Source of the DNA: Escherichia coli
GTDB taxonomy: Bacteria; Pseudomonadota; Gammaproteobacteria; Enterobacterales; Enterobacteriaceae
Reading direction: 5' to 3' (one strand)
DNA length: 64,000 bases
Assembly: GCF_030384885.1 (NCBI RefSeq)
Contig: NZ_CP128613.1
Shown here: positions 1-64,000 of the stretch, one piece after another
How positions within the stretch are numbered: the stretch's first letter is position 1
How the letters are laid out: each line of letters opens with the position of its first letter
Notes under the pieces: generated by a model
Databases searched by the model: none
What the model was told of the DNA's origin: nothing
The model's input: the letters and a program-made list of their open reading frames with translations, nothing else
Position numbers and translations under genes: made by a program

Positions 1-99
1 TTGTCGCCTCTGAAAAACCTCCATTTTGCTCATCCTGGACTAATCATTATCATTCTCTACAAATTCTATGGCGTTAATTTTTCGTTGGAGTGAAAATTA

Positions 100-275
100 T
101 TGCGGTAAAGTTTGGTAGATTTTAGTGGGTATAGAGTTATCTAAAATATTTACTTTTTTAATCAATGGATTAAGTGTTCTTTAACATAATGGATGTGTTG
201 TTTGTGTGATCCTGTAAAGTTGGTAGATTGTGACTGGCTTAAAAAATCATTAATTAATAATAGGTTATGTTTAGA
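100..275 (+). promoter_or_regulatory. AT-rich CRISPR leader upstream of the first repeat of the 16-repeat array; contains the motif agttggtagattgt shared with the leader of the second array
   Basis: AT-rich, no ORF, directly abuts repeat 1; motif gtaaagtt(t)ggtagatt occurs twice here (about 105-121 and 222-238) and again at about 22183-22200. Confidence 0.6.
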
Positions 276-1219
276 GAGTTCCCCGCGCCAGCGGGGATAA
301 ACCGCAAAAACATGCCTCTAATCGCCTCATATCGCCGAGTTCCCCGCGCCAGCGGGGATAAACCGTGAATTCGCGGTCGTCGGTAGTTATTGTCACAGAG
401 TTCCCCGCGCCAGCGGGGATAAACCGTTTATATCCCCGATACGCACGACGCGGACCGGGAGTTCCCCGCGCCAGCGGGGATAAACCGCCCCGCCCTCCTG
501 CACCACGATCGCGCCCTCAGAGTTCCCCGCGCCAGCGGGGATAAACCGCCTTACGCCTGCAACCTCGTGCCACAGTTCATGAGTTCCCCGCGCCAGCGGG
601 GATAAACCGGTTTTCAGTCCAGCGGCAGCTACGAGGAATCGGAGTTCCCCGCGCCAGCGGGGATAAACCGGATGGTTGAGGGTTATATGATGCCAGTTTA
701 CGGAGTTCCCCGCGCCAGCGGGGATAAACCGGCAAAAACCGGGCAATCGCAAAAAGGCGTAATGAGTTCCCCGCGCCAGCGGGGATAAACCGACGCTGAT
801 TATTCCGTACCAGTATTGTGAGGCGAGTTCCCCGCGCCAGCGGGGATAAACCGGATGACTCTGTGGCCTGGGTGGTTACCTGTCTGAGTTCCCCGCGCCA
901 GCGGGGATAAACCGCCCTGCCCGTTTTGCGGGAGTTCCAATGTTGAGAGTTCCCCGCGCCAGCGGGGATAAACCGCATTATTTTTAGACGGTTGCGGGAT
1001 TGGATTAGAGTTCCCCGCGCCAGCGGGGATAAACCGCGGCCTGGTCGATATCTCGCTGCTAGCGTCAAGAGTTCCCCGCGCCAGCGGGGATAAACCGTAA
1101 GATGATCTCACGGAATTGAACGAACTACGGAGTTCCCCGCGCCAGCGGGGATAAACCGGACACAGAGCGCTGCTATAGCGCCTATGCCAAGAGTTCCCCG
1201 CACCAGCGGGAATAAACCA
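276..1219 (+). CRISPR. Type I-E CRISPR array: 16 repeats of 29 bp (GAGTTCCCCGCGCCAGCGGGGATAAACCG) and 15 spacers of 32 bp, 61-bp period; last repeat degenerate (gagttccccgcaccagcgggaataaacca)
   Basis: Repeat starts read at 276, 337, 398 ... 1191, every 61 bp; spacers all unique; partially palindromic repeat typical of E. coli I-E. Confidence 0.97.
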
Positions 1220-1691
1220 CCATATAACCCGTTATCTCTTTCTCAAGTTTTTATATTAGCAGTACTCGTATTAAGCAACATATCCACGTAACACCTCATG
1301 TTCAAAATAGCTCTCCATATATGAGAAGTTCACAATTATCGATACAAAAAATCAAATTTAATTAAAGTGTTAGTTGTATGATACTTAAATCATTAAGAAA
1401 TTATCATATATTATTTTTTTAATATTGAATTGATGTTTGTTAATTTTTTCTTTAGGATAATGGTTTGTTTTTTAAGCTTATTATTCATTGATTAAGTAAT
1501 AAATCTGGAAGTTTGTCTTTGTTTTGAGGCTAATGAGTGATTTTACATAATCGCCTCTATACGCTGTTGATGAATAGTTCTTATGAATAAAGATATCCAG
1601 TTCATACTTTAAGTGAAAATTGATAAAGTACGATTCGCATAGTCTTTTATTCTAAGGACATCGATTGTAGTTAATATTCCTTGTAAAAACA

Positions 1692-1762
1692 GGGATAAAC
1701 CGGACTTGTTATAATTCTTGATGTTGTCGAACTTATGTTCCCCGCGCCAGCGGGGATAACCA
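1692..1762 (+). repeat. CRISPR remnant: truncated repeat 3' half (gggataaaccg), one 32-bp spacer-like segment, one degenerate repeat (atgttccccgcgccagcggggataacc)
   Basis: Direct reading of sequence about 470 bp downstream of the main array, just upstream of the ygcE 3' end. Confidence 0.6.
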
Positions 1763-1808
1763 TTCAGGTATGTTCAGGCCGGGCATTTTCCCGCCCGGCC
1801 TTCCTCAC

Positions 1809-3287
1809 TTACGCATTCGACCAGCTCTGGATCGAATCTGCATTCCCCAACTCACCATGCATCACTTCATACGATTTTTTCAGGATCACATCAGTGTGTT
1901 TGGTTAGGTCTTTGAAAATGCCTTTATTCATCGCGTCGTAGCGTTTGGCATTGCTCTCAATCGGCATAAAGATATCTTTCACGCGAACCATTTTGTCGAC
2001 AGCCGTTGCGTAATCCGGGTATAGCCCCAGACCTACCGCCGTATTAATCGCTGCCCCCAGGCTTGCACAACCGTTAATGGCGTTACGTCGTGCCGGAAGG
2101 TTGAACACGTCGGCAAAAATTTGCATAAACAGATCGCTGTTCGAACCGCCGCCAGTAATGATCACATGTTTCGCAAAGTGATTCATTTCATGACACATAT
2201 TGTCGTAATTGTTCTTCAGCGTCAGCGCCACGCTTTCCAGTATCGAACGATATATCCATGCGTAATCCATGCTGGAATCAAAGCCGATCATAATCCCGCG
2301 TTTGTACGGTTCCCACGGATTGGTCAGCCAGTCCAGCACCGTCATCAGACCATTACAGCCAGGCGGCACACAAGAAGCTTTTTTGTTGAGCAAATCTTCC
2401 GGTGAAAGATCCTGTGCCCTGGCATCCTGAATTAACGACTCGCCTAACATGTCGCGAAGCCAGCTCACCGTCCACATGCCTTTGCGAATACCGTAACCTT
2501 CATACAGCAAGGTTTGCGGAATAGAAGACATAATCGGCCAGTACGCTACCGGATCTTTCGGCAGTACTTTGCCGTTCATCATCAACGCGATGTAAGTGCC
2601 AAGAGAAATTACCGCCGTTTCATCATCCAGTAACCCGGCTCCCAGTGCTTCTACCGGTTTATCACTGGTGGTACAAACAACTGGCAGCCCAGCCGGGAAA
2701 TGTGTCGCCAGCGCGGCTTGTGGTGTGATATGCCCAAGAACAGTGCCCGGCATTTGCACATCAAAAAGCATCTGTCGGGGAATATTAAACTTCTCCATTA
2801 CCGCGGTATCTTCGCTCCATGCCCAGGTCTTATAATCCACCGGCCACTGACCAAAATAGTTGGCGATATTGTCTTTAAACTCGCCGGTTAAACGGTGTGT
2901 CAGATAACCTGAAAAAGAGGTGGCATATGCCACATCAGGATTGGTGTGCTCGTAGGGACGTGTTACGCGTGCATCCTGCCAGCTAATCAACGGCGCAGCT
3001 GGCGTGCCATCGGCTTTCAATAACGCACGGCAGCAACGGATAGATCCCAGACCAATGCCGACAATATCTTCTTTATTCCCGGCAAACTGGCTCATCAAAT
3101 CGTGACCAGCAAAACATAATGATGCCCATAAATCATCGTCAGGATGTTCTGCGGTATCGGCATCTGGAGTGTGCATCGGTTGTAATAAGCCTTTGCCTTC
3201 GCAAACCACGTTACCTTCCAGATCGTACATCACCACTTTTGTGCTCTGACTTCCGCCATCAATCCCTATGATGTATTTTTTCGACAT
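1809..3287 (-). CDS. ygcE: FGGY-family carbohydrate kinase (492 aa)
   Basis: Full-length ORF; N-terminus MSKKYIIGIDGGSQSTK typical of the glycerol/xylulose kinase fold. Confidence 0.9.
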   Translation of the reverse strand: MSKKYIIGIDGGSQSTKVVMYDLEGNVVCEGKGLLQPMHTPDADTAEHPDDDLWASLCFAGHDLMSQFAGNKEDIVGIGLGSIRCCRALLKADGTPAAPLISWQDARVTRPYEHTNPDVAYATSFSGYLTHRLTGEFKDNIANYFGQWPVDYKTWAWSEDTAVMEKFNIPRQMLFDVQMPGTVLGHITPQAALATHFPAGLPVVCTTSDKPVEALGAGLLDDETAVISLGTYIALMMNGKVLPKDPVAYWPIMSSIPQTLLYEGYGIRKGMWTVSWLRDMLGESLIQDARAQDLSPEDLLNKKASCVPPGCNGLMTVLDWLTNPWEPYKRGIMIGFDSSMDYAWIYRSILESVALTLKNNYDNMCHEMNHFAKHVIITGGGSNSDLFMQIFADVFNLPARRNAINGCASLGAAINTAVGLGLYPDYATAVDKMVRVKDIFMPIESNAKRYDAMNKGIFKDLTKHTDVILKKSYEVMHGELGNADSIQSWSNA

Positions 3288-3313
3288 GATTTTTCTCCTG
3301 TAATTTTCCTGGC

Positions 3314-4591
3314 TTACTTGCTGCTAGCCATTGCGGGGGTGCTATCAGCAGTACGAATTTTTTGGAACAGCAAAAAGGTAAAGACGATCACCATGCCAAG
3401 CGCCGCCATGCCCATCAGCCACATATTGCGGTAGGCTTCTGCAGCGGGCAGGGTGTCTTGCCAGTAGCCGATAATTGGGTAAACGAAGACATCCGGCAGA
3501 AATCCAATCACCGAACAAATACCTACCGTGGTGCCCATAATGTAAGACGGTGTTCTCGCTTCGCCAGGGCAGGCCCAGTACAGCCCGCGTGAGGCGTAAC
3601 AGGTGAATCCCAGAAGTAAAATCAGACCAATCCCCATCGCGACCGATTGCGGGTTAGAGTTCGTGATGAGCAGGGCAGTTAACGCCAGCAGGCCGAGTAC
3701 GGAAAGTATTTGAATCACGCGGGTAGGGGATTTCACTTTGCTGTAGGTGGTGATAATGCCACCAAGTGGGCCGCACAGTGCGCGGAAGATTTTGTTGATC
3801 ACAATCCCCATGTAGCTCGCCGCCACCAGCGACATGCCGTACATTTCGGTCAGATAGTTGGTGGAGTAACTCAGAATGGCGTAGATGGTGAAGACGCCAA
3901 AAATCACCATGCTGCAGTACCATGTGGTGCTGATGCGCAAAACGGCCAGGATGTCGCTAAGCTGGAATGACTGTTTTTCTTCGTTATTGGCATTGCGCAG
4001 GTTGTTGTTATCGCTAACAAAAAACCAGCACAGAATCCCCAATAAAATGTAGACCACACTATAGATGATAATGACCGTTTTCAGGCTGGCGCTGTCATCC
4101 GGTGCAAAGCGAGAAAAGACCCACATGGTAAACACCGCCAGCGACATTACACCGACGCCGCGCAGCCCTTCCATCCAGCCCATAATTTTCCCCTGCTCGC
4201 TATGATCGCCAAGCAACGATGCGGCTTTAATCGACACCGACCACAGCATTAAAATCGTCGTTATCGCAAAGGCGACCTGAATACAGAGCATTACCCACAG
4301 CGGTGGATACGTTGCCATTAACAGACCCAGCAATCCGGTAATGATCATCGCGGAAGTAATCATTTTGCGATGCGAAAATTTATCGGCAATAACGCCGCTG
4401 GGGGCATAAAGAATAATAGCCGCAATACCAAAGGTACTCATTATTAAACCTATCTCGGTATTGCTGAATCCCATAAATTTAGCCATGGGAATTTGATAAA
4501 TATAACGTAAATAAGCCAGATCAAAACTAACGCCGCCACTAAAACTAATTATCGCGAGGGTTATCCAACGGCGATATGAGTTGTGTTGCAT
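3314..4591 (-). CDS. yqcE: MFS transporter (425 aa)
   Basis: Full-length hydrophobic ORF with multiple predicted TM segments. Confidence 0.88.
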   Translation of the reverse strand: MQHNSYRRWITLAIISFSGGVSFDLAYLRYIYQIPMAKFMGFSNTEIGLIMSTFGIAAIILYAPSGVIADKFSHRKMITSAMIITGLLGLLMATYPPLWVMLCIQVAFAITTILMLWSVSIKAASLLGDHSEQGKIMGWMEGLRGVGVMSLAVFTMWVFSRFAPDDSASLKTVIIIYSVVYILLGILCWFFVSDNNNLRNANNEEKQSFQLSDILAVLRISTTWYCSMVIFGVFTIYAILSYSTNYLTEMYGMSLVAASYMGIVINKIFRALCGPLGGIITTYSKVKSPTRVIQILSVLGLLALTALLITNSNPQSVAMGIGLILLLGFTCYASRGLYWACPGEARTPSYIMGTTVGICSVIGFLPDVFVYPIIGYWQDTLPAAEAYRNMWLMGMAALGMVIVFTFLLFQKIRTADSTPAMASSK

Positions 4592-4769
4592 ATCGTATTC
4601 CCATTTGTAATAGACAAAAAAAAGAGAAAAGTAAGCCGCCCTTTCAGGTGGATTACTTTTCTCAGGTCTCTAGTAATTGCAATAAGAAATAACATGGAAA
4701 GCAGGGGTGTTGTGTGAGAGTAGTCACGCTTCTGCTTTTTAAAATTATTTGACAATTCGAATATCACAC

Positions 4770-4785
4770 TGTGATTACGATCACA
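4770..4785. promoter_or_regulatory. Perfect CRP-type palindrome TGTGAttacgaTCACA in the yqcE/ygcW divergent intergenic region
   Basis: Sequence tgtgattacgatcaca matches the TGTGA-N6-TCACA consensus exactly; an overlapping palindrome atcacactgtgat lies immediately upstream. Confidence 0.55.
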
Positions 4786-4909
4786 TTAGCGCTTATGCCC
4801 TTATGCTAAAAATTATCTCCAGTTACCAGAGATAATGAGAAAGGTAACTTCCCTCTCGCGGGGGAAGTTACCTTTCTTTTTTTTTGCCTTACGGAAATTG
4901 GAGCTAACT

Positions 4910-5695
4910 ATGTCAATCGAATCTCTCAATGCGTTCTCAATGGATTTTTTCTCCCTGAAAGGTAAAACCGCAATTGTTACTGGTGGGAATAGCGGTTTAG
5001 GCCAGGCATTTGCCATGGCACTGGCAAAAGCAGGCGCAAATATCTTTATTCCTAGTTTCGTTAAAGATAATGGCGAAACAAAGGAAATGATTGAAAAACA
5101 GGGGGTTGAGGTGGGCTTCATGCAGGTGGATATCACCGCAGAAGGCGCGCCGCAGAAGATAATTGCCGCCTGTTGTGAACGTTTCGGCACCGTCGATATT
5201 CTGGTTAACAATGCCGGTATATGTAAGCTGAATAAGGTGCTGGATTTCGGTCGTGCCGACTGGGACCCGATGATTGACGTGAACCTGACCGCCGCATTCG
5301 AGTTAAGCTACGAAGCGGCAAAAATTATGATCCCGCAGAAAAGCGGTAAAATCATTAATATCTGTTCACTGTTTTCTTACTTAGGTGGTCAATGGTCTCC
5401 TGCTTATTCTGCCACTAAACACGCCCTTGCCGGATTTACCAAAGCCTATTGCGATGAATTAGGTCAATATAATATTCAGGTAAATGGTATTGCCCCAGGA
5501 TATTACGCTACCGATATCACCCTGGCGACACGCAGTAATCCAGAAACCAATCAGCGCGTTCTTGATCATATTCCAGCAAACCGTTGGGGCGATACTCAGG
5601 ATTTAATGGGCGCAGCCATATTTCTCGCAAGTCCGGCATCGAATTATGTCAACGGGCATTTATTAGTGGTTGATGGCGGTTATTTAGTGCGCTAA
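4910..5695 (+). CDS. ygcW: Short-chain dehydrogenase/reductase, KduD-like (261 aa)
   Basis: ATG at 4910 preceded by ggag; TGGNSGLG Rossmann motif; the longer track ORF from 4835 is rejected as an upstream in-frame extension. Confidence 0.88.
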   Translation: MSIESLNAFSMDFFSLKGKTAIVTGGNSGLGQAFAMALAKAGANIFIPSFVKDNGETKEMIEKQGVEVGFMQVDITAEGAPQKIIAACCERFGTVDILVNNAGICKLNKVLDFGRADWDPMIDVNLTAAFELSYEAAKIMIPQKSGKIINICSLFSYLGGQWSPAYSATKHALAGFTKAYCDELGQYNIQVNGIAPGYYATDITLATRSNPETNQRVLDHIPANRWGDTQDLMGAAIFLASPASNYVNGHLLVVDGGYLVR

Positions 5696-5764
5696 TCCAT
5701 AACGGTGGTTTCTGATTTCTTTTATTAATGACTATTCCATTTTTATTATCAGGAAGGAATTACT

Positions 5765-7219
5765 ATGTCTTTATCTCGCGCAGCGATTGTCGACCAGCTA
5801 AAGGAAATTGTTGGTGCAGATCGCGTAATTACCGATGAAACGGTATTGAAGAAAAACAGTATTGATCGTTTTCGTAAATTTCCGGATATTCATGGTATTT
5901 ATACTTTGCCTATTCCGGCAGCGGTCGTAAAACTCGGTTCCACTGAGCAAGTGTCCCGTGTGCTGAATTTTATGAATGCACACAAAATTAACGGCGTACC
6001 ACGTACCGGTGCTTCCGCTACCGAAGGCGGGCTGGAAACCGTTGTGGAAAACTCGGTGGTGCTTGATGGCTCTGCAATGAATCAAATCATTAATATTGAT
6101 ATAGAGAATATGCAGGCGACGGCGCAATGTGGCGTTCCGCTGGAAGTGCTGGAAAACGCGTTGCGTGAAAAAGGTTACACCACGGGGCACTCTCCGCAGT
6201 CAAAACCGTTGGCGCAGATGGGTGGACTGGTGGCGACCCGTAGTATTGGGCAGTTCTCCACACTCTACGGCGCAATCGAGGATATGGTCGTTGGCCTGGA
6301 AGCAGTACTGGCTGATGGCACCGTGACACGCATTAAAAACGTGCCACGACGCGCGGCGGGTCCGGACATTCGTCACATCATCATCGGCAACGAAGGCGCA
6401 TTGTGCTATATCACTGAAGTCACTGTGAAAATCTTTAAATTCACCCCGGAAAACAACCTCTTCTACGGCTATATCCTGGAAGACATGAAAACCGGCTTCA
6501 ACATCCTGCGTGAAATCATGGTGGAAGGATATCGTCCGTCGATCGCTCGTTTGTATGACGCTGAAGATGGCACCCAACACTTCACCCATTTTGCCGACGG
6601 AAAATGCGTGCTGATCTTTATGGCTGAAGGTAACCCTCGCATTGCGAAGGCGACGGGCGAAGGGATTGCTGAAATCGTGGCACGTTACCCGCAATGCCAG
6701 CGCGTGGACAGCAAGCTGATCGAAACCTGGTTTAACAACCTGAACTGGGGACCGGATAAAGTGGCTGCCGAACGTGTGCAGATCCTCAAAACCGGCAACA
6801 TGGGCTTTACCACCGAAGTGTCCGGCTGCTGGAGTTGCATACACGAAATCTACGAAAGCGTTATTAACCGTATTCGTACCGAGTTCGCGCACGCCGACGA
6901 CATCACCATGCTGGGCGGTCACTCCTCTCATAGCTATCAGAACGGCACCAACATGTACTTCGTCTACGACTACAACGTCGTTGACTGTAAGCCGGAAGAG
7001 GAAATCGACAAATACCACAATCCGCTCAACAAAATCATCTGCGAAGAAACCATTCGCCTCGGCGGTTCGATGGTACACCATCACGGTATCGGTAAACATC
7101 GTGTTCACTGGAGCAAACTGGAACACGGCAGCGCGTGGACATTGCTGGAAGGGCTGAAAAAACAGTTCGATCCTAACGGTATTATGAATACGGGTACTAT
7201 CTATCCGATTGAAAAATAA
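5765..7219 (+). CDS. ygcU: FAD-linked oxidoreductase, GlcD / alkyl-DHAP synthase-like (484 aa)
   Basis: Full-length ORF with FAD-binding PCMH-type architecture by composition and synteny. Confidence 0.85.
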   Translation: MSLSRAAIVDQLKEIVGADRVITDETVLKKNSIDRFRKFPDIHGIYTLPIPAAVVKLGSTEQVSRVLNFMNAHKINGVPRTGASATEGGLETVVENSVVLDGSAMNQIINIDIENMQATAQCGVPLEVLENALREKGYTTGHSPQSKPLAQMGGLVATRSIGQFSTLYGAIEDMVVGLEAVLADGTVTRIKNVPRRAAGPDIRHIIIGNEGALCYITEVTVKIFKFTPENNLFYGYILEDMKTGFNILREIMVEGYRPSIARLYDAEDGTQHFTHFADGKCVLIFMAEGNPRIAKATGEGIAEIVARYPQCQRVDSKLIETWFNNLNWGPDKVAAERVQILKTGNMGFTTEVSGCWSCIHEIYESVINRIRTEFAHADDITMLGGHSSHSYQNGTNMYFVYDYNVVDCKPEEEIDKYHNPLNKIICEETIRLGGSMVHHHGIGKHRVHWSKLEHGSAWTLLEGLKKQFDPNGIMNTGTIYPIEK

Positions 7220-7312
7220 TGTGTCAGGCAGCGTTTCGCGATGACGGGGCGTTGTCTTTTCGGCTTCTCAACCGGGAAGCCGTTCTTATTACCGGACAAT
7301 GAAGGGGTAAAG

Positions 7313-8650
7313 ATGAACACTTCACCGGTGCGAATGGATGATTTACCGCTTAACCGTTTTCACTGTCGAATTGCTGCGCTGACTTTCGGCGCACACCTGA
7401 CCGACGGTTATGTTCTCGGCGTCATTGGTTACGCCATAATTCAGCTTACTCCAGCCATGCAACTGACGCCGTTTATGGCGGGAATGATCGGCGGCTCGGC
7501 GCTACTTGGCCTGTTTATCGGCAGCCTGGTTTTGGGCTGGATCTCCGACCATATCGGGCGGCAAAAAATCTTCACCTTCAGCTTTATGCTGATTACGCTC
7601 GCCTCGTTCCTGCAATTTTTTGCCACCACGCCAGAGCATCTTATTGGACTACGCATTTTGATCGGCATTGGTCTGGGAGGCGACTATTCAGTAGGTCACA
7701 CCTTGCTGGCTGAATTTTCCCCGCGCCGCCATCGCGGTATTTTGCTAGGCGCTTTCAGCGTGGTGTGGACCGTAGGTTATGTGTTGGCAAGTCTTGCCGG
7801 ACATCACTTTATTAGCGAAAGCCCCGAAGCCTGGCGATGGTTACTTGCATCGGCGGCATTTCCTGCCCTGTTGATTACGTTGTTACGTTGGGGAACGCCA
7901 GAATCGCCACGCTGGCTACTGCGCCAGGGGCGTTTTGCAGAAGCTCACGCTATCGTGCATCGCTATTTTGGTCCCCATGTTTTACTGGGCGATGAAGTGG
8001 CAACGGCGACCCATAAACACATCAAAACCTTGTTCTCTTCGCGCTACTGGCGGCGCACGGCGTTTAACAGCGTCTTCTTTGTCTGCCTCGTAATCCCATG
8101 GTTTGTGATTTATACCTGGCTGCCAACTATCGCCCAAACTATTGGACTGGAAGATGCGCTGACTGCCAGCCTGATGCTTAATGCGTTGTTAATTGTGGGC
8201 GCGCTGCTGGGATTATTTCTGACGCACCTGCTGGCACATCGCAAATTTTTGCTGGGAAGTTTTTTGCTGCTGGCGGCAACGCTGGTAGTGATGGCCTGTT
8301 TGCCTTCTGGCAGTTCATTAACGCTGCTGCTTTTTGTTCTCTTCAGCACCACCATTTCGGCAGTCAGTAATCTGGTGGGCATTTTGCCTGCGGAAAGTTT
8401 TCCTACTGACATTCGCTCGCTGGGTGTCGGTTTTGCCACTGCCATGAGTCGGTTGGGGGCGGCGGTAAGTACTGGCCTGCTGCCGTGGGTGCTGGCGCAG
8501 TGGGGAATGCAAGTCACCTTATTGCTCCTGGCGGCAGTGTTGTTGGTTGGTTTTGTTGTGACCTGGCTATGGGCACCAGAAACCAAAGCACTCCCGCTGG
8601 TGGCGGCGGGAAATGTAGGAGGTACTAATGAACATTCTGTTAGCATTTAA
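7313..8650 (+). CDS. ygcS: MFS sugar-transporter-like protein (445 aa)
   Basis: Start ATG at 7313 after gaagggg SD; hydrophobic multi-TM ORF. Confidence 0.85.
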   Translation: MNTSPVRMDDLPLNRFHCRIAALTFGAHLTDGYVLGVIGYAIIQLTPAMQLTPFMAGMIGGSALLGLFIGSLVLGWISDHIGRQKIFTFSFMLITLASFLQFFATTPEHLIGLRILIGIGLGGDYSVGHTLLAEFSPRRHRGILLGAFSVVWTVGYVLASLAGHHFISESPEAWRWLLASAAFPALLITLLRWGTPESPRWLLRQGRFAEAHAIVHRYFGPHVLLGDEVATATHKHIKTLFSSRYWRRTAFNSVFFVCLVIPWFVIYTWLPTIAQTIGLEDALTASLMLNALLIVGALLGLFLTHLLAHRKFLLGSFLLLAATLVVMACLPSGSSLTLLLFVLFSTTISAVSNLVGILPAESFPTDIRSLGVGFATAMSRLGAAVSTGLLPWVLAQWGMQVTLLLLAAVLLVGFVVTWLWAPETKALPLVAAGNVGGTNEHSVSI

Positions 8651-9407
8651 AGCCGAACCGGATGCCGGAATGCTGGCGGAAAAAGAGTGGCAGGCAGCGG
8701 CTCAGGGTAATAGCGGACCGGATGTTTCGCTTCTGCGAAGTTTACTCGGTGCTGATGAACAGGCTGCCGCCGCGCTGCTGTTGGCGCAGAGAAAAAACGG
8801 TACGTCGATGTCTTTAACCGCGTTGAGCATGGGGGATGAACGGGCGTTGCACTGGCTGCGCTATCTCATGGCTCTTGGGTTTGAGGAAGCTGTATTGCTG
8901 GAGACGGCGGCAGATCTGCGCTTTGCGCCGGAATTTGTCGCTCGCCATATTGCCGAATGGCAGCGCCAGAATCCGCTGGATCTGATCATTACTGGCTGCC
9001 AGAGCAGCGAAGGGCAGAACGGGCAAACGCCATTTTTGCTGGCGGAAATGCTGACCTGGCCCTGTTTTACCCAGGTGGAGCGTTTTACTCTCGACGCACC
9101 GTTTATCTCGCTCGAACAGCGTACTGAACATGGATTACGCTGTTGTCGGGTTCGCTTGCCTGCGGTGATTGCCGTGCGCCAGTGTGGCGAGGTGGCCTTG
9201 CCAGTACCGGGAATGCGCCAGCGAATGGCTGCGGGGAAAGCTGAAATTATCCGCAAAACTGTTACTGCTGAATCGTCAGCGATGCAGTGCCGGCAACTGG
9301 AAAGGCCAGAGCAACGACGCGGTGCAACGCTTCTTGATGGGCAAACGGTAGCAGAAAAAGCGCAAAAGCTATGGCAGGACTATTTACGCCAAAGGATGCA
9401 GCCATGA
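8628..9407 (+). CDS. ygcR: Electron transfer flavoprotein beta-subunit-like (FixA-like) protein (259 aa)
   Basis: ORF overlaps the ygcS 3' end; ETF-beta-like sequence; synteny with ygcQ. Confidence 0.82.
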   Translation: MNILLAFKAEPDAGMLAEKEWQAAAQGNSGPDVSLLRSLLGADEQAAAALLLAQRKNGTSMSLTALSMGDERALHWLRYLMALGFEEAVLLETAADLRFAPEFVARHIAEWQRQNPLDLIITGCQSSEGQNGQTPFLLAEMLTWPCFTQVERFTLDAPFISLEQRTEHGLRCCRVRLPAVIAVRQCGEVALPVPGMRQRMAAGKAEIIRKTVTAESSAMQCRQLERPEQRRGATLLDGQTVAEKAQKLWQDYLRQRMQP

Positions 9408-10264
9408 ATATCGCCATTGTGACAATAAATCAGGAACATGCCGCAATAGCGGGCTGGCTGGCGGAGCAGGATTTCAGCGGCAGCACATTAACGCACTGGC
9501 AAATCGAGCCGCAGCCGATGGTCGCGGAACAGGTGCTGGATGCGCTGGTAGAACAGTGGCAGCGAACGCCTGCGGACGTTGTTCTCTTTCCGCCGGGAAC
9601 GTTTGGCGATGAACTGGCTACCCGCCTGTCCTGGCGTTTACATGGTGCCAGTATATGCCAGGTGACTTCATTAAATATTCCAACCGGAAGCGTACGCAAA
9701 TCCCACTGGGGAAATGCGCTAACGGCGACGCTGCAAACAGAAAAACGCCCGCTATGCCTTTCCCTTGCCCGCCAGGCGGGAGCAGTGAAAAATGCCACGT
9801 TGCCCTCTGGTATGCAGCAACTGAACATTGTCCCCGGCGCGCTTCCCGACTGGCTGGTTAGCACAGAGGATCTGAAAAATGTTACCCACGACCCATTAGC
9901 TGAGGCCAGACGGGTGCTGGTGGTGGGGCAGGGCGGAGAGGCAGATAACCAGGAAATCGCTATGCTGGCAGAAAAGCTGGGAGCCGAAGCGGGCTACAGT
10001 CGGGCGCGAGTAATGAACGGTGGCGTTGATGCCGAAAAAGTGATTGGTATTTCCGGACATCTGCTGGCACCTGAGGTGTGTATTGTTGTTGGCGCTTCCG
10101 GCGCAGCAGCGTTAATGGCGGGCGTCCGCAATAGCAAGTTTGTGGTGGCGATTAATCATGACGCCAGCGCGGCGGTATTTTCACAGGCAGATGTTGGCGT
10201 GGTTGATGACTGGAAAGCGGTGCTGGAGGCACTGGTGACAACCATTCACGCAGATTGCCAATAA
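9404..10264 (+). CDS. ygcQ: Electron transfer flavoprotein alpha-subunit-like (FixB-like) protein (286 aa)
   Basis: ATG at 9404 with AGGA SD, 4-bp overlap with ygcR; C-terminal ETF FAD-binding-like region. Confidence 0.82.
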   Translation: MNIAIVTINQEHAAIAGWLAEQDFSGSTLTHWQIEPQPMVAEQVLDALVEQWQRTPADVVLFPPGTFGDELATRLSWRLHGASICQVTSLNIPTGSVRKSHWGNALTATLQTEKRPLCLSLARQAGAVKNATLPSGMQQLNIVPGALPDWLVSTEDLKNVTHDPLAEARRVLVVGQGGEADNQEIAMLAEKLGAEAGYSRARVMNGGVDAEKVIGISGHLLAPEVCIVVGASGAAALMAGVRNSKFVVAINHDASAAVFSQADVGVVDDWKAVLEALVTTIHADCQ

Positions 10265-10307
10265 CGTGCTGCCGGATGATCCTGTCTACGGTTCTGGGCT
10301 GGGGACT

Positions 10308-10377
10308 GTAGGCCTGATAAGACGCGTCAAGCGTCGTATCAGGCGCTGAATGCCGGATTAGGCATGTGGCCTACAAA
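10308..10377. repeat. REP/BIME repetitive extragenic palindromes
   Basis: gtaggcctgataagacgcg...cgtcgtatcaggcg and gccggattaggcatgtggcctac inverted GC-rich palindromes typical of E. coli REP. Confidence 0.75.
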
Positions 10378-10409
10378 TCACACAAATTCAATTCGTTACG
10401 ATTATCTCG

Positions 10410-10985
10410 TCAAAGCAATTTTTTCGCTAACGTCCAGACCCCGGTATTCGTGGTAGAAAGCGCCACTACACCGGCGTTAATCGCATTACGCGCATCTTCT
10501 TCATCGCACACCAGCCCGCCAGCAATCAGCGGCTGGTGGATTTTCTCCGTTACCCAGCCCAGCACTTTAGGCATACAGCCTGGCAGAATTTCAATACAAT
10601 CAGGATTCGATTGCGCAACCTGCTTATCAATGTTGTGAAAAGAAATCGAGTCGACAATAAACAAGCGATGAATACAGAAAAAGCCTTCCGCTCTCGCCGC
10701 TTTTAGCATTGACGCTTTGGTACTGATAATGCCGTCCGCCTCGGTCACCAGTTTCAGAAACTGAATTACTACTTCTTTATTTGACGCGCCTTCCAGCAAA
10801 TCGACATGAATAAAAGCATATTTTCCGGCGTTCTTAATCTTTTTGACGATATGACTGATGGTGCAAATATTGCCGTATAACACGGAAATAAACTGGCATT
10901 CAGAATCGATTGCCAACTGCAGGCTGGCATTATCTTTAACGGCAGCAATCACCGGATTCTGGCGGAGCAGGTGTAAGAGGGGCAT
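10410..10985 (-). CDS. ygcP: GlpP-like glycerol-3-phosphate-responsive antiterminator family protein (191 aa)
   Basis: Full-length ORF; family assignment from memory. Confidence 0.8.
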   Translation of the reverse strand: MPLLHLLRQNPVIAAVKDNASLQLAIDSECQFISVLYGNICTISHIVKKIKNAGKYAFIHVDLLEGASNKEVVIQFLKLVTEADGIISTKASMLKAARAEGFFCIHRLFIVDSISFHNIDKQVAQSNPDCIEILPGCMPKVLGWVTEKIHQPLIAGGLVCDEEDARNAINAGVVALSTTNTGVWTLAKKLL

Positions 10986-11001
10986 AAATTATCCTTATTA
11001 T

Positions 11002-11262
11002 TTATCCAAAGCGGTAGGTGATGCCGAATCCGGAAGGCGGATAGCGCCACTGTTGTAGGTTTTTTTCATCACACAGTAAACGGCAGGTGCCACACTCCAG
11101 GCAGCCGCGATAATCAACGCGTAAGTCGCCTTCCGGCGTGAGCGAAAAAAGACCAGCCGGACAAGCGTTAATCAACCGTTCTGCCGTCTGGCGCTCAACG
11201 GAGTCTGCCGGAACAATATGTGGCGCATCAGCAGCGCGCCAGAGATTACGGGCTACAGACAT
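11002..11262 (-). CDS. ygcO: Ferredoxin-like protein, FixX-like (86 aa)
   Basis: Start at MSVARN with AGGAG SD; cysteine cluster CLECGTCRLLC. Confidence 0.8.
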   Translation of the reverse strand: MSVARNLWRAADAPHIVPADSVERQTAERLINACPAGLFSLTPEGDLRVDYRGCLECGTCRLLCDEKNLQQWRYPPSGFGITYRFG

Positions 11263-12524
11263 CGAATACTCCTGACAACATCGCCCGCCAGATGCCACAG
11301 GCCATGACGACGTAAATGACGCCAGAGCAACTGGCGCAGCGGCGGAACAGGTTTATCACCTTGATCCCATAAATCACGGGAAATATCCTGCATTAACGCA
11401 GGCCACTTACGGTACCAGCCCGGGCGTTGCAAAAGCGCCGGAACATGCTGATAACGCTGTAGAACATCCCACAACATGCTGTGCTCTACATTGTGATGAT
11501 AAAGCGGAAACAGATTTTGCGGCTCGCGGTGCTGACAGGCGCTTATCAGCGTGTGTGCCGCCGCCTGCGCGCCAGTCAGCGCCATATCCATGCCGCGCAC
11601 GGAAATTCCGGTATTGACGCAACTGCGCAACGTATCGCCCACCAGCAGCCAGCCGTTACCGCCATATTGCACCGGCATACTGTGCAGCCCACCTTCCGGC
11701 ACCAGATGCGCGCCATACTCCAGTGATTCCGTGTTTTTGATAAGCGGGCGCACTGCCGGATGCGTTTTAAAGCGAGCCAGCAGCTCGCTTGCCGGAACAC
11801 GACTTTGCGTAAGTGAAGAGAGCGGGCAAACAATCCCTAACGAGAGCGTTTGTTGATTAGTATAAAGAAATGCGCCGCCGGGTAAGTCATCACAGATTTC
11901 GCCGCTGAATAACAACGCTGCGCCTTCGTTATTCTCCAGATGAAAACGTTCTTCAATAGCGGATGTTTCCAGTGACAGAACTTCTTTAATCCCCAACGCC
12001 ATCACTTCGCCAGCAGGACGAGTCACTAACCCGTGACGCTCAGACAGGACGCTGTTGGCACCTTCTGCCAGCACCACATAACGGGCGCGGAGAATATCGT
12101 CACCACAAATAACGCCGCAAACTCTGCCTTTTTCTTCATACAGTGCATCCACCGTCGTACCGGGGATGCATTCGACACCTTCTTTTTCGGCTTCGGCAAC
12201 CAGCCACGGATCGAATCGCGCACGTAATACACTCCAGGATTCACCGTCGGGCTGTAAGCTGGAAAACGTCGTTGCGCCATCGGGCGTTAACAGAGAAAGG
12301 CTTTCGTGAGTGATGCGTCGTTCAAGGGGCGCGGTCAGGTGAAATTGAGGGAGGAGTTCCGCAAGTGCATGGGTATATAACCGCCCGCCGGAAAGATTTT
12401 TGCTGCCGGGAATTTCAGCGCGTTCCAGTAACAAAACGGATAAACCCGCTCGCGCGCAGCGTAACGCGCAAGCAGTGCCTGCAATACCGGCACCAATAAT
12501 AATAATGTCGCAGTCGTCTTCCAT
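11253..12524 (-). CDS. ygcN: FAD-dependent oxidoreductase, FixC / ETF-ubiquinone-oxidoreductase-like (423 aa)
   Basis: N-terminal DIIIIGAGIAG dinucleotide-binding motif; start taken at MEDDCD. Confidence 0.82.
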   Translation of the reverse strand: MEDDCDIIIIGAGIAGTACALRCARAGLSVLLLERAEIPGSKNLSGGRLYTHALAELLPQFHLTAPLERRITHESLSLLTPDGATTFSSLQPDGESWSVLRARFDPWLVAEAEKEGVECIPGTTVDALYEEKGRVCGVICGDDILRARYVVLAEGANSVLSERHGLVTRPAGEVMALGIKEVLSLETSAIEERFHLENNEGAALLFSGEICDDLPGGAFLYTNQQTLSLGIVCPLSSLTQSRVPASELLARFKTHPAVRPLIKNTESLEYGAHLVPEGGLHSMPVQYGGNGWLLVGDTLRSCVNTGISVRGMDMALTGAQAAAHTLISACQHREPQNLFPLYHHNVEHSMLWDVLQRYQHVPALLQRPGWYRKWPALMQDISRDLWDQGDKPVPPLRQLLWRHLRRHGLWHLAGDVVRSIRCL

Positions 12525-12601
12525 GTCATGCCCCAGATATCCAGAACACAACACCCTAACATAGCGTTACTTAAGGGAAATTGACCGCCGACACACTCTT
12601 A

Positions 12602-12967
12602 TCATTCGCCGCGATAGATACAACCTGCGGTGCAGGTTTCTTTTACCATCACCGCACTTAACAGCGGCACAACGGGTTTAACCTGATCCCAAATCCATTT
12701 TGCTAAAACTTCGCTGGTTGGGTTTTCCAGACCTGGAATATCATTGAGATAATGGTGATCGAGGCGCTCATAAGTTGGCTTAAACGCTGCTTTCAGTTCA
12801 GCGAAATCGATAATCCAGCCCGTATGCGGATCGACTTCCCCGGTAATTTCCAGTCGCACCATAAAGGAATGCCCGTGCAGGCGACCACATTTATGCCCTT
12901 CCGGGACGTGTGGTAAGCGGTGAGCGGCTTCGAAGGTGAAATCTTTAAATAACGTGGTGGACATCAT
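12602..12967 (-). CDS. queD: 6-carboxy-5,6,7,8-tetrahydropterin synthase (121 aa)
   Basis: [19 protein letters not shown]...GHSF motif pattern of the PTPS/QueD family. Confidence 0.88.
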
Positions 12968-13282
12968 AATTTCTCTACAGGACGATAAAACCGCCGTAGA
13001 GTACCGGAAAGGCTGTTTTTTCGCATTATCTAAAACGACTTTGTTGCGCAAAATCGCTGATTTATCTTAATGATTGGATAAATTCATTTGTTTTTCATTG
13101 GGTTGAGTAATCTATTTTGTTGTTAAAGACTATTGCTAAAACAGGTTAGTCGATTTGGTTATTAGTTATCGCTATCCCGTCTTTAATCCACACCGTTCAT
13201 CCCGTTAACCTTACCTTCTCTTCTGTTTTATGGGCGCTGACAGGGCGCAGAAACAGCTTTGCTTACTGGAACATAACGACGC

Positions 13283-15082
13283 ATGACGACACAGGTCCCA
13301 CCTTCCGCGTTGCTTCCGTTGAACCCGGAGCAACTGGCACGCCTTCAGGCGGCCACGACCGATTTAACTCCCACCCAGCTTGCCTGGGTTTCTGGCTATT
13401 TCTGGGGCGTGCTCAACCAGCAGCCTGCTGCGCTTACAGCGACGCCAGCGCCCGCCGCAGAAATGCCGGGTATAACTATTATCTCCGCTTCGCAAACCGG
13501 CAATGCGCGCCGGGTTGCTGAAACATTACGCGATGATTTATTAGCGGCAAAACTGAACGTTAAGCTGGTGAACGCGGGCGACTATAAATTCAAACAAATC
13601 GCCAGCGAAAAACTGCTCATCGTGGTGACGTCAACGCAAGGTGAAGGGGAACCGCCGGAAGAGGCCGTCGCGCTGCATAAGTTCCTGTTCTCCAAAAAAG
13701 CGCCGAAGCTGGAAAACACCGCGTTTGCCGTGTTTAGTCTCGGCGATAGCTCTTATGAATTTTTCTGCCAGTCCGGGAAAGATTTCGATAGCAAGCTGGC
13801 GGAACTGGGCGGTGAACGCCTGCTCGACCGTGTCGATGCCGACGTTGAATACCAGGCTGCTGCCAGCGAGTGGCGCGCCCGCGTGGTCGATGTTCTTAAA
13901 TCGCGCGCGCCTGTCGCAGCACCTTCACAATCCGTCGCTACTGGCGCGGTAAATGAAATCCACACCAGCCCGTACAGCAAAGACGCGCCGCTGGTGGCGA
14001 GCCTTTCGGTTAACCAGAAAATTACCGGGCGTAACTCTGAAAAAGACGTTCGCCATATCGAAATTGACTTAGGTGACTCTGGCCTGCGTTATCAGCCGGG
14101 TGACGCGCTGGGCGTCTGGTATCAGAACGATCCGGCACTGGTGAAAGAACTTGTCGAACTGCTGTGGCTGAAAGGTGATGAACCTGTCACCGTTGAGGGC
14201 AAAACCCTGCCGCTGAATGAGGCGCTACAGTGGCATTTTGAACTCACCGTCAACACCGCCAACATCGTTGAGAACTACGCCACGCTAACCCGCAGTGAAA
14301 CGCTGCTGCCGCTGGTGGGCGATAAATCGAAGTTACAGCATTACGCCGCGACGACGCCGATTGTCGACATGGTGCGTTTTTCTCCGGCACAGCTTGACGC
14401 TGAAGCCCTGATTAACTTGCTGCGCCCGCTGACGCCGCGCCTGTACTCCATCGCCTCCTCGCAGGCGGAAGTCGAGAACGAAGTACACGTCACCGTTGGC
14501 GTGGTGCGTTATGACGTGGAAGGCCGCGCCCGTGCTGGCGGTGCCTCCAGCTTCCTTGCGGACCGTGTGGAAGAAGAGGGCGAAGTCCGCGTATTTATCG
14601 AACATAACGACAACTTCCGCCTACCAGCCAACCCGGAAACGCCGGTGATTATGATTGGCCCGGGCACCGGCATCGCACCGTTCCGCGCCTTTATGCAGCA
14701 ACGTGCTGCTGACGAAGCGCCGGGTAAAAACTGGCTGTTCTTCGGCAACCCACACTTTACGGAAGATTTCCTCTACCAGGTGGAGTGGCAGCGCTACGTC
14801 AAAGAGGGCGTGCTGACACGTATCGATCTCGCCTGGTCGCGCGATCAAAAAGAAAAAATTTACGTACAAGACAAACTGCGCGAACAGGGCGCAGAGCTGT
14901 GGCGCTGGATCAATGACGGTGCCCACATTTATGTCTGCGGCGACGCTAATCGCATGGCGAAAGACGTTGAACAGGCACTTCTGGAAGTGATTGCCGAATT
15001 TGGTGGCATGGACACCGAAGCGGCGGATGAATTTTTAAGTGAGCTGCGCGTAGAGCGCCGTTATCAGCGAGATGTCTACTAA
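13283..15082 (+). CDS. cysJ: Sulfite reductase [NADPH] flavoprotein alpha component (599 aa)
   Basis: Flavodoxin-like plus FAD/NADPH reductase domains; synteny cysJIH. Confidence 0.95.
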
Positions 15083-16794
15083 TGAACGAAAAACATCCAG
15101 GGCCTTTAGTGGTCGAAGGAAAACTGACAGACGCCGAGCGCATGAAGCTTGAGAGCAACTACCTGCGCGGGACCATTGCGGAAGATTTAAACGACGGTCT
15201 GACCGGCGGCTTTAAGGGCGACAACTTCCTGCTGATCCGTTTCCACGGTATGTATCAGCAGGATGACCGCGATATCCGCGCCGAACGTGCTGAACAGAAG
15301 CTGGAACCGCGTCATGCGATGCTGCTGCGCTGCCGTCTGCCGGGTGGGGTGATCACCACTAAACAGTGGCAGGCAATTGATAAATTCGCCGGTGAAAACA
15401 CCATTTATGGCAGCATTCGCCTGACCAACCGCCAGACGTTCCAGTTCCACGGCATTCTGAAAAAGAACGTCAAACCGGTGCACCAGATGCTGCATTCGGT
15501 CGGTCTTGATGCGCTGGCGACCGCCAACGACATGAACCGTAATGTACTCTGCACCTCGAACCCATTTGAATCTCAGTTGCACGCGGAAGCGTATGAGTGG
15601 GCGAAGAAAATCTCTGAACATCTGCTGCCGCGTACCCGCGCCTACGCGGAGATCTGGCTCGATCAGGAGAAAGTCGCCACCACCGATGAAGAACCCATCC
15701 TCGGTCAGACCTACCTGCCGCGTAAATTCAAAACCACGGTAGTGATCCCGCCGCAGAACGATATCGATCTGCACGCCAACGACATGAACTTTGTGGCGAT
15801 CGCGGAAAACGGCAAGCTGGTGGGCTTCAACCTGCTGGTGGGCGGTGGGCTTTCTATCGAACACGGCAACAAGAAAACCTACGCCCGCACGGCGAGCGAG
15901 TTTGGCTATCTGCCACTGGAGCATACGCTGGCGGTGGCGGAAGCGGTCGTTACCACTCAGCGTGACTGGGGTAATCGTACTGACCGTAAAAACGCCAAAA
16001 CCAAATACACGCTGGAGCGCGTGGGTGTTGAGACGTTTAAAGCAGAAGTGGAACGTCGCGCGGGGATCAAATTTGAGCCGATCCGTCCTTATGAATTTAC
16101 CGGACGCGGCGATCGTATCGGCTGGGTAAAAGGGATCGATGACAAATGGCACCTGACGCTGTTTATCGAAAATGGCCGAATTCTTGATTATCCGGGGCGT
16201 CCGCTGAAAACCGGCCTGCTGGAGATCGCGAAGATCCACAAAGGTGATTTCCGCATTACGGCGAACCAGAATCTGATCATCGCCGGTGTACCGGAAAGCG
16301 AGAAAGCGAAGATTGAGAAGATCGCCAAAGAGAGCGGATTGATGAATGCCGTCACGCCGCAGCGCGAAAACTCAATGGCCTGCGTGTCATTCCCGACTTG
16401 CCCGTTGGCGATGGCGGAAGCGGAGCGTTTCCTGCCGTCGTTTATCGATAACATCGATAATTTAATGGCGAAACATGGTGTCAGCGATGAGCACATCGTG
16501 ATGCGTGTAACAGGCTGCCCGAACGGTTGTGGTCGCGCGATGCTGGCGGAAGTGGGCCTGGTGGGTAAAGCGCCGGGTCGCTACAACCTGCATCTTGGCG
16601 GCAACCGCATGGGAACGCGTATCCCACGGATGTATAAAGAAAACATCACCGAGCCGGAAATCCTGGCGACGCTTGATGAACTGATAGGGCGCTGGGCGAA
16701 AGAGCGTGAAGCGGGTGAAGGCTTCGGTGACTTTACGGTGCGTGCGGGCATCATTCGCCCGGTGCTCGATCCGGCGCGTGATTTGTGGGATTAA
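15082..16794 (+). CDS. cysI: Sulfite reductase [NADPH] hemoprotein beta component (570 aa)
   Basis: ATG overlaps the cysJ stop; siroheme/4Fe-4S sulfite reductase family sequence. Confidence 0.95.
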
Positions 16795-16814
16795 CCATCA
16801 GTCCAGTCTTGTAG

Positions 16815-16848
16815 GCCTGATAAGACGCGTAAGCGTCGCATCAGGCAA
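16815..16848. repeat. REP element between cysI and cysH
   Basis: gtaggcctgataagacgcgtaagcgtcgcatcaggc palindrome. Confidence 0.7.
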
Positions 16849-16867
16849 GGCAAACAGTGAGGAATCT

Positions 16868-17602
16868 ATGTCCAAACTCGATCTAAATGCCCTGAACGAA
16901 CTGCCGAAGGTAGATCGCATTCTGGCGCTGGCGGAAACTAACGCCGAGCTTGAAAAACTGGATGCTGAAGGCCGCGTTGCCTGGGCGCTGGAAAATCTGC
17001 CCGGTGAATATGTGCTTTCTTCCAGTTTCGGCATTCAGGCGGCGGTGAGCCTGCATCTGGTTAATCAGATTCGCCCGGATATCCCGGTGATCCTGACCGA
17101 TACGGGTTATCTGTTCCCGGAAACCTACCGCTTTATTGACGAGTTAACGGACAAACTCAAGCTCAACCTGAAAGTGTACCGCGCTACCGAAAGCGCCGCC
17201 TGGCAGGAAGCACGCTACGGCAAACTGTGGGAGCAGGGCGTTGAAGGCATTGAAAAGTACAACGATATCAACAAAGTCGAACCGATGAACCGGGCGCTGA
17301 AAGAACTGAACGCACAAACGTGGTTTGCTGGCCTGCGCCGTGAACAATCCGGCAGCCGCGCTAATTTACCGGTGTTGGCAATTCAACGTGGTGTATTTAA
17401 AGTGCTGCCGATTATCGACTGGGATAACCGAACTATTTATCAGTATCTGCAAAAACATGGCCTGAAATATCACCCATTATGGGACGAAGGATATTTATCG
17501 GTTGGTGATACACATACAACCCGTAAATGGGAACCCGGTATGGCGGAAGAAGAAACGCGTTTCTTTGGCTTAAAAAGGGAATGTGGGCTGCACGAAGGGT
17601 AA
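16868..17602 (+). CDS. cysH: Phosphoadenosine phosphosulfate (PAPS) reductase (244 aa)
   Basis: Start [14 protein letters not shown] at ATG 16868 with gagg SD; track ORF from 16706 rejected as in-frame extension. Confidence 0.93.
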
Positions 17603-17865
17603 ATATTGTCGGATAAAATAAACGCCTCTGTCAGAAATGATGGGGGTGTTTTTATTTTGCGAGCAGCATTCCGGCATTTAAACGTGAATATAGCAGGGGA
17701 AATCAACAGTTATAGAATGGCGTCGGGTGCTTGAGGCTGTCTGGCGTTAAGCATTCGCGAGGTTCCAGATGGACAAAAGCCCCAGGCGATATATCTATCA
17801 ACCTGAGGCTCGCGTTCGAACGTAGCAATTCGGATGTTAGTCTCTTCTTTGCAGGGAGGCAAGAC

Positions 17866-18018
17866 ATGCTGACAAAATATGCCCTTGTGGCAATCATCGT
17901 ACTGTGTTGTACAGTACTGGGATTCACGCTGATGGTAGGCGACTCGTTGTGTGAGTTGAGTATCAGAGAACGTGGTATGGAGTTTAAGGCAGTTCTCGCT
18001 TACGAATCGAAGAAGTAG
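17866..18018 (+). CDS. Hok/Gef-family type I toxin, HokE-like small membrane peptide (50 aa)
   Basis: ATG 17866 after GGGAGG; peptide [50 protein letters not shown] has one TM helix and the conserved Hok C-terminal pattern; 8-bp stem-loop 18024-18045 follows the stop. Confidence 0.75.
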
Positions 18019-18256
18019 CCACCACGCGGGGGTAAAACCCCGCGTATTGAATTGTGATGGTTTGGTCTCCTGCACCCTTTTTTTCATTTATATTGTTTTT
18101 GTGAATATTATGCCTGTGTTTATTATTTATATATATCACAGATGAAAATCATTGAATTATTCATAATGTGAATATTTTATTGAACGATATATATCACAGA
18201 TAATTTTTAATATATGCGTAAATATCCTTTAAGTTTTACTGAAGGATAAAAACATT

Positions 18257-19690
18257 GTGACTTTCTTTGATTTCTGGGGAAAAACCCGACGTGGCGAGAA
18301 AGAGGGTGGCGACGATTATCACCTTCTTTGCTGGCATTCGCTGGATGTAGCCGCGATAGGCTATTTAATGGTCAAAAACAACTGTTTCGGGCTGGCTGAC
18401 TATTTTCGTCAATTAGGTTTCGCTGACACGGATCAGGCAGCACAATTTTTCGCCTGGTTGTTGTGCTGGCACGATACTGGAAAATTTGCCCGCTCATTTC
18501 AGCAACTTTACCTGCACCCACAACTCAAGGTTCCGGAAGGCGCAAGAAAGAATTACGAAAAGATCTCTCATTCAACGCTGGGTTACTGGTTGTGGCATCA
18601 TTATTTAATTGAATGTGAAGAGTTGCTTCCTTCATCTTCACTCTCTTTGCGCAAACTTAAACGAGTAATAGATATGTGGATGCCCGTGACGACCGGGCAT
18701 CATGGTCGGCCTCCTGACCGTATCGATGAACTGGACAACTTTCTGCCTGAAGACAAAGCTGCCGCACGGGATTTTCTCCTTGAAATCAAGGTACTGTTTC
18801 CGCTCATCGAGATCCCTACATTCTGGGATGATGACGAGGGCGTTGAACTTATAAAACATTTTTCCTGGTATATCTCTGCAACCGTCGTACTCGCAGACTG
18901 GACGGGATCGTCAACGCGGTTTTTTCCACGCGTTGCACAGGCAATGGATATTAAAGATTACTGGCAGAAGGCTTTAGTTCAGGCTCAAAACGCATTAACC
19001 GTCTTTCCCCCAAAAGCAGAAAGCGCGCCTTTCACTGGAATTAATACGCTGTTTCCTTTTATTGAGAACCCAACACCGTTACAGCAAAAGGTGTTGGATC
19101 TGGATATCAGCCAGCCAGGACCACAGTTGTTTATTCTGGAAGATGTGACTGGCGCAGGTAAAACAGAAGCGGCGCTTATCCTGGCGCACAGGTTGATGTC
19201 TGCGGGGAAAGCACAGGGTTTGTTTTTTGGTTTGCCAACAATGGCAACGGCCAATGCCATGTACGATAGGCTGGTAAAAACCTGGCTTGCTTTCTATTCG
19301 CCACAATCCCGCCCCAGCCTGGTGCTGGCACACAGCGCTCGTTCGCTAATGGATCGCTTTAACGCATCGCTGTGGTCTGGTGATTTTGTGGGGTCAGAAG
19401 AACCGGATGAACAAGCGTTCAGTCAGGGATGTGCGGCCTGGTTTGCTGACAGTAACAAGAAGGCGTTGCTGGCTGAAATTGGCGTCGGCACGCTGGATCA
19501 GGCGATGATGGCGGTGATGCCGTTCAAACATAATAATCTGCGGCTTCTGGGGCTGAGTAACAAAATCCTGCTAGCCGATGAGATCCACGCCTGTGACGCT
19601 TATATGTCGTGCATTCTTGAAGGGCTGATCGAGCGGCAGGCGCGTGGCGGAAACAGCGTTATTTTGCTTTCTGCTACGTTGCCGGGGTAG
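18257..19690 (+). pseudogene. cas3: Truncated cas3: N-terminal HD nuclease plus start of helicase domain, about 477 codons of an expected roughly 890
   Basis: GTG start; HD-domain N-terminus (HLLCWHSLDVAA...WHDTGKF), Walker A GAGKT and LLSATLP motifs; ORF stops at 19690 and a cas5e fragment begins 57 bp later. Confidence 0.85.
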
Positions 19691-19746
19691 GGATACGGCG
19701 TGATGACACCGAATGCTTAAACGCGTTTAATCGCCACTATTCACTG

Positions 19747-20304
19747 GTGGTTTGCGCCAGCCGTAACCCGCGCTGGGCACGGGATTATCACACGGTCCAG
19801 ATGCCAAAAGAGGTGCGTAAAGCGCGTTATTTCAGCCGTCGCGAAGAGTTGAGCGCCCCTGATCTTCTAAGCGCGATTATCTCCCGGCGCGACTACTACA
19901 CCGATGCCTGGTGGATGGTGGCCGTGGCAACAACAGCTGATGCGCCTTACAGCCTCGAACAGTTGCAGGAAGGTTTACGCCATCCGGTTTTTCCGCTTTA
20001 TCTGGGGCGAAAAAGCCATCCGCTGGCATTACCCCTTGCGCCGTTACTGCTTGAAGGTAACGCGTCTGATGCCTTACGTAACGCATACCAACAGTATCAG
20101 GATCGTTTCCACGAACTGAAAGTCTCACTCCCGAAACTTCAGGATGAATGCTGGTGGGAAGGGGAGCACGATGGCCTGGTCTCGAGCAAAATATTACGCC
20201 GCCGGGATGTTCCTTTAAATCGTCAGCAGTGGCTGTTTGGGGAACGCACCGTCAATCAGGGGCCGTGGCTCAGCAAGGAGGAACCATGTACCTCTCAAGA
20301 ATAA
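19747..20304 (+). pseudogene. cas5: C-terminal fragment of cas5e (casD), N-terminal portion missing
   Basis: Contains RDYHTV and YLGRKSHPL-type Cas5e motifs; ends overlapping the cas6e start as in intact I-E loci; no SD before the first in-frame GTG. Confidence 0.7.
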
Positions 20305-20932
20305 CCTTACATACCGGCCAGCTTTCGCCTGCGCAGTTACTGCATCTGGTGGATCGCGGTGAATATGTGATGCATCAGTGGCTGTGGGATCTTTTTCCTG
20401 GCGGCAAAGAAAGGCAATTTCTTTATCGTCGGGAAGAACTCCAGGGCGCGTTTCGCTTTTTTGTCCTGTCGCAGGAACGCCCGGCGGAAAGTGAAATGTT
20501 CACCATCGAATGCCGGTCATTTGCGCCGGAGCTGCGTACCGGACAATCCCTTTGTTTCAACCTGCGGGCGAATCCAACAGTCTGTAAAGCGGGTAAGCGC
20601 CACGATCTGCTGATGGAGGCGAAACGGCAGGTGAGGGGGCAGGCGGAAGGAAGTGATGTCTGGTTGCATCAACAACAGGCGGCGCTGGGCTGGCTGGCTG
20701 CGCAGGGAGAGAGAAGTGGTTTTACACTGCTGGATACCTCGGTCGATGCCTACCGACAACAGCAACTGCGGCGGGAAAATGCCCGGCAACTGATCCAGTT
20801 CAGTAGCGTGGATTATACGGGGATGCTGACGGTCACCGAGCCAGGGTTATTTCTGCAACGTCTCTGCCTGGGGTATGGCAAAAGCCGGGCGTTCGGCTGT
20901 GGTCTGATGTTAATCAAACCCGGAGCAGAGGC

Positions 20933-20936
<4 letters not shown>
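20286..20936 (+). CDS. cas6e: CRISPR pre-crRNA endoribonuclease Cas6e / CasE (216 aa)
   Basis: ATG 20286 after strong SD aaggagg; N-terminus MYLSRITL typical of CasE; C-terminal glycine-rich loop GYGKSRAFGCGL. Confidence 0.88.
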
Positions 20937-22146
<1,210 letters not shown>

Positions 22147-22242
22147 GTTACCCGTTCTTTAAAAATAAGGAAATGTTTGAATTTAGTTGGTAGATTGTTG
22201 ATGTGGAATAAAATTGTTTAAAAACAGATACGTATGCTTAGT
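22147..22242 (+). promoter_or_regulatory. AT-rich CRISPR leader between cas2 and the first repeat
   Basis: AT-rich, contains agttggtagattgt shared with the other leader. Confidence 0.65.
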
Positions 22243-22576
22243 GTGTTCCCCGCGCCAGCGGGGATAAACCGAATACCCAGCGCTATTTCGAGCGCGAGAG
22301 AGTGTGTTCCCCGCGCCAGCGGGGATAAACCGGAAATTTCGGAAATTAAATCCGCTCGCGATCGGTGTTCCCCGCGCCAGCGGGGATAAACCCCATGGCA
22401 GGAAGAGCGGATGATTTAGGGGTAAGTGTTCCCCGCGCCAGCGGGGATAAACCGAAGCCGGATCACATTTTCTTAGCGGAGCTGACGTGTTCCCCGCGCC
22501 AGCGGGGATAAACCGCTCTCGGTTCTGGGGTACTGTTACCCATAACTGAGCTCCCCCGCGTCAGCGGGGGAACTCC
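22243..22576 (+). CRISPR. Type I-E CRISPR array next to cas2: 6 repeats (GTGTTCCCCGCGCCAGCGGGGATAAACCG; third ends in C; last degenerate) and 5 spacers of 32 bp
   Basis: Repeats read at 22243, 22304, 22365, 22426, 22487 and degenerate at 22548. Confidence 0.95.
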
Positions 22577-22597
22577 CAACTCCCATTTTCAAACGCC

Positions 22598-23635
22598 TCA
22601 TGACGCCTTCGCCAGTTCCTTCACCAGCGGTAGCATTATCCGCATAACGTCACGGCAGCGACGTTCTATTCTTCCAGGAAGCGCCTTATCAATATGCTGT
22701 TGATTATCAAGCCTTACATCATGCCAGCTATTTCCCGCCGGGAAGGCCGGTGTTTTTGCGCGTTGCTGATAACCATCCTTATTTCCAAGATTCCAGTTGG
22801 TCGCCTCCACCGAAAGTACCGCAATACCGGCTTTGTCGAAAACTTCTGCATCGTTACAACACCCAGTGCCTTTCGGATAGTTTTTATTCAAACCTGGATT
22901 TGTTGTCGCTGCAATCCCATGATTACGCGCAATTGCCAGCGCTCGATCACGGGTTAATTTCCTGACAGCCTCTGGTGTATTTACACCACTATTAAAATAC
23001 AATTTATCGCCAACAATTAAGTTATCGAGATTAATCACCAGCAGCGTATTTTTCTTTTCAGTATCGCTCATGCGCTTGAGTAAATTCTCAGCGCCTAATT
23101 TCCCTTCTTCTTCTCCACTGGTTGCCACAAAACGAATACCATACTCGGTAGGCGTATTTTTCAGACGTTCAGCCAGTTCCAGCATGACACCTAAACCTGC
23201 GGCGTTATCATCCATTCCTTGTAACGTCAGCCCGCCGAGATTGGCATCGGCGTCGGCATCGCTCAGTGGAGCGTACGTATCAAGATGCGCCATAATGATG
23301 ATCTGCTGCGGCGCTTTGCCTTCATGAGCGGCAATCACCGTACTTCCCGTCACGTTGTGCCAGTTTTTGCGGTTATCGCGGGCGGTGTAAATATATCGGC
23401 TATTAAATGTCCGAATATCACTGCGATAACCCATCTGTTGAAACTGTTGGCGAATATAATCGGCAGATAACATTTCTGCAGGAGTTCCGGTCATGCGTCC
23501 CGGAAAGAAAGTAGCAATATGTCGTGCCTGTGTATTAGCAAAATCACCAGGTTTAGGTGACGAGGCGTGTACGGGGAGAATAAAGCATACGCCGAGCGCC
23601 AGGGCAGCGGTACGGTGGCGCAATGCGGAAAACAT
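22598..23635 (-). CDS. iap: Alkaline phosphatase isozyme conversion aminopeptidase (345 aa)
   Basis: Full-length ORF with signal-peptide-like N-terminus; synteny cas2-CRISPR-iap-cysD. Confidence 0.9.
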   Translation of the reverse strand: MFSALRHRTAALALGVCFILPVHASSPKPGDFANTQARHIATFFPGRMTGTPAEMLSADYIRQQFQQMGYRSDIRTFNSRYIYTARDNRKNWHNVTGSTVIAAHEGKAPQQIIIMAHLDTYAPLSDADADANLGGLTLQGMDDNAAGLGVMLELAERLKNTPTEYGIRFVATSGEEEGKLGAENLLKRMSDTEKKNTLLVINLDNLIVGDKLYFNSGVNTPEAVRKLTRDRALAIARNHGIAATTNPGLNKNYPKGTGCCNDAEVFDKAGIAVLSVEATNWNLGNKDGYQQRAKTPAFPAGNSWHDVRLDNQQHIDKALPGRIERRCRDVMRIMLPLVKELAKAS

Positions 23636-23887
23636 AGTGAGTCCTTAAATACCATGCAAATTTTTTTACCGCCATAGTATGAAACTGCCGCTGCGCTAAA
23701 ACAATTTCAAATCTTCCTAAACGCCCGAAATCCGGTGCCTTAAGCACTTTTTGATATTAGCTTTGCCAAATCGTTATTCCGTTAAGGAACTACTCATTCT
23801 AATTGGTAATTTCATTCGTTCTCTTACGCTCCCTATAGTCGAAACATCTGATGGCAAGAAAAATAGCGGTATTGCAAAGGAACGGTT

Positions 23888-24796
23888 ATGGATCAAAAAC
23901 GACTTACTCACCTGCGGCAACTGGAGGCGGAAAGCATCCACATTATTCGCGAGGTGGCGGCAGAATTCTCAAATCCGGTGATGCTCTACTCTATCGGTAA
24001 AGATTCCAGCGTCATGCTGCATCTGGCGCGCAAGGCGTTTTATCCGGGTACGCTGCCTTTCCCTCTGCTGCATGTTGATACTGGCTGGAAATTCCGCGAG
24101 ATGTATGAGTTTCGTGATCGTACGGCTAAAGCCTATGGCTGCGAGTTGCTGGTGCATAAAAACCCGGAAGGCGTGGCGATGGGGATTAATCCATTCGTAC
24201 ACGGCAGCGCAAAACATACCGATATTATGAAAACCGAAGGTTTGAAGCAGGCGTTGAACAAGTACGGTTTTGATGCCGCCTTCGGTGGCGCACGTCGTGA
24301 CGAAGAGAAATCCCGCGCTAAGGAGCGAATCTACTCTTTCCGTGACCGCTTCCATCGCTGGGACCCGAAAAATCAGCGCCCGGAGCTGTGGCACAACTAC
24401 AACGGGCAAATTAACAAAGGCGAAAGTATCCGCGTTTTCCCGCTCTCTAACTGGACCGAGCAGGATATCTGGCAATACATCTGGCTGGAAAATATCGACA
24501 TTGTCCCGCTGTATCTCGCTGCTGAACGTCCGGTTCTGGAACGCGACGGTATGTTGATGATGATTGATGACAACCGTATCGACCTGCAACCGGGCGAAGT
24601 GATTAAAAAACGGATGGTGCGTTTCCGTACGCTGGGCTGCTGGCCGCTGACCGGCGCGGTGGAGTCAAATGCGCAAACACTGCCGGAAATCATCGAAGAG
24701 ATGCTGGTTTCCACCACCAGTGAACGTCAGGGGCGCGTGATTGACCGCGACCAGGCAGGTTCTATGGAGCTGAAAAAACGTCAGGGGTATTTTTAA
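23888..24796 (+). CDS. cysD: Sulfate adenylyltransferase subunit 2 (302 aa)
   Basis: PAPS-reductase-like ATP pyrophosphatase fold; synteny cysDNC. Confidence 0.95.
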
Positions 24797-24797
24797 G

Positions 24798-26225
24798 ATG
24801 AACACTGCACTTGCACAACAAATTGCCAATGAAGGCGGCGTTGAAGCCTGGATGATTGCGCAACAACATAAAAGTCTGCTGCGTTTTCTGACCTGTGGTA
24901 GCGTCGATGACGGCAAAAGTACCCTGATTGGTCGCCTGCTGCACGATACCCGCCAAATCTACGAAGATCAGCTCTCATCGCTGCATAACGACAGTAAGCG
25001 TCACGGCACCCAGGGCGAAAAGCTGGATCTGGCACTGCTGGTGGACGGCCTGCAAGCTGAGCGTGAACAGGGCATCACCATTGATGTGGCTTACCGCTAT
25101 TTCTCCACTGAGAAGCGTAAATTTATAATCGCCGATACCCCTGGGCACGAGCAGTACACCCGCAATATGGCGACTGGCGCATCGACATGCGAACTGGCGA
25201 TCTTACTGATCGATGCCCGTAAAGGCGTGCTCGATCAAACGCGTCGTCACAGTTTTATCTCCACACTGTTGGGGATCAAACATCTGATCGTGGCGATCAA
25301 CAAAATGGATCTGGTGGATTACAGCGAAGAGACGTTCACCCGCATTCGTGAAGATTATCTGACCTTTGCCGAGCAGCTGCCGGGTAATCTGGATATTCGC
25401 TTTGTGCCGCTCTCCGCGCTGGAAGGCGACAACGTGGCTTCGCAAAGTGAAAGCATGTCGTGGTACAGCGGTCCGACACTGCTCGAAGTGCTGGAAACCG
25501 TGGAAATCCAGCGAGTGGTGGATGCTCAGCCAATGCGCTTTCCGGTGCAGTACGTTAACCGCCCGAATCTCGATTTTCGTGGCTACGCCGGAACGCTGGC
25601 ATCCGGTCGCGTGGAAGTCGGGCAACGTGTCAAAGTGCTGCCCTCTGGTGTGGAATCAAACGTCGCGCGGATCGTGACCTTTGATGGCGATCGCGAAGAA
25701 GCCTTTGCCGGAGAAGCGATCACCCTGGTGCTGACGGATGAGATCGACATCAGCCGTGGCGATCTGCTGCTGGCGGCAGACGAAGCGTTACCGGCTGTGC
25801 AGAGCGCGTCGGTGGATGTGGTATGGATGGCGGAACAGCCGCTTTCCCCAGGCCAGAGTTACGACATCAAAATTGCCGGTAAGAAGACGCGTGCTCGTGT
25901 TGATGGCATTCGTTATCAGGTTGATATTAATAACCTTACTCAACGCGAAGTTGAAAATCTGCCGCTGAACGGCATCGGCCTGGTGGATCTCACTTTTGAC
26001 GAGCCACTGGTGTTAGATCGTTATCAGCAAAACCCGGTTACTGGTGGTCTGATTTTTATCGATCGCCTGAGCAATGTGACCGTGGGTGCCGGTATGGTGC
26101 ACGAGCCAGTTAGCCAGGCTACTGCTGCGCCATCTGAATTCAGTGCATTCGAACTGGAATTGAATGCCCTGGTTCGCCGCCATTTCCCGCACTGGGGTGC
26201 GCGCGATTTACTGGGAGATAAATAA
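24798..26225 (+). CDS. cysN: Sulfate adenylyltransferase subunit 1, GTPase (475 aa)
   Basis: GTPase motifs [10 protein letters not shown] and DTPGH. Confidence 0.95.
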
Positions 26226-26830
26226 TGGCGCTGCATGACGAAAACGTCGTCTGGCATAGCCACCCAGTAACTCCGCAACAACGCGAACAGCACCACGGTC
26301 ATCGTGGTGTTGTGCTGTGGTTTACCGGCCTCTCTGGTTCCGGTAAATCAACCGTCGCGGGGGCGCTGGAGGAGGCGTTACATAACCTTGGTGTCAGTAC
26401 GTATTTGCTGGATGGCGACAACGTCCGCCACGGCTTATGCAGCGATCTCGGTTTTAGCGATGCCGATCGTAAAGAGAATATCCGTCGCGTCGGTGAAGTG
26501 GCGAATTTAATGGTTGAAGCTGGACTGGTGGTGCTGACCGCTTTTATCTCGCCACACCGCGCCGAACGCCAGATGGTTCGCGAACGCGTAGGAGAAGGGC
26601 GTTTTATCGAAGTGTTTGTCGATACGCCGCTGGCGATTTGCGAGGCCCGCGATCCAAAAGGCTTATATAAGAAAGCACGTGCCGGTGAACTGCGTAACTT
26701 TACGGGAATAGATTCCGTTTACGAAGCACCTGAATCGGCAGAAATTCATCTCAATGGTGAACAATTAGTAACAAATTTGGTACAGCAATTATTAGATCTG
26801 TTGAGACAGAACGATATTATCAGATCCTGA
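26225..26830 (+). CDS. cysC: Adenylyl-sulfate kinase (201 aa)
   Basis: P-loop GLSGSGKST; start overlaps the cysN stop. Confidence 0.95.
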
Positions 26831-26879
26831 GACACCACCGGGTTTCCATGCCCGGTCCGTCAAAGTTACAGGATCAAAT

Positions 26880-27203
26880 ATGCGTAATAGCCATAACATT
26901 ACACTAACAAATAACGACAGCCTTACTGAGGATGAAGAAACCACATGGTCACTGCCAGGTGCTGTGGTTGGTTTTGTCTCCTGGTTATTTGCGCTGGCGA
27001 TGCCGATGTTGATTTATGGCTCTAACACGCTGTTCTTCTTTATCTACACCTGGCCTTTCTTTCTGGCACTGATGCCTGTCGCGGTGGTGGTGGGGATTGC
27101 GCTGCATTCATTGATGGACGGAAAGCTACGCTACAGTATTGTTTTCACCCTGGTGACAGTCGGCATTATGTTTGGCGCACTGTTTATGTGGCTACTGGGC
27201 TAA
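26880..27203 (+). CDS. ygbE: Small inner-membrane protein (107 aa)
   Basis: Hydrophobic ORF in conserved position between cysC and ftsB. Confidence 0.8.
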   Translation: MRNSHNITLTNNDSLTEDEETTWSLPGAVVGFVSWLFALAMPMLIYGSNTLFFFIYTWPFFLALMPVAVVVGIALHSLMDGKLRYSIVFTLVTVGIMFGALFMWLLG

Positions 27204-27396
27204 TTTGTACTTTCCCGTCTCCTCTGTTCATAATTCAAACCGTAACGAATAATGAGATTATGTTCTGCACGCCCTGGGTATACGTAACAATGGACAAATG
27301 TGGTACATTTGCCCGCGTTGTCGCGGTATCCCCAACAGAGGATGTAGAGTCGTCTTCGGATGCATGGGATGAAGATGCCGTTTTTCAGGGGGCAGG

Positions 27397-27708
27397 ATGG
27401 GTAAACTAACGCTGCTGTTGCTGGCTATTCTGGTCTGGCTACAGTATTCGCTGTGGTTCGGTAAGAACGGTATACATGACTATACCCGCGTCAATGATGA
27501 TGTGGCGGCACAGCAAGCTACAAACGCGAAACTTAAAGCGCGAAACGATCAACTTTTTGCCGAAATTGACGATCTCAATGGCGGCCAGGAGGCGCTCGAA
27601 GAGCGTGCGCGTAATGAACTTAGCATGACCAGGCCGGGCGAAACTTTTTATCGTCTGGTGCCTGACGCGTCGAAGCGCGCACAGTCTGCGGGGCAAAACA
27701 CTCGATAA
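27397..27708 (+). CDS. ftsB: Cell division protein FtsB (103 aa)
   Basis: N-terminal TM segment then coiled-coil; synteny with ispDF. Confidence 0.9.
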
Positions 27709-27726
27709 ATCAGCCCGGGAATTAAC

Positions 27727-28437
27727 ATGGCAACCACTCATTTGGATGTTTGCGCCGTGGTTCCGGCGGCCGGATTTGGCCGTCGAATGCAAACGGAATG
27801 TCCTAAGCAATATCTTTCAATCGGTAATCAAACCATTCTTGAACACTCGGTGCATGCGCTGCTGGCGCATCCCCGGGTGAAGCATGTCGTCATTGCCATA
27901 AGTCCTGGCGATAGCCGTTTTGCACAACTTCCTCTGGCGAATCATCCGCAAATCACCGTTGTAGATGGCGGTGATGAGCGTGCCGATTCGGTACTGGCAG
28001 GTCTGAAAGCCGCTGGCGATGCGCAGTGGGTATTGGTGCATGACGCCGCTCGTCCTTGTCTGCATCAGGATGACCTCGCGCGATTGTTGGCGTTGAGCGA
28101 AACCAGCCGCACGGGGGGGATCCTCGCCGCACCAGTGCGCGATACGATGAAACGTGCCGAACCGGGCAAAAATGCCATTGCTCATACCGTTGATCGCAAC
28201 GGCTTATGGCACGCGCTGACGCCGCAATTTTTCCCTCGTGAGCTGTTACATGACTGCCTGACGCGCGCTTTAAATGAAGGTGCGACTATTACCGACGAAG
28301 CCTCGGCGCTGGAATATTGCGGATTTCATCCGCAGTTGGTCGAAGGCCGCGCGGATAACATTAAAGTCACGCGCCCGGAAGATTTGGCACTGGCCGAGTT
28401 TTACCTCACCCGAACCATCCATCAGGAGAATACATAA
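27727..28437 (+). CDS. ispD: 2-C-methyl-D-erythritol 4-phosphate cytidylyltransferase (236 aa)
   Basis: Family sequence; synteny. Confidence 0.93.
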
Positions 28438-28916
28438 TGCGAATTGGACACGGTTTTGACGTACACGCCTTTGGCGGTGAAGGCCCAATTATCATTGGTG
28501 GCGTACGCATTCCTTACGAAAAAGGATTGCTGGCGCATTCTGATGGCGACGTGGCGCTCCATGCGTTGACCGATGCATTGCTTGGCGCGGCGGCGCTGGG
28601 GGATATCGGCAAACTGTTCCCGGATACCGATCCGGCATTTAAAGGTGCCGATAGCCGCGAGCTGCTACGCGAAGCCTGGCGTCGTATTCAGGCGAAGGGT
28701 TATACCCTTGGCAACGTCGATGTCACTATCATCGCTCAGGCACCGAAGATGTTGCCGCACATTCCACAAATGCGCGTGTTTATTGCCGAAGATCTCGGCT
28801 GCCATATGGATGATGTTAACGTGAAAGCCACTACTACGGAAAAACTGGGATTTACCGGACGTGGGGAAGGGATTGCCTGTGAAGCGGTGGCGCTACTCAT
28901 TAAGGCAACAAAATGA
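28437..28916 (+). CDS. ispF: 2-C-methyl-D-erythritol 2,4-cyclodiphosphate synthase (159 aa)
   Basis: Family sequence (GHGFDVH); start overlaps the ispD stop. Confidence 0.93.
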
Positions 28917-29942
28917 TTGAGTTTGATAATCTCACTTACCTCCACGGTAAACCGCAAGGTACCGGGCTGCTGAAAGCCAATCCGGAAGACTTTGTGGTGG
29001 TGGAAGATTTGGGCTTTGAGCCTGATGGTGAAGGTGAGCATATTCTGGTTAGAATCCTCAAAAACGGCTGTAATACCCGTTTTGTGGCGGATGCACTGGC
29101 GAAATTCCTGAAAATTCATGCCCGTGAAGTCAGCTTCGCTGGGCAAAAAGATAAACATGCTGTTACGGAACAGTGGTTTTGTGCACGAGTGCCAGGTAAA
29201 GAGATGCCGGATCTCAGTGCTTTTCAACTGGAAGGTTGTCAGGTGCTGGAGTATGCGCGACACAAGCGTAAGTTACGTTTAGGCGCGCTGAAAGGTAACG
29301 CCTTTACCCTGGTTCTGCGCGAAGTGAGCAATCGCGATGACGTTGAACAACGTCTGATCGATATTTGCGTAAAAGGTGTACCGAACTACTTCGGTGCCCA
29401 ACGTTTTGGGATTGGCGGTAGCAACTTGCAGGGCGCGCTGCGCTGGGCGCAAACCAATACTTCGGTGCGCGATCGCAATAAACGGAGTTTTTGGTTGTCG
29501 GCAGCCCGCAGTGCGTTGTTTAATCAGATTGTTGCTGAGCGCCTCAAAAAAGCAGACGTTAATCAAGTTGTTGACGGCGATGCGCTACAATTAGCCGGAC
29601 GTGGTAGCTGGTTTGTTGCAACCACCGAAGAACTGGCGGAATTACAGCGTCGCGTCAACGATAAAGAGCTAATGATAACCGCCGCATTGCCGGGCAGTGG
29701 CGAATGGGGAACTCAGCGTGAAGCGCTGGCATTCGAACAAGCAGCTGTCGCCGCAGAAACTGAATTACAAGCCTTACTGGTGCGCGAAAAAGTTGAAGCC
29801 GCGCGCAGAGCGATGCTGCTGTATCCGCAACAATTAAGCTGGAACTGGTGGGATGACGTCACCGTAGAAATCCGTTTCTGGCTTCCGGCGGGAAGTTTTG
29901 CAACCAGCGTTGTCAGGGAACTTATCAACACAACAGGTGATT

Positions 29943-29962
<20 letters not shown>
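28913..29962 (+). CDS. truD: tRNA pseudouridine(13) synthase (349 aa)
   Basis: Synteny ispF-truD-surE-pcm; full-length ORF. Confidence 0.9.
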
Positions 29963-31324
<1,362 letters not shown>

Positions 31325-31463
31325 AACGTGAGGAAATACCTGGATTTTTCCTGGTTATTTTGCCGCAGGTCAGCGTATCGTGAACATCTTTTCCAGTGTT
31401 CAGTATGGTGCCTTGCACGGTAATTATGTCACTGGTTATTAACCAATTTTTCCTGGGGGATAA

Positions 31464-32603
31464 ATGAGCGCGGGAAGCCCAAAATTCACCGTTCGCCGCA
31501 TTGCGGCTTTGTCACTGGTTTCGCTATGGCTGGCAGGCTGTTCTGACACTTCAAATCCACCGGCACCGGTCAGCTCCGTTAATGGCAATGCGTCTGCAAA
31601 CACCAATTCTGGTATGTTGATTACGCCGCCGCCGAAAATGGGTACGACGTCTACAACGCAGCAACCGCAAATTCAGCCGGTACAGCAGCCACAAATTCAA
31701 TCTGCACAACAACCGCAAATCCAGCCGGTGCAGCCAGTTGCTCAGCCGCCGGTACAGATGGAAAACGGACGCATCGTCTACAACCGTCAGTATGGGAACA
31801 TTCCGAAAGGCAGTTATAGCGGCAGTACATACACCGTGAAAAAAGGCGACACACTTTTCTATATCGCCTGGATTACTGGCAATGATTTCCGTGACCTTGC
31901 TCAGCGCAACAATATTCAGGCGCCATACGCGCTGAATGTAGGTCAGACCTTACAGGTGGGTAATGCTTCCGGTACGCCAATCACTGGCGGAAATGCCATT
32001 ACCCAGGCCGATGCAGCAGAGCAAGGAGTTGTGATCAAGCCTGCACAAAATTCCACCGTTGCTGTTGCGTCGCAACCGACAATTACGTATTCTGAGTCTT
32101 CGGGTGAACAGAGTGCTAACAAAATGTTGCCGAACAACAAGCCAACTGGGACCACGGTCACAGCGCCTGTAACGGTACCAACAGCAAGCACAACCGAGCC
32201 GACTGTCAGCAGTACATCAACCAGTGCGCCTATCTCCACCTGGCGCTGGCCGACTGAGGGCAAAGTGATCGAAACCTTTGGTGCTTCTGAGGGGGGCAAC
32301 AAGGGGATTGATATCGCAGGCAGCAAAGGACAGGCAATTATCGCGACCGCAGATGGCCGCGTTGTTTATGCCGGTAACGCGCTGCGCGGCTACGGTAATC
32401 TGATTATCATCAAACATAATGATGATTACCTGAGTGCCTACGCCCATAACGACACAATGCTGGTCCGGGAACAACAAGAAGTGAAGGCGGGGCAAAAAAT
32501 AGCAACCATGGGTAGCACCGGAACCAGTTCAACACGCTTGCATTTTGAAATTCGTTACAAGGGGAAATCCGTAAACCCGCTGCGTTATTTGCCGCAGCGA
32601 TAA
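31464..32603 (+). CDS. nlpD: Murein hydrolase activator lipoprotein NlpD (379 aa) with LysM and M23 peptidase-like domains and a Q/P-rich tandem repeat
   Basis: Lipobox LAGCS; QQPQIQ repeats at about 31660-31750; C-terminal M23-like region. Confidence 0.93.
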
Positions 32604-32665
32604 ATCGGCGGAACCAGGCTTTTGCTTGAATGTTCCGTCAAGGGATCACGGGTAGGAGCCACCTT

Positions 32666-33658
32666 ATGAGTCAGAATACGCTGAAAGTTCATGATTTAAA
32701 TGAAGATGCGGAATTTGATGAGAACGGAGTTGAGGTTTTTGACGAAAAGGCCTTAGTAGAAGAGGAACCCAGTGATAACGATTTGGCCGAAGAGGAACTG
32801 TTATCGCAAGGGGCCACACAGCGTGTGTTGGACGCGACTCAGCTTTACCTTGGTGAGATTGGTTATTCACCACTGTTAACGGCCGAAGAAGAAGTTTATT
32901 TTGCGCGTCGCGCACTGCGAGGAGATGTTGCCTCCCGCCGCCGGATGATCGAGAGTAACTTGCGTCTGGTGGTAAAAATTGCCCGCCGTTATGGCAATCG
33001 TGGTCTGGCTTTGCTGGATCTTATCGAAGAGGGCAACCTGGGGCTGATCCGCGCGGTAGAGAAGTTTGACCCGGAACGTGGTTTCCGCTTCTCAACATAC
33101 GCAACCTGGTGGATTCGCCAGACGATCGAACGGGCGATTATGAACCAAACCCGTACTATTCGTTTGCCGATTCACATCGTAAAGGAGCTGAACGTTTACC
33201 TGCGAACCGCACGTGAGTTGTCCCATAAGCTGGACCACGAACCAAGTGCGGAAGAGATCGCAGAGCAGCTGGATAAGCCAGTTGATGACGTCAGCCGTAT
33301 GCTTCGTCTTAACGAGCGCATTACCTCGGTAGACACCCCGCTGGGTGGAGATTCCGAAAAAGCGTTGCTGGACATCCTGGCCGATGAAAAAGAAAACGGC
33401 CCGGAAGACACCACGCAAGATGACGATATGAAACAAAGCATCGTCAAATGGCTGTTCGAACTGAACGCCAAGCAGCGTGAAGTGCTGGCACGTCGATTCG
33501 GTTTGCTGGGATACGAAGCGGCAACACTGGAAGATGTAGGTCGTGAAATTGGCCTCACCCGTGAACGTGTTCGCCAGATTCAGGTTGAAGGCCTGCGCCG
33601 TTTGCGCGAAATCCTGCAAACGCAGGGGCTGAATATCGAAGCGCTGTTCCGCGAATAA
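32666..33658 (+). CDS. rpoS: RNA polymerase sigma factor RpoS (330 aa)
   Basis: Start [14 protein letters not shown] at ATG 32666; sigma-70 family regions; codon 33 is GAG. Confidence 0.95.
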
Positions 33659-33673
33659 GTAAGCATCTGTCAG

Positions 33674-33710
33674 AAAGGCCAGTCTCTTATGAGGCTGGCC
33701 TTTTTCTTTT
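33674..33710 (+). terminator. Rho-independent terminator downstream of rpoS
   Basis: Stem aaaggccagtctc / gaggctggccttt followed by a T-run. Confidence 0.8.
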
Positions 33711-33778
33711 GTATGGGGAGTTGGTGTGTTTCGTCGCCTGGATAAGACACGTCAGCGTCCCATCCGGCAATCAACATC

Positions 33779-34186
33779 CTATTTGCTCATCATCTTGCGC
33801 ACCAGCTGCATAAACAGCTCCTGCTCTTCTCCACTCAAACGCCCCAAAAATTCCTCATCCACACTGTCGCCAATCGGTATCGCCGCAGCAAGTACCTTTT
33901 CTCCTTCGGCAGTCAGCCAGACAAAGCGTCGCCGCTTATCAGCGGTGTCATGTTCACGTCTGACTAAGCCACGATTTTCCATTCTTGCCAACATTTCTGC
34001 CAGCGTTGCTTTGGTGCTGACGGCTGCTTCCATCAGTGCCACCTGTTCGATACCAGGTTTATCAGCAATGGCGCGCATCACCGCGTACTGTGGTTTGGTC
34101 AGGTCAGGTAACTCGTGCTGCCAGCGGGCCGTATGCTGCTGAAAAAGCTGTCGTAACTGATGGAACGCTTTATTTCGTAACGCCAT
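33779..34186 (-). CDS. hosA: MarR/SlyA-family transcriptional regulator, HosA-like (135 aa)
   Basis: Winged-helix MarR-like ORF divergent from the decarboxylase operon. Confidence 0.8.
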   Translation of the reverse strand: MALRNKAFHQLRQLFQQHTARWQHELPDLTKPQYAVMRAIADKPGIEQVALMEAAVSTKATLAEMLARMENRGLVRREHDTADKRRRFVWLTAEGEKVLAAAIPIGDSVDEEFLGRLSGEEQELFMQLVRKMMSK

Positions 34187-34332
34187 GTAAACTCCGGGCT
34201 AATTCTCTGTCGCTATCATAGCGGTTTTTCAGTGACGAAGAAGATGTTGTTACTTTTCAATCCTTGCCGCTGTGGAAATGAAGGAGTATGTTAATAATAA
34301 CGTTCGTATACGAACAATTAAGAGAGTAAGCA

Positions 34333-34926
34333 ATGAAACTGATCGTCGGGATGACAGGGGCTACCGGTGCGCCTCTTGGTGTGGCATTACTGCAAGCGCT
34401 GCGGGAGATGCCGAATGTCGAGACTCATCTGGTGATGTCGAAGTGGGCGAAAACCACTATTGAACTGGAAACGCCTTACAGCGCTCGCGATGTTGCCGCC
34501 CTCGCTGACTTCAGCCATAACCCGGCAGATCAGGCTGCGACCATCTCTTCCGGCTCCTTTCGTACCGACGGCATGATCGTTATTCCATGCAGTATGAAAA
34601 CGCTCGCCGGTATCCGCGCTGGTTACGCCGATGGTCTCGTAGGGCGCGCGGCGGACGTCGTGCTCAAAGAAGGCCGCAAACTGGTGCTGGTGCCGCGTGA
34701 AATGCCGCTTAGCACCATCCATCTCGAAAATATGCTCGCACTTTCGCGCATGGGCGTGGCGATGGTGCCGCCGATGCCTGCCTTTTATAACCATCCCGAA
34801 ACGGTAGATGACATTGTCCACCACGTGGTAGCCCGCGTGCTGGATCAATTTGGCCTCGAACATCCTCACGCCAGGCGCTGGCAAGGGTTGCCGCAGGCCC
34901 GGAATTTTTCTCAGGAGAATGAATAA
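34333..34926 (+). CDS. ecdB: UbiX/Pad1-family flavin prenyltransferase (197 aa)
   Basis: N-terminus MKLIVGMTGATGA typical of UbiX. Confidence 0.85.
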   Translation: MKLIVGMTGATGAPLGVALLQALREMPNVETHLVMSKWAKTTIELETPYSARDVAALADFSHNPADQAATISSGSFRTDGMIVIPCSMKTLAGIRAGYADGLVGRAADVVLKEGRKLVLVPREMPLSTIHLENMLALSRMGVAMVPPMPAFYNHPETVDDIVHHVVARVLDQFGLEHPHARRWQGLPQARNFSQENE

Positions 34927-36353
34927 TGGCATTTGATGATTTACGCAGCTTCTTACAGGCGCTTGATGACCACGGCCAGTTACTGAAAATCAGCGAAGAG
35001 GTGAACGCGGAACCGGATCTGGCAGCCGCTGCCAACGCCACCGGGCGTATCGGCGACGGCGCGCCCGCGCTGTGGTTTGATAATATTCGCGGCTTTATCG
35101 ATGCCCGCGTTGCAATGAACACCATCGGTTCTTGGCAGAACCACGCAATTTCTCTCGGTCTGCCGCCAAACACCCCGGTTAAAAAACAGATTGATGAGTT
35201 TATCCGCCGCTGGGATAACTTCCCGATAGCCCCGGAGCGCCGTGCGAATCCTGCCTGGGCGCAGAACACCGTCGATGGCGACGAGATCAATTTGTTCAAT
35301 ATCCTGCCGCTGTTTCGTTTAAACGATGGCGATGGCGGTTTCTATCTCGACAAAGCGTGCGTGGTTTCCCGCGATCCGCTCGATCCGGATAACTTCGGCA
35401 AGCAGAACGTCGGCATCTATCGCATGGAAGTGAAGGGTAAGCGTAAGCTCGGCCTGCAACCGGTGCCGATGCACGATATCGCCCTGCATCTGCATAAAGC
35501 GGAAGAACGTGGTGAAGATTTGCCAATTGCCATCACGCTGGGTAACGATCCGATCATCACCCTGATGGGCGCCACCCCGCTGAAATATGATCAATCGGAG
35601 TACGAAATGGCGGGCGCGCTACGCGAAAGCCCGTACCCGATCGCCACCGCCCCGCTGACCGGTTTTGATGTGCCGTGGGGTTCAGAAGTGATCCTCGAAG
35701 GGGTTATCGAAAGCCGCAAACGTGAAATCGAAGGGCCGTTCGGTGAGTTTACCGGGCACTACTCCGGTGGGCGCAACATGACCGTAGTGCGCATCGATAA
35801 AGTCTCTTACCGCACCAAACCGATTTTTGAATCGCTCTATCTCGGCATGCCGTGGACCGAAATCGACTACCTGATGGGGCCTGCCACCTGCGTGCCGCTT
35901 TACCAGCAGTTGAAAGCCGAGTTCCCGGAAGTGCAGGCGGTGAACGCTATGTACACCCACGGCCTGCTGGCGATTATCTCCACCAAAAAACGCTATGGCG
36001 GCTTTGCCCGCGCAGTGGGCCTGCGTGCGATGACCACGCCGCACGGTCTGGGTTATGTGAAGATGGTGATTATGGTCGATGAAGACGTTGACCCGTTCAA
36101 CCTGCCGCAGGTGATGTGGGCGCTCTCGTCGAAAGTGAACCCGGCAGGCGATCTGGTGCAACTGCCAAATATGTCCGTGCTGGAACTCGACCCAGGCTCA
36201 AGCCCGGCGGGGATCACCGATAAGCTGATTATCGACGCCACCACGCCTGTCGCCCCGGACAACCGTGGTCACTACAGCCAGCCGGTGGTGGACTTACCGG
36301 AAACCAAAGCCTGGGCTGAAAAACTGACCGCTATGCTGGCCGCACGTAAATAA
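34926..36353 (+). CDS. ecdC: UbiD-family (prFMN-dependent) aromatic acid decarboxylase (475 aa)
   Basis: UbiD-like length and sequence; translationally coupled to the UbiX-like gene. Confidence 0.85.
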   Translation: MAFDDLRSFLQALDDHGQLLKISEEVNAEPDLAAAANATGRIGDGAPALWFDNIRGFIDARVAMNTIGSWQNHAISLGLPPNTPVKKQIDEFIRRWDNFPIAPERRANPAWAQNTVDGDEINLFNILPLFRLNDGDGGFYLDKACVVSRDPLDPDNFGKQNVGIYRMEVKGKRKLGLQPVPMHDIALHLHKAEERGEDLPIAITLGNDPIITLMGATPLKYDQSEYEMAGALRESPYPIATAPLTGFDVPWGSEVILEGVIESRKREIEGPFGEFTGHYSGGRNMTVVRIDKVSYRTKPIFESLYLGMPWTEIDYLMGPATCVPLYQQLKAEFPEVQAVNAMYTHGLLAIISTKKRYGGFARAVGLRAMTTPHGLGYVKMVIMVDEDVDPFNLPQVMWALSSKVNPAGDLVQLPNMSVLELDPGSSPAGITDKLIIDATTPVAPDNRGHYSQPVVDLPETKAWAEKLTAMLAARK

Positions 36354-36363
36354 GGAGAACAAG

Positions 36364-36600
36364 ATGATTTGTCCACGTTGTGCCGATGAACAGATTGAAG
36401 TGATGGCGAAATCGCCGGTGAAAAATGTCTGGACGGTCTACCAGTGCCAGCATTGCCTTTATACATGGCGCGATACTGAACCGCTACGTCGCACCAGCCG
36501 CGAACATTATCCCGAAGCCTTCCGTATGACGCAGAAAGATATTGATGACGCACCGATGGTGCCGAGCATTCCGCCGCTGCTGGCGGAAGGTAAGCGCTAA
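36364..36600 (+). CDS. ecdD: Small zinc-ribbon-like subunit of the decarboxylase (78 aa)
   Basis: CPRC...CQHC cysteine pairs; third gene of a three-gene operon. Confidence 0.75.
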   Translation: MICPRCADEQIEVMAKSPVKNVWTVYQCQHCLYTWRDTEPLRRTSREHYPEAFRMTQKDIDDAPMVPSIPPLLAEGKR

Positions 36601-36602
36601 AT

Positions 36603-36630
36603 AAAAGGTCCGATGCCCATCGGACCTTTT
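36603..36630. terminator. Bidirectional rho-independent terminator between ecdD and ygbN
   Basis: Perfect hairpin ggtccgatg / catcggacc flanked by an A-run upstream and T-run downstream. Confidence 0.8.
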
Positions 36631-36638
36631 TATTAAGG

Positions 36639-38003
36639 TCAAATTACCGCCCATACGCACCAGGTAATTAAGAATCCGGTAAAACCGAGAATGGTCGTTA
36701 ACACTGTCCAGGTTTTCAGACCGTCTGCTACCGACAACCCCAGATATTTGGTCACAATCCAGAACCCTGAGTCATTAATATGTGACGCGCCAAGCCCACC
36801 AAAGCAGGCTGCCAGCGTCACCAATACGCACTGAATCGGATTCAATCCCATCACAGCTTCTGAGAGTAACCCGCCGGTTGTCAGGATTGCTACGGTTGCT
36901 GACCCCTGCGATGCACGCAGCGCCAGTGAAATAATAAATGCGGCTGGTAACAGAGGCAGGTCAATCATTTGTAGCATGTTGGCAAGGGCTTTGCCGACGC
37001 CCGATTCCACCAGCACTTTGCCAAATACCCCTCCAGCACCAGTAACCAAAATCACTACCGCCGCAGTGGGAAGGGCTGAGCCCATAATGTCGCTGGTGTG
37101 TTGTAAGCTCCAGCCGCGACGTAAAGCCAATAACCAGAATGCCAGCACCAGCGCAATCATTAGAGCTACCATTGGTGAGCCGATCAGCTGTAGCGTACCA
37201 AGCAGGGGATGCGAAGGCGGCATCAGTGTTGCGGAAACCGTACCCGCCATGATAATCGCGATAGGAATAACAATTAGCGAGGTGACCAGCGCGACGCCCG
37301 GTGGATTTATTTTATCGCTTAATTTTGTCGCGCCTTCCTCACTGGCCGGAGCCAGTTGCATCTGTTCCAGTACTTCCACCGACATCGCATATTGGCGCTT
37401 ATTGATTATTTTCGCTGCAAAGTAGCCAACAATCCCTACGGGAATAGAAATCGCAATACCGATGATGGTTAGCCAGCCGATGTCTGCGTGGAGTAACCCC
37501 GCTGCGGCGACAGGGCCTGGATGCGGCGGTACCGCCACATGAACAGTTAGCATGATTCCAGCGACAGGCAGGCCAAATTTGAGTGGCGATATTTTGGCAA
37601 CCTTGGCAAAACCGTAAATGATTGGCGCAAGAATAATAAAGCCGACATCAAAGAAGACGGGAATACCGAGGAAGAACGCTGCCAGAGTCAGCGCAGCGAT
37701 AGTTCGTTTGTCACCTAACTTGCGACTGAAATAATTAGCCAGTGACTCTGCACCACCAGAGTGTTCGATCATACGCCCCAGCATAGCGCCCAGACCAATA
37801 ATAATAGTGACGGAACCAAGCACACCGCCCATCCCGGCGATCATCACTTTACCCACTTCGCCCGCCGGTATACCCGCCGCAAGTGCGACTAACAGGCTGA
37901 CGAGGAGCAGAGCAACGAATGGTTGTACCTTTGCCTTGATGACCAGCAGCAACAGCATGATTACGCCAGTTAACGCAATGCATAACAATGTAATTGTGGA
38001 CAT
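36639..38003 (-). CDS. ygbN: GntP-family permease (454 aa)
   Basis: Multi-TM ORF; synteny with ygbMLKJ. Confidence 0.88.
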   Translation of the reverse strand: MSTITLLCIALTGVIMLLLLVIKAKVQPFVALLLVSLLVALAAGIPAGEVGKVMIAGMGGVLGSVTIIIGLGAMLGRMIEHSGGAESLANYFSRKLGDKRTIAALTLAAFFLGIPVFFDVGFIILAPIIYGFAKVAKISPLKFGLPVAGIMLTVHVAVPPHPGPVAAAGLLHADIGWLTIIGIAISIPVGIVGYFAAKIINKRQYAMSVEVLEQMQLAPASEEGATKLSDKINPPGVALVTSLIVIPIAIIMAGTVSATLMPPSHPLLGTLQLIGSPMVALMIALVLAFWLLALRRGWSLQHTSDIMGSALPTAAVVILVTGAGGVFGKVLVESGVGKALANMLQMIDLPLLPAAFIISLALRASQGSATVAILTTGGLLSEAVMGLNPIQCVLVTLAACFGGLGASHINDSGFWIVTKYLGLSVADGLKTWTVLTTILGFTGFLITWCVWAVI

Positions 38004-38091
38004 GGGAAACCCTGTCTGAAAGTTATAGTTAACCTACCCCATCCGTAGATGGGGGGATGTATGGGTACGTTGTAATTAGGGATTTAACGAA

Positions 38092-38868
38092 TTAGCGCCA
38101 GGCGTCAAACCAGCCAAGCCCTTCTTCGGTGAGGCCACGAGGTTTATATTCACAACCGATCCAGCCCTGATATCCCACCTCATCGAACAGGCGGAACAGC
38201 CACGGATAGTTGATTTCTCCATCGTCCGGTTCATGTCGATCAGGTAGTCCGGCAATTTGTACGTGCGCATATTTCCCGGCGTAATCGCGGATTAAATGTG
38301 TCAGGTTGCCATCTACTTTTTGCGCATGGAAAGTATCTAGTTGAATAAACACGTTATCTCGCGCAACCTCTTCAACAATAGCCAGTGCCTGATACTGGCT
38401 GGAGAAGAGATAATGAGGCTTAACGCCGGGGCTGAGTGCTTCAACCAATATTCGCTTGCCGTGTGGCGCAAAGCGGTCGGCAGCGTAGCGGAGATTATCA
38501 ATAAATACTGCCCGGTACCGTTCAGCATCTTCGCCAGCGGGCACGACGCCTGCCATCACATGGACTTGTTCACAATTGAGCGCCAATGCATATTCCAGTG
38601 CCAGGTCGATGTCTGCGCGTGCTTCGTGCTCACGTCCAGGAAGGGCGGATAATCCCCATTCTCCCGCATTAATATCTCCGGGAGCGGTATTGAACAGCGC
38701 CAGTGTCAGATGGTTTTGCACCAGTTGCTTTTGGATTTGCAGGGGGGAGTAGTCATAGGGAAACAGAAATTCCACAGCATCGAACCCGGCTTTTCGCGCT
38801 GCGGCGAAGCGTTCAATAAAAGGCACTTCGGTGAACATCATGGATAAATTAGCTGCAAAACGAGGCAT
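38092..38868 (-). CDS. ygbM: Hydroxypyruvate-isomerase-like TIM-barrel protein, putative 2-oxo-tetronate isomerase (258 aa)
   Basis: Xylose-isomerase-like TIM barrel family; synteny. Confidence 0.85.
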
Positions 38869-38872
38869 TGCA

Positions 38873-39511
38873 TTAACTCCTTAATTCCGCAATTTCACCT
38901 GCGGTCAGATAACGGATCGGGCGGTCACCGAGAATAAAAATCAGCTTTGCCGTTTCCTCCAGCTCTTCCATATTGTTGGCGGCTTCTTGCAGGCTTTCAC
39001 CGCAAACCACTGGGCCATGATTTGCCAGTAAAAAAGCCTGATTGTCTGCTGCCAGTTCCGCCAGATCCTGTGCGATGCGTTTATCGCCCGGTCGGTAATA
39101 GGGCACCAGCGGGACATTACCCATCCGCATCACCACGTATGGTGTGAACGGCCGAATAACGTTATTGCTGTCCAGCCCTTCCAGGCAGGAAAGCGCCGTC
39201 GACCACGTACTGTGCAAATGCACTACCGCTTTACAGCGCGGATTGTTGCGATACAGCGCCAGATGAAAGAGCACCTCTTTCGAGGGTTTGTCACCACTTA
39301 ACCATTCGCCATCCACGGCGACTTTGGAAAGCCGCTGCGGATCGAGATTGCCCAGGCATGAACCTGTCGGTGTCGCCAGTAAATTCCCATCAGGTAAAAG
39401 CAGCGACAGATTGCCAGCCGAACCGGTTGCATAGCCGCGCTGAAAGAATGAACTGGCAATCCGCGTCATCTCCTCTCGCAAAGACTGCTCTACTTTTGCG
39501 AAATCGCTCAT
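38873..39511 (-). CDS. ygbL: Class II aldolase/adducin-family protein, putative 3-oxo-tetronate 4-phosphate decarboxylase (212 aa)
   Basis: Class II aldolase family; synteny. Confidence 0.85.
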
Positions 39512-40770
39512 GATAAAAACTCTCTTTGGGCTCGTGAAAAAAAGGCTTCATCACCGAAGTTGCCAGATTTAAGGGCGAGTGAGACAGGCTTATCCAGTGC
39601 GTTTACCCACGGCACGCCGGGGGAAATGGTTGGGCCAATATGAAACCCTTTTATTCCCAGGCTCTGTGTGACTACGCCGGAGGTCTCACCGCCTGCGACA
39701 ATAAAGCGTGTCACGCCTTCCGCTGCTAACTGCGCCGCTAGTTGAGAAAACAGTGTTTCTACTGCCTGACTGGCTTTTTGTGCACCGTATTGCTGTTGAA
39801 TTGCTGCCAATGCGTCAGTGCTGGCGGTGGCAAAAACCAGTGGAGCAAGTACACTTTCCTGGCCCAGAACCCACTCTGCCAGCTCGTGTGCATAAGCGGC
39901 CAGAGTTTCAATTGAGAGGCAGCGTGCAACATCAACTTCACGGGCTGGTGCAATTTGACGGTAATGTGCCACCTGGCGGTTGGTCATTTGAGAGCATGAA
40001 CCGGAGAGCACTACGCCGCGCCCTGCGAGCGGACGCCCTGCTTCGCGAGCCTGGTTACCATTTTCTTGCGCCCACTGCCGGGCCAGGCCAATTGCCAGAC
40101 CAGAACCGCCCGTTACCAGTGGGGCATCGCGCAAGGCTTCCCCCTGAATTTCCAGATGGTGTTCGGTCAGCGCATCAAGCACCGCGTAGCGATAGCCCTC
40201 TTGCTGTAAGCGAGCCAGCTCCTGACGAACGGCTTTCACACCTTGTTCGAAAACATGTGCTGAAACGACGCCGCAGCGCCCTGTGGATTGCGCTTCAACC
40301 AGACGGGGAAGATAGCTGTCGGTCATGGGATTTACCGGGTGATGGCGCATCCCGGATTCGGCCAGCAGTTGATTCATTACGAACAAATACCCCTGATAAA
40401 CCGTACGTCCGTTGACCGGCAGGGCCGGAGAGAAGACCGTAAACGGCGTGTCGAGAGCATCCATTAATGCATCGGTAACCGGGCCGATATTACCTTTCGC
40501 CGTACTGTCGAAAGTAGAGCAGTATTTGAAATAGATCTGTTTGCAACCTTGCTGTTGCAACCAGCTCAGAGCCGCCAGCGATTGCTGTGTGGCTTCAACC
40601 ACCGGACAGGAGCGCGTTTTCAGGCTGATCACCAGTGCGTCGATTGCTTCCGGCATTTTACCTGTTGGAACACCGTTAATTTGTACCGTTGGTAGACCGT
40701 TTTCCACCAGAAAACTGGCGATATCCGTCGCGCCGGTAAAATCATCGGCGATAACGCCAATCTTGATCAT
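39508..40770 (-). CDS. ygbK: DUF1537-family four-carbon acid-sugar kinase (420 aa)
   Basis: N-terminus MIKIGVIADDFTGATD typical of the family. Confidence 0.85.
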   Translation of the reverse strand: MIKIGVIADDFTGATDIASFLVENGLPTVQINGVPTGKMPEAIDALVISLKTRSCPVVEATQQSLAALSWLQQQGCKQIYFKYCSTFDSTAKGNIGPVTDALMDALDTPFTVFSPALPVNGRTVYQGYLFVMNQLLAESGMRHHPVNPMTDSYLPRLVEAQSTGRCGVVSAHVFEQGVKAVRQELARLQQEGYRYAVLDALTEHHLEIQGEALRDAPLVTGGSGLAIGLARQWAQENGNQAREAGRPLAGRGVVLSGSCSQMTNRQVAHYRQIAPAREVDVARCLSIETLAAYAHELAEWVLGQESVLAPLVFATASTDALAAIQQQYGAQKASQAVETLFSQLAAQLAAEGVTRFIVAGGETSGVVTQSLGIKGFHIGPTISPGVPWVNALDKPVSLALKSGNFGDEAFFSRAQREFLS

Positions 40771-41675
40771 GATTTCGCTCCCGGTAGAGTGATGCCAGAG
40801 AAAATCTTGATAACTGCGCTATCGTCTTCTTTCCCGTAACCCGCGTTACTGGCGCTGGTGAACATATTCAATGCTGTTGAGGCCAATGGCAGCGGAAAGT
40901 GCAGGGCTTTGGCTGTATCGGCAACCAGACCAAGATCCTTAACAAAAATATCGACGGCTGAATGCGGGGTGTAATCGCCATCCACCACATGACGCATCCG
41001 GTTTTCGAACATCCAGGAATTTCCGGCGGCATTGGTCACGACGTCATACATCACATCCAGCGGGATCCCCGCACGGGCTGCAAGTGCCATCGCTTCGGCT
41101 CCGGCAGCAATATGTACGCCCGCTAACAACTGGTGAATAATTTTTACGGTCGAACCTAGTCCCGGTTCTGCACCTATGCGATAAACTTTTCCGGCAACGG
41201 CTTCCAGCACGGGTGCCAGTCGTTCAAAGGCAATATCGCTACCGGAGGCCATGACAGTCATTTCACCGTTAGCGGCTTTTACTGCACCACCAGAAACTGG
41301 CGCATCCAGCATTTCCAGATCGAATCCAGCCAGAGCGGTAGCAATTTCTTGCGCATCAGCACTGGCGATAGTGGAAGAAACCATTACTGCCGTACCGGGT
41401 TTCAGATGTTGTGCAACGCCTGTTTCACCAAACAGCACCTGTTTAACCTGGGCCGCATTGACCACCAGCACCAGCAGAGCGTCCAGTTTTTCGGCAAACG
41501 TCGCGGCGTTATCAGAAACCCCGCAAGCACCTGCCTCTTTCAACGTAGCGCAGGCATTGCTGTTTAGGTCTGCGCCCCAGGTAGAAAGACCTGCGCGGAC
41601 ACATGACAGTGCTGCTCCCATTCCCATTGACCCTAAGCCAACGATACCGACATGAAACTCAGATCCCGTTTTCAT
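40767..41675 (-). CDS. ygbJ: NAD-dependent 3-hydroxyisobutyrate-dehydrogenase-like enzyme, putative L-threonate dehydrogenase (302 aa)
   Basis: N-terminal GxGxMG Rossmann motif (VGIVGLGSMG). Confidence 0.85.
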   Translation of the reverse strand: MKTGSEFHVGIVGLGSMGMGAALSCVRAGLSTWGADLNSNACATLKEAGACGVSDNAATFAEKLDALLVLVVNAAQVKQVLFGETGVAQHLKPGTAVMVSSTIASADAQEIATALAGFDLEMLDAPVSGGAVKAANGEMTVMASGSDIAFERLAPVLEAVAGKVYRIGAEPGLGSTVKIIHQLLAGVHIAAGAEAMALAARAGIPLDVMYDVVTNAAGNSWMFENRMRHVVDGDYTPHSAVDIFVKDLGLVADTAKALHFPLPLASTALNMFTSASNAGYGKEDDSAVIKIFSGITLPGAKS

Positions 41676-41870
41676 CTGCTCTCCTTGTTAATTTAAGTGA
41701 TATTTTGTTTGATAATGTGAATATAAGCGCTGGAAGATAACGATATGGTGAGCTGATTCACAAAAATTAACATTGTGTGTTATTTTATGTGAACTAAGCG
41801 TTAGTTGCGCCGCGCACGTTTCGCAGGCAAATAGCGTAGAATGTCAGCAGGACAAAGGAAGGAGCAAAAG

Positions 41871-42638
41871 TTGATACCCGTAGAGCGTCGCCAAATCATC
41901 CTTGAGATGGTAGCTGAAAAAGGCATTGTCAGTATTGCTGAACTAACGGACAGAATGAATGTGTCACATATGACCATTCGTCGGGATTTACAAAAACTGG
42001 AGCAGCAGGGAGCCGTTGTGCTGGTGTCCGGAGGCGTCCAGTCTCCGGGACGCGTGGCGCATGAACCTTCTCATCAGGTAAAAACTGCGCTGGCAATGAC
42101 GCAAAAAGCGGCTATTGGCAAGCTGGCGGCAAGTCTTGTTCAGCCGGGAAGTTGTATCTATCTGGATGCGGGAACGACCACGCTAGCGATAGCACAGCAT
42201 CTGATTCACATGGAGTCACTGACTGTGGTCACAAACGATTTCGTTATTGCGGACTACTTGCTCGACAACAGTAATTGCACAATTATTCACACTGGCGGTG
42301 CAGTATGTCGGGAAAACCGTTCCTGTGTCGGGGAAGCCGCTGCGACCATGCTGCGCAGCCTGATGATTGATCAGGCTTTTATTTCTGCATCGTCATGGAG
42401 TGTGCGGGGGATTTCTACGCCAGCGGAAGATAAAGTCACGGTGAAACGGGCGATTGCCAGTGCCAGCCGCCAGCGAGTTTTGGTCTGTGATGCGACGAAA
42501 TATGGTCAGGTGGCGACATGGCTGGCGTTACCATTAAGCGAGTTTGATCAGATTATTACAGACGACGGTTTGCCGGAGAGTGCCAGTCGCGCGCTGGCGA
42601 AGCAGGATCTCTCTTTGCTGGTAGCGAAAAATGAATAA
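41871..42638 (+). CDS. ygbI: DeoR-family transcriptional regulator (255 aa)
   Basis: Probable TTG start at 41871 with aaggaaggag SD; DeoR HTH N-terminus. Confidence 0.8.
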   Translation: MIPVERRQIILEMVAEKGIVSIAELTDRMNVSHMTIRRDLQKLEQQGAVVLVSGGVQSPGRVAHEPSHQVKTALAMTQKAAIGKLAASLVQPGSCIYLDAGTTTLAIAQHLIHMESLTVVTNDFVIADYLLDNSNCTIIHTGGAVCRENRSCVGEAAATMLRSLMIDQAFISASSWSVRGISTPAEDKVTVKRAIASASRQRVLVCDATKYGQVATWLALPLSEFDQIITDDGLPESASRALAKQDLSLLVAKNE

Positions 42639-42688
42639 TGGCCTGCAATAACACCGGGTTACTCATGCTTCACAGAAGAAGCATGAGA

Positions 42689-43345
42689 CTACTTTATTTT
42701 ATAAAATGACAGGCGCCCACTTTCCGGCGAACCGGTATCAATATAAACCTGGTTGGCGAATGTCTGGATGTTATCAAACATCATATGTCCGAAGATAAAG
42801 CAGTCGGCGCCGTTTATTTCCTGTAACTCGCCTTTGAGCGATTTCAGTACGCGATCAACAGGCCAGAGCAATTCTCTCTCCGCTATTTCTTTGCCAAAGA
42901 GATATTCATTCCCCGGATAATCTGCATGCGCGATGACATATTTTATTATGTCGTTAGTGATTTAAACAATATGCGGAAGATTATGAAAACGTAGCAACAG
43001 GTCTATTGCTTCTTTTTGTTCCGTATCACTTAACTCAAAGAACCAGTCGCCACCACTGGCAAGCCACATATTGCCATCGCCGGTCGCGAACGCATCCAAT
43101 GCCATCGCTTCATGGTTGCCTTTGACCGATGTAAACCAGGGCTGGTTTAGCAGGCGCAGCACGTTAAGACTCTCCGGCCCACGATCAATATTATCGCCGA
43201 CAGAAATAAGTAAGTCGGTTTCAGGGCAAAAAGAGAGTTGATGTAAGCGGGATTGTAATAATTGATAGTCACCATGAATATCACCAACGGCCCATATATG
43301 GCGATAGTGATGGGCATTAATTTTTTGATAGCGTGTAGATGGCAT
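42689..43345 (-). pseudogene. pphB: Serine/threonine protein phosphatase 2 (lambda-phosphatase-like PPP family) interrupted by an in-frame TAA at 42962-42964
   Basis: Track ORFs 42962..43345 and 42689..42871 are in the same frame; N-part carries GDIHG, GDNIDRG and GNHE motifs, C-part carries the remaining histidine motifs; total 219 codons. Confidence 0.8.
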
Positions 43346-43450
43346 GGTTTTACCCTGTAAAATAAGATTTCCTATTATACAGGGTATTTTTATTTGATTC
43401 GTCAGTTGTCGTTAATATTCCCGATAGCAAAAAACTATCGGGAATTGTTA

Positions 43451-46012
43451 TTACACCAGACTCTTCAAGCGATAAATCCATTCCAGCGCCTGACGCGGGG
43501 TAAGTGAATCCGGGTCAAGATTTTCCAGCGCTTCGACCGCTGGCGACGTTTCTTCTGGCACTGAAAGCAAAGACATTTGCGTACCATCCACTTGCGTAGC
43601 GGCGGCGTTCGGCGAAATGCTTTCCAGCTCACGCAGTTTTTGCCGTGCGCGCTTAATAACCTCTTTTGGTACGCCCGCCAGAGCTGCAACCGCCAGACCG
43701 TAGCTTTTGCTCGCCGCGCCATCCTGCACGCTGTGCATAAAGGCAATGGTGTCGCCGTGCTCCAGCGCATCAAGATGCACGTTGGCGACGCCTTCCATTT
43801 TCTCCGGCAGTTGAGTCAGTTCAAAGTAGTGGGTAGCAAACAACGTCAACGCTTTAATCTTATTCGCCAGATTTTCAGCGCACGCCCATGCCAGCGACAG
43901 ACCATCGTAAGTGGACGTTCCGCGCCCAATCTCATCCATCAACACCAGGCTGTACTCCGTGGCGTTATGCAGAATATTGGCGGTTTCGGTCATCTCCACC
44001 ATAAAGGTTGAACGCCCGGATGCCAGATCGTCAGCCGCGCCCACACGGGTAAAGATACGGTCAATCGGGCCAATCTCGACTTTTTGCGCCGGTACGTAGC
44101 TGCCGATATAGGCCATCAGCGCAATCAGTGCGGTCTGGCGCATATAGGTACTTTTACCGCCCATGTTCGGACCGGTGATGATCAACATGCGACGCTGCGG
44201 CGACAGGTTCAGCGGGTTAGCGATAAACGGCTCATTCAGTACCTGTTCAACCACCGGATGGCGACCTTCGGTAATGCGAATGCCCGGTTTATCAATGAAG
44301 GTCGGGCAGGTGTAGTTCAGGGTATAGGCCCGTTCCGCCAGGTTTACCAGTACGTCGAGTTCTGCCAGTGCGCTCGCGCTCTGTTGCAACGCTTCCAGAT
44401 GCGGCAACAGCAGGTCGAACAACTCTTCATAAAGCTGTTTTTCCAGTGCCAGCGCTTTACCTTTCGAGGTGAGTACTTTGTCTTCATACTCTTTTAGCTC
44501 TGGAATAATGTAGCGTTCGGCGTTTTTCAGCGTCTGGCGACGCATATAGTTGATGGGTGCGAGATGGCTTTGTCCACGGCTAATCTGAATGTAATAACCA
44601 TGCACCGCGTTAAAGCCAACTTTCAGCGTGTCCAGGCCGGTACGTTCACGCTCGCGAACTTCCAGACGCTCCAGATAATCTGTCGCGCCGTCAGCCAGCG
44701 CTCGCCACTCATCCAGCTCTTCGTTATAGCCTGATGCGATAACACCACCGTCGCGTACCAGCACCGGCGGTGTGTCGATGATTGCTCGCTCCAGCAGATC
44801 GCGCAGCTCTGCAAACTCGCCCATTTTCTCACGCAGCGCCTGTACCGGTGCACTAGCGACATTTTCTAACTGCGCACGCAGCTCCGGCAGTTGCTGGAAA
44901 GCGTGACGCATACGGGCCAGATCGCGTGGGCGGGCAGTCCGTAAAGCCAGACGTGCCAGAATACGTTCCAGGTCGCCGACCTGACGCAGTACCGGCTGCA
45001 GCTCAGCGGTGAAATCCTGCAATGCGCCAATAGTTTGCTGGCGCTCAAGCAACACGCGGGTATCGCGCACTGGCATATGCAGCCAGCGTTTCAGCATTCG
45101 ACTCCCCATCGGCGTTACAGTGCAATCGAGCACGGAAGCCAGCGTGTTTTCCGCACCGCCCGCCAGGTTCTGGGTAATTTCCAGGTTACGACGCGTCGCG
45201 GCATCCATAATGATGCTGTCCTGCTCACGTTCCATAGTGATAGAACGAATATGCGGCAGAGTCGTACGTTGAGTATCTTTCGCATACTGCAACAGACAAC
45301 CGGCGGCACAAAGTCCGCGCGGCGCGTTCTCGACGCCAAAACCGACCAGATCGCGAGTGCCAAATTGTAGATTCAACTGCTGGCGCGCGGTGTCGATTTC
45401 AAACTCCCACAGCGGGCGACGGCGCAAGCCGCGACGACCTTCAATCAGCGACATTTCAGCAAAATCTTCTGCATACAGCAGTTCCGCCGGATTAGTGCGT
45501 TGCAGTTCTGCCGCCATCGTTTCGCGGTCAGCCGGTTCACTCAGGCGAAAACGACCGGAACTGATATCCAGCGTCGCGTAGCCGAAACCTTTACTGTCCT
45601 GCCAGATAGCCGCCAGCAGGTTGTCCTGACGCTCCTGCAACAGCGCTTCATCGCTGATGGTGCCCGGCGTAACGATACGCACAACTTTGCGCTCAACCGG
45701 ACCTTTGCTGGTCGCCGGATCGCCAATTTGTTCGCAGATGGCAACGGACTCGCCCTGATTCACCAGTTTGGCGAGGTAGTTTTCCACCGCATGGTATGGA
45801 ATCCCCGCCATCGGGATCGGCTCTCCCGCTGAAGCGCCGCGTTTGGTCAGTGAAATATCCAGCAGTTGTGACGCACGTTTTGCGTCGTCATAAAACAGTT
45901 CGTAAAAGTCACCCATCCGGTAGAACAGCAGGATCTCGGGATGCTGGGCTTTCAGCTTGAGATACTGCTGCATCATTGGCGTGTGGGCGTCGAAATTTTC
46001 TATTGCACTCAT
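43451..46012 (-). CDS. mutS: DNA mismatch repair protein MutS (853 aa)
   Basis: Walker [10 protein letters not shown]; full-length. Confidence 0.97.
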
Positions 46013-46298
46013 GGAGTTATGTCCGGTTCCCTGATTTTAAATGGGGTGTGATGATTTTTATTTTCGTTGTAATCACATAAGGCGCACATGATACCGGAGT
46101 TAATCATTTCAGGGGAAGAAGCGAACGGCGAGTTCTTGATGTCGGTTCCGCGAAAAATGCTGCTTTGCAGCTTTTGCGTGATGCTTATGAAGCAAGTACG
46201 CAAAATTGTATCAGTTGGCGAACCCTTCTTCTTCAGAGACATAGTCCCCTTTAAAATTAAGTTGTAATATAAATGCACCTTAAGAGTATGGAGGCAGC

Positions 46299-46652
46299 AT
46301 GTCCGGCAAGCGTACCTCTCGTGAAAAACTGACGATTAAAAAAATGATCGATCTTTATCAAGCGAAATGCCCGCAGGCGTCAGCAGAGCCGGAGCATTAC
46401 GAAGCGCTGTTTGCCTACGCGCAAAAACGGCTGGATAAATGTGTGTTCGGCGAAGACAAACCCGCCTGTAAGCAGTGCCCGGTGCACTGTTACCAGTCTG
46501 CAAAGCGTGAAGAGATGAAACAGATTATGCGTTGGGCCGGGCCGCGCATGCTGTGGCGTCATCCGATCCTAACCGTACGCCATCTCATTGATGACAAGCG
46601 TCCGGTGCCGGAGTTGCCAGAAAAATATCGCCCGAAAAAACCTCGTGAATAG
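46299..46652 (+). CDS. ygbA: Nitrous-oxide-stimulated-promoter family Cys-rich protein (117 aa)
   Basis: Conserved position divergent from mutS; CxxC motifs. Confidence 0.8.
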   Translation: MSGKRTSREKLTIKKMIDLYQAKCPQASAEPEHYEALFAYAQKRLDKCVFGEDKPACKQCPVHCYQSAKREEMKQIMRWAGPRMLWRHPILTVRHLIDDKRPVPELPEKYRPKKPRE

Positions 46653-46690
46653 TATACCGGACAGGCAGATCTGTCCGGCACCTCATGCAG

Positions 46691-48769
46691 TTAAACCAAT
46701 GCCGATTTATCAATCCCCAGTCGTTTCATCCGTGATAGCAGTGTGGTGCGTTTTAGTCCCAGACGTTGCGCCGCGCCTTTCGGCCCGGCAACCACGCCGT
46801 TAGTCTCTTTTAATACACGCACAATTAGCTGATATTCATCTTCGCCCTCCTGAGCGACGACCGTTGCAGTCGGCGGCGTTTTAGGTTCCGGTAAAGCAAT
46901 ATCAGGCAATGACAGCTGCAGCACGTTGCCACGTGTCAGCAATACCGCGCGCTCAATGACGTTTTCCAGCTCGCGTACGTTACCTGGCCACTCCATATTG
47001 CTCAACGCGCGCAACGTTTCGGCAGGAATGCTGTCGATATTACGCCCCAGACGGCGGGCAATTTTAAAAGTAAAGGCTTTCGCCAGCAGCGGAATATCTT
47101 CCGGACGCTCGCGTAGTGGCGGCAGGTGGATCGGGAATACGTTCAGACGGTAATAGAGATCGCTACGGAACTCGCGGTCGGCAACCATTTTTTTCAGATC
47201 GCGGTTAGTCGCGGCAATTAAACGCACGTCCGTCTGTATAATTTTATTACTGCCGAGACGTTCAAACTCCTGTTCCTGTAATACACGCAGCAACTTCGGT
47301 TGTAACTCCAGCGGCATATCACCCACTTCATCGAGGAACAGGGAGCTTTTATCCGCCAGTTCAAAACGACCGATACGCTGGGCGCTGGCTCCGGTAAACG
47401 CACCACGCTCATGACCAAACAGATCGCTTTCTAACAATCCGGCAGGCATCGCCGCGCAGTTCATTTTTACCATGCGGCGATTATTACGCCCACTGAGATT
47501 ATGGATCGCGCGGGCAATCAGCTCTTTACCGGTGCCAGTTTCACCGAGGATCAGAACTGTACTGTCACTTTGTGCCACCATTTCAACTTGTTTAAGCACG
47601 CTGTACATGGCTTCACTGCGACCAATAATCTCTCCAAATTCACTATCAACATTGTTGAGCTGCTCGGTCAGGGCGAGATTTTCATCAACCAGTCGTTCTT
47701 TCAGACGATGAATTTCCTGATAGGCAAGGGCGTTATCGACAGCGATTGCCACACGTTCGGCAATCTGGCGCAGTAAATTCAGATTGGTCGTGGTAAACAC
47801 TTTCTCTTCGCATTGCGCCAGTTTCAGCACGCCCAGCATGGTGTCGCCAGACATCAGCGGTAACAGGCACAAGGTTTGAATCTGGTTGCCCCAGGTGTCG
47901 AACAACATGCGTTCGTAGGGGGCTAAATTATCTCGCTCGTGGAGATTAATCAGCAGCATCTCTTTGCTTTTAAACACGCGTTCGGTGAGGGTTCCAGCTT
48001 CATCGACTTCGCTCTGTTCGTGAGCGGGATGCTGTTTATCAAGATAGTGAGTGGAGTAGATGTTGAGTTTGTTTTTACGGTGGCTGCGTAAGACGATGCT
48101 TATATCGTCAATGTCGAAATAGTAATGGATTTCTTTGGCGACTTCGCTGACCAGTTCGTCCATATCCAGGCGAGAAAGCACCGCGTTGGTGATGGCAACC
48201 AGGATGCGGAAGTTATCGCGTTCCCGGCATAACAACTCATAGTCGACATTATTGACGACGCGGCTCTGGATTTGTTCGGTGACGACAGAAATGATCTGCG
48301 TAAAAGTTTGCAGGCGATTGAACTCTTTTTCACTCCACGGGCGATCGTCATAACGAATAAATTCACAGCCACCAAAAATATGCCCTTCCGCCGCCAGTGG
48401 CATCAGGCAATAGTGACCAAATTTGGGGTATAGCCCACCAGCGGCCAGCTGCGGCCAGGTTTCACAAAATTCTTCGTAACTGCAATGCAGTGTATCAGGG
48501 CGCGACAAAATGCTGCGCACCGGACCGTGTGCCAGAACAGTTTCGTCTTCATAATTTATGGGGGTGTCTTTTTCACGCGACGCGTAATAAGACGCACGTT
48601 GAGTCTGCGCTTGCCACAACACAATAGCTGCATTGTCGGCGAGCGCAGAACGCTTTACCAATTGCGAAAGAGCCTCACACAGCGAGGCCAGATCGGGCTG
48701 CTGCAATAGTGTCCGAGTGATGTCGAACAACCCTTGTTGTCCGAGATCACTCATCGGTGTATATGACAT
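46691..48769 (-). CDS. fhlA: Formate hydrogenlyase transcriptional activator, sigma54-dependent (692 aa)
   Basis: GETGTGKE Walker A, GAFTGA motif, C-terminal HTH; start at MSYTPMSDL. Confidence 0.95.
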   Translation of the reverse strand: MSYTPMSDLGQQGLFDITRTLLQQPDLASLCEALSQLVKRSALADNAAIVLWQAQTQRASYYASREKDTPINYEDETVLAHGPVRSILSRPDTLHCSYEEFCETWPQLAAGGLYPKFGHYCLMPLAAEGHIFGGCEFIRYDDRPWSEKEFNRLQTFTQIISVVTEQIQSRVVNNVDYELLCRERDNFRILVAITNAVLSRLDMDELVSEVAKEIHYYFDIDDISIVLRSHRKNKLNIYSTHYLDKQHPAHEQSEVDEAGTLTERVFKSKEMLLINLHERDNLAPYERMLFDTWGNQIQTLCLLPLMSGDTMLGVLKLAQCEEKVFTTTNLNLLRQIAERVAIAVDNALAYQEIHRLKERLVDENLALTEQLNNVDSEFGEIIGRSEAMYSVLKQVEMVAQSDSTVLILGETGTGKELIARAIHNLSGRNNRRMVKMNCAAMPAGLLESDLFGHERGAFTGASAQRIGRFELADKSSLFLDEVGDMPLELQPKLLRVLQEQEFERLGSNKIIQTDVRLIAATNRDLKKMVADREFRSDLYYRLNVFPIHLPPLRERPEDIPLLAKAFTFKIARRLGRNIDSIPAETLRALSNMEWPGNVRELENVIERAVLLTRGNVLQLSLPDIALPEPKTPPTATVVAQEGEDEYQLIVRVLKETNGVVAGPKGAAQRLGLKRTTLLSRMKRLGIDKSALV

Positions 48770-48842
48770 TTTGTTCTTCCAGGAAAGCACCGCAAAGCGG
48801 TGCAAAAGGTCATTGACTAACTATAGGAGATTTAGAATTTTA

Positions 48843-49853
48843 TTAGCATATACGCGGAAGCGGTTCGGCGTGTGGTAAATCGAGGGTTCGTTTCACGCCA
48901 TACAGACCGGCAAGACGAACACCTTTACGTTCCACCACTTCACCAATCAGCGCCGCGTCTTTCCCCAGTGGATGGGAATGTAACGCCGCCAGCACTTGCT
49001 CTGCTGCGTTGCGTTCAACGGCGATCACCAGTTTGCCTTCGTTGGCAAAGTTAAGGGCGTCCAGCCCCAGCAGTTCGCAAACGCCGCGCACGGCAGGTTT
49101 AACCGGCAGTGCCGCTTCTGAAATTTCAATACCACAACCGCAGGCTGCCGCGAACTCATGAACTACCGCGTTCACTCCACCACGGGTGGCGTCACGCAGT
49201 GCCTTCACACCGGGAATATCACGCAGCGTCTGGATGAGCGGCGTCAGCACTGCGCAGTCGCTGACCAGTTCGCCATCCAGCCCCAGTTGCTCGCGCAGAT
49301 TAAGAATAGTTGCTCCGTGGTCGCCGAGAGTTCCACTCACCAGCAGAACATCGCCTGCGGTTAGCGTCTGTGCGCCCCAGTGAATATTCGCCGGGATCGC
49401 GCCCATGCCAGCGGTGTTGATAAACAGTTTATCTGCCGCGCCGCGTTGCACCACTTTAGTGTCGCCAGTAACGATGGCAATGCCTGCCGCGCGGGCGGTT
49501 TCTGCCATGCTGGTCACCACGGCTTTTAGCGTCTCCATCGGCAATCCCTCTTCGAGGATAAAGCCACAAGAGAGATAGCGCGGAATAGCGCCACTGACCG
49601 CAACGTCATTCGCGGTGCCACAAATCGCCAGCTTGCCAATATTGCCACCAGGAAAGAACAGCGGGTCGATGACGTAGCTGTCGGTGGAGAACGCCAGCCG
49701 GTCGCCTTCTGCCACCAGCTGCGCCAGCTCAAGGCGCGCCTGGTCTTCCTGTTCTGCCAGCCACGGATTGGCAAAGGCTTCCATAAACAGGCTGTTGATT
49801 AATTGCTGCATCGCCTGGCCGCCGCTACCGTGGGCGAGTTGGATATTATTCAC
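48843..49853 (-). CDS. hypE: Hydrogenase maturation factor HypE (336 aa)
   Basis: Family sequence and synteny. Confidence 0.93.
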   Translation of the reverse strand: MNNIQLAHGSGGQAMQQLINSLFMEAFANPWLAEQEDQARLELAQLVAEGDRLAFSTDSYVIDPLFFPGGNIGKLAICGTANDVAVSGAIPRYLSCGFILEEGLPMETLKAVVTSMAETARAAGIAIVTGDTKVVQRGAADKLFINTAGMGAIPANIHWGAQTLTAGDVLLVSGTLGDHGATILNLREQLGLDGELVSDCAVLTPLIQTLRDIPGVKALRDATRGGVNAVVHEFAAACGCGIEISEAALPVKPAVRGVCELLGLDALNFANEGKLVIAVERNAAEQVLAALHSHPLGKDAALIGEVVERKGVRLAGLYGVKRTLDLPHAEPLPRIC

Positions 49854-50971
49854 GCTTCACTCTCCTGCTGACGATACTGATACCACGCGGCGCACGCTCC
49901 TTCGGAGGAAACCATCAGCGCACCAAACGCGGTTTGAGGATTACAGGTGTTACCAAACAGCGGGCATTGATGCGGCTTACATTTGCCCGTCAAGACTTCG
50001 CCACAACGCGCGCGCGGGTCATCGCAGACCTGCTGCGGTGCCGGGCGGAAATGCGCTTCGGCGTCAAATCGTTGATAATCCGGCGTCAGGTGTACACCAG
50101 AAGATTCAATCACGCCTAAGCCGCGCCATTCGCTGTCGCCGTTGACGCAGAAGACATCCGCAATCGCCTGTTGCGCCAGCAGGTTACCGGCATCCGGCAC
50201 CACCCGACGATACTGATTCTCCACCTTGCTGTGGGCCGCTATTTTCTGCTCCACCAGCATGACCACGCCTTGTAGTAGATCAAGCGGTTCGAATCCAGCA
50301 ACCACCAGAGGACGATGAAAATCACTGGCGATAAAATTATAGGCGTCGGTGCCGATAACCATACTGACGTGGCCCGGCGCGAGGAACGCATCGATACCGT
50401 TATCCGGCTGTTCCAGCAAACTGCGTAGCGTTGGGATCAGCGTAATATGCTGGCAGAAAAAGTAAAAATTTTGCACATCGCGGGCTTTCGCCTGTTGCAG
50501 AGTGATGGCCGTCGTCGGCATGGTGGTTTCAAACCCTAAGCCGAAGAACACCACTTTACGAGTTGGATTCTCCTGCGCCAGTTTTAACGCATCCATTGGC
50601 GAGTAAACGATGCGAACATCGGCACCGCGCGCTTTTGCCTGTAACAGCGACCCCTGTTTCCCCGGCACGCGCATGGCGTCGCCAAAGGTACAGAAGATGA
50701 CTTCCGGATGGCTGGCAATCTCCACGCAGGTGTCGATTCTTCCCATCGGCAGTACACATACCGGGCAACCCGGACCGTGGATAAACTCAACGTTTTCCGG
50801 CAGTAACTGGTCGAGGCCGAATTTAAAAATGGCGTGGGTATGACCGCCGCACACTTCCATAATCCGCAGAGGGCGTTCAGCGGTGTAAGAGAGATGTGAA
50901 GCACGTTCGCGTAGATGCTCAATTAACTGCATCACCTGTTCCGGCGCGCGATATTCATCAACAAAACGCAT
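49850..50971 (-). CDS. hypD: Hydrogenase maturation factor HypD (373 aa)
   Basis: Family sequence, CPVC motif. Confidence 0.93.
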   Translation of the reverse strand: MRFVDEYRAPEQVMQLIEHLRERASHLSYTAERPLRIMEVCGGHTHAIFKFGLDQLLPENVEFIHGPGCPVCVLPMGRIDTCVEIASHPEVIFCTFGDAMRVPGKQGSLLQAKARGADVRIVYSPMDALKLAQENPTRKVVFFGLGFETTMPTTAITLQQAKARDVQNFYFFCQHITLIPTLRSLLEQPDNGIDAFLAPGHVSMVIGTDAYNFIASDFHRPLVVAGFEPLDLLQGVVMLVEQKIAAHSKVENQYRRVVPDAGNLLAQQAIADVFCVNGDSEWRGLGVIESSGVHLTPDYQRFDAEAHFRPAPQQVCDDPRARCGEVLTGKCKPHQCPLFGNTCNPQTAFGALMVSSEGACAAWYQYRQQESEA

Positions 50972-51243
50972 TATTTTTCCTCGCCATACAACAGCGCGCC
51001 GACATCCGGCTCAACGTCAAACATGTTTTGTAAGGCGTCGAGGGTGTCGCGCGCTTCGGCTTCATTAATTACGCTCATGGCAAAGCCAACGTGAACCAGT
51101 ACCCACTGGCCCACGCGTGGCTGACCGTTTTCATCGCAGCTGCCGACTAACGTTAGATCGACGTCGCGCTGAATACCGCAGACGTCGACTTTCGCCTGGT
51201 TGCCGTCAATGGTGCGGATCTGGCCGGGAACGCCTATACACAT
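50971..51243 (-). CDS. hypC: Hydrogenase maturation chaperone HypC (90 aa)
   Basis: N-terminal MCIGVP motif. Confidence 0.93.
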
Positions 51244-52106
51244 CGCTGTGTCTCCAGCCAGTTCAGCCACTGGTCCATCCCTTCGCCGCTGGTGGCGGAA
51301 ATAAGGATGATTTCAATTTCTGGATTGACTTCGCGGGCGCAGGCGATGCACTTCTCAACGTCGAAATTGAGATACGGTAGCAGGTCAACTTTGTTGAGCA
51401 GCATCAGTGAGGCGGCGGCAAACATATGTGGATATTTCAGCGGTTTGTCTTCACCTTCGGTAACGGAAAGCACCGCCACTTTGTGTTTTTCACCAAGATC
51501 GAAGCTCGCCGGACATACGAGGTTGCCAACGTTTTCGATAAACAGAATACCGTTATCGTCCAGTGGCAGGCGCGGCGCGGCGTCGGCAATCATCTGTGCG
51601 TCAAGATGGCAACCTTTACCGGTATTCACCTGAATCGCTGGCGTGCCGGTAGCGCGAATGCGCGCGGCATCGTTCACGGTTTGCTGGTCACCTTCAATAA
51701 CTGCGCACGGAACGCTGTCTTTCAGGCGCATCAAGGTTTCCGTCAGCAGGGTGGTTTTACCGGAACCAGGGCTGGAAACCAGGTTGAGTACCAACTGATT
51801 GCGGGCAGCAAAGCGCGCTCGGTTGCGTTCAGCCAGACGGTTGTTTTTGTCTAGCACGTCAATTTCGACTTCCAGCATCCGACGCTGGCTCATGCCCGGC
51901 GCGTGAGTGCCCGCTTCGCCATGACCGTAATGCAGGTCGCCTTCTTCAGTCTGGCTGGGGGTAAATTCAGGCGCTTTAATGCCGGTGATTTTCATCTTCG
52001 GGCGTGCCGCCGGGGCAAATGGCGCGCTACGAAACGCGGAATGAGGGTTATGTTCATCACCCTCGATATACAGGTTGCCTTCACCGCAACCGCATGTTGT
52101 ACACAT
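51234..52106 (-). CDS. hypB: Hydrogenase nickel incorporation GTPase HypB (290 aa)
   Basis: P-loop GSPGSGKTT; N-terminal Cys/His metal-binding region. Confidence 0.93.
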
Positions 52107-52109
52107 CGC

Positions 52110-52460
52110 TCACTCCTGGTCTATTTCTATCCGCCGAATCTGTAAACCGTCGTCTGCCACAATTTGTAGCATGTCGCCATGACACTGTGGACAGCGCCGG
52201 ACGCGCTGGGTTAATAGCGTCACATATTGTTGGCATGTTTCGCACCAGCATTCGGCCTCTTGTTCTTCGAGGTGCAGTTTACAACCTTCCGCTACGCTGC
52301 CGCGGCAAACCAGATCAAAACAAAAGGCAAGAGAGCTGGTTTCGACACAAGAAAATGCGCCAATTTTGAGCCAGACCCCAGTTACGCGTTTTGCACCGTG
52401 TTTTGCGGCCTGCTGTTCGATCAATTCCAGTGCCCGTTGGCAGAGGGTTATTTCGTGCAT
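52110..52460 (-). CDS. hypA: Hydrogenase nickel insertion protein HypA (116 aa)
   Basis: Start MHEITLCQ; zinc-finger CxxC...CxxC. Confidence 0.93.
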   Translation of the reverse strand: MHEITLCQRALELIEQQAAKHGAKRVTGVWLKIGAFSCVETSSLAFCFDLVCRGSVAEGCKLHLEEQEAECWCETCQQYVTLLTQRVRRCPQCHGDMLQIVADDGLQIRRIEIDQE

Positions 52461-52492
52461 ATCGCCTCCCATTAACTATTGCCAGCTATAAG

Positions 52493-52507
52493 CAATAATT
52501 GTGCCAG
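52493..52507 (-). promoter_or_regulatory. Sigma54 (-24/-12) promoter for the hyp operon
   Basis: Minus-strand sequence TGGCACaattaTTGC (GG-N10-GC) about 35 bp upstream of hypA. Confidence 0.7.
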
Positions 52508-52618
52508 TGTTGATTATCCCTAAAGTGAATAATGTCGATGATGTCGAAATGACACGTCGACACGGCGACGAAATTCACCAGAATCATAAAAATCTCTTTT
52601 ATAACAATAAATTAAAAG

Positions 52619-52636
52619 TTGGCACAAAAAATGCTT
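52619..52636 (+). promoter_or_regulatory. Sigma54 (-24/-12) promoter for the hyc operon
   Basis: TTGGCACaaaaaATGCTT (GG-N10-GC) about 40 bp upstream of hycA. Confidence 0.7.
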
Positions 52637-52671
52637 AAAGCTGGCATCTCTGTTAAACGGGTAACCTGACA

Positions 52672-53133
52672 ATGACTATTTGGGAAATAAGCGAGAAAGC
52701 CGATTACATCGCACAGCGGCATCGTCGCCTACAGGACCAGTGGCATCTCTACTGCAATTCGCTGGTTCAGGGGATCACGTTATCGAAAGCGCGCCTGCAT
52801 CACGCCATGAGCTGTGCGCCAGACAAAGAACTCTGTTTCGTCCTTTTTGAACATTTTCGCATTTACGTCACCCTGGCGGATGGCTTTAACAGCCACACCA
52901 TCGAGTATTACGTCGAAACGAAAGAGGGTGAAGAAAAACAGCGGATTGCGCAGGCACAATTGAGCATTGACGGAATGATAGATGGCAAGGTCAACATCCG
53001 CGATCGCGAACAGGTACTGGAACACTATCTCGAAAAAATCGCTGGCGTTTACGACAGCTTATACACCGCCATTGAAAACAATGTACCGGTGAATTTAAGC
53101 CAACTGGTAAAGGGACAAAGCCCGGCGGCATGA
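52672..53133 (+). CDS. hycA: Formate hydrogenlyase regulatory protein HycA (153 aa)
   Basis: Synteny and sequence. Confidence 0.9.
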   Translation: MTIWEISEKADYIAQRHRRLQDQWHLYCNSLVQGITLSKARLHHAMSCAPDKELCFVLFEHFRIYVTLADGFNSHTIEYYVETKEGEEKQRIAQAQLSIDGMIDGKVNIRDREQVLEHYLEKIAGVYDSLYTAIENNVPVNLSQLVKGQSPAA

Positions 53134-53257
53134 GCTGAGGCTTTGCCCGTTTTGCAGGCGTTACGCCTGTTTGGGGATGGGCGTGTCGATGAGTGTCGAA
53201 AATAACATTTCATCGGCATGTTTTCGTCAAAAATGACAATCACCTGAGGAATGCCTG

Positions 53258-53869
53258 GTGAATCGTTTTGTAATTGCTGACTCCACGCTCTGTATCGGCT
53301 GCCACACCTGTGAGGCCGCCTGTTCAGAGACGCATCGCCAGCACGGCCTGCAATCAATGCCGCGCCTGCGAGTGATGCTAAATGAAAAAGAATCTGCGCC
53401 GCAGCTCTGTCACCACTGTGAAGATGCACCCTGTGCGGTGGTCTGCCCGGTTAACGCTATCACCCGCGTTGATGGGGCAGTGCAGCTGAATGAAAGCCTG
53501 TGCGTAAGCTGCAAACTGTGCGGCATCGCCTGCCCGTTTGGCGCAATCGAATTTTCCGGCAGCCGTCCGCTGGATATTCCGGCAAACGCCAATACCCCGA
53601 AAGCACCACCGGCACCGCCTGCTCCGGCGCGTGTCAGCACGTTGCTTGACTGGGTGCCGGGTATTCGCGCGATCGCCGTCAAATGTGACCTCTGTAGCTT
53701 TGATGAACAAGGTCCAGCCTGCGTGCGGATGTGCCCAACCAAAGCCCTGCATCTGGTGGATAACACCGATATCGCCCGCGTCAGCAAGCGTAAGCGTGAG
53801 CTGACCTTTAACACGGACTTTGGCGATCTCACCTTGTTTCAGCAGGCTCAAAGTGGAGAGGCTAAATGA
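53258..53869 (+). CDS. hycB: Formate hydrogenlyase 4Fe-4S ferredoxin subunit (203 aa)
   Basis: Several CxxCxxCxxxCP motifs. Confidence 0.93.
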   Translation: MNRFVIADSTLCIGCHTCEAACSETHRQHGLQSMPRLRVMLNEKESAPQLCHHCEDAPCAVVCPVNAITRVDGAVQLNESLCVSCKLCGIACPFGAIEFSGSRPLDIPANANTPKAPPAPPAPARVSTLLDWVPGIRAIAVKCDLCSFDEQGPACVRMCPTKALHLVDNTDIARVSKRKRELTFNTDFGDLTLFQQAQSGEAK

Positions 53870-55692
53870 GCGCAATTTCCCTGATCAATAGCGGCGTGGC
53901 GTGGTTTGTTGCCGCCGCTGTTCTGGCATTTCTCTTTTCTTTTCAAAAGGCGTTAAGCGGCTGGATTGCCGGAATTGGCGGCGCGGTGGGTAGCCTGTAT
54001 ACGGCAGCCGCAGGCTTCACTGTGCTGACTGGCGCGGTTGGCGTGAGCGGCGCGTTGTCGCTGGTAAGCTACAATGTGCAAATCTCTCCGCTTAATGCGA
54101 TTTGGCTGATTACCCTCGGCCTGTGCGGTCTGTTTGTCAGCCTTTACAACATTGACTGGCATCGCCATGCGCAGGTGAAATGCAACGGTTTGCAAATCAA
54201 TATGTTGATGGCTGCTGCCGTCTGTGCCGTCATTGCCAGCAATCTGGGCATGTTCGTAGTAATGGCAGAAATCATGGCCCTGTGTGCGGTGTTCCTCACC
54301 AGCAACAGCAAAGAGGGCAAACTGTGGTTTGCGCTGGGGCGTCTTGGCACTTTGCTGCTGGCGATTGCTTGCTGGCTGCTGTGGCAACGTTACGGCACGC
54401 TGGATCTGCGCCTGCTGGATATGCGCATGCAACAGCTGCCGCTTGGTTCCGATATCTGGCTGCTCGGTGTGATTGGTTTTGGCCTGCTGGCCGGGATTAT
54501 CCCGCTGCACGGCTGGGTGCCACAGGCTCATGCTAACGCCTCTGCGCCAGCTGCCGCGCTGTTTTCCACGGTGGTGATGAAAATTGGCCTGCTGGGTATT
54601 TTAACCCTGTCTCTGCTGGGCGGTAATGCGCCGCTGTGGTGGGGAATTGCACTTCTGGTACTCGGCATGATCACCGCGTTCGTCGGCGGTCTGTATGCGC
54701 TGATGGAGCACAACATTCAGCGTTTGCTGGCTTACCACACTCTGGAAAATATCGGCATCATCCTGCTGGGGCTGGGCGCTGGCGTAACGGGTATCGCGCT
54801 TGAACAACCGGCGCTGATTGCCCTTGGCCTGGTCGGTGGTCTGTACCATCTGCTTAACCATAGCCTGTTCAAGAGCGTACTGTTCCTCGGGGCTGGGAGC
54901 GTCTGGTTCCGTACCGGTCATCGCGATATCGAAAAACTCGGCGGTATTGGCAAAAAAATGCCGGTTATCTCCATCGCCATGTTGGTCGGTCTGATGGCAA
55001 TGGCTGCGCTGCCACCGCTGAACGGTTTTGCCGGGGAATGGGTTATCTATCAATCCTTCTTCAAACTGAGCAATAGTGGCGCGTTTGTTGCTCGTCTTCT
55101 CGGGCCGCTGCTCGCCGTGGGGCTGGCAATTACCGGTGCGCTGGCAGTGATGTGTATGGCGAAAGTTTATGGCGTTACTTTCCTTGGCGCGCCGCGTACC
55201 AAAGAAGCCGAAAACGCCACCTGTGCGCCGCTCCTGATGAGCGTAAGCGTAGTGGCACTGGCGATTTGCTGCGTGATTGGCGGTGTTGCTGCGCCGTGGC
55301 TGCTGCCGATGTTGTCTGCTGCCGTACCTCTGCCGCTGGAGCCTGCTAATACAACCGTTTCTCAACCAATGATCACGTTGCTGCTGATTGCCTGCCCGCT
55401 TCTGCCATTCATCATTATGGCGATTTGCAAAGGCGACCGTCTGCCGTCGCGTTCCCGCGGCGCTGCCTGGGTATGTGGCTACGACCATGAAAAATCAATG
55501 GTGATTACCGCTCACGGTTTTGCCATGCCGGTGAAACAGGCATTTGCGCCAGTGCTGAAACTGCGCAAATGGCTGAATCCGGTGTCGCTGGTACCAGGCT
55601 GGCAGTGCGAGGGGAGTGCGTTGCTGTTCCGCCGGATGGCGCTGGTTGAACTGGCGGTACTGGTGGTGATTATTGTTTCACGAGGAGCCTGA
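53866..55692 (+). CDS. hycC: Formate hydrogenlyase membrane subunit 3, NuoL/M-like (608 aa)
   Basis: Large polytopic membrane protein. Confidence 0.93.
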   Translation: MSAISLINSGVAWFVAAAVLAFLFSFQKALSGWIAGIGGAVGSLYTAAAGFTVLTGAVGVSGALSLVSYNVQISPLNAIWLITLGLCGLFVSLYNIDWHRHAQVKCNGLQINMLMAAAVCAVIASNLGMFVVMAEIMALCAVFLTSNSKEGKLWFALGRLGTLLLAIACWLLWQRYGTLDLRLLDMRMQQLPLGSDIWLLGVIGFGLLAGIIPLHGWVPQAHANASAPAAALFSTVVMKIGLLGILTLSLLGGNAPLWWGIALLVLGMITAFVGGLYALMEHNIQRLLAYHTLENIGIILLGLGAGVTGIALEQPALIALGLVGGLYHLLNHSLFKSVLFLGAGSVWFRTGHRDIEKLGGIGKKMPVISIAMLVGLMAMAALPPLNGFAGEWVIYQSFFKLSNSGAFVARLLGPLLAVGLAITGALAVMCMAKVYGVTFLGAPRTKEAENATCAPLLMSVSVVALAICCVIGGVAAPWLLPMLSAAVPLPLEPANTTVSQPMITLLLIACPLLPFIIMAICKGDRLPSRSRGAAWVCGYDHEKSMVITAHGFAMPVKQAFAPVLKLRKWLNPVSLVPGWQCEGSALLFRRMALVELAVLVVIIVSRGA

Positions 55693-55694
55693 GA

Positions 55695-56618
55695 ATGAGT
55701 GTTTTATATCCGTTAATTCAGGCGCTGGTGTTATTTGCCGTTGCGCCGCTGCTCTCCGGTATTACCCGCGTGGCGCGCGCCCGCTTGCATAACCGTCGCG
55801 GTCCGGGCGTGTTGCAGGAGTATCGCGACATTATCAAACTGCTGGGTCGTCAGAGCGTTGGTCCCGATGCCTCCGGCTGGGTGTTCCGCCTGACACCGTA
55901 CGTAATGGTTGGCGTCATGTTGACTATCGCTACCGCGCTGCCGGTAGTGACTGTCGGTTCTCCGCTGCCGCAACTGGGGGATTTGATCACTTTACTGTAT
56001 CTCTTCGCCATTGCGCGTTTCTTCTTTGCCATTTCTGGTCTGGATACCGGTAGTCCGTTTACTGCTATTGGCGCGAGCCGTGAAGCGATGCTGGGCGTGC
56101 TGGTTGAACCGATGCTGCTGCTTGGTCTGTGGGTCGCCGCGCAGGTGGCCGGTTCCACCAACATCAGCAACATCACCGACACCGTTTATCACTGGCCGCT
56201 GAGCCAGAGCATTCCGCTGGTGCTGGCGCTCTGTGCCTGCGCATTCGCCACCTTTATCGAAATGGGCAAACTGCCGTTCGACCTGGCGGAAGCCGAGCAG
56301 GAGCTGCAGGAAGGTCCGCTCTCTGAGTACAGCGGCAGCGGCTTTGGCGTCATGAAATGGGGTATCAGCCTGAAACAGCTGGTGGTGTTACAGATGTTCG
56401 TCGGGGTGTTTATTCCGTGGGGACAAATGGAAACCTTCACTGCCGGTGGGCTGCTGCTGGCGCTGGTGATTGCCATCGTCAAACTGGTGGTCGGCGTACT
56501 GGTTATCGCGCTGTTCGAAAACAGCATGGCCCGTCTGCGTCTTGATATTACACCACGCATTACCTGGGCTGGTTTTGGCTTTGCATTTTTAGCGTTCGTC
56601 TCCTTGCTGGCGGCGTGA
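55695..56618 (+). CDS. hycD: Formate hydrogenlyase membrane subunit 4, NuoH-like (307 aa)
   Basis: Polytopic membrane protein; synteny. Confidence 0.93.
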   Translation: MSVLYPLIQALVLFAVAPLLSGITRVARARLHNRRGPGVLQEYRDIIKLLGRQSVGPDASGWVFRLTPYVMVGVMLTIATALPVVTVGSPLPQLGDLITLLYLFAIARFFFAISGLDTGSPFTAIGASREAMLGVLVEPMLLLGLWVAAQVAGSTNISNITDTVYHWPLSQSIPLVLALCACAFATFIEMGKLPFDLAEAEQELQEGPLSEYSGSGFGVMKWGISLKQLVVLQMFVGVFIPWGQMETFTAGGLLLALVIAIVKLVVGVLVIALFENSMARLRLDITPRITWAGFGFAFLAFVSLLAA

Positions 56619-56635
56619 TTAAAGAGAGTTTGAGC

Positions 56636-58345
56636 ATGTCTGAAGAAAAATTAGGTCAACATTATCTCGCCGCGCTGAATGAGGCATTTCCGGGCGTCGT
56701 GCTGGACCACGCCTGGCAGACCAAAGATCAGCTGACTGTCACCGTGAAGGTGAACTATCTGCCGGAAGTGGTGGAGTTCCTCTACTACAAGCAGGGGGGC
56801 TGGCTGTCGGTGCTGTTTGGTAACGACGAACGCAAACTGAATGGTCATTACGCCGTTTATTACGTGCTGTCGATGGAGAAGGGCACCAAGTGTTGGATTA
56901 CGGTTCGCGTCGAAGTTGACGCCAACAAACCAGAATATCCGTCCGTGACGCCGCGCGTTCCGGCGGCGGTGTGGGGCGAGCGTGAAGTGCGCGATATGTA
57001 CGGTTTGATTCCGGTAGGGCTTCCGGATGAACGCCGTCTGGTGCTGCCGGATGACTGGCCGGATGAACTCTACCCGCTGCGTAAAGACAGCATGGATTAT
57101 CGTCAACGTCCGGCACCAACTACTGATGCTGAAACCTACGAGTTCATCAACGAACTGGGCGACAAGAAAAACAACGTCGTGCCGATTGGTCCACTGCACG
57201 TCACTTCTGATGAACCGGGCCACTTCCGTCTGTTCGTTGATGGCGAAAACATTATCGACGCCGACTACCGCCTGTTCTATGTCCATCGCGGCATGGAAAA
57301 ACTGGCGGAAACCCGCATGGGTTACAACGAAGTGACCTTCCTCTCTGACCGAGTTTGTGGGATCTGCGGCTTTGCCCACAGCACCGCTTACACCACGTCG
57401 GTGGAAAACGCGATGGGTATTCAGGTGCCAGAACGTGCGCAGATGATTCGCGCCATTTTGCTGGAAGTGGAACGCCTGCACTCGCATCTGCTCAACCTTG
57501 GCCTTGCCTGCCACTTCACTGGCTTTGACTCCGGTTTTATGCAGTTCTTCCGCGTGCGTGAAACCTCCATGAAAATGGCGGAGATCCTTACCGGTGCGCG
57601 TAAAACCTACGGCCTGAACCTGATCGGCGGGATTCGTCGCGATCTGCTGAAAGATGACATGATCCAGACCCGTCAACTGGCGCAGCAGATGCGTCGTGAA
57701 GTGCAGGAGCTGGTGGATGTGCTGCTGAGCACACCGAACATGGAACAGCGCACTGTCGGCATTGGTCGTCTGGACCCGGAAATTGCCCGCGACTTCAGTA
57801 ACGTCGGCCCGATGGTCCGCGCCAGCGGTCACGCCCGCGATACCCGTGCCGATCACCCGTTTGTTGGTTATGGCCTGCTGCCAATGGAAGTCCACAGCGA
57901 GCAGGGCTGCGACGTGATTTCCCGTCTGAAAGTGCGTATCAACGAAGTCTATACCGCGCTGAACATGATCGACTACGGTCTGGATAACCTGCCGGGTGGC
58001 CCGCTGATGGTGGAAGGCTTTACCTACATTCCGCACCGTTTTGCGCTGGGCTTTGCCGAAGCGCCGCGCGGTGATGATATTCACTGGAGCATGACCGGCG
58101 ACAACCAGAAGCTGTACCGCTGGCGCTGCCGTGCCGCGACCTACGCGAACTGGCCGACCTTGCGCTACATGCTGCGCGGCAACACCGTTTCTGATGCGCC
58201 GCTGATTATTGGTAGCCTGGACCCTTGCTACTCCTGTACCGACCGCATGACCGTGGTCGATGTGCGTAAGAAGAAGAGCAAAGTGGTGCCGTACAAAGAA
58301 CTTGAGCGCTACAGCATTGAGCGTAAAAACTCGCCGCTGAAATAA
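56636..58345 (+). CDS. hycE: Hydrogenase 3 [NiFe] large subunit (569 aa)
   Basis: Start MSEEKLGQHY; RVCGICGFAHS and C-terminal DPCYSCTDR Ni-binding motifs. Confidence 0.95.
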   Translation: MSEEKLGQHYLAALNEAFPGVVLDHAWQTKDQLTVTVKVNYLPEVVEFLYYKQGGWLSVLFGNDERKLNGHYAVYYVLSMEKGTKCWITVRVEVDANKPEYPSVTPRVPAAVWGEREVRDMYGLIPVGLPDERRLVLPDDWPDELYPLRKDSMDYRQRPAPTTDAETYEFINELGDKKNNVVPIGPLHVTSDEPGHFRLFVDGENIIDADYRLFYVHRGMEKLAETRMGYNEVTFLSDRVCGICGFAHSTAYTTSVENAMGIQVPERAQMIRAILLEVERLHSHLLNLGLACHFTGFDSGFMQFFRVRETSMKMAEILTGARKTYGLNLIGGIRRDLLKDDMIQTRQLAQQMRREVQELVDVLLSTPNMEQRTVGIGRLDPEIARDFSNVGPMVRASGHARDTRADHPFVGYGLLPMEVHSEQGCDVISRLKVRINEVYTALNMIDYGLDNLPGGPLMVEGFTYIPHRFALGFAEAPRGDDIHWSMTGDNQKLYRWRCRAATYANWPTLRYMLRGNTVSDAPLIIGSLDPCYSCTDRMTVVDVRKKKSKVVPYKELERYSIERKNSPLK

Positions 58346-58354
58346 GGAATCGCC

Positions 58355-58897
58355 ATGTTTACCTTTATCAAAAAAGTCATCAAAACCGGCACGGCGACCT
58401 CGTCTTACCCGCTGGAGCCGATTGCGGTTGATAAAAACTTCCGTGGTAAGCCAGAGCAGAACCCGCAGCAGTGCATCGGCTGTGCAGCCTGCGTCAATGC
58501 CTGCCCGTCAAACGCCTTAACGGTTGAAACTGACCTCGCCACCGGTGAGCTGGCGTGGGAGTTCAATCTTGGACGCTGCATCTTCTGTGGACGCTGCGAA
58601 GAAGTCTGCCCGACGGCGGCAATCAAACTGTCGCAAGAGTACGAACTGGCGGTGTGGAAGAAAGAAGATTTCCTGCAACAGTCCCGCTTCGCGCTGTGCA
58701 ACTGCCGCGTCTGCAATCGTCCTTTCGCCGTCCAGAAAGAGATCGACTACGCCATTGCGCTGCTTAAGCACAATGGTGACAACCGTGCGGAAAACCACCG
58801 CGAAAGCTTTGAGACTTGCCCGGAATGTAAGCGCCAGAAATGCCTGGTGCCGTCTGACCGTATTGAACTGACTCGCCATATGAAAGAGGCCATCTGA
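58355..58897 (+). CDS. hycF: Formate hydrogenlyase 4Fe-4S subunit (180 aa)
   Basis: [12 protein letters not shown] and [12 protein letters not shown] motifs. Confidence 0.93.
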
Positions 58898-59664
58898 TGA
58901 GCAATTTATTAGGCCCCCGTGACGCCAACGGCATTCCGGTCCCGATGACGGTGGATGAATCCATCGCCAGTATGAAGGCGTCGTTACTGAAAAAAATCAA
59001 ACGTTCTGCCTACGTTTACCGCGTGGACTGCGGCGGCTGCAACGGCTGCGAAATTGAAATTTTCGCTACCTTATCGCCGCTGTTCGATGCAGAACGCTTC
59101 GGCATTAAAGTTGTGCCGTCTCCGCGTCATGCGGATATTTTACTGTTTACCGGCGCGGTCACCCGTGCAATGCGATCCCCTGCGCTGCGTGCGTGGCAGT
59201 CTGCGCCGGACCCGAAAATCTGTATCTCCTACGGCGCCTGCGGTAACAGCGGCGGGATCTTCCACGATCTCTACTGCGTGTGGGGTGGTACGGATAAAAT
59301 CGTCCCGGTGGATGTCTACATTCCGGGGTGCCCGCCAACGCCTGCCGCCACGCTGTACGGCTTTGCAATGGCGCTTGGCCTGCTGGAGCAGAAAATTCAC
59401 GCCCGTGGGCCGGGTGAACTGGATGAACAACCAGCAGAGATCCTGCATGGCGATATGGTGCAGCCGCTGCGTGTAAAAGTAGATCGCGAAGCACGCCGCC
59501 TGGCGGGTTATCGTTACGGTCGCCAGATTGCCGATGATTTCCTGACGCAGTTAGGGCAGGGTGAAGAGCAGGTTGCACGCTGGCTGGAAGCGGAAAACGA
59601 TCCGCGTCTGAACGAGATTGTCAGCCATCTGAATCATGTTGTTGAAGAGGCGCGTATTCGATGA
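58897..59664 (+). CDS. hycG: Hydrogenase 3 small subunit, NuoB-like (255 aa)
   Basis: CGGCNGC and GCPP motifs. Confidence 0.93.
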
Positions 59665-60071
59665 GTGAAAAGGTGGTGTTCAGTCAACTGAGCCGTAAAT
59701 TTATTGATGAGAACGATGCCACGCCCGCCGAGGCGCAGCAGGTGGTCTATTACAGCCTGGCGATTGGTCACCACCTTGGGGTTATCGATTGCCTGGAAGC
59801 CGCGCTCACCTGCCCGTGGGATGAATATCTGGCATGGATTGCCACTCTGGAGGCGGGCAGTGAAGCCCGCCGTAAAATGGAAGGCGTGCCGAAATATGGT
59901 GAGATCGTTATCGACATTAACCATGTGCCGATGCTGGCCAACGCATTCGATAAAGCCCGGGCAACGCAAACTTCGCAGCAGAAAGAATGGAGTACCATGC
60001 TGTTAAGTATGCTGCATGATATTTATCAGGAAAATGCCATCTATTTGATGGTGAGGAGACTGCGTGACTGA
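59661..60071 (+). CDS. hycH: Formate hydrogenlyase maturation protein HycH (136 aa)
   Basis: Synteny and sequence. Confidence 0.9.
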
Positions 60072-60534
60072 CGTTTTACTCTGTGTTGGCAATAGCATGA
60101 TGGGCGATGATGGCGCAGGTCCGCTGCTGGCGGAAAAGTGCGCCGCCGCGCCGAAAGGTAACTGGGTGGTGATTGACGGCGGTAGCGCACCGGAAAACGA
60201 CATTGTCGCCATCCGCGAACTGCGCCCGACGCGACTGCTGATTGTCGACGCCACGGATATGGGGCTAAACCCCGGCGAGATCCGCATCATCGACCCGGAT
60301 GACATCGCTGAGATGTTTATGATGACTACCCATAACATGCCGCTGAACTACCTTATCGACCAGTTGAAAGAAGATATTGGTGAAGTGATTTTCCTCGGTA
60401 TCCAGCCGGATATCGTCGGTTTTTACTACCCGATGACCCAGCCGATTAAAGATGCGGTAGAAACCGTTTATCAACGACTTGAAGGCTGGGAAGGGAATGG
60501 TGGATTTGCGCAGTTAGCGGTGGAAGAAGAGTAG
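60064..60534 (+). CDS. hycI: Hydrogenase 3 maturation endopeptidase HycI (156 aa)
   Basis: Synteny and sequence. Confidence 0.9.
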   Translation: MTDVLLCVGNSMMGDDGAGPLLAEKCAAAPKGNWVVIDGGSAPENDIVAIRELRPTRLLIVDATDMGLNPGEIRIIDPDDIAEMFMMTTHNMPLNYLIDQLKEDIGEVIFLGIQPDIVGFYYPMTQPIKDAVETVYQRLEGWEGNGGFAQLAVEEE

Positions 60535-60701
60535 TTCGTAGACAAACATATTCACGTTTTTGAATCTGGACGTGCTATTGTGACGTTTAGACGGGTGTTT
60601 ACATATTGTGAATACTCGTGTGATCAACTACTATAGAAAAATAAAACCGAAGGAACGGGTAGTCCAGGCTTAGTCATTCAGGCGCTGATAAGGAAGTTAA
60701 A

Positions 60702-61013
60702 ATGCACATCATTTCGAAAGCGCCATTTGAAGAGTGCGCGCGCAAATATCCTAACGACGCTCTGGCTTTACACTCATTGTATCGGGTTATTAAGGAAACG
60801 GATTTTTCTACGCCAGAAGAAATGCGAACGGCGTTTCCCAACCTCGACAATTTTAAATATCGTAACAAATGGTACGTTCTGGATGTAGGCGGGAACAATC
60901 TTAGGGTTATTGCCTACATAAACTTTGTTAATAAGCGGTTCTTTGTGAAGCACATAACGAATCATGCCGAGTATGACAAACTGACACGTTACTACAGAGA
61001 GAACAGAGAATGA
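60702..61013 (+). CDS. HigB-family (RelE/ParE superfamily) toxin, mRNA interferase-like (103 aa)
   Basis: Pattern MHIISKA...AFPNLDNFKYRNKWYVLDVGGNNLRVIA...HAEYD resembles HigB; immediately followed by an overlapping antitoxin-like gene. Confidence 0.75.
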   Translation: MHIISKAPFEECARKYPNDALALHSLYRVIKETDFSTPEEMRTAFPNLDNFKYRNKWYVLDVGGNNLRVIAYINFVNKRFFVKHITNHAEYDKLTRYYRENRE

Positions 61014-61429
61014 CTGCTAATGCTGCACGCGCTGTTAAAGCAACAAGAGAACTGGTCAATGCAGTCCCCTTTCTGGGAGGCAGTGACTCAGAAGATGATT
61101 ATCGTGAAGCACTGGAACTGGTCGAATATTTGATTGAAGAAGATGACACCAATCCACTTATCGACTTTCTGGCGAGCCGCATTGCAGAGTATGAAAACAA
61201 CCACGAAAAGTTTGCAGAGTTCGACAAAGCCGTTGCTGCAATGCCGGTTGGCGTGGCGTTACTTCGCACGTTGATTGATCAACATAATCTGACCTATGCG
61301 GATTTGAAGAACGAAATCGGCTCTAAATCCCTGGTCAGTCAGATTTTGTCTGGACAAAGATCCCTGACGATATCCCACATTAAGGCACTTTCAGCCCGAT
61401 TTGGCGTTAAGCCGGAATGGTTTCTTTGA
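61010..61429 (+). CDS. HigA-family antitoxin with C-terminal XRE-type HTH (139 aa)
   Basis: Overlaps the toxin stop by 4 bp; C-terminal GSKSLVSQILSGQRSLTISHIKALSARFGV HTH resembles HigA. Confidence 0.75.
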   Translation: MTANAARAVKATRELVNAVPFLGGSDSEDDYREALELVEYLIEEDDTNPLIDFLASRIAEYENNHEKFAEFDKAVAAMPVGVALLRTLIDQHNLTYADLKNEIGSKSLVSQILSGQRSLTISHIKALSARFGVKPEWFL

Positions 61430-61459
61430 TTTTTGACAGATGCCAAACGCCAGATTGCC

Positions 61460-61537
61460 CGATGTGCTGCGCTTATCGGGCCTACATGTCGCACGAACTA
61501 TGTAGGCCGGATAAGGCGTTCACGCCGCATCCGGCAC
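61460..61537. repeat. REP/BIME repetitive extragenic palindromes
   Basis: gctgcgcttatcgggcctaca and tgtaggccggataaggcgttcacgccgcatccggca inverted REP units. Confidence 0.75.
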
Positions 61538-61543
61538 GTTTGC

Positions 61544-64000
<2,457 letters not shown>

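Follow-up and report, generated by a model that had tools for sequence, protein, structure and literature searches.

The glutamine/proline repeat of Escherichia coli nlpD is a weakly unstable, in-frame 24-nucleotide tandem array in the N-terminal linker of the protein

In E. coli the gene for the murein hydrolase activator NlpD precedes rpoS, and a sequence-only reading of the stretch of 64,000 nucleotides analysed herein (the window) placed inside nlpD a tandem repeat that was described as slippage-prone and likely to vary in copy number among strains. This raises the question of whether the array is a genuine repeat, whether its length does change between genomes, and whether such changes would matter to NlpD or to the expression of rpoS. 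The gene and the domains of its product were delimited as follows:

31464 to 32603, plus strand: nlpD coding sequence, 379 aa from the classical ATG start (open reading frame list, Pfam, annotation and the pcm-nlpD-rpoS context).
31464 to 31541, plus strand: lipoprotein signal peptide with the lipobox LAGC at aa 23-26, the lipidated cysteine being residue 26 (from the translation).
31830 to 31958, plus strand: LysM peptidoglycan-binding domain, aa 123-165 (Pfam PF01476, E = 2.6e-12).
32298 to 32579, plus strand: degenerate LytM / Peptidase_M23 domain, aa 279-372 (Pfam PF01551, E = 4.6e-33).

The gene order pcm-nlpD-rpoS is present around 31464-32603, and a full-gene search found the annotation “murein hydrolase activator NlpD” in 5,421 of 5,421 matching complete E. 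coli genomes; the repeat had thus been correctly placed within nlpD, in an open reading frame with LysM and Peptidase_M23 domains. The window’s protein is 98% identical to the E. coli NlpD clusters of the protein database. It carries NKGIDI in place of HxxxD and TRLHFE (RLHFE) in place of HxH, at the metal-ligand positions of the M23 family, and such degeneracy is expected for a non-catalytic activator. By these features the product would be NlpD, an outer-membrane lipoprotein whose role is to activate AmiC, the septal amidase. The nlpD allele of the window is uncommon at the nucleotide level, with a match of at least 99% in 17 of the 5,421 complete E. coli genomes, most of which are 97.5-98.1% identical to it; the exact protein is nevertheless encoded on 307 contigs. 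RefSeq/PGAP now places the start at a TTG at 31509 (364 aa) instead of the classical ATG at 31464 (379 aa). With the TTG start the signal peptide loses its positively charged n-region, whereas the ATG yields a normal lipoprotein signal and the numbering used in experimental NlpD papers, which is followed here. The start called at TTG 31509 accounts for the 364-, 363- and 348-aa entries for NlpD in the databases.

Within this gene, an imperfect tandem array of 24-nt units runs in frame from 31659 to 31754 (aa 66-97) and comprises three full units and one degenerate unit. Tandem Repeats Finder (TRF) reported a single array at 31659-31734, with a period of 24, 3.2 copies, 69% matches and a score of 89. 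The units and the shorter repeats within them are:

31659 to 31682, plus strand: repeat unit 1, CAGCAACCGCAAATTCAGCCGGTA, encoding QQPQIQPV, aa 66-73 (TRF and in-frame reading).
31683 to 31706, plus strand: repeat unit 2, CAGCAGCCACAAATTCAATCTGCA, encoding QQPQIQSA, aa 74-81 (TRF and in-frame reading).
31707 to 31730, plus strand: repeat unit 3, CAACAACCGCAAATCCAGCCGGTG, encoding QQPQIQPV, aa 82-89 (in-frame reading).
31731 to 31754, plus strand: degenerate unit 4, CAGCCAGTTGCTCAGCCGCCGGTA, encoding QPVAQPPV, aa 90-97 (in-frame reading).
31662 to 31672, plus strand, with a second copy at 31710-31720: 11-nt microhomology CAACCGCAAAT, the longest exact repeat, at an offset of 48.
31722 to 31739, plus strand: tandem 9-nt mini-repeat CAGCCGGTG CAGCCAGTT (QPV QPV), read from the sequence, one copy of which is lost in the −9 alleles described below.

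The Q/P-rich repeat proposed from the letters is therefore a series of in-frame QQPQIQxx octapeptides, and “about four copies” was a fair count for three good units and a degenerate one. The 27-nt string that had been given as the repeat unit extends from the start of unit 1 through one codon of unit 2, the true period being 24 nt, and “near-identical”, although it pointed to a real repeat, overstated the likeness of the DNA, in which the full units share 18/24 (units 1 and 2), 21/24 (units 1 and 3) and 15/24 (units 2 and 3) nucleotides. The three sites at which units 1 and 3 differ are all synonymous. Exact repeats within the array extend to at most 8 nt at an offset of 24, 11 nt at an offset of 48 and 10 nt at an offset of 72. 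When the codons of nlpD were shuffled 300 times, the best 52-nt self-match averaged 25.8 identities (s.d. 1.4, maximum 31), as against 36 in the actual gene, and the array is thus beyond a composition artefact or chance.

SNPs are denser in the array than anywhere else in the gene: 8 of the 28 differences between the nlpD genes of the window and K-12 fall within its 96 of 1140 nt (Fisher p = 0.0014, to be read as a naive guide). The window carries QQPQIQSA and QPVAQPPV where K-12 has QQPQIQAT and QPVAQQPV, and the window allele is rare. QQPQIQ is nevertheless encoded by all full, in-register units of the window, of K-12 and of a seven-unit allele, while all six third codon positions of this core vary, and the last two residues of each unit alternate between PV, SA, AT and PI. 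Rare variants with a single changed residue occur in the repeat (proteins P0002 and P0006). A synonymous-only test on the QQPQIQ core was discarded, since the regular expression behind it had picked out units that code for QQPQIQ and made it circular, and the listing of in-register units was used in its place. These comparisons place the constraint on the peptide rather than on the DNA and thus speak against a role of the array at the DNA or RNA level, and the strictly kept core may make the peptide more than an inert spacer. Only E. coli, E. fergusonii and E. albertii-type sequences have the clean array. In other enterobacterial genera, PQIQPVQ ... QPVxxQPVQ is kept around decayed, length-variable middles without an array (the NlpD of C. 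freundii has 362 aa), and the NlpD of Yersinia is without the repeat region (PMC2736372).

We then asked how often the length of the array differs among strains. BLAST splits large indels into pieces, which leaves full-gene identity bands blind to them (the full-gene search gave a 1,140-bp span in 59 of 59 sampled genomes), and the census was hence made with synthetic, K-12-based allele queries that span the junctions, run against complete E. coli genomes, 5,419 of which gave a match. The alleles were distributed as follows:

5,378 of 5,419 complete E. coli genomes (99.2%): normal three-unit pattern.
28 genomes: −48 bp (one unit), O157:H7-type including clade 8 strains.
1 genome: −48 bp, OkiPb01695.
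2 genomes: −48 bp, pig isolates PEC145 and PEC411, which match the −48 query exactly.
1 genome: +48 bp (five units), PapRG-04-4.
7 genomes: −9 bp (one QPV lost), three units kept and counted within the 5,378.

One-unit alleles total 31 of the 5,419 genomes, and array length differs in about 0.7% of complete E. coli genomes; 11 genomes gave partial matches only, including PEC145 and PEC411, so that up to 9 have no allele assigned. Alleles shorter or longer by a single unit (−24 or +24 bp) were absent among the complete E. coli genomes in which coverage reached 80% or more. Among the O157:H7-type carriers of the −48 allele are TW14359, EC4115, SS17, SS52, JEONG-1266 and RM6067W, and JEONG-1266, EC4115 and SS17 belong to lineage I/II, clade 8 (PMC7289925). 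The protein database adds 363-aa one-unit alleles from S. dysenteriae (30 contigs, including a 4.64-Mb chromosome), S. flexneri (22 contigs) and also S. boydii, further −9 alleles (proteins P0123, P0131 and P0153) and a single E. coli protein longer by 24 aa, or +72 bp (P0003). In the one-unit S. dysenteriae genome CP026828.1 (locus L007, 1455-1692), rpoS is called as a 29-aa open reading frame followed by one of 277 aa, which points to a disruption close to the 5′ end of rpoS in this strain. E. albertii-type sequences have five units in two arrangements and seven units in one 405-aa protein; with each unit named by its last two residues, the arrays read PI-PV-SA-SA-PV, PI-PV-PV-SA-PV and (PI-PV-SA)x2-PV (proteins P0136, P0137 and P0004, the last at locus L010, 3001-4218). 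The array may be less stable in E. albertii than in E. coli.

Over all Escherichia and Shigella alleles, the number of units is 1, 3, 5, 6-equivalent or 7. The forecast of copy-number variation among strains was accordingly borne out by one-, three-, five- and seven-unit alleles, the repeat number not being identical in all strains, but such variation is rare in E. coli. As a head-to-tail repeat at one locus whose length is polymorphic between individuals, the array is a weakly unstable in-frame VNTR and not a hypervariable one.

The junctions of the variant alleles indicate how they may have come about. In TW14359, OkiPb01695, S. dysenteriae and S. flexneri the surviving unit consists of CAGCAACCGCAAAT, from the 5′ end of unit 1, joined to CCAGCCAGTG, from the 3′ end of unit 3, and the crossover of this hybrid falls inside the 11-nt microhomology, which is the site of both the common −48 and the +48 alleles; the +48 allele of PapRG-04-4 carries the reciprocal hybrid of units 3 and 1. 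PEC145 keeps unit 1 intact and has a separate junction at the GTGCAGC unit boundary, and in the seven-unit allele 72 bp are perfectly duplicated. The E. coli events follow the length of the microhomology, with most at the 11 nt of offset 48, the +72 alleles (P0003, L010) at the 10 nt of offset 72, and none at the 8 nt of offset 24. All variants, whether −48, +48, +72 or −9 bp, remain in frame. The flanks of the TW14359 array show no difference from a normal O157:H7 allele and 6-7 SNPs relative to the OkiPb and Shigella alleles, and since the flanking backgrounds differ, the same −48 deletion arose more than once. Shared junctions could in principle have spread by recombination rather than by recurrence; the flanking SNPs of the O157:H7 genomes argue against this. 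The recurrent junction on different SNP backgrounds fits the misalignment that “slippage-prone” implied, but the array is only weakly unstable, as judged from population data.

Based on these patterns, the clean array would have originated by local duplication within the genus Escherichia. Misalignment between units at microhomologies of 7-11 nt, probably by replication slippage or unequal recombination, would occasionally change the copy number, and the in-frame products are tolerated and sometimes become established in a whole lineage, examples being O157:H7 clade 8, S. dysenteriae and S. flexneri. We are therefore confident that the locus is best explained as an in-frame Q/P tether array in which occasional misalignment changes the copy number, near-neutrally and without an effect on rpoS, although the near-neutrality of copy number is something that we infer. 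As rearrangements follow microhomology length, the array offers a tidy natural example of misalignment mutagenesis, and for the annotation or engineering of nlpD it means that length variants in this region are real and not assembly errors.

How much of this is new can be judged against known systems. Ichikawa et al. (1994) already had the “unusual amino acid repeat” of NlpD in their title, and it was noted again in 2009 (PMC2736372). Gene, position and peptide repeat are all the same here, and nothing structural differs, the window allele being merely a rare one; the nlpD Q/P repeat is thus already known, real and ordinary, and in itself matters little, having been known since 1994 in a protein whose linkers are already treated as disordered spacers. 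The small new detail is the lineage-fixed 16-aa deletion in the 28 O157:H7-type genomes, including clade 8, and in Shigella, of which the literature on nlpD together with TW14359, EC4115 or spinach-outbreak O157 yielded no mention. This deletion may be neutral; it might find use in marking lineages or, as a natural experiment, in gauging the tether length that NlpD needs.

The closest parallel is the repeat in tolA (Zhou et al. 2012, PMC3477136), which is likewise imperfect and in frame, lies in an extended, periplasm-spanning part of an envelope and division protein, and changes its copy number by slippage or recombination. The tolA array, however, has about 13 units of 15-18 bp that form an alpha-helical, K/A-rich rod, and ranged from 8 to 16 copies among 234 isolates (PMC3477136), whereas that of nlpD has three units in a Q/P-rich stretch that is predicted to be disordered and varies in about 0.7% of genomes. 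With phase-variable, simple-sequence contingency loci the nlpD array shares a repeat-mediated change of length in the coding region of an envelope gene. Unlike at those loci, the unit is long (24 nt, a multiple of three) and imperfect, and variation is rare and fixed in lineages rather than found within a clone. The on/off switching of frame or promoter spacing that marks contingency loci was not observed, all variants being in frame, and the −48 allele is fixed across 28 related O157:H7-type genomes, which argues for stability. The array is not a phase-variation locus: its units are imperfect, their length is a multiple of three and they are stable within lineages. The nlpD mutation hotspot of P. 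fluorescens (Farr et al. 2025, PMC11838912) is similar in that an rpoS promoter is embedded in nlpD and mutation is locally elevated, but it consists of a single, transcription-dependent C-to-T change at the promoter (PMC11838912), whereas the E. coli events are repeat-mediated indels far upstream.

What does the repeat stretch do in the protein? It lies between the lipidated Cys26 and the start of LysM at aa 123, inside an N-terminal linker (aa 27-122) of which about 78-79% of residues are P, Q, S, T, N, G, A or charged. Among the solved NlpD structures in the PDB, none covers aa 1-234, and an AlphaFold2 model from a 31-sequence alignment (mean pLDDT 37) rendered the M23 domain poorly as well and thus says nothing specific on disorder in the repeat. 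Both NlpD linkers have been predicted to be disordered with DISOPRED, and the N-terminal linker alone, expressed as a fusion, showed weak midcell enrichment (Tsang et al., PMC5533458). NlpD is also among the outer-membrane lipoproteins with a disordered N-terminal linker studied by El Rayes et al. (bioRxiv 10.1101/2021.01.05.425367), where it was one of the tested cases: about 60% of NlpD lacking aa 29-64 stays in the inner membrane, and the variant complements poorly. The repeat is part of the same linker between the cysteine and the first folded domain, but that deletion stops just before aa 66-97, and the sorting defect pertains to aa 29-64. We infer that the linker, including the repeat, is a disordered spacer.

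It is unlikely, though less so than the other alternatives, that copy number is functionally tuned, such that the count of QQPQIQ motifs would set the reach, stiffness, sorting or partner avidity of NlpD, and that O157:H7 clade 8 and Shigella repeatedly lost two units as an adaptation, in the manner of a slow, contingency-like switch. The recurrence of the −48 deletion on different backgrounds and its fixation in successful pathogen lineages would fit such tuning, as would the constancy of the QQPQIQ core despite synonymous divergence. Linker length and disorder matter for the Lol-dependent sorting of RcsF, and the sorting defect upon loss of aa 29-64 (bioRxiv 10.1101/2021.01.05.425367), the weak midcell enrichment of the linker alone (PMC5533458) and the reported modulation of stress tolerance by tolA repeat number (PMC3477136) point the same way. 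Three units are however retained in 99.2% of complete E. coli genomes, the carriers also include commensal-type isolates from pigs and cattle, pathogens are heavily over-sampled, other genera vary the stretch freely (as the 362 aa of C. freundii illustrate), and a literature search found no phenotype tied to any nlpD repeat allele. The narrower proposal, that O157:H7 clade 8, S. dysenteriae and S. flexneri converged adaptively on the identical, recurrent loss of two units (16 aa), strikes us as decidedly improbable. Were it true, a shorter tether or fewer QQPQIQ motifs would alter the septal reach or hold of NlpD, or its Lol sorting, and in turn change envelope or virulence-related phenotypes.

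The second part of the question concerns rpoS, since a growth-phase-regulated promoter of that gene lies within nlpD (PMC5533458, PMC3391293). The relevant features are:

32666 to 33658, plus strand: rpoS coding sequence (open reading frame list and gene context).
32065 to 32099, plus strand: inferred internal rpoS promoter, TTGCGT-17 nt-TATTCT (hexamers at 32065-32093, read by eye), with a start site near 32099.

The start site follows from an rpoS leader taken as 567 nt long, counted back from the rpoS start at 32666. A scan of 31300-32700 for consensus promoters returned no site, and the position given here therefore rests on the literature and on hexamers read by eye. The array stops 311 nt short of the inferred −35 and does not overlap the promoter, in agreement with the sequence-only reading, which had set it upstream of the region that drives rpoS; an effect of the array on rpoS is not expected. 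We regard it as very improbable that the repeat acts as DNA or RNA, for instance by offering repeated binding sites, or by forming a structure in the nlpD-rpoS co-transcript, with an influence on the expression of rpoS. The two genes do form an operon with the main rpoS promoter inside nlpD (PMC5533458, PMC3391293), which speaks for this idea. Besides the distance of the array from the −35, it is the most nucleotide-variable part of nlpD, at synonymous sites too, while the peptide is conserved; thriving lineages have lost whole units; Yersinia does without the repeat (PMC2736372); and an Rfam scan gave no match in nlpD. In addition, a 12-bp in-frame deletion in nlpD of Salmonella UK-1, which we placed in the Q/P-rich stretch from the deleted sequence, was judged by its authors to lie outside the rpoS promoter region (PMC3391293).

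Finally, that there is no true repeat, a Q/P bias mimicking periodicity and assembly errors mimicking length variants, is scarcely credible: the units are indeed only 62-88% identical and the region is of low complexity, but the self-match stands 7 s.d. above the codon shuffles in a register of exactly 24 nt, and the variants recur with precise whole-unit junctions in 28 independently closed O157:H7-type genomes and in many Shigella assemblies.

Other parts of the window also yielded observations. Compared with strain 2013C-4282, to which it is otherwise 99.98% identical, the type I-E cas operon at 18257-20304 lacks an internal segment of 4.6 kb (junction near 19680) with the 3′ part of cas3, casA, casB, cas7e and the start of cas5e, and retains cas6e, cas1e, cas2e and the CRISPR array; 2013C-4282 for its part has a cas3 that is annotated as frameshifted. 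A small CRISPR array adjoins iap at 22240-22515 and has five repeats of 29-32 nt (GTGTTCCCCGCGCCAGCGGGGATAAACCG core) at a spacing of 61 nt, with four spacers. Upstream, 17725-17881 matches the sok antitoxin RNA of Rfam (104.5 bits, E = 1.2e-22), and a Hok/Gef-family open reading frame is annotated at the equivalent site in 2013C-4282, this being a chromosomal hok/sok locus between cysH and cas3. Directly downstream of rpoS, 33779-36600 encodes a MarR-type regulator (minus strand) and the hydroxyarylic acid decarboxylase subunits B/C/D (UbiX/UbiD-like), genes that precede ygbN...mutS and that represent the known strain-variable rpoS-mutS segment, which K-12 lacks.

Follow-up and report, generated by a model that had tools for sequence, protein, structure and literature searches.

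An intact rpoS gene with a GAG codon at position 33 in a non-K-12 Escherichia background

The stretch of DNA that was analysed, referred to here at its full length of 64,000 nucleotides as the window, carries rpoS, the gene for sigma-S (sigma-38). The gene order around it is surE, pcm, nlpD, rpoS, as in MG1655, and the conserved enterobacterial synteny is thus present. The features of the locus are collected in Table 1. The gene starts at the ATG at 32666, with an AGGAG Shine-Dalgarno sequence 7 nt upstream (32654-32658), and translation from this codon ends at the TAA stop at 33656-33658. A mechanically compiled list of open reading frames also offered a 342-aa frame beginning at an in-frame upstream ATG, at 32630. 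We rejected this codon as the rpoS start, because the alignments with MG1655 rpoS and with the RpoS equivalog model each begin at the ATG at 32666, which the AGGAG motif precedes. Likewise, positions 1-329 of the PRK05657 model correspond to RpoS residues 1-329, supporting the start at 32666. The gene is annotated as rpoS in 5,400+ genomes.

Table 1. Features at and around rpoS, with positions in the window
Feature	Position	Strand	Remarks
nlpD, murein hydrolase activator, conserved upstream neighbour of rpoS	31464..32603	+	NCBIfam PRK10871, 677.7 bits
Region matching the long rpoS 5' leader, promoter inside nlpD	32099..32665	+
rpoS CDS (sigma-S / sigma-38)	32666..33658	+	330 sense codons and TAA; from translation, equivalog models and Pfam
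rpoS codon 33, GAG (Glu)	32762..32764	+	CAG in MG1655, TAG in W3110
GTG codon 54, presumed internal secondary translation start	32825..32827	+	Placed from the delta1-53 numbering
Terminator-like hairpin and T-run directly after rpoS	33672..33705	+
2,895-bp segment without K-12 counterpart	33705..36599		Followed by ygbN
MarR/SlyA-family regulator, in the 2,895-bp segment	33779-34186	-
Non-oxidative hydroxyarylic acid decarboxylase subunits B, C and D	34333-36600	+

Codons 32-34 of the gene read GAA GAG GAA and encode E-E-E, within the local peptide ...KALV-E32-E33-E34-PSDN.... As reference we used MG1655 rpoS (b2741, NP_417221.1, UniProt RPOS_ECOLI, NC_000913.3 2866559-2867551 complement), in a comparison that was free of gaps. 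An earlier note on this DNA had read codon 33 as GAG in an intact frame of 330 codons and had proposed an alignment with reference alleles as the check. The alignment bears out both readings: the length equals that of MG1655 RpoS, the codon numbering is that of the K-12 reference, and the K-12 allele is absent. The two genes differ at 21 nucleotides, and 20 of these differences are synonymous. The sole replacement lies at nucleotide 97, where GAG (Glu) stands here and CAG (Gln) in MG1655. Neither of the laboratory K-12 codons, TAG or CAG, is found at 32762-32764, and the remainder of the K-12 haplotype, namely the other rpoS sites and a ygbN gene adjoining rpoS, is not found either.

The protein scores 604.6 bits against the NCBIfam equivalog model NF004207/PRK05657 (cut-off 394) and 480.7 bits against TIGR02394 rpoS_proteo (cut-off 378.7), and its scores against the RpoD and RpoH models fall under the cut-offs of those models. 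Pfam places the sigma-70 regions at residues 56-88 (Sigma70_r1_2), 94-163 (r2), 174-248 (r3) and 262-315 (r4), and the protein is without a long region 1.1. Scoring above curated equivalog cut-offs, the gene product is classed as RpoS, a group 2 member of the sigma-70 family. Lys173, which we take to be the residue needed for RssB-dependent turnover by ClpXP, is present, and it is invariant in the alignment that we examined. The TIGR02394 alignment begins at residue 48, Pfam region 1.2 at residue 56, and the more distant RpoS sequences in the PDB (7f0r, 7vf9) align from residue 52 only. All three begin past residue 33, which places this residue in a poorly conserved, acidic N-terminal tail upstream of region 1.2. 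At least 1,000 contigs carry the exact protein, under the name 'MULTISPECIES RpoS [Enterobacteriaceae]'.

Variation at codon 33 is well documented. Some K-12 strains carry an amber codon there and others Glu, Tyr or Gln, so that TAG, CAG, TAT and GAG are all on record among K-12 stocks (PMC2700278). GAG was found in 10/10 VTEC strains examined (PMC2700278), and passages of the same paper that cite Atlung 2002 and Subbarayan & Sarkar 2004 describe it as common among natural non-K-12 isolates. Most ECOR strains have the Q33E form, which 'has similar functional activity' (PMC3074542); it is also reported from some K-12 strains (PMC3074542, PMC2700278). The location of residue 33 in the tail is consistent with this reported equivalence of Glu and Gln. 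The change from Q33 to amber recurs under glucose limitation (PMC2763269), and in passages citing Subbarayan & Sarkar 2004 and Rajkumari & Gowrishankar 2002 that paper describes how an internal start gives rise to a delta1-53 sigma-S with partial activity. More broadly, defects in rpoS are reported for 20-30% of natural isolates, and strains with an identical rpoS coding sequence show very different RpoS levels (PMC3074542). The codon-33 polymorphism, its history in K-12 and the functional neutrality of Glu and Gln are already known, and have been described since 2002.

To place the allele among sequenced strains we searched 5,426 complete E. coli genomes with three 41-mers that differ at the central base only. 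With the variant centred in the 41-mer, the 28-base megablast seed cannot form across a mismatch. The GAG form was found in 4,849 of the 5,426 genomes (89%), and chance is no issue for codon 33 because the exact 41-mer around the codon recurs at this frequency. CAG was found in 175 genomes, and among the matches listed 60/60 are K-12 or laboratory derivatives (MG1655, BW25113, MC4100, DH10B). TAG was found in 121, which among the matches listed are mostly K-12 or laboratory stocks (W3110, EMG2, WG1, J53, NCM3722, HMS174); BLR(DE3), a K-12-hybrid B strain, carries it too. The census leaves 281 genomes unclassified, through flank variants, other alleles, deletions or lack of an rpoS match, and 12 of them have no rpoS match whatsoever. 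These counts agree with published work (PMC2700278, PMC3074542) on the point, raised in the earlier note, that laboratory K-12 lineages carry amber or Gln at position 33.

Glu33 extends beyond E. coli to E. albertii, to Leclercia and to further members of the same 90% protein cluster, while Gln33 appears in K-12-type sequences only, according to the cluster look-up and the PDB sequences. The RpoS forms in the PDB include Q33 (6kj6) and E33 (5ipl). A third PDB sequence (6omf), with the changes V24A and V31S, has E33 as well; presumably it is that of Salmonella. On this distribution, the occurrence of Glu33 in E. albertii, in Leclercia and in a second PDB RpoS sequence marks it as the ancestral state.

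The surroundings of the gene set the window apart from K-12. Homology with K-12 ends at the rpoS terminator, with the blastn breakpoint against MG1655 at 33704, and MG1655 is matched at 98.0% identity over 28217-33704 and at 96.4% over 36600-48107. The regulator gene in the intervening segment is probably the HosA-type gene described in EPEC. The arrangement of the segment is 'pattern IV' of the ygbN(o454)-nlpD region, whereas K-12 has 'pattern II' (PMC4209514); within the polymorphic mutS-rpoS region, the segment is one of the known mosaic variants. In contrast to MG1655, E. coli 2013C-4282 (NZ_CP027579.1, human stool, USA) is 99.98% identical over 64 kb, with 13 substitutions and one deletion separating it from the window. 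The next best complete genome reaches 98.3% over a 25-kb query (20000-44999), and typical E. coli about 96-97%. The rpoS haplotype is unusual, with identity of at least 99% in 18 of 5,414 genomes and of 95-99% in the others. Strain 2013C-4282, whose complete genome is stx1-positive, is placed in Escherichia cryptic clade I, and EC42405, one of the rpoS matches at or above 99%, is likewise assigned to clade I (PMC10100065). A marker gene specific to clade I has been described (PMC10100065), and the region covered here is not one in which it would be expected. The source is a natural non-K-12 Escherichia and, judged by these matches, most likely belongs to cryptic clade I, as a relative of an stx1-positive human isolate.

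GAG by itself cannot exclude K-12, because the literature reports some K-12 stocks with this codon. The non-K-12 background with which the earlier note called the codon and the intact frame consistent is nonetheless well founded: it is secure without codon 33, because of the 20 synonymous differences in rpoS, the 2,895-bp segment, the flank identities and the match to clade I 2013C-4282.

Several other loci in the window deserve mention. Beside the clade I affinity of the window, the most notable of these side observations concerns the type I-E cas operon, which relative to 2013C-4282 lacks 4,629 bp at the junction 19680/19681. The missing stretch takes in the 3' part of cas3, casA, casB, cas7e and the 5' part of cas5e, and leaves a remnant cas3 ORF (18257-19690) and cas6e-cas1e-cas2e (20148-22146). 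The junction is clean, with a 2-bp (TG) microhomology. None of the 5,426 complete E. coli genomes contains a 101-nt probe across it intact, and the annotation of 2013C-4282 already shows a frameshift in cas3. Either the interference complex of type I-E has been lost specifically in this strain, or the deletion is an artefact of assembly. The ygc/cys/cas region is flanked by two type I-E CRISPR arrays, at 276-1219 (16 repeat copies) and 22243-22515 (5 copies), with a 29-nt repeat and 61-nt spacing, and cas1e and cas2e, the genes for adaptation, are kept in spite of the deletion of the Cascade genes. Between cysH and cas3, at 17725-18018, there is a toxin-antitoxin locus of the hok/sok type, with a match to Rfam sok (RF01794) of 104.5 bits at 17725-17881 and a Hok/Gef CDS at about 17866-18018. 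At about 60702-61429, between hycI and ascB, the annotation of the matching strain has a HigB-family toxin gene paired with that of an HTH antitoxin. Nearer to rpoS, nlpD contains an imperfect 24-nt tandem repeat of 3.2 copies (31659-31734) that encodes a Gln/Pro-rich linker (QQPQIQPV...). The RefSeq start of nlpD in 2013C-4282 is later (31509) than that of the K-12-type 379-aa ORF (31464).

Synthesis of sigma-S is under the control of a long leader and of Hfq-dependent small RNAs. For the leader we assumed the 567-nt length of K-12. Over these 567 nt before the rpoS ATG there are six substitutions relative to MG1655, at -517, -440, -384, -294, -183 and -162, and the identity of the leader to its K-12 counterpart is about 99%. 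Its last 160 nt, which we take to include the inhibitory hairpin and the region of pairing with small RNAs, are the same as in K-12, as is the Shine-Dalgarno sequence. A scan of the whole window against Rfam at gathering thresholds gave no match overlapping rpoS, and its only match was the sok antitoxin RNA at 17725-17881. A scan of 31900-34300 for the sigma-70 promoter consensus returned no sites, and it is uninformative on the known rpoS promoter inside nlpD.

Within the gene, GTG54 would be the start that yields delta1-53 sigma-S in amber-33 K-12 strains. Codons 48 and 49, 10-18 nt upstream of it within the stretch 32807-32827, read CAA GGG here and CAG GGA in K-12, and both changes are synonymous. 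They fall where a Shine-Dalgarno-like element of the internal start would be expected and might alter the strength of that start in either direction, which we regard as very unlikely. If it were so, early nonsense mutants of a clade I-type lineage would retain different amounts of delta1-53 sigma-S than those of K-12, and the fitness landscape of the well-known polymorphism of rpoS loss and regain would be altered.

We consider it nearly certain that the gene is the ordinary, ancestral, intact Glu33 allele of rpoS, with the conserved nlpD-rpoS arrangement around it, and that the genome is a non-K-12 one near-identical to clade I 2013C-4282. The peculiarity lies with K-12, and consists of an amber codon (TAG) of laboratory lineages and its pseudo-revertants (CAG, and TAT or GAG in some stocks). 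The protein is identical to a widespread Enterobacteriaceae RpoS and its reading frame is intact, and in this sense the allele may be called wild-type, in agreement with the earlier note. The Shine-Dalgarno sequence, the proximal leader, K173 and all sigma regions are intact on inspection, and sigma-S is predicted to be made and to work normally in the source strain. It would bind core RNA polymerase and direct the general stress and stationary-phase regulon, its translation being controlled by the leader and small RNAs and its turnover by RssB and ClpXP, as in other E. coli.

An intact rpoS ORF is no guarantee of normal sigma-S activity, because RpoS levels vary at identical coding sequence (PMC3074542). 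The activity of sigma-S could be attenuated or altered through the leader or through rssB, crl, hfq or ppGpp, in which case 'wild-type' would overstate the phenotype. The very different levels reported between strains with the same RpoS sequence (PMC3074542) speak for such an effect, as do the six leader substitutions relative to K-12. Yet the protein equals the commonest natural RpoS, neither the Shine-Dalgarno sequence nor the final 160 nt of the leader differs from K-12, and the window holds no evidence for attenuation. On balance we find attenuation unlikely.

The remaining alternatives concern the codon itself. The window could derive from K-12, with the amber at codon 33 reverted to GAG, as the GAG reported for some K-12 stocks would allow (PMC2700278, PMC3074542). 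Such a derivative would not be expected to show 20 synonymous rpoS differences from MG1655, identity to MG1655 of just 98.0% upstream and 96.4% downstream of the breakpoint, 2,895 bp between rpoS and ygbN that K-12 lacks, and 99.98% identity over 64 kb to a clade I genome. The divergence of the flanks and of the synonymous sites already refutes reversion in a K-12 stock, whose probability we put as negligible. An error of sequencing or assembly at codon 33 is even harder to credit, and we give it practically no weight. Nothing specific favours it beyond the differences from 2013C-4282, one of them synonymous and in rpoS (33511) and 13 across the window; against it, 2013C-4282 has GAG too and the identical 41-mer is present in 4,849 genomes. 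The ordinary ancestral Glu33 allele thus remains our reading of the gene. Its finding matters only as a marker of quality and provenance, pointing to a natural non-K-12 Escherichia with an intact general-stress sigma factor. The Glu33 allele opens no new biological question; it is a textbook polymorphism in its common state.

Compared with known systems, the closest counterpart is RpoS of 2013C-4282 (WP_000081550.1), a 100% identical protein whose gene has the single synonymous difference noted above. Natural Glu33 RpoS in general (WP_000081550.1; the E33 sequence of 5ipl) shares the length, the domains and the nlpD-rpoS synteny. Relative to most E. coli, rpoS of the window is about 2% diverged at synonymous sites, which fits a cryptic clade I origin. 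RpoS of MG1655, the Gln33 allele, has 330 aa with the same start and numbering and is identical at 329/330 residues; in MG1655, however, ygbN follows rpoS directly, whereas here the 2.9-kb MarR/decarboxylase segment lies between them. The K-12 rpoS(Am33) allele (W3110, EMG2, WG1, J53 and others) is the same gene, with TAG at the same codon position. There, the full-length protein needs a suppressor, failing which a partially active delta1-53 sigma-S is made from the internal start (PMC2763269). Unlike K-12 Am33, rpoS of the window has a sense codon at position 33 and needs neither a suppressor nor the internal start.

What the first reader, a model, noticed from the sequence alone, without database searches (positions are those of the whole stretch)
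33779..36600. MarR-type regulator plus UbiX/UbiD-type decarboxylase module next to rpoS
Between the rpoS terminator and ygbN lie a divergent MarR/SlyA-like regulator and a three-gene operon (UbiX-like, UbiD-like, small Zn-ribbon subunit) with translational coupling. This is the architecture of prFMN-dependent phenolic or hydroxybenzoate acid decarboxylases. As I recall, the mutS-rpoS interval is a polymorphic region in E. coli and this module is absent from K-12, so it marks the strain as non-K-12. The module sits beside the ygbI-N acid-sugar genes rather than replacing them.
Basis: partly seen in the sequence, partly recalled or inferred. Interest (0 to 1): 0.4.

Follow-up and report, generated by a model that had tools for sequence, protein, structure and literature searches.

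The report
Known hydroxybenzoate decarboxylase operon beside rpoS
This is the already well-studied hosA-ecdBCD cassette: a repressor that senses 4-hydroxybenzoate, plus a phenolic-acid decarboxylase that depends on a prenylated flavin cofactor; about 44% of complete E. coli genomes carry it next to rpoS and K-12 lacks it, so the finding is correct but ordinary.

Summary
Window 33705-36600 is a 2.9-kb segment between the rpoS terminator and the ygbN-side terminator. K-12 has only 9 bp at this position.

**Genes**
- A MarR-family regulator on the minus strand, 97% identical to crystallised HosA.
- A three-gene operon on the plus strand:
  - a UbiX-family flavin prenyltransferase, matching PDB 1SBZ (the O157:H7 protein) at E 1.6e-129;
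  - a UbiD-family VdcC-type decarboxylase;
  - a 78-aa, four-cysteine zinc-ribbon subunit of the VdcD type.

All three operon proteins score above NCBIfam's curated cut-offs for [quoted passage not shown].

**Regulation.** A perfect 14-bp palindrome, GTTCGTATACGAAC (34302-34315), lies between an inferred -10 element and the ecdB ribosome-binding site. It corresponds to the published HosA binding site, apart from one extra T in the printed oligos. It is conserved upstream of homologous operons in 37 loci from other species.

**Distribution.** 2379 of 5426 complete E. coli genomes carry the module. The arrangement seen here, with ygbI-N retained, is the published "pattern IV" (EPEC type).

**Verdict.** Regulator, operator, ligand (4-hydroxybenzoate), enzyme family and locus polymorphism are all published, so this is already known and of low interest. 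The only mildly unusual point is that this strain carries rare, deeply diverged but strongly constrained alleles of both the module and mutS.

The parts
33672..33705 (+). rpoS intrinsic terminator; left boundary of the 2.9-kb segment. K-12 homology ends just after GGCCTTTT.
   Evidence: Terminator scan. RNA fold -25.1 kcal/mol, z = -5.9. Junction alignment with K-12, O157 and MSB1_1A.
33705..36600 (.). The polymorphic 2.9-kb hosA-ecdBCD segment. K-12 has only CTGTGCACA at this position.
   Evidence: junction alignments; present in 2379 of 5426 complete E. coli genomes.
33779..34186 (-). hosA: MarR-family winged-helix repressor, 135 aa.
   Evidence: Pfam MarR 1.1e-12. PDB 8AGA 'Transcriptional regulator HosA' E 2.1e-82, 130 of 134 residues identical.
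34211..34223 (.). Conserved CGCTATCATAGCG element about 25 nt upstream of the hosA start codon. On the hosA strand it contains TATGAT, so it is an inferred -10 element of the hosA promoter.
   Evidence: Invariant in three E. coli alleles. TATCATAGCGG / TATGATAGCCG is conserved at the same place in other Enterobacteriaceae. The promoter role is inference only.
34264..34269 (+). Inferred -35 element (TTGCCG) of the ecdBCD promoter.
   Evidence: TTGCC/TTGTC is conserved with a fixed 17-nt spacer to TAnnTT across Enterobacteriaceae. It falls below the threshold of the consensus scan, which found 0 promoters.
34287..34292 (+). Inferred -10 element (TATGTT) of the ecdBCD promoter.
   Evidence: Conserved position and 17-nt spacing in the cross-genus comparison. 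Inference; no transcription start site data here.
34302..34315 (.). HosA operator: perfect 14-bp palindrome GTTCGTATACGAAC, between the inferred -10 and the ecdB Shine-Dalgarno sequence.
   Evidence: The only exact match in 64 kb. Invariant in three E. coli alleles that otherwise differ in the spacer. GTTCGTRYACGAAC-type sites occur upstream of the first ecd gene in 37 loci from other species. Corresponds to the site in the published HosA binding-site oligos, which print GTTTCGTATACGAAC with one extra T.
34333..34926 (+). ecdB (also called kpdB, vdcB, 'pad1'): UbiX-family flavin prenyltransferase that makes prFMN.
   Evidence: NCBIfam VdcB 312 bits (cut-off 290) and the UbiX subfamily models. 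PDB 1SBZ E 1.6e-129 over residues 1-197.
34926..36353 (+). ecdC (also called kpdC, vdcC, yclC): UbiD-family prFMN-dependent decarboxylase. N161/R166 (QNVGIYR), H183, E225, and E269/E274 (EGPFGEFTGHY) are present.
   Evidence: NCBIfam VdcC 788 bits (cut-off 650). Pfam UbiD_N, UbiD and UbiD_C. PDB 7AE4 chain A E 6.5e-160. Motif positions.
36364..36600 (+). ecdD (also called kpdD, vdcD, yclD): 78-aa zinc-ribbon subunit with Cys3, Cys6, Cys28 and Cys31.
   Evidence: NCBIfam VdcD 120 bits (cut-off 30). PDB 7AE4 chain a, ShdD, E 1.8e-10. The cysteine positions are the same as the Zn ligands C3/C6/C28/C31 of ShVdcD (PMC8379154).
36603..36631 (.). Hairpin with A-run and T-run flanks, shared with K-12. 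It could act as a bidirectional terminator for ecdBCD (+) and ygbN (-). It marks the right boundary of the segment.
   Evidence: RNA fold -17.7 kcal/mol, z = -4.9. Identical in K-12 and MSB1_1A, different in O157.

Best explanation
The segment is the hosA-ecdBCD cassette, also named slyA/kpdR-kpdBCD, pad1-yclC-yclD or the 'HAD operon'. It is a ligand-controlled phenolic-acid decarboxylase system.

Proposed working model:
1. The HosA dimer binds the 14-bp palindrome that lies just downstream of the ecdB promoter's -10 element and blocks transcription of ecdBCD. The literature also reports that HosA represses its own gene.
2. When 4-hydroxybenzoate enters the cell it binds HosA, HosA leaves the DNA, and the operon is expressed.
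3. EcdB (UbiX family) prenylates reduced FMN to make prFMN.
4. EcdC (UbiD family) uses prFMN, with its Glu-Arg-Glu catalytic triad, to decarboxylate 4-hydroxybenzoate to phenol and related acids such as vanillate. The reaction is reversible.
5. EcdD, a zinc ribbon, binds EcdC and holds the catalytic loops in place as an obligatory allosteric activator.

Shown here: gene content, family membership above curated cut-offs, conserved catalytic and zinc-ligand residues, the operator and its conservation, strong purifying selection, and the distribution of the module.

Inferred from published work on orthologues: the ligand, the repression mechanism, the substrates and the role of the D subunit.

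The position next to rpoS is shared by many Enterobacteriaceae genera, so K-12 most likely lost the cassette rather than this strain gaining it.
For: Family membership:
- VdcB, VdcC and VdcD are all above their NCBIfam cut-offs; Pfam domains agree.
- RefSeq annotates the identical locus in E. coli 2013C-4282 as 'non-oxidative hydroxyarylic acid decarboxylases subunits B, C, D' plus a MarR regulator.

Solved relatives:
- HosA 8AGA, 97% identical.
- O157:H7 Pad1/UbiX 1SBZ.
- The ShVdcC/ShdD complex 7AE4.
- The EcdD cysteines at 3, 6, 28 and 31 match the ShVdcD zinc ligands.
- EcdC keeps QNVGIYR and EGPFGEFTGHY.

Operator:
- Unique perfect palindrome in the window, invariant among E. coli alleles.
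- Conserved at about -30 from the first ecd gene in 37 other loci.
- Corresponds to the published HosA binding site, which is printed with one extra T.

Literature:
- HosA represses the HAD operon and itself.
- 4-HBA releases HosA from the DNA.
- The site lies downstream of the transcription start (bioRxiv 10.1101/2024.04.24.590444 summarising Roy & Ranjan 2016).
- Kd for 4-HBA is 4.7 uM (PMC6261655).
- VdcD is strictly required, binds zinc and stabilises the ERE loops; substrates include 4-HBA and vanillate (PMC8379154).

Selection: dN/dS is 0.013-0.019 for ecdB, ecdC and ecdD despite dS up to 0.29 against the O157 allele.

Synteny: the cassette is adjacent to rpoS in Citrobacter, Enterobacter, Kluyvera, Leclercia, Lelliottia, Pseudocitrobacter, Phytobacter, Cedecea, Kosakonia and Klebsiella indica.
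Against: - No experiment was done on this allele. It differs from the studied ones by 4 residues in HosA (against E2348/69) and 3 in EcdC.
- The consensus promoter scan found no sigma-70 site in the region, so the promoter is inferred only from cross-genus conservation.
- The published oligos print the site as GTTTCGTATACGAAC, with one extra T. I could not tell whether that is a strain difference or a transcription error in the supplement.
- Direct enzymology for the E. coli enzyme itself (Lupa et al. 2005) could not be read here. Substrate assignment rests on orthologues and on the HosA ligand.
Confidence: 0.93

Rival explanations
1. The UbiX/UbiD pair is a second copy of the ubiquinone-biosynthesis enzymes (4-hydroxy-3-polyprenylbenzoate decarboxylase and its cofactor synthase), not a free phenolic-acid decarboxylase.
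For: Same protein families. E. coli UbiD structures are the third-best PDB match (2IDB, E 3.9e-47). EcdB could plausibly supply prFMN to UbiD, which is inference.
Against: The UbiD equivalog NF008175 scores 174 bits against a cut-off of 788, whereas VdcC scores 788 against 650. A VdcD subunit is present; it matches only the VdcD model. From general knowledge, the ubiquinone-pathway UbiD has no such partner. The adjacent regulator responds to free 4-hydroxybenzoate.
Confidence: 0.02
2. EcdB and EcdD serve mainly as helpers for a protocatechuate decarboxylase of the AroY type, and EcdC is an AroY-like enzyme.
For: AroY-type structures are detectable relatives (5O3M at 1.3e-27, 5NY5 at 6.6e-25). 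A paper on raising protocatechuate decarboxylase activity for muconate production was listed (PMC5779730) but not read here; that it used EcdB/EcdD-type helpers is my recollection.
Against: EcdC is far closer to VdcC (6.5e-160) than to AroY. No aroY gene is in the segment. The VdcC model is passed above its cut-off.
Confidence: 0.03
3. The cassette is a decaying remnant in this lineage, present but no longer functional.
For: It is dispensable: 56% of complete E. coli genomes lack it. This allele is rare.
Against: All four ORFs are full length and the same length as in O157 and MSB1_1A. dN/dS is 0.013-0.019 for ecdBCD over 110 synonymous changes. The operator, Shine-Dalgarno sequence and gene overlap are intact.
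Confidence: 0.02

Closest known systems
HosA (E. coli UMN026 and EPEC E2348/69), a MarR-family repressor of the hydroxyarylic acid decarboxylase operon; PDB 8AGA, 8PQ4 and others
   Same: 130 of 134 residues identical. Same divergent position upstream of the B-C-D operon. Same palindromic site apart from one extra T in the printed oligos.
   Different: Four substitutions relative to the crystallised protein. Nothing suggests a functional change.
EcdBCD / KpdBCD / VdcBCD / BsdBCD non-oxidative hydroxyarylic acid decarboxylases (Lupa et al. 2005; the Sedimentibacter VdcCD structure 7AE4, PMC8379154)
   Same: Three-gene order B-C-D. All three NCBIfam models are passed. The ERE motif and the four zinc cysteines are conserved.
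   Different: EcdC is roughly 60% identical to ShVdcC by eye from the alignment, so substrate range may differ in detail. The regulator is MarR-type here; from memory it is a LysR-type regulator (BsdA) in Bacillus subtilis.
E. coli O157:H7 'Pad1' (PDB 1SBZ)
   Same: EcdB matches over residues 1-197 at E 1.6e-129. There is one amino-acid difference from the O157 MB41-1 protein.
   Different: The 1SBZ deposit names it 'probable aromatic acid decarboxylase'. Later entries in the same family are named flavin prenyltransferase.
mutS-rpoS / o454-nlpD polymorphism, 'pattern IV' (EPEC E2348/69 type), Ewers et al. 2014, PMC4209514
   Same: rpoS - slyA(hosA) - kpdB - kpdC - kpdD - o454(ygbN), with ygbI-N retained.
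   Different: The nucleotide allele is unusual: at least 99% identical in only 3 of 5426 genomes, and 94-96% in most carriers.
UbiD/UbiX of ubiquinone biosynthesis
   Same: Same superfamilies and the same prFMN chemistry.
   Different: Fails the UbiD equivalog cut-off (174 against 788). Has the extra D subunit and a dedicated 4-HBA-responsive regulator.

Membership tests
Non-oxidative hydroxyarylic acid decarboxylase (VdcBCD/EcdBCD) | B subunit belongs to the UbiX flavin prenyltransferase family | tested here: met
   NF041206 VdcB 312.2 bits against cut-off 290; TIGR00421 246 against 108.9; PDB 1SBZ 1.6e-129.
Non-oxidative hydroxyarylic acid decarboxylase (VdcBCD/EcdBCD) | C subunit is a three-domain UbiD-family protein of the VdcC type | tested here: met
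   NF041204 VdcC 788.4 bits against cut-off 650; Pfam UbiD_N, UbiD and UbiD_C; 7AE4 chain A 6.5e-160.
Non-oxidative hydroxyarylic acid decarboxylase (VdcBCD/EcdBCD) | Catalytic Glu-Arg-Glu triad and metal/prFMN ligands are conserved in the C subunit | tested here: met
   N161 and R166 in QNVGIYR, H183, E225, and E269/E274 in EGPFGEFTGHY, aligned with identical residues in ShVdcC and with E/D in E. coli UbiD. Mapping to Fdc1 numbering is from memory.
Non-oxidative hydroxyarylic acid decarboxylase (VdcBCD/EcdBCD) | Small D subunit with two CxxC knuckles (zinc ribbon) | tested here: met
   NF041205 VdcD 120.4 bits against cut-off 30. Cys 3, 6, 28 and 31 are at the same positions as the ShVdcD zinc ligands.
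Non-oxidative hydroxyarylic acid decarboxylase (VdcBCD/EcdBCD) | Genes contiguous in the order B-C-D on one strand | tested here: met
   34333-34926, 34926-36353 and 36364-36600, all on the + strand, with a 1-nt overlap and a 10-nt gap. The same order is seen in the other-species loci that carry all three genes.
Non-oxidative hydroxyarylic acid decarboxylase (VdcBCD/EcdBCD) | Decarboxylates 4-hydroxybenzoate or vanillate; D subunit required | not testable with these tools
   Shown for the Sedimentibacter and Bacillus enzymes (PMC8379154). Activity of the K. pneumoniae enzyme is attributed to Lupa 2005; the E. coli O157 case is my recollection. Lupa 2005 itself was not readable here.
HosA subfamily of MarR regulators | MarR winged-helix domain and near-identity to characterised HosA | tested here: met
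   Pfam MarR; 8AGA 2.1e-82, 97% identity.
HosA subfamily of MarR regulators | Palindromic operator between the promoter and the first gene of the divergent decarboxylase operon | tested here: met
   GTTCGTATACGAAC at 34302-34315; conserved in 37 other loci; corresponds to the published binding-site oligos, which print one extra T.
HosA subfamily of MarR regulators | DNA binding relieved by 4-hydroxybenzoate | not testable with these tools
   Published for UMN026 HosA.
   NF002926 27.3 bits against cut-off 120. SlyA structures match only at E about 1e-6.
UbiD proper (4-hydroxy-3-polyprenylbenzoate decarboxylase) | Passes the UbiD equivalog model | tested here: not met
   NF008175 174.1 bits against cut-off 788.
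Phenylphosphate carboxylase alpha/beta subunits | Passes TIGR02723 or TIGR02724 | tested here: not met
   122.5 against 564.6 and 149.9 against 468.95.

The most novel reading that the evidence does not exclude
Two readings go slightly beyond what I could find described.

(a) The whole switch travels as one unit across very distant bacteria. The switch is the HosA-type repressor, its GTTCGTRYACGAAC operator and vdc(B)CD. The operator is essentially unchanged upstream of the operon in Enterobacterales, Vibrio, Commensalibacter and several Actinobacteria (Nocardia, Pseudonocardia, Sciscionella, Saccharopolyspora). In the Actinobacteria the repressor is only 45-54% identical and EcdC is about 71-80% identical. 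This implies transfer of a complete 4-hydroxybenzoate-responsive cassette between phyla.

(b) This strain's cassette and its pphB-mutS-fhlA segment are deep-branching alleles (dS 0.25-0.29) flanking a K-12-like ygb block. That would fit recombinational import from an Escherichia lineage not sampled here.
Probability: 0.45. Interest if true: 0.25.

Novelty: already known. Interest (0 to 1): 0.1.

Why it matters
It matters little beyond annotation. The cassette types the strain's mutS-rpoS region as pattern IV. It predicts that the strain can convert 4-hydroxybenzoate to phenol and vanillate to guaiacol, which is relevant to gut phenol production and to tolerance of phenolic acids or paraben breakdown products. 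HosA and its operator are already used as a 4-hydroxybenzoate biosensor part. The cross-phylum conservation of the operator and the deep alleles are small additions to a well-documented story of gene loss and recombination around mutS and rpoS.

Tried and rejected
- The consensus sigma-70 scan of 33600-36700 found no promoter. The promoter was instead inferred from conserved -35/-10 spacing across genera.
- Rfam at gathering thresholds found no RNA family in or near the module. The only hit in the window is sok at 17725-17881.
- A second near-match to the operator at 60534-60547 has 2 mismatches and is compatible with chance. The shuffle mean is 0.15, and 2 of 100 shuffles reach two matches.
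- I looked for a donor of the divergent allele among species representatives, but none is closer than other E. coli. E. albertii is 92.5% identical to this allele and 93.0% to the O157 allele over the same 949 nt.
- L108, labelled a Collinsella MAG contig, carries an E. coli-type ecdCD fragment and is most likely contamination.
- The primary papers of Herbelin 2000 and LeClerc 1999 are not held in the library. Their content is cited only through PMC4209514 and my own recollection.
- I considered and rejected SlyA orthology, UbiD proper, AroY and phenylphosphate carboxylase (see the membership tests).
Full report

Yes. The ORF list shows the four genes at exactly the stated coordinates:
- a 135-aa protein on the minus strand (33779-34186);
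- on the plus strand, proteins of 197 aa (34333-34926), 475 aa (34926-36353) and 78 aa (36364-36600).

The stop codon of the first plus-strand gene overlaps the start of the second (TAATG). The third gene starts 10 nt after the second, behind AAGGAG.

Pfam finds MarR in the regulator, Flavoprotein in the 197-aa protein and UbiD_N/UbiD/UbiD_C in the 475-aa protein. NCBIfam places the three plus-strand proteins above the curated cut-offs of VdcB (312 against 290), VdcC (788 against 650) and VdcD (120 against 30). These are the [quoted passage not shown].

**2. Where the window comes from, and the boundaries**

The region is 100% identical to E. coli 2013C-4282 (NZ_CP027579.1). Over 27.1 kb the window differs from that record at 7 positions.

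RefSeq annotates the gene order as rpoS, MarR regulator, subunits B, C, D, then ygbN, ygbM, ygbL, otnK, ltnD, ygbI, pphB, mutS.

In K-12 MG1655, ygbN and rpoS are neighbours. Junction alignments show K-12 has 9 bp (CTGTGCACA) between the rpoS terminator and a hairpin next to ygbN. The window has 33705-36600, about 2.9 kb, at that spot. Both flanking hairpins fold far better than shuffled controls.

O157:H7 has the same module, but its right end joins pphB and ygbI-N are absent.

**3. Distribution**

Of 5426 complete E. coli genomes, 2379 carry at least 80% of the segment, always on the chromosome. In the sampled non-carriers of the K-12 type, only the short rpoS and ygbN flanks match.

Ewers et al. 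2014 (PMC4209514) typed 510 strains at this locus. Their "pattern IV" is an o454(ygbN)-nlpD amplicon carrying kpdD, kpdC, kpdB and slyA, as in EPEC E2348/69. O157 is pattern I, K-12 is pattern II and phylogroup B2 is pattern III. The window is pattern IV.

The same paper summarises the earlier literature on this polymorphic, recombination-prone interval.

**4. What the proteins are**

- **Regulator.** It is 130/134 identical to crystallised HosA of EPEC (8AGA and six further entries). It is not a SlyA orthologue: 27 bits against a cut-off of 120.
- **197-aa protein.** It matches the O157:H7 protein of PDB 1SBZ over its full length (E 1.6e-129) and belongs with the UbiX/Pad1 flavin prenyltransferases.
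- **475-aa protein.** Its best solved relative is the VdcC subunit of the Sedimentibacter hydroxybenzoicus VdcCD complex (7AE4, E 6.5e-160). UbiD, AroY and Fdc1 are much more distant. It keeps QNVGIYR (N161, R166), H183, E225 and EGPFGEFTGHY (E269, E274). By alignment, and from what I recall of Fdc1 and UbiD, these are the metal/prFMN ligands and the Glu-Arg-Glu catalytic triad.
- **78-aa protein.** It matches ShdD/VdcD. Its cysteines are at 3, 6, 28 and 31, the same positions as the four zinc ligands of ShVdcD (PMC8379154).

**5. The operator and promoter**

The 146-bp intergenic region contains a perfect 14-bp palindrome, GTTCGTATACGAAC, at 34302-34315. It is the only exact copy in the 64-kb window. 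It is invariant in three E. coli alleles whose neighbouring spacer differs at many positions.

The supplement of PMC6261655 gives the oligos used for HosA binding. They carry this site, printed as GTTTCGTATACGAAC, with flanks close to those of the E. coli alleles, and the text calls it a 14-bp palindromic binding site.

A DNA-pattern scan of one genome per species returned 120 loci with a VdcC-type gene. In 37 of them a HosA homologue lies divergently upstream. Every one of these has a related palindrome, mostly of the form GTTCGTRYACGAAC, in the intergenic region. In most it sits about 30 nt before the first ecd gene, while the surrounding sequence is not conserved.

Across Enterobacteriaceae, a TTGCC/TTGTC hexamer and a TAnnTT hexamer sit at a fixed 17-nt spacing just upstream of the palindrome. 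In the window these are 34264-34269 and 34287-34292. The operator would then lie a few bases downstream of the transcription start. This agrees with the published statement that the HosA site is downstream of the start and acts as a steric block. The generic promoter scan did not reach its threshold here, so the promoter is an inference.

**6. Mechanism**

Published work on the orthologue states that HosA represses the decarboxylase operon and itself. It also states that 4-hydroxybenzoate abolishes DNA binding and induces the operon, with a Kd of 4.7 uM for the ligand.

For VdcCD, the C subunit is inactive without D. D is a zinc ribbon that stabilises the loops carrying the catalytic triad. 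The enzyme decarboxylates 4-hydroxybenzoate and vanillate, and the cofactor is oxygen-sensitive.

Hydroxyarylic acid decarboxylase is also cited as the gut bacterial route from 4-hydroxybenzoate to phenol (PMC6424909).

The steps I showed directly are the parts list, the conserved residues, and the operator and its conservation. The ligand, substrates and subunit roles are taken from orthologues.

**7. Selection and history**

Against the O157 allele, ecdC has 80 synonymous and 4 non-synonymous differences (dS 0.29, dN/dS 0.013). ecdB and ecdD behave alike, and hosA is less constrained at 0.18. The genes are therefore functional and maintained.

The cassette lies next to rpoS in at least ten other genera of Enterobacteriaceae. 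Presence at this site is therefore ancestral, and K-12-type strains lost it. This is also the reading implied by the title of Herbelin et al. 2000, which I could not open. The bioRxiv claim that hosA was acquired by EPEC from Shigella is not needed to explain the data.

**8. The only unusual aspect**

This allele is rare. Only three complete genomes are at least 99% identical and two are at 97.9%. The other carriers listed range from 96.2% down to about 94%.

A sliding comparison shows a mosaic:
- the module (33.7-36.6 kb) is about 93-97% identical to other E. coli;
- ygbN-ygbI (36.6-42.5 kb) is about 99%;
- pphB-mutS-ygbA-fhlA (42.5-48 kb) is 90-96%.

The mutS allele is at least 99% identical in one genome only. 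No closer donor was found among the loci retrieved. This fits the documented horizontal exchange of mutS alleles cited in PMC4209514 and does not change the verdict.

**9. Verdict**

The system is already known in its regulator, operator, ligand, enzyme family, structures and population distribution. Interest is low.

Noticed in passing
window 42500-48000 (pphB, mutS 43451-46012 minus strand, ygbA, start of fhlA): This block is only 90-96% identical to K-12, O157 and MSB1_1A, while the adjacent ygbN-ygbI block is about 99%. The mutS allele is at least 99% identical in 1 of 5426 complete genomes and 90-95% in 4654. dS against O157 is 0.25 with dN/dS 0.004. It looks like a recombinational mosaic around mutS, a documented phenomenon.
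   Followed up: partly
window 33705-36600: The hosA-ecdBCD allele is itself deep-branching. dS for ecdC and ecdD is 0.29, against 0.105 for the neighbouring rpoS. E. albertii is about as far from this allele (92.5%) as from the common E. coli allele (93.0%). No donor was identified.
   Followed up: partly
L019, L046, L078, L100, L102 (Actinobacteria); L054, L059 (Vibrio); L026 (Commensalibacter): The HosA-type operator GTTCGTRYACGAAC is kept upstream of vdcB or vdcC even where the repressor is only 45-54% identical. Actinobacterial VdcC in these loci is 71-80% identical to the E. coli protein, against 62-65% for Bacillus and Paenibacillus. This suggests the whole regulated cassette moved between phyla.
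   Followed up: partly
L013, L028, L029, L036, L037, L050, L064, L067, L084, L118; window about 34228-34241: Many Enterobacteriaceae have a second, imperfect site (GATCGTGTACGAAC) about 56 nt upstream of the main operator, abutting the -35 element. In E. coli the intergenic region is about 25 nt shorter and only the right half (ACGAA) remains.
   Followed up: no
L010, L026, L031, L072, L075, L103: In Superficieibacter, Commensalibacter, Erwinia, Cedecea and Rouxiella, the hosA homologue is followed directly by ecdC-ecdD with no ecdB. These operons presumably rely on the housekeeping UbiX for prFMN.
   Followed up: no
window 17725-17881 (+): Full-length match to the Rfam sok antitoxin RNA (RF01794, 104.5 bits against a gathering score of 59), which points to a chromosomal hok/sok-type toxin-antitoxin locus.
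   Followed up: no
window about 21600-22514: End of a type I-E CRISPR-Cas locus: cas1e, cas2e (about 21853-22146) and a CRISPR array (about 22243-22514), according to the RefSeq annotation of the near-identical record. This part is poorly conserved against strain MSB1_1A (83-85%).
   Followed up: no
window 39508-40770 (-): ygbK/otnK is 420 aa here and overlaps ygbL by 4 nt. The K-12 annotation has ygbK at 388 aa, followed by a 91-nt gap before ygbL, so the K-12 copy appears shortened at its C-terminus.
   Followed up: no
L108 (contig JAIJJM010000891.1, labelled Collinsella sp. MAG): A 1158-nt contig encoding EcdC (100% aa identity over 270 residues) and EcdD (97%), and 96.7% nt identical to the O157 allele. 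It is almost certainly E. coli contamination of the MAG bin.
   Followed up: no

What the first reader, a model, noticed from the sequence alone, without database searches (positions are those of the whole stretch)
38004..38091. Perfect palindrome CCCCATC-CGTA-GATGGGG between ygbM and ygbN
An 18-bp perfect inverted repeat at about 38037-38054 lies in the short gap between two co-directional genes of the acid-sugar operon, immediately upstream of the ygbN start. It could be an internal operator, an RNA hairpin affecting transporter expression, or a processing site.
Basis: seen in the sequence. Interest (0 to 1): 0.25.

Follow-up and report, generated by a model that had tools for sequence, protein, structure and literature searches.

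The report
Conserved mRNA hairpin between ygbM and ygbN
The small inverted repeat between ygbM and ygbN is real and is most likely a conserved RNA hairpin in the operon's messenger RNA that sets the transporter's mRNA level apart from that of the enzyme genes, which is an ordinary, well-known kind of element.

Summary
The genes lie on the minus strand. On their mRNA it reads CCCCAUC-UACG-GAUGGGG, 37 nt after the ygbM stop and 33 nt before the ygbN AUG, with no U-tract.

Alone it is barely beyond chance (p about 0.05). Comparison makes it credible. All nine independent lineages with a ygbM-ygbN junction have a stem-loop in this gap (combined p about 9e-9). The sequences are unrelated, and in most lineages the stem ends 27-33 nt before the AUG. 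One related sequence shows a compensatory C-G to U-A change and a U-A to U.G change. Across 4591 E. coli genomes, hairpin plus leader are nearly invariant while the adjacent spacer varies.

Published ChIP-exo finds YgbI only at ygbI/ygbJ, so the operator reading fails. Published ygbI-deletion RNA-seq shows all five genes derepressed, with about threefold fewer reads per kb on ygbN than ygbM.

Best reading: an intercistronic protective stem-loop, a 3' exonuclease barrier for ygbJKLM mRNA. A 5'-leader role for ygbN is the main rival. It is a new member of a known kind, of low interest.

The parts
38037..38054 (-). Stem-loop as a whole. On the mRNA it reads CCCCAUC-UACG-GAUGGGG: 7 bp (5 G-C, 2 A-U) with a 4-nt loop. 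dG is -12.7 kcal/mol on the sense strand and -10.9 on the antisense strand.
38048..38054 (-). 5' arm on the mRNA (CCCCAUC). It is preceded by two spare C (38055-38056), so the G5/G6 run-length variants seen in 15 genomes leave the stem intact.
38044..38047 (-). Loop UACG closed by C-G, a UNCG-type tetraloop on the sense strand only. The loop sequence is not conserved in orthologues.
38037..38043 (-). 3' arm on the mRNA (GAUGGGG). It is followed by UAGGUUAACU, which is not a U-tract.
38004..38036 (-). 33-nt leader between the hairpin and the ygbN AUG. It is G-poor and carries a Shine-Dalgarno-like AGGG at 38010-38013. Together with the hairpin it is invariant in E. coli and E. albertii; E. marmotae has one change in the leader.
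38055..38091 (-). 37-nt spacer after the ygbM stop. It is C-rich and G-poor (12 C, 2 G). This is where all the sampled Escherichia SNPs in the gap fall.
38092..38868 (-). ygbM (otnI), 2-oxo-tetronate isomerase, the last enzyme gene.
36639..38003 (-). ygbN, a GntP-family transporter and the last gene of the cluster.
38873..41675 (-). ygbL/otnC, ygbK/otnK and ygbJ/ltnD. Their junctions overlap by 4 nt (J/K and K/L) or leave a 4-nt gap (L/M), so the 88-nt ygbM-ygbN gap is the only sizeable untranslated gap in the cluster.
41676..41840 (.). Divergent ygbI/ygbJ control region. In K-12 it holds the only YgbI ChIP-exo site. It has no sequence in common with the hairpin gap.

Best explanation
The repeat is a short stem-loop that forms in the sense-strand ygbJKLMN mRNA, in the only long untranslated gap of the cluster. 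Selection keeps the structure, not the sequence.

It has no U-tract, so it lets transcription run on into ygbN. Its most likely job is to block 3'-to-5' exonucleases (PNPase, RNase II). When the ygbN part of the transcript is lost, by RNase E cleavage in the unstructured leader or by Rho-dependent termination inside ygbN, degradation stops at the hairpin. That leaves a stable ygbJKLM mRNA. The result is more enzyme mRNA than transporter mRNA from one YgbI-controlled promoter.

Shown here: the structure, its conservation, its strand bias, the absence of a U-tract and of YgbI binding, and co-derepression of all five genes with a step-down at this junction. Inferred: the nuclease barrier itself and where the 3' ends come from.
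For: 1. A stem-loop is present in the ygbM-ygbN gap of all nine independent lineages: Escherichia, L087, L086, L088, Entomohabitans/L085, Serratia, Pantoea, Gallibacterium and Actinobacillus. The stems are unrelated in sequence. Best single hairpin against 400 dinucleotide shuffles per gap gives a Fisher combined p of about 9e-9.

2. L087 is alignable with E. coli. All 7 pairs are kept through one double change (C-G to U-A) and one U-A to U.G change, while the loop changes at 3 of 4 positions.

3. Of the twelve sequences compared, the sense-strand fold is more stable than the antisense fold in eight, equal in three and less stable only in L085. G.U pairs occur in L087, L088, Entomohabitans, Pantoea and Actinobacillus.

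4. Eight of nine lineages have no U-tract after the stem, and the terminator scan calls nothing here.

5. Within E. coli, the 58 nt covering AUG, leader and hairpin are identical in 4579 of 4591 genomes. The adjacent 58 nt are identical in only 3322 of 4591. About 20 genomes differ in or next to the hairpin, and 15 of those are a G6-to-G5 run-length change outside the stem.

6. Gao et al. 2021 (PMC8464067) report a single YgbI site, at ygbI/ygbJ, yet all five genes are derepressed in the ygbI deletion. DESeq2 baseMean values are 842, 927, 284, 306 and 176 for ygbJ, K, L, M and N. Dividing by gene length (my arithmetic) gives about 394 per kb for ygbM and about 129 per kb for ygbN.

7. The kind is established. 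[quoted passage not shown] Stem-loops without U-tracts protect Rho-dependent 3' ends (PMC6061677).
Against: - No 3' end has been mapped here. The one 3'-end map I could search (Adams 2021) has none at this junction, but the operon is silent in those conditions.
- The threefold step is taken from per-gene counts in one K-12 data set, not from coverage at nucleotide resolution. An intrinsically unstable transporter mRNA could produce it equally well.
- The hairpin keeps a fixed distance from the ygbN AUG (27-33 nt). Where the gap is longer (L088, L085, Serratia) the extra length lies upstream of the hairpin. That ties the hairpin to ygbN's start rather than to ygbM's end, which a pure 3' barrier does not require.
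- Some orthologous stems are weak (-8.6 and -9.6 kcal/mol).
- The E. coli hairpin alone is only p about 0.05.
Confidence: 0.45

Rival explanations
1. The hairpin belongs to the ygbN 5' leader. There are two versions. In the first, as in papBA, RNase E cuts just upstream and the hairpin becomes a 5'-terminal structure that shields ygbN mRNA. In the second, it insulates the ygbN ribosome-binding region from upstream RNA and sits at the edge of the ribosome's footprint.
For: - The hairpin's 3' end lies 33, 33, 33, 33, 33, 33, 32, 30, 30 and 27 nt before the AUG in ten of twelve sequences, about six of the nine independent lineages. The gaps range from 83 to 223 nt and the extra length always lies upstream.
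- Hairpin and leader are conserved as one block in 4579 of 4591 E. coli genomes.
- The spacer upstream is unstructured, A/U/C-rich and free to vary.
- The papBA-type mechanism is documented (PMC5927463).
Against: - ygbN has about threefold fewer reads per kb than ygbM. In papBA-type cases the downstream gene is the more abundant one.
- No RNase E site has been mapped.
- The spacing may simply be inherited among Enterobacterales.
- Pantoea (78 nt) and Actinobacillus (19 nt, with a true terminator shape) break the pattern.
Confidence: 0.25
2. The hairpin is a transcriptional attenuator or pause signal. It would slow or partly stop RNA polymerase between ygbM and ygbN, possibly with Rho loading on the C-rich spacer, so that fewer polymerases enter ygbN.
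For: - The step-down in counts falls at this junction.
- In E. coli the spacer upstream is C-rich and G-poor (12 C, 2 G of 37), which is rut-like.
- Actinobacillus has a canonical terminator shape with a U-tract at this junction, and the Pantoea stem is followed by CUGUUUGU.
Against: - Eight of nine lineages lack a U-tract, and the terminator scan finds nothing here.
- ygbN is still derepressed about 15-fold from the single YgbI-controlled promoter, so read-through is substantial.
- C-richness of the spacer is not conserved. Entomohabitans and Gallibacterium are A/U-rich there.
Confidence: 0.1
3. The repeat is a DNA-level palindrome bound by a dimeric protein, acting as an internal operator for YgbI or another regulator.
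For: - It is a perfect 7-bp inverted repeat with a short spacer, a common operator shape.
- Two rare mobile-element insertions abut it, which might point to a DNA-level peculiarity.
Against: - YgbI ChIP-exo gives one site genome-wide, at ygbI/ygbJ.
- No word of 7 nt or more is shared with that region.
- Half-site sequences are unrelated among orthologues, while pairing is kept, in part through G.U pairs that would be A.C mismatches on the other strand.
- There is no second copy in the window or in E. coli genomes.
Confidence: 0.03
4. It is a chance hairpin with no function of its own. The conservation in E. coli would then reflect the ygbN translation start region and the recent common ancestry of the genomes.
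For: - The E. coli hairpin alone gives p of about 0.05, with about 0.06 comparable hairpins expected per gap.
- E. coli genomes are close relatives.
- Only one informative homologous sequence (L087) bears on covariation, and 78 of 500 shuffles reach the observed score.
Against: - Hairpins recur in all nine independent lineages with unrelated stems (combined p about 9e-9).
- Their distance to the AUG clusters tightly.
- All three stem substitutions in L087 keep the pairing.
Confidence: 0.1

Closest known systems
Protective 3' stem-loops ('decay terminators') inside operons: the malE-malF intergenic structure, the puf intercistronic stem-loop, and the E. coli set of Dar & Sorek 2018 (PMC5927463)
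   Same: A stable stem-loop at the boundary between a more abundant upstream segment and a less abundant downstream one. The structure is conserved between species. It does not stop transcription.
   Different: - The malE-malF element is a multi-copy REP. This hairpin is single-copy and only 18 nt long.
- Most structures in the Dar & Sorek set lie inside the downstream coding region, on average 107 nt in. This one is intergenic.
- No 3' end or nuclease dependence has been measured here.
Stem-loops without U-tracts that protect the 3' ends of Rho-terminated transcripts (Dar & Sorek 2018, PMC6061677)
   Same: An energetically stable stem-loop, not followed by U-rich sequence, lying downstream of a stop codon.
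   Different: - Those mark the ends of transcription units. Here transcription continues into ygbN.
- That paper places rut sites just downstream of the structure. In E. coli the C-rich stretch is upstream of this hairpin.
papBA-type 5' hairpin exposed by RNase E cleavage (described in PMC5927463)
   Same: An intercistronic hairpin a short, fixed distance upstream of the downstream gene's start, with unstructured A/U-rich RNA upstream.
   Different: In papBA the downstream gene ends up more abundant. Here ygbN has about one third of ygbM's reads per kb.
Intrinsic (Rho-independent) terminator or attenuator
   Same: A G+C-rich stem with a short loop after a stop codon.
   Different: There is no U-tract (tail UAGGUUAACU) and the consensus scan does not call it. 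ygbN is co-derepressed with the upstream genes.
C(UNCG)G extra-stable tetraloop hairpins, noted in phage T4 intercistronic regions (Tuerk et al. 1988; recalled from memory, not checked here)
   Same: The E. coli sense strand has C-UACG-G. The folding parameters give it about 1.8 kcal/mol over the antisense version.
   Different: The loop is not conserved. L087 has UCAC, and the others have CGGGA, UGA, ACGC or UUU. Only L086 has UUCG, closed by G-C.
Partial terminator between gntK and gntU in the E. coli gntRKU cluster, a kinase gene followed by a GntP-family transporter gene (recalled from memory; the primary papers are not in the library)
   Same: An enzyme gene followed by a GntP-family transporter gene, with an intercistronic structure reported to lower transporter expression.
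   Different: Not compared at sequence level here, so this is a lead only.

Membership tests
Intrinsic terminator | G+C-rich stem-loop | tested here: met
   A 7-bp stem with 5 G-C pairs and dG -12.7 kcal/mol.
Intrinsic terminator | Run of U immediately 3' of the stem | tested here: not met
   The tail is UAGGUUAACU. The scan of 36400-42000 lists no site here. Eight of nine lineages lack a U-tract.
Protective 3' stem-loop in differential operon decay | Stable structure at the boundary between a more abundant upstream and a less abundant downstream segment of one transcript | tested here: inconclusive
   The hairpin sits at the junction. Published per-gene counts give about 394 reads per kb for ygbM and about 129 for ygbN, with all genes derepressed from one YgbI site. 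No nucleotide-resolution coverage was available.
Protective 3' stem-loop in differential operon decay | Structure conserved in orthologous operons | tested here: met
   All nine independent lineages have one, Fisher p about 9e-9. There is one compensatory pair and one G.U change in L087.
Protective 3' stem-loop in differential operon decay | Steady-state RNA 3' end just downstream of the stem, dependent on PNPase or RNase II | not testable with these tools
   The Adams 2021 3'-end tables list no end at this junction, but the operon is repressed in those conditions. The Dar & Sorek supplements are not held.
papBA-type 5' protective hairpin | Downstream gene more stable or abundant than the upstream gene | tested here: not met
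   ygbN has about one third of ygbM's reads per kb. This rests on one data set of per-gene counts.
papBA-type 5' protective hairpin | RNase E cleavage just upstream of the hairpin | not testable with these tools
   No cleavage map covers this silent operon.
REP / BIME repeated palindromes | Many copies per genome sharing a consensus of about 35 nt | tested here: not met
   There is one place per genome in 4591 genomes. The window holds no other copy within 2 mismatches; two chance-level 3-mismatch matches are no more than the shuffles give. The element is only 18 nt long.
YgbI (DeoR-family) operator | Bound by YgbI in vivo | tested here: not met
   Published ChIP-exo found a single site, between ygbI and ygbJ.
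YgbI (DeoR-family) operator | Shares the sequence motif of the known site and keeps it in orthologues | tested here: not met
   No shared word of 7 nt or more. The arm sequences are unrelated among orthologues.
C(UNCG)G tetraloop hairpin | UNCG loop closed by C-G | tested here: met
   The sense strand has C-UACG-G. The antisense strand has C-CGUA-G.
C(UNCG)G tetraloop hairpin | Loop kept by selection in relatives | tested here: not met
   L087 has UCAC. Only L086 has UUCG, and there it is closed by G-C.
Any curated Rfam family | Match to a covariance model | tested here: not met
   Nothing was found at the hairpin at E <= 10 in 36000-43000. The only hit lies elsewhere and is below threshold.
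CsrA binding hairpin | GGA presented in the loop, and conserved | tested here: not met
   In E. coli the GGA straddles the loop and the stem. Among orthologues only Entomohabitans has GGA in the loop. The definition of the motif is from memory.

The most novel reading that the evidence does not exclude
The hairpin is locked in position relative to the ygbN start. It sits 27-33 nt upstream in Enterobacterales and in one Pasteurellaceae lineage, despite complete turnover of its sequence. It might therefore be a dedicated control device for this GntP-type transporter. One possibility is a structure that a protein or the ribosome reads by shape and distance (standby site, insulator or anti-polarity element). 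Another is a DNA or RNA structure that also attracts mobile-element insertion, since two independent insertions abut it.
Probability: 0.12. Interest if true: 0.4.

Novelty: new member of a known kind. Interest (0 to 1): 0.2.

Why it matters
If the reading is right, it explains how one YgbI-controlled promoter gives more mRNA for the four acid-sugar (L-threonate / D-erythronate) enzymes than for the membrane transporter. It also suggests that the database split into ygbJK, ygbLM and ygbN units should be one operon with an internal RNA boundary. It adds one more example to a well-described class and changes no general picture. Its practical value is for anyone engineering or inducing this cluster: removing or strengthening the stem should shift the enzyme-to-transporter ratio.

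Tried and rejected
- **Rfam scan** (E <= 10) of 36000-43000: nothing at the hairpin.
- **Promoter and terminator scan**: no internal promoter for ygbN on the minus strand in the gap and no terminator call at the hairpin.
- **YgbI operator**: rejected on ChIP-exo, motif comparison and lack of sequence conservation.
- **Repeated element (REP, BIME or other)**: rejected because it is single-copy.
- **RNase III site**: rejected because a 7-bp stem is far shorter than the roughly two helical turns that enzyme needs (general knowledge, not tested).
- **CsrA site**: GGA is not in the loop and is not conserved.
- **Alternative pairing in the leader**: a small hairpin that would hide the Shine-Dalgarno and AUG (GACAGGG/CCC-UGUC), and pairing of the 3' arm with the CCCAU before the AUG. 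Neither is kept in L087, so both were dropped.
- **RNase E motif RN|WUU**: one match (AC|UUU) lies in the leader, but about 1.4 are expected by chance in 88 nt (my arithmetic), so it is not evidence.
- **3'-end maps**: Adams 2021 has nothing at this junction, which is uninformative because the operon is silent. The Dar & Sorek NAR supplements are not held. The Guzman 2019 supplements have no ygb entries.
- **Protein searches**: two searches were flooded by near-identical E. coli sequences and added no lineages. The search with the Entomohabitans orthologue gave the useful extra loci.
- **Column-by-column covariation across all orthologues**: not possible, because the hairpins are out of register and not homologous in sequence. 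Only Escherichia plus L087 could be counted.
- **Listing the 22 E. coli genomes that differ near the hairpin**: A guessed G5 query then accounted for 15 of them.

Full report
**What is there.** The window is an E. coli rpoS-side segment that is not K-12. The acid-sugar cluster lies on the minus strand: ygbJ/ltnD 40767-41675, ygbK/otnK 39508-40770, ygbL/otnC 38873-39511, ygbM/otnI 38092-38868 and ygbN 36639-38003. ygbI is divergent at 41841-42638. The repeat finder gives arms 38037-38043 (CCCCATC) and 38048-38054 (GATGGGG), perfectly complementary and 4 nt apart. The centre CGTA is not self-complementary, so this is a 7+4+7 stem-loop and not an 18-bp palindrome. On the transcribed strand it reads CCCCAUC-UACG-GAUGGGG. 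It starts 37 nt after the ygbM stop and ends 33 nt before the ygbN AUG. The other junctions of the cluster overlap by 4 nt or leave only 4 nt, so this 88-nt gap is the one place where the mRNA is free of ribosomes.

**Is it more than chance?** Taken alone, hardly.
- Shuffled sequence gives 27 +/- 6 perfect 7-bp inverted repeats with short loops per 64 kb.
- Compact hairpins of dG <= -12 kcal/mol occur at 0.72 per kb per strand outside the CRISPR arrays, about 0.06 per 88-nt gap.
- Shuffling the gap itself gives p of about 0.05.
- The 108-nt region as a whole folds no better than shuffles (z = -1.2).

**Comparative evidence.** A scan of one genome per species with YgbM, followed by look-ups of YgbN relatives, gave twelve sequences in which ygbM is directly followed by a ygbN orthologue. 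These are the window's E. coli, E. albertii, E. marmotae, four unnamed assemblies (L085-L088), Entomohabitans, Serratia, Pantoea, Gallibacterium and Actinobacillus. YgbN identity to E. coli runs from 45 to 99%. They represent nine independent lineages.
- Every gap contains a stem-loop, and the stem sequences are unrelated. The best single hairpin per gap against 400 dinucleotide shuffles, in the nine independent lineages, gives p from 0.0025 to 0.11 and a Fisher combined p of about 9e-9.
- The distance from the hairpin's 3' end to the AUG is 33 nt in six sequences, then 32, 30, 30 and 27 nt. The outliers are Pantoea (78 nt) and Actinobacillus (19 nt, a true terminator shape). The gaps range from 83 to 223 nt, and the extra length always lies upstream of the hairpin.
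- By my own arithmetic, six of eight independent lineages (counting Escherichia and L087 as one here) falling in a 7-nt window has a probability of about 2e-5 under uniform placement. The window was chosen after seeing the data and the lineages share ancestry, so this is indicative only.
- Where ygbM is followed by another enzyme gene instead (Salmonella diarizonae, L004), the gap is about 40 nt.

**RNA rather than DNA.** L087 (YgbN 88% identical, also next to rpoS) aligns with E. coli across the gap. Its hairpin CCUCAUC-UCAC-GGUGAGG keeps all seven pairs through one double change (C-G to U-A) and one U-A to U.G change, while three of four loop bases differ. With a single divergent sequence the shuffle control is weak (78 of 500). 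Across the twelve sequences, the sense-strand fold is more stable than the antisense fold in eight, equal in three and less stable only in L085. G.U pairs would be A.C mismatches on the other strand. L085, the exception, has a gap that also carries a pseudogene remnant. The UACG loop closed by C-G is a UNCG-type tetraloop on the sense strand only, but it is not conserved, so it is not the selected feature.

**Within E. coli.**
- 4591 of 5426 complete genomes carry the locus, always as a single copy.
- In the sampled sequences, all SNPs inside E. coli and E. albertii fall in the 37-nt spacer upstream of the hairpin. E. marmotae has one change in the leader.
- The 58 nt covering AUG, leader and hairpin are identical in 4579 genomes. 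The neighbouring 58 nt are identical in only 3322. Much of that difference is one clade-level pair of SNPs, so genome counts overstate the number of events.
- About 20 genomes differ within 38035-38056. Fifteen of them carry a G6-to-G5 run-length change that leaves the stem intact.

**What it is not.**
- It is not an intrinsic terminator. The tail is UAGGUUAACU, the scan calls nothing here, and eight of nine lineages lack a U-tract.
- It is not a YgbI operator. ChIP-exo in K-12 found one YgbI site in the genome, between ygbI and ygbJ (PMC8464067). The gap shares no word of 7 nt or more with that region, and the arms are not conserved in sequence.
- It is not a repeated element.
- It is not a curated RNA family.

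**How it most likely works.** In the ygbI deletion of Gao et al., all five genes rise. The log2 fold changes are 5.55, 5.15, 5.09, 4.62 and 3.95 for ygbJ, K, L, M and N, with baseMean 842, 927, 284, 306 and 176. With only one YgbI site, the simplest reading is one transcript that runs through the hairpin. The paper itself, following the database units ygbJK, ygbLM and ygbN, calls the effect on ygbLM and ygbN indirect. Dividing baseMean by gene length (my arithmetic) gives about 926, 794, 444, 394 and 129 per kb. The largest step (0.33) is at the ygbM-ygbN gap. A second step (0.56) is at ygbK-ygbL. There, K-12 alone has a 91-nt untranslated gap created by a 1-nt deletion in ygbK. Both steps therefore coincide with ribosome-free RNA.

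This fits the documented class of protective structures in differentially decaying operons, and of stem-loops without U-tracts that stop PNPase and RNase II at Rho-dependent 3' ends (PMC5927463; PMC6061677). My best reading is as follows. The ygbN segment is lost more often, by endonuclease entry or Rho action in or after the gap, and exonucleases then stop at the hairpin. That leaves stable ygbJKLM mRNA. The nuclease steps are inferred, not shown.

**The main rival.** The fixed distance to the AUG, and the conservation of hairpin plus leader as one block, would follow more naturally if the hairpin belonged to ygbN's leader. It could be a 5' cap-like structure after RNase E cleavage (papBA type), or an insulator at the edge of the ribosome's footprint. 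The lower abundance of ygbN argues against the papBA pattern but does not exclude an insulating role. The available data do not separate the two, and both belong to the same known kind. Attenuation or pausing, a DNA-level site and pure chance get small weights.

Noticed in passing
window 38035-38038; L001 (NZ_AP042673.1, strain OkiPb01711): A Mu-like prophage of about 38.8 kb (com and mom genes at its end) is inserted in the ygbM-ygbN gap. Its junction touches the first bases of the hairpin arm. The hairpin stays with ygbM, and ygbN is cut off from the operon.
   Followed up: partly
window 38055/38056; L090 (NZ_CM177011.1, strain VL40): An IS1 element is inserted 2 nt from the other edge of the hairpin. 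These two are the only interruptions of 37900-38200 among 4591 genomes, and both abut the hairpin. That may be coincidence or a DNA-level target preference.
   Followed up: partly
window 39508-40770 against L002 6704-7870 (K-12): K-12 ygbK/otnK lacks one C at CDS position 1148. This shifts the frame, giving 388 aa instead of the 420 aa encoded here, and opens a 91-nt untranslated gap before ygbL. That gap coincides with a second step-down in the published K-12 RNA-seq counts.
   Followed up: partly
window 38092-38868: RefSeq names ygbM 'HPr family phosphocarrier protein' through model NF007441. The protein also passes the cut-off of NF043033 (2-oxo-tetronate isomerase) and has the AP_endonuc_2 fold family, so the HPr name looks like a labelling slip.
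   Followed up: partly
window 34333-36600: A UbiX-like flavoprotein gene (34333-34926), a UbiD-like decarboxylase gene (34926-36353) and a 78-aa ORF lie between rpoS (32630-33658) and ygbN. In K-12, rpoS sits directly next to ygbN.
   Followed up: partly
window about 280-1800 and 22247-22600: There are two arrays of a 61-nt period whose repeat carries the hairpin TCCCCGC-N4-GCGGGGA. They look like CRISPR arrays and dominate the window's count of short inverted repeats.
   Followed up: no
window 36600-36652: An inverted repeat (arms from 36606, AGGTCCG...) lies between the convergent ends of the 78-aa ORF and ygbN and is probably a shared terminator. The weak Rfam hit there (cyano_het_sRNA, 20.6 bits against a cut-off of 35.7) is chance.
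   Followed up: no
L085 1278-1500: In this relative of Entomohabitans the gap is 223 nt long. It holds a short remnant resembling the start of the gene that follows ygbM in Salmonella diarizonae (ATGCA.AT.ATCAT.ACCGGCGGGGGCGGC). Its hairpin has an A.C mismatch, so the junction may be decaying.
   Followed up: no
L010 3775-4500 (Yersinia pekkanenii): Only fragments of ygbN remain after ygbM (residues 1-102 and 400-454), so it is a pseudogene.
   Followed up: no

What the first reader, a model, noticed from the sequence alone, without database searches (positions are those of the whole stretch)
42689..43345. pphB carries an in-frame TAA nonsense codon
The N-terminal 127 codons and the C-terminal part of a PP2-type phosphatase are in the same reading frame, separated by a single TAA at 42962-42964. 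The translation around it reads ...NLPHIV * ITNDIIKYVIAHADYPG... and the total length is 219 codons, matching a full-length gene. This looks like a point nonsense mutation (probably GAA to TAA) inactivating the phosphatase, or a sequencing error.
Basis: seen in the sequence. Interest (0 to 1): 0.35.

Follow-up and report, generated by a model that had tools for sequence, protein, structure and literature searches.

The report
Recent nonsense mutation inactivating pphB
An Escherichia coli strain carries a very recent single-base change (GAA to TAA) that cuts the non-essential protein phosphatase gene pphB in half; it is a real but ordinary strain-specific pseudogene.

Summary
On the minus strand, 43345->42689 is a 219-codon pphB (prpB) frame interrupted by one in-frame TAA at 42962-42964 (codon 128). 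The closest complete genome (E. coli 2013C-4282) differs from the window at exactly one base in 851, G->T turning Glu128 GAA into TAA, and four other alleles all have GAA. A draft relative (GCA_038513185.1) differs at only 2 of 20,873 bases, one being this change, and keeps an intact 218-aa gene, so the mutation is very recent. It is unlikely to be a sequencing error: the same 127-aa product, on 100% identical DNA, occurs in three independent SRA-run assemblies. The truncated product keeps the N-terminal metallophosphoesterase motifs. It loses His140 and His187 (lambda phosphatase metal ligands His139/His186) and 42% of the fold, so it should be inactive. No polar effect is expected, because pphB is last in its transcription direction. 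pphB is inactivated independently in other E. coli (E153*, IS1, Mu-like prophage) and, by published report, in most Shigella. About 3.4% of random coding substitutions here make stops, so one nonsense change among the 10 coding differences from that genome is unremarkable. Ordinary; low interest.

The parts
42689..43345 (-). pphB (prpB) pseudogene: 218 codons plus the natural TAG stop, interrupted at codon 128
   Evidence: PGAP annotates the orthologous stretch as pphB in 2013C-4282 and other genomes.
42962..42964 (-). Premature TAA stop at codon 128, ancestral GAA (Glu). The mutated base is 42964 (coding strand G->T, + strand C->A).
   Evidence: Alignment A1; SNP list; L010 comparison.
42965..43345 (-). 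The 127 codons still translated. They contain the GDIHG (D22, H24), GDNIDRG (D51) and GNHE (N77, H78) metallophosphoesterase motifs.
   Evidence: ORF; Pfam Metallophos match for the 127-aa fragment, E=5e-12; alignment to lambda phosphatase 1G5B.
42689..42961 (-). Untranslated C-terminal remnant, codons 129-218 plus the stop. It encodes His140 (42926-42928) and His187 (42785-42787), equivalent to lambda phosphatase His139 and His186. It is otherwise undegraded.
   Evidence: It is identical to the intact allele of 2013C-4282.
42662..42687 (.). GC-rich hairpin between the convergent ygbI (41841-42638, +) and pphB stops. It is terminator-like and marks the end of the pphB transcription unit, so no downstream gene can suffer polarity.
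   Evidence: Consensus scan and gene layout. Function is inferred, not shown.

Best explanation
This is a genuine, very recent loss-of-function allele of pphB (prpB, serine/threonine protein phosphatase 2) in an E. coli clone closely related to strain 2013C-4282. A single G->T transversion changed Glu128 (GAA) to the ochre stop TAA. Translation ends after 127 residues. The product keeps the N-terminal metal-binding motifs but lacks the two C-terminal histidine metal ligands and the C-terminal 42% of the lambda-phosphatase-type fold. It is therefore expected to be catalytically dead and probably unstable. pphB is the last gene in its transcription direction and faces the convergent ygbI, so the only consequence is loss of PphB. 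The gene is dispensable and often lost, so the most likely history is a neutral or nearly neutral mutation on a young branch that purifying selection has not yet removed. Shown: the mutation, its polarity, its recency, and its presence in independent data sets. Inferred: loss of activity and neutrality.
For: The in-frame TAA is in the sequence. It is the sole difference in 851 bases from 2013C-4282, and four intact alleles have GAA. Draft GCA_038513185.1 differs at 2 of 20,873 bases, one of them this site, and encodes an intact 218-aa PphB. Three independent Logan assemblies (SRR34489103, SRR35948513, SRR35967224) carry the exact 127-aa product on DNA 100% identical to the window over 5.6, 4.1 and 1.1 kb. 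The window differs from 2013C-4282 by 13 SNPs in 64 kb: 7 synonymous (one of them also missense in overlapping hypB), 2 purely missense, 1 nonsense, 2 intergenic and 1 unclassified. This is ordinary clonal divergence. Alignment to lambda phosphatase 1G5B (E=7.5e-57) places His140 and His187 downstream of the stop. 3.4% of random coding substitutions in the window's genes create stops (4.2% in pphB), so the chance of at least one nonsense change among 10-12 coding SNPs is about 0.3. Independent pphB disruptions occur elsewhere: E153*, IS1 and a Mu-like prophage. Only 12 of 58 Shigella strains were reported to keep an intact prpB (Li et al. 2005, as cited in PMC2374995).
Against: No direct evidence on protein level or activity. 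The three SRA runs could be repeated sampling of one strain, which would show the mutation is real in that strain but not that it circulates. The remnant downstream of the stop has no further lesions. That fits a very young pseudogene but would also fit a suppressed or error-derived stop. Only the 64 kb window is available, so suppressor tRNAs elsewhere in the genome cannot be excluded.
Confidence: 0.9

Rival explanations
1. Sequencing or assembly error: the true sequence is GAA and the gene is intact.
For: It is a single-base substitution and the rest of the gene is pristine. None of 5,426 complete RefSeq E. coli genomes matches the 67-mer containing the TAA exactly.
Against: Three independently sequenced and assembled SRA runs contain the identical TAA, together with the lineage-specific neighbouring SNPs, at 100% identity over up to 5.6 kb. 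By inspection, the site does not lie in a GATC or CCWGG methylation motif of the kind that causes systematic long-read substitution errors.
Confidence: 0.04
2. The stop is bypassed, by an ochre-suppressor tRNA or by readthrough, so that a functional full-length PphB is still made.
For: The downstream 90 codons are intact and in frame.
Against: No tRNA gene lies in the window. UAA is read by both release factors and is the least leaky stop in E. coli (established knowledge). The stop is not conserved: every relative has GAA, including one 2 SNPs away, so this is not a programmed recoding site. TAA cannot encode selenocysteine or pyrrolysine. The intact downstream frame is fully explained by the youth of the mutation.
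Confidence: 0.02
3. Adaptive loss: inactivating PphB is positively selected in this clone, in parallel with the widespread loss in Shigella, rather than being neutral drift.
For: pphB is disrupted repeatedly and by different mechanisms in E. coli. It is reported intact in only 12 of 58 Shigella strains. The allele was seen in three separate runs.
Against: One nonsense change among about 10 coding SNPs is expected by chance roughly 30% of the time. 5,411 of 5,426 complete E. coli genomes still match this 851-base pphB stretch, 5,176 of them over at least 80% of it, so the gene is broadly retained. Recurrent loss is equally what relaxed selection on a dispensable gene predicts. There are no phenotype data.
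Confidence: 0.04

Closest known systems
E. coli pphB / prpB (serine/threonine protein phosphatase 2; NCBIfam NF007425, PRK09968)
   Same: The gene has the same position between mutS and ygbI. The repaired protein matches the equivalog model over 1-218 of 218 at 458.7 bits (cut-off 332). It is identical to WP_046081189.1 of strain 2013C-4282 apart from residue 128.
   Different: It carries a premature TAA at codon 128, so only 127 of 218 residues are translated.
prpB inactivation in Shigella (Li, Brown, D'Agostino, LeClerc, Cebula 2005, Microbiology 151:2671, as summarised in PMC2374995)
   Same: Loss of the same gene in the same chromosomal region next to mutS, and the same outcome of no functional PrpB.
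   Different: This is an E. coli with no IS elements or other Shigella-style decay across 64 kb that is collinear with an E. coli genome. The lesion is a single nonsense SNP. I could not read Li et al. directly, so I cannot say which lesion types occur in Shigella.
Bacteriophage lambda Ser/Thr phosphatase (PDB 1G5B), the structural prototype of this PPP subfamily
   Same: The alignment runs over residues 6-216 at E=7.5e-57, with GDXHG, GDXXDRG and GNHE conserved and the two later histidines aligned.
   Different: PphB is a chromosomal host gene. In this window the part of the protein carrying the equivalents of His139 and His186 is not translated.
Other truncated pphB alleles in E. coli assemblies
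   Same: These are independent inactivations of the same gene: E153* nonsense (L012; this 152-aa product is on 17 contigs), an IS1 insertion after about codon 174 (L014, GCA_019584445.1), and a Mu-like prophage with Mom/Com genes abutting codon 158 (L016, GCA_024430035.1).
   Different: They differ in position, mechanism and pphB haplotype. E128* is a separate event.

Membership tests
PphB equivalog (NCBIfam NF007425 / PRK09968) | Full-length match above the curated cut-off, and a better score than the PphA paralog model | tested here: met
   458.7 bits against a cut-off of 332, covering 1-218 of 218, with Glu restored at 128. The PphA model NF008516 scores 233.7, below its cut-off of 326.
PphB equivalog (NCBIfam NF007425 / PRK09968) | Conserved chromosomal position (mutS - pphB - ygbI) | tested here: met
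   One search shows mutS at 43451-46012(-) and ygbI at 41841-42638(+). The annotated genomes have the same order.
PphB equivalog (NCBIfam NF007425 / PRK09968) | Uninterrupted open reading frame giving the 218-aa enzyme | tested here: not met
   TAA at codon 128. The locus is therefore a pphB pseudogene, not a functional member.
PPP / lambda-phosphatase-type metallophosphoesterase (Pfam PF00149) | N-terminal motifs GDXHG, GDXXDRG and GNH(D/E) | tested here: met
   D22/H24, D51 and N77/H78 are present in the translated 127 aa.
PPP / lambda-phosphatase-type metallophosphoesterase (Pfam PF00149) | C-terminal histidine metal ligands (lambda phosphatase His139 and His186) present in the polypeptide | tested here: not met
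   The equivalents, His140 and His187, lie downstream of the stop. The ligand roles are taken from established knowledge of 1G5B and were not recomputed here.
PPP / lambda-phosphatase-type metallophosphoesterase (Pfam PF00149) | Mn2+-dependent phosphatase activity | not testable with these tools
   Needs an enzyme assay of the 127-aa product.
Nonsense-mutation pseudogene | In-frame stop where orthologs have a sense codon, the gene otherwise collinear, and the derived state polarised by outgroups | tested here: met
   Four intact alleles and the near-identical draft L010, which is intact and carries G at this site, all have the sense codon GAA. There are no indels.
Nonsense-mutation pseudogene | Reproducible in independent sequence data | tested here: met
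   Three SRA-run assemblies are 100% identical, including the TAA.
Programmed stop-codon recoding (readthrough, selenocysteine) | Stop codon conserved among relatives; UGA plus a SECIS element for selenocysteine | tested here: not met
   The stop is TAA, it is unique to this clone, and relatives have GAA.

The most novel reading that the evidence does not exclude
Loss of PphB is under positive selection in this E. coli clone, a small-scale parallel to the convergent prpB loss reported in Shigella. In that case the E128* allele would mark an adaptive rewiring of envelope or misfolded-protein stress signalling rather than neutral decay.
Probability: 0.05. Interest if true: 0.3.

Novelty: already known. 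Interest (0 to 1): 0.07.

Why it matters
It matters little beyond annotation. The locus should be annotated as a pphB pseudogene (E128*) in this strain, not as two genes or as an intact phosphatase. It adds one more independent case to the recurrent inactivation of pphB/prpB in E. coli and Shigella, which supports the view that the gene is dispensable in many niches. The SNP could also serve as a clone-specific marker, since it separates this clone from relatives only 2 SNPs away across 20.9 kb.

Tried and rejected
1. Suppressor tRNA: ARAGORN found no tRNA or tmRNA gene in the 64 kb window. The rest of the genome is unavailable.

2. Same allele in complete genomes: a 67-base query centred on the TAA found no exact match in 5,426 complete E. 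coli genomes. The best hits were 98.5%, one mismatch. The allele is therefore absent from that set, or rare.

3. Identifying the source strain through its HypB variant (A290V): this led to a draft relative with an intact pphB rather than to the strain itself. It was useful for dating the mutation but did not name the strain.

4. Reading the primary papers on prpA/prpB (Li et al. 2005; Missiakas & Raina 1997; Shi et al. 2001): none is held. Their content is cited only through papers that are held.

5. Functional restart downstream: the only in-frame start listed after the stop is a TTG at 42871, giving a 60-aa C-terminal piece. That piece holds one of the metal ligands and none of the N-terminal motifs, so I rejected it as a functional product.

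6. Promoter scan: no consensus sigma-70 promoter was found on the minus strand upstream of pphB, which is uninformative.

7. A systematic count of pphB pseudogenes across all 5,426 genomes was not possible with these tools.

Full report
**Observation.** Read on the minus strand from 43345 to 42689, the region is a 219-codon frame. It starts with ATG, runs 127 sense codons (MPSTRYQKIN...FHNLPHIV), hits TAA at 42964-42962, continues in the same frame for 90 more sense codons (ITNDIIKYVIAHADYPG...RLSFYKIK) and ends at the natural TAG. With the stop masked, Pfam Metallophos (PF00149) matches residues 16-188, across the stop. With Glu restored, the NCBIfam pphB equivalog NF007425 matches 1-218 of 218 at 458.7 bits (cut-off 332). 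The paralog model for PphA scores 233.7, below its cut-off of 326. Flanking genes are mutS (43451-46012, minus) and the convergent ygbI (41841-42638, plus), which is the standard E. coli arrangement.

**Ancestral state and age.** Against 5,426 complete E. coli genomes, the 851-base stretch around pphB has one near-identical match, strain 2013C-4282 (NZ_CP027579.1), at 99.9%. The alignment shows a single difference: G in 2013C-4282 and T in the window at the first base of codon 128, GAA (Glu) to TAA. Three more distant alleles also have GAA.

Over the whole window the two genomes are collinear. They differ by 13 SNPs and one 4,628-bp deletion in the window's cas operon. I classified the 12 SNPs downstream of position 4003:
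- 7 synonymous, one of which is also missense in the overlapping hypB
- 2 purely missense
- 2 intergenic
- 1 nonsense, the pphB change

An exact-sequence look-up with the window's HypB variant found a draft assembly, GCA_038513185.1. It differs from the window at only 2 of 20,873 bases, and one of the two is the pphB site. That assembly encodes an intact 218-aa PphB. The nonsense mutation is therefore derived and lies on a very short terminal branch.

**Real or error.** The exact 127-aa product has been called in three independent assemblies of public sequencing runs (SRR34489103, SRR35948513, SRR35967224), each between mutS and ygbI. Their DNA is 100% identical to the window over 5,581, 4,051 and 1,103 bases, and this includes the TAA. 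The two longer contigs also span the neighbouring window-specific SNPs at 42002 and 40896. A chance sequencing error would not recur in three runs, so the allele exists in a real clone. I cannot tell whether the runs sample one strain repeatedly. No complete RefSeq E. coli genome has the allele.

**Consequence for the protein.** PphB aligns with bacteriophage lambda Ser/Thr phosphatase (PDB 1G5B) over residues 6-216 at E=7.5e-57. The translated fragment keeps D22/H24 (GDIHG), D51 (GDNIDRG) and N77/H78 (GNHE). His140 (42926-42928) and His187 (42785-42787) align with lambda phosphatase His139 and His186, which established knowledge of that structure identifies as ligands of the second metal ion. 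Both lie after the stop, together with 42% of the chain. I infer that the 127-aa product is inactive and probably unstable; this was not measured.

Bypass of the stop is unlikely for four reasons:
- UAA is the tightest stop codon in E. coli (established knowledge).
- The window holds no tRNA gene.
- The stop is not conserved in any relative.
- The only downstream in-frame start listed (TTG at 42871) would give a 60-aa piece lacking the N-terminal motifs.

pphB is followed by a hairpin (42662-42687) and then by the convergent ygbI, so no polar effect on another gene is possible.

**Is it surprising?** Across the annotated genes of the window, 3.4% of all possible single-base substitutions create a stop (4.2% in pphB). 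With 10-12 coding SNPs, the chance of at least one nonsense change is about 0.3. On a branch this young, purifying selection has had little time to act.

pphB is also a known soft target. The sequence cluster that holds the 127-aa fragment contains other truncated forms, and I checked three at DNA level:
- a different nonsense codon, E153*, whose 152-aa product is found on 17 contigs
- an IS1 insertion after about codon 174 in a 4.69-Mb contig
- a Mu-like prophage (Mom and Com genes) abutting codon 158

Li et al. 2005, as summarised by Hershberg et al. (PMC2374995), reported that only 12 of 58 Shigella strains kept an intact prpB. An E. coli within-patient study lists pphB, together with its neighbour mutS, among genes hit by large deletions (PMC7845604). 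The reported function of PrpA and PrpB is phosphoprotein phosphatase signalling of protein misfolding through CpxRA and the heat-shock response (Missiakas & Raina 1997, cited through PMC6213207 and PMC2374995). I could not read the primary papers.

**Comparison and verdict.** The locus is pphB by sequence and by position, but it fails the one feature needed to be a functional member, an open frame. It is best filed as a young nonsense pseudogene of a known, dispensable gene. The rivals each keep a few per cent: sequencing error, suppression or readthrough, and adaptive rather than neutral loss. The tests that would settle them are listed under the next steps. Nothing here departs from known biology. 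The finding is correct, well observed and ordinary.

Noticed in passing
window 19680-19681 (junction); cas genes roughly 18200-22200: Relative to E. coli 2013C-4282, the window lacks 4,628 bp of the type I-E cas operon: the 3' part of cas3, casA, casB, cas7e and the 5' part of cas5e, joined at a 2-base microhomology. cas3 is already annotated as frameshifted in the reference, so the CRISPR-Cas system looks defunct in this lineage, while cas6e, cas1e and cas2e remain.
   Followed up: partly
window ~276-1219 and ~22243-22514: CRISPR arrays flank the region, placed by coordinate mapping from the reference annotation. Tandem Repeats Finder picked up part of the first array at 459-609, with the type I-E repeat GAGTTCCCCGCGCCAGCGGGGATAAACCG.
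   Followed up: no
window 42600-43450 compared with 30000-54999: pphB is far more divergent among E. coli than its surroundings. 5,044 genomes are only 90-95% identical over the pphB stretch, whereas almost all are 95-99% identical over the surrounding 25 kb. [quoted passage not shown]
   Followed up: partly
L016:1678-2602 (GCA_024430035.1) and L014:1729-1993 (GCA_019584445.1): In other E. coli assemblies pphB is interrupted by a Mu-like prophage end (Mom and Com genes directly after codon 158) and by IS1 (after about codon 174). L012 carries a separate nonsense allele, E153*.
   Followed up: partly
window 51238: One SNP relative to 2013C-4282 falls in the hypB/hypC overlap. It is synonymous in hypC codon 2 and changes the last residue of HypB (A290V). 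The V290 form is on at least 24 contigs in public data, so it is a lineage allele.
   Followed up: partly
window 43417-43445: A perfect 11-bp-stem palindrome sits immediately downstream of the mutS stop (43451) and upstream of pphB. It is terminator-like but has no T-run on the minus strand. Whether pphB is co-transcribed with mutS or has its own promoter is not resolved, and no consensus promoter was found on the minus strand.
   Followed up: no
window ~17866-18018 and ~60702-61429: Toxin-antitoxin modules, placed by coordinate mapping from the reference annotation: a Hok/Gef family gene next to cas3, and a HigB/HigA pair downstream of hycI. One of the strain SNPs (60613) lies just upstream of higB.
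   Followed up: no

What the first reader, a model, noticed from the sequence alone, without database searches (positions are those of the whole stretch)
52461..52671. Divergent sigma54 promoters and GTCGA-repeat elements between hypA and hycA
Clear -24/-12 elements are present on both strands: TGGCACaattaTTGC reading toward hypA and TTGGCACaaaaaATGCTT reading toward hycA. Between them lies the repeat-rich segment atgtcgatgatgtcgaaatgacacgtcgacacggcgacgaaatt with multiple (T)GTCGA units, a candidate FhlA upstream activating sequence. This is known biology, recorded because it is directly visible in the sequence.
Basis: partly seen in the sequence, partly recalled or inferred. Interest (0 to 1): 0.2.

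Follow-up and report, generated by a model that had tools for sequence, protein, structure and literature searches.

The report
Formate hydrogenlyase hyc–hyp control region
This is the well-known switch region of E. coli's hydrogen-producing formate hydrogenlyase genes: two back-to-back sigma-54 promoters around a binding array for the formate-sensing activator FhlA.

Summary
The 211-bp hypA–hycA gap (52461-52671) holds two divergent sigma-54 promoters: minus 52506-52492 TGGCACaattaTTGC and plus 52620-52634 TGGCACaaaaaATGC. They are the two best sigma-54 matrix hits in the whole 64 kb. They are identical to the E. coli K-12 sites that bind sigma-54 in ChIP-seq, and both are present in 81 of 81 Enterobacteriaceae species compared.

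The GTCGA-rich segment (core 52533-52562) is the best hit in the window to a published FhlA matrix. It is conserved across 14 named genera and lies about 100 bp upstream of the predicted hyc start. A conserved IHF-type site (52602-52614) sits between it and the hyc promoter.

Spacings between the two promoters and the intergenic array change between lineages only in steps of 9-11 bp, one helical turn. This suggests a face-of-helix constraint on both sides.

The activator gene fhlA is in the window (46691-48769).

Verdict: the finding is real, correctly interpreted and already known. Interest is low. Which enhancer serves which promoter could not be settled here.

The parts
52491..52507 (-). 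Sigma-54 promoter of the hypABCDE-fhlA operon: CTGGCACAATTATTGCT, with -24 GG at 52505-52504 and -12 GC at 52493-52492.
   Evidence: Exact consensus match. Best RpoN-matrix hit in the window at 18.9 bits. Identical to K-12 ChIP-seq site OS28. 12 of 17 columns are at least 95% conserved across 81 species, and the motif is present in 81 of 81.
52480..52480 (-). Predicted hyp transcription start, 20 nt upstream of the hypA ATG at 52460.
   Evidence: Inferred with the rule of PMC4591121 (19 bp downstream of the motif centre). This reproduces their listed distance of 20. Not measured here.
52525..52578 (.). UAS1, the FhlA-type enhancer array. The conserved core 52533-52562 reads TGTCGATGATGTCGAAATGACACGTCGACA. 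It contains two overlapping inverted repeats: TGTCGAAATGACA (52542-52554) and TGACACGTCGACA (50-62). The flanking 13-nt inverted arms are 52525-52537 and 52566-52578.
   Evidence: Top FhlA-matrix hit in the window at 52533, 15.3 of 16.8 bits. Second-best hit (E 0.005, next 1.9) of a profile built from the hycA-hycB element of non-Escherichia species. The right arm 52563-52578 is conserved only in Escherichia/Salmonella-like sequences.
52602..52614 (+). IHF-type site TAACAATAAATTA, matching 12 of 13 positions of WATCAANNNNTTR. It lies between UAS1 and the hyc promoter.
   Evidence: It is the only hit with up to 1 mismatch in the intergenic region. A site with up to 1 mismatch is present in 56 of 81 species (24 exact). 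It starts 18 nt before TGGCA in 66 of 81. The same AT-rich block precedes the K-12 hydN promoter. Binding was not tested.
52619..52635 (+). Sigma-54 promoter of the hycABCDEFGHI operon: TTGGCACAAAAAATGCT, with -24 GG at 52621-52622 and -12 GC at 52633-52634.
   Evidence: one mismatch. Second-best RpoN-matrix hit at 15.2 bits. Identical to K-12 ChIP-seq site OS27. 10 of 17 columns are at least 95% conserved, and the motif is present in 81 of 81 species.
52646..52646 (+). Predicted hyc transcription start, 26 nt upstream of the hycA ATG at 52672.
   Evidence: Same rule as for hyp. It reproduces the listed distance of 26. Not measured here.
52647..52671 (+). Conserved hycA leader: TCTCTGTTAAACGGGTAACCTGACA.
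   Evidence: 9 of 25 columns are at least 95% conserved across 81 species. There is no stable RNA fold, z 0.47. Its role is unexplained.
53183..53238 (.). UAS2, a second FhlA-type array in the hycA-hycB spacer. Module A is GTGTCGATGAGTGTCGAAAATAACA. Module B is TTTCGTCAAAAATGACA.
   Evidence: FhlA-matrix hits at 53194 and 53225. TCGTCAAAAATGAC, within module B, is found exactly in 78 of 81 sequences (alignment). It has the same module and orientation as UAS1. It lies about 730 bp upstream of the predicted hyp start and about 565 bp downstream of the predicted hyc start.
52110..52460 (-). hypA coding sequence, the first gene of the hyp operon.
   Evidence: NCBIfam HypA, 241.8 bits.
52672..53133 (+). 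hycA coding sequence. HycA is the anti-activator of FhlA and the first gene of the hyc operon.
   Evidence: NCBIfam HycA equivalog, 298.9 bits. Pfam PF11046 in homologues.
46691..48769 (-). fhlA, the cognate sigma-54 enhancer-binding protein, at the distal end of the hyp operon.
   Evidence: NCBIfam NF011958 equivalog, 1542.8 bits against a cut-off of 830, full length 692 aa.

Best explanation
This is the bidirectional control region of the E. coli formate regulon.

Mechanism.
- RNA polymerase carrying sigma-54 binds as a closed complex at two back-to-back promoters. One reads leftward into hypABCDE-fhlA and one reads rightward into hycABCDEFGHI.
- Neither promoter can open without an ATP-driven enhancer-binding protein.
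- That protein is FhlA, encoded in the same window. It binds arrays of TGWCR half-sites spaced about one helical turn apart, so the sites lie on one face of the DNA.
- When activated by formate, FhlA contacts the closed complexes by DNA looping.

Proposed allocation of the enhancers.
- The intergenic array (UAS1) is centred about 95-102 bp upstream of the predicted hyc start.
- A conserved IHF-type site between UAS1 and the hyc promoter would bend the DNA towards that promoter. UAS1 is therefore the hyc enhancer.
- A second array (UAS2) in the hycA-hycB spacer lies about 730 bp upstream of the hyp start. It is most likely the main hyp enhancer.

Circuit logic. fhlA lies in the hyp operon and hycA, the FhlA antagonist, is the first hyc gene. 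The region therefore carries both positive and negative feedback.

Shown here: the motifs, their rank against chance, their identity to K-12 sites that bind sigma-54 in vivo, their conservation and spacing, and the presence of fhlA.

Inferred or recalled: FhlA and IHF occupancy, the start sites, and which enhancer serves which promoter.
For: Position and identity.
- The sequences and coordinates are as stated.
- The two promoters are the top two RpoN-matrix hits in 64 kb.
- They are identical to K-12 sigma-54 ChIP-seq sites with fold-above-threshold scores of 91 (hycA) and 201 (hypA). Both are flagged as confirmed promoters (PMC4591121).
- The homologous Salmonella sites bind sigma-54, and the operons are induced 26-fold and 5.6-fold (PMC3844500).

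Conservation.
- Both motifs are present in 81 of 81 species of 14 named genera.
- The intergenic length is held to 198-223 bp.
- All 11 K-12/window differences in the gap fall outside the elements.

The enhancer arrays.
- UAS1 is the best FhlA-matrix hit in the window, and UAS2 holds two more hits.
- A profile from non-Escherichia UAS2 recovers UAS1 with E 0.005; the next hit has E 1.9.
- A related GTCAAAACTGAC lies at about -109 from the predicted fdhF start in K-12.
- FhlA is reported to bind one side of the DNA (PMC11291172, citing Leonhartsberger 2000).

Accessory parts.
- The IHF-type site keeps a fixed offset in 66 of 81 species.
- The fhlA, hypA and hycA genes are confirmed.

Spacing.
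- Spacings change only in steps of 9-11 bp.
Against: - No binding, start-site or expression data were produced here.
- The published FhlA matrix probably includes this very site, so the top score is partly circular.
- The published 16-bp FhlA consensus CATTTCGTACGAAATG (PMC4987338) matches UAS1 at only 9 of 16 positions, a level reached 334 times in the window. UAS2 reaches 11 of 16.
- The E. coli IHF site has one mismatch to the consensus.
- UAS1 is only about 64-72 bp from the hyp start, and its spacing to the hyp promoter is as tightly quantised as its spacing to the hyc promoter. That is unexpected if UAS1 served hyc alone.
- The assignment of UAS2 to hyp rests on my recollection of Schlensog et al. 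1994, Hopper et al. 1994 and Lutz et al. 1990. These could not be read.
Confidence: 0.9

Rival explanations
1. Shared-enhancer model. UAS1 is a single bidirectional enhancer that activates both the hyp and the hyc promoter from between them. UAS2 is an auxiliary site that raises local FhlA concentration or stabilises the oligomer. It is not the dedicated hyp enhancer.
For: - The distance from the hyp -24 element to the UAS1 core takes only the values 45-47 or 55-58 bp. The distance from the core to the hyc -24 element takes only 59-62 or 70-71 bp. No intermediates occur in 79 species, and both classes occur within Citrobacter. This points to a face-of-helix constraint on both sides.
- UAS2 shows no helical phasing to either promoter, with resultant length 0.06-0.14.
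- From memory, the divergent zraP/zraSR sigma-54 promoters of E. coli share one intergenic ZraR site.
Against: - UAS1 is centred only about 64-72 bp from the hyp start, with no bending site on that side.
- UAS2 is more strongly conserved than UAS1. That argues for an essential role rather than an auxiliary one.
- Lack of phasing is expected for any enhancer more than 500 bp away.
- The quantised spacing rests on perhaps 3-4 independent indel events.
- My recollection of the primary literature favours separate enhancers.
Confidence: 0.3
2. The GTCGA/TGWCR repeats are not an FhlA site. They would bind another regulator of the region (for example ModE or a nitrate-responsive regulator) or be a chance cluster.
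For: - The match to the idealised 16-bp FhlA consensus is poor, 9 of 16.
- The published matrix may be circular with respect to this site.
- ModE is reported as a secondary activator of hyc (PMC3149613).
Against: - The core is conserved across 14 genera while the spacers are not.
- The same module recurs in the hycA-hycB spacer and is recovered by an independent profile.
- Related inverted repeats sit at the enhancer position of fdhF.
- Three GTCGA in 60 nt is unique in the 64 kb.
- A sigma-54 promoter requires an enhancer-binding protein, and FhlA is the activator named for hyc and hyp in the papers read here.
Confidence: 0.04
3. The -24/-12 matches are coincidental, and the operons are driven from this gap by sigma-70 promoters.
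For: - Loose consensus hits occur at the chance rate in the window.
- Two weak sigma-70-like matches lie in the gap, at 52472-52499 and 52557-52584.
Against: - The sigma-70-like matches are no more frequent than in shuffles (2 against 1.6) and both are on the plus strand.
- The sigma-54 motifs are the two best matrix hits in the window and are invariant in 81 species.
- They are bound by sigma-54 in vivo in K-12 and Salmonella.
Confidence: 0.02

Closest known systems
E. coli K-12 hycA–hypA intergenic control region (formate regulon; divergent sigma-54 promoters PhycA and PhypA with an FhlA UAS)
   Same: It is the same locus. The promoter 17-mers, the UAS1 core, the IHF-type site and the hycA leader are all identical to MG1655. 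The flanking genes are the same.
   Different: There are 11 substitutions in the 211-bp gap, all in spacers. The window is 100% identical to strain 2013C-4282 and about 97% identical to most E. coli.
FhlA enhancers of fdhF and hydN-hypF in E. coli K-12
   Same: They share the TGWCR/GTC-N5-6-GAC units upstream of a sigma-54 promoter. fdhF has GTCAAAACTGAC about 109 bp upstream of its predicted start. hydN has TGTCGATGACATCG, and the same AATAACANTAAATTAAAA block before its -24 element.
   Different: Each serves a single promoter in one direction. Profile matches to them are weak, E 1.6-1.8.
zraP–zraSR divergent sigma-54 promoters with an intergenic ZraR enhancer (E. coli)
   Same: Two back-to-back sigma-54 promoters lie in one short intergenic region, and both appear in the same ChIP-seq table. 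The enhancer lies between them (the last point is from memory).
   Different: The activator and its signal differ (ZraR, zinc). No second distal enhancer is known to me. Not examined here.
IHF-assisted sigma-54 promoters such as Klebsiella nifH (NifA) and E. coli pspA (PspF)
   Same: They share the architecture of enhancer, IHF bend and -24/-12 promoter within about 130 bp (established knowledge).
   Different: The activators and site sequences differ. Here a second promoter sits on the other side of the enhancer.

Membership tests
Sigma-54 (RpoN) dependent promoter | GG and GC dinucleotides exactly ten bases apart within TGGCAC-N5-TTGCW | tested here: met
   hyp side: exact match. hyc side: one mismatch (ATGC for TTGC). 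The two sites rank first and second in 64 kb with a 186-promoter matrix.
Sigma-54 (RpoN) dependent promoter | Oriented towards a gene and a short distance upstream of it | tested here: met
   The predicted starts lie 20 nt (hypA) and 26 nt (hycA) upstream of the start codons.
Sigma-54 (RpoN) dependent promoter | Sigma-54 occupancy in vivo | not testable with these tools
   The literature on identical sequence gives K-12 ChIP-seq sites OS27 and OS28 (PMC4591121). The Salmonella homologues are also bound (PMC3844500).
Sigma-54 (RpoN) dependent promoter | Transcript 5' end about 12 nt downstream of the GC, and dependence on rpoN | not testable with these tools
   Both promoters are flagged as experimentally confirmed in EcoCyc according to PMC4591121 Table 1. 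The primary mapping paper (Lutz et al. 1990) is not held.
Sigma-54 (RpoN) dependent promoter | A cognate enhancer-binding protein is encoded in the genome | tested here: met
   fhlA lies at 46691-48769: NCBIfam equivalog, 1542.8 bits against a cut-off of 830.
FhlA upstream activating sequence | Match to the published FhlA position matrix (TGWC-N6-GWCA type) | tested here: met
   The best hit in the window is at 52533, with 15.3 of 16.8 bits. Caveat: the matrix was built from 13 characterised sites that probably include this one.
FhlA upstream activating sequence | Match to the 16-bp consensus CATTTCGTACGAAATG (Leonhartsberger et al. 2000, via PMC4987338) | tested here: inconclusive
   UAS1 reaches at best 9 of 16, a level found 334 times in the window. 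UAS2 reaches 11 of 16, one of 16 positions in the window that reach 11 or more. Only half-sites are clear: CGAAATG at 52545 and CGAAATT at 52569.
FhlA upstream activating sequence | Located roughly 100 bp upstream of a sigma-54 promoter of the formate regulon | tested here: met
   UAS1 is centred about 95-102 bp upstream of the predicted hyc start. UAS2 lies about 730 bp upstream of the hyp start.
FhlA upstream activating sequence | Conserved in species that carry fhlA and the hyc operon | tested here: met
   The UAS1 core has 13 of 38 columns at least 95% conserved across 81 species. TCGTCAAAAATGAC, within UAS2 module B, is found exactly in 78 of 81 sequences.
FhlA upstream activating sequence | Protected by purified FhlA and required for formate induction | not testable with these tools
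   I recall this from Schlensog et al. 1994 and Leonhartsberger et al. 2000. Neither paper is held.
IHF binding site | Match to WATCAANNNNTTR with an AT-rich 5' flank | tested here: met
   TAACAATAAATTA at 52602-52614 matches 12 of 13 positions. 56 of 81 species have a match with up to 1 mismatch, and 66 of 81 have it at the same offset.
IHF binding site | IHF binding and IHF dependence of expression | not testable with these tools
   [quoted passage not shown] The primary paper (Hopper et al. 1994) is not held.

The most novel reading that the evidence does not exclude
The intergenic FhlA array may be a phase-locked enhancer shared by both promoters. Across 79 species its distance to each -24 element changes only by whole helical turns (45-47 or 55-58 bp on the hyp side; 59-62 or 70-71 bp on the hyc side). 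One oligomer on one DNA face might therefore fire both divergent sigma-54 promoters. The near-invariant hycA-hycB array would then act as a distal partner rather than as the sole hyp enhancer.
Probability: 0.3. Interest if true: 0.3.

Novelty: already known. Interest (0 to 1): 0.12.

Why it matters
This region sets the level of hydrogenase 3 and of the Hyp maturation proteins, and so of fermentative hydrogen production. It is a frequent target of strain engineering.

Confirming it mainly shows that reading the raw sequence alone gave the right answer. It also supplies exact coordinates for this strain.

The comparative data add modest value:
- a map of which bases are constrained across 14 genera;
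- the second enhancer outside the flagged interval;
- spacing rules in helical-turn steps, which would guide promoter engineering and could settle how two divergent sigma-54 promoters share activator sites.

Tried and rejected
- **Literature.** Eleven look-ups by DOI or PMC id failed. These covered Skibinski 2002, Maupin 1990, Hopper 1995, Barrios 1999 and the hydrogen-engineering papers and reviews from Wood's laboratory. No held paper describes the FhlA footprints, the mapped start sites or a hycA-hycB binding site.
- **16-bp FhlA consensus.** Scanning with it does not discriminate UAS1 from background.
- **Loose sigma-54 pattern.** The count with up to 1 mismatch is at chance level and was replaced by a matrix scan.
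- **Sigma-70 scan.** It gave two weak plus-strand matches, no more than in shuffles. I rejected these as promoters.
- **Terminator-like hit.** The hit at 52570-52555 is the GTCGAC-containing palindrome inside UAS1. It lies upstream of both start sites, so I rejected it as a terminator.
- **Rfam.** A permissive scan of 51500-54000 found nothing.
- **hycA leader fold.** The RNA fold is no better than shuffles.
- **UAS2 phasing.** I looked for helical phasing of UAS2 relative to the promoters and found none.
- **Strict TGWC-N5/6-GWCA pattern.** It finds nothing upstream of K-12 fdhF, hydN or hyfA, so the motif definition remains loose.

Full report
**What is there**

The window is E. coli. A 551-nt query around the finding matches 5,425 of 5,426 complete E. 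coli genomes. It is 100% identical to strain 2013C-4282 and about 97% identical to most.

hypA runs on the minus strand with its ATG at 52460. hycA runs on the plus strand from 52672. Both are confirmed by NCBIfam equivalog or subfamily models. The flagged interval 52461-52671 is therefore exactly the hypA–hycA intergenic region.

- TGGCACaattaTTGC at 52506-52492, minus strand;
- TTGGCACaaaaaATGCTT at 52619-52636, plus strand;
- the GTCGA-rich 44-mer at 52532-52575.

**Is it more than chance?**

The loose pattern TGGCAC-N5-TTGC with up to one mismatch is not enriched in the window: 8 hits against 7.6 expected. With a matrix from 186 sigma-54 promoters (PMC7658346 Table 2), the two sites are the best and second-best of all positions on both strands. 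They score 18.9 and 15.2 of a possible 21.1 bits. Each points at the adjacent gene.

Three GTCGA within 60 nt occur nowhere else in the 64 kb; the mean is 0.064 per 60 nt.

The two promoters also form a 27-nt inverted repeat, 52480-52506 with 52620-52646, 85% complementary.

**External evidence on identical sequence**

The window is identical to K-12 MG1655 over both promoter 17-mers, the repeat core, the AT-rich block and the hycA leader. The 11 substitutions between the two strains in the gap all fall in spacers.

The K-12 sigma-54 ChIP-seq study lists exactly these 17-mers as sites OS27 (hycA, fold-above-threshold 91) and OS28 (hypA, 201). Both are flagged as experimentally confirmed promoters. 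The predicted starts lie 26 and 20 bp from the start codons (PMC4591121). In window coordinates these starts are 52646 and 52480.

In Salmonella the homologous sites bind sigma-54, and the operons are induced 26-fold and 5.6-fold by a constitutive activator (PMC3844500).

The cognate activator gene fhlA lies in the window at 46691-48769.

**The repeat element**

A published FhlA matrix of 13 sites (PMC7658346) gives its best hit in the window at 52533: TGTCGATGATGTCG, 15.3 of 16.8 bits. Two further hits lie at 53194 and 53225, in the hycA–hycB spacer. The matrix probably contains these sites, so I ran an independent test.

I built a profile from the hycA–hycB element of 73 non-Escherichia species and searched the window with it. 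It finds that element first and the intergenic repeat (52533-52554, same strand) second, with E 0.005. The next hit has E 1.9. The two elements therefore share one module, TGTCGA-N3/4-TGWCGAAA(A)TGACA.

Within UAS1 there are two overlapping inverted repeats, TGTCGAAATGACA and TGACACGTCGACA. The half-sites recur every 8-10 bp. This fits the report that FhlA binds one side of the DNA (PMC11291172, citing Leonhartsberger et al. 2000).

The idealised 16-bp consensus CATTTCGTACGAAATG (PMC4987338) is a poor discriminator: 9 of 16 for UAS1 and 11 of 16 for UAS2.

A related GTCAAAACTGAC lies about 109 bp upstream of the predicted fdhF start in K-12. The hydN upstream region has TGTCGATGACATCG.

**Comparative footprint**

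I anchored on HycA and retrieved one locus from each of 80 species in 14 named genera. hypA and hycA are divergent neighbours in every one, 198-223 bp apart.

Alignment gave the following conservation:

| Element | Window coordinates | Columns at least 95% conserved |
|---|---|---|
| hyp promoter | 52491-52507 | 12 of 17 |
| UAS1 core | 52525-52562 | 13 of 38 |
| IHF-type site | 52602-52614 | 2 of 13 (see text) |
| hyc promoter | 52619-52635 | 10 of 17 |
| hycA leader | 52647-52671 | 9 of 25 |

- The IHF-type site matches WATCAANNNNTTR with up to 1 mismatch in 56 of 81 species. It starts 18 nt before TGGCA in 66 of 81.
- The spacers between elements are not conserved.
- Both sigma-54 motifs are present in 81 of 81 species.
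- The right-hand part of the E. coli repeat (52563-52578) is lineage-specific.
- In the hycA–hycB spacer, module A and the 16-mer TTTCGTCAAAAATGAC are conserved in essentially all species.

**Spacing**

| Distance | Values observed |
|---|---|
| hyp -24 GG to UAS1 core | 45-47 or 55-58 bp |
| UAS1 core to hyc -24 GG | 59-62 or 70-71 bp |
| hyp -24 GG to hyc -24 GG | 105-106 or 115-119 bp |

No intermediate values occur in 79 species. Both classes occur inside Citrobacter, and Kosakonia reached the short class separately. At least three or four indel events therefore preserved helical phase.

UAS2 lies 657-742 bp from the hyp promoter and shows no phasing, as expected at that distance.

**How it most likely works**

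Sigma-54 holoenzyme sits as a closed complex on both promoters. Formate-activated FhlA bound to the arrays uses ATP hydrolysis to open them by DNA looping.

UAS1 is centred about 95-102 bp upstream of the hyc start, with the IHF-type site between them. It fits the classic arrangement of enhancer, IHF bend and promoter for hyc.

From memory of Schlensog et al. 1994 and Hopper et al. 1994, FhlA also binds between hycA and hycB, and that site serves hyp. I could not verify this, because the papers are not held and all searches failed. The phase-locked spacing of UAS1 to the hyp promoter keeps open a shared-enhancer model, which I rate at about 0.3.

fhlA is the last gene of the hyp operon and hycA is the first gene of hyc, so the region carries both positive and negative feedback (established knowledge; the HycA and FhlA roles are stated in the text found).

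**Alternatives rejected**

- Sigma-70 promoter matches in the gap are at chance level.
- The terminator-like hit is the UAS palindrome, upstream of both start sites.
- No Rfam family matches.
- The conserved hycA leader has no stable fold.

**Verdict**

This is textbook biology of the formate regulon, so novelty is 'already known' and interest is low.

The work here adds exact coordinates, the second enhancer outside the flagged interval, the IHF-type site, and the helical-turn spacing rule across Enterobacteriaceae.

Noticed in passing
window 53183-53238: A second FhlA-type array lies in the hycA-hycB spacer, outside the flagged interval. It includes the string TCGTCAAAAATGAC, found exactly in 78 of 81 sequences. 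It is better conserved than the intergenic array.
   Followed up: yes
window 52480-52506 and 52620-52646: The two promoters form a 27-nt inverted repeat (85% complementary). The similarity runs past the -12 element to the predicted +1 (TTAWAGCTGGCA). This extension is seen only in E. coli-like sequences, not in E. albertii or other genera.
   Followed up: partly
window 52504-52622, with L008-L087: Distances between the hyp promoter, the UAS1 core and the hyc promoter fall into classes 9-11 bp apart, with no intermediates across 79 species. Both classes occur within Citrobacter.
   Followed up: yes
window 55077-55092 (+), inside hycC: The third-best sigma-54 matrix hit in the window is TGGCGCGTTTGTTGCT at 15.1 bits. 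It corresponds to the weak intragenic sigma-54 ChIP-seq site IS31 of K-12 (PMC4591121).
   Followed up: partly
window 52647-52671 (+): The 25-nt hycA leader TCTCTGTTAAACGGGTAACCTGACA is about as conserved as the promoters across 81 species. It has no stable RNA fold (z 0.47) and its role is unexplained.
   Followed up: partly
L088 (E. coli FDAARGOS_1288), 1297-2500: One of 5,426 complete E. coli genomes carries an IS5 element between hypA and the hyp sigma-54 promoter. This separates the hyp operon from its formate-responsive promoter.
   Followed up: partly
window 48236-48300 (inside fhlA): The densest TGWCG/CGWCA cluster in the window (4 in 60 nt) lies here, with an FhlA-matrix hit at 48244 (minus), CGTCAATAATGTCG, 11.1 bits. 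It lies within the fhlA coding sequence.
   Followed up: no
window 52850-52926 (inside hycA): Strings resembling FhlA half-sites (CATTTTCGCATTTACGTCAC and TTACGTCGAAACGAAAG) resemble the fdhF enhancer string TTTCGTTTCGTCACG. The matrix score is only 9.6 bits.
   Followed up: no
window 52741-52756 (+), inside hycA: A weak sigma-54-like motif, TGGCATCTCTACTGCA at 11.9 bits, lies in the sense orientation.
   Followed up: no
L006 (K-12 hydN upstream), 862-885: The AT-rich block before the hydN -24 element (AATAACAGTAAATTAAAAA) is nearly identical to the one before the hyc -24 element (TATAACAATAAATTAAAAG). This suggests a shared IHF-plus-promoter module.
   Followed up: partly
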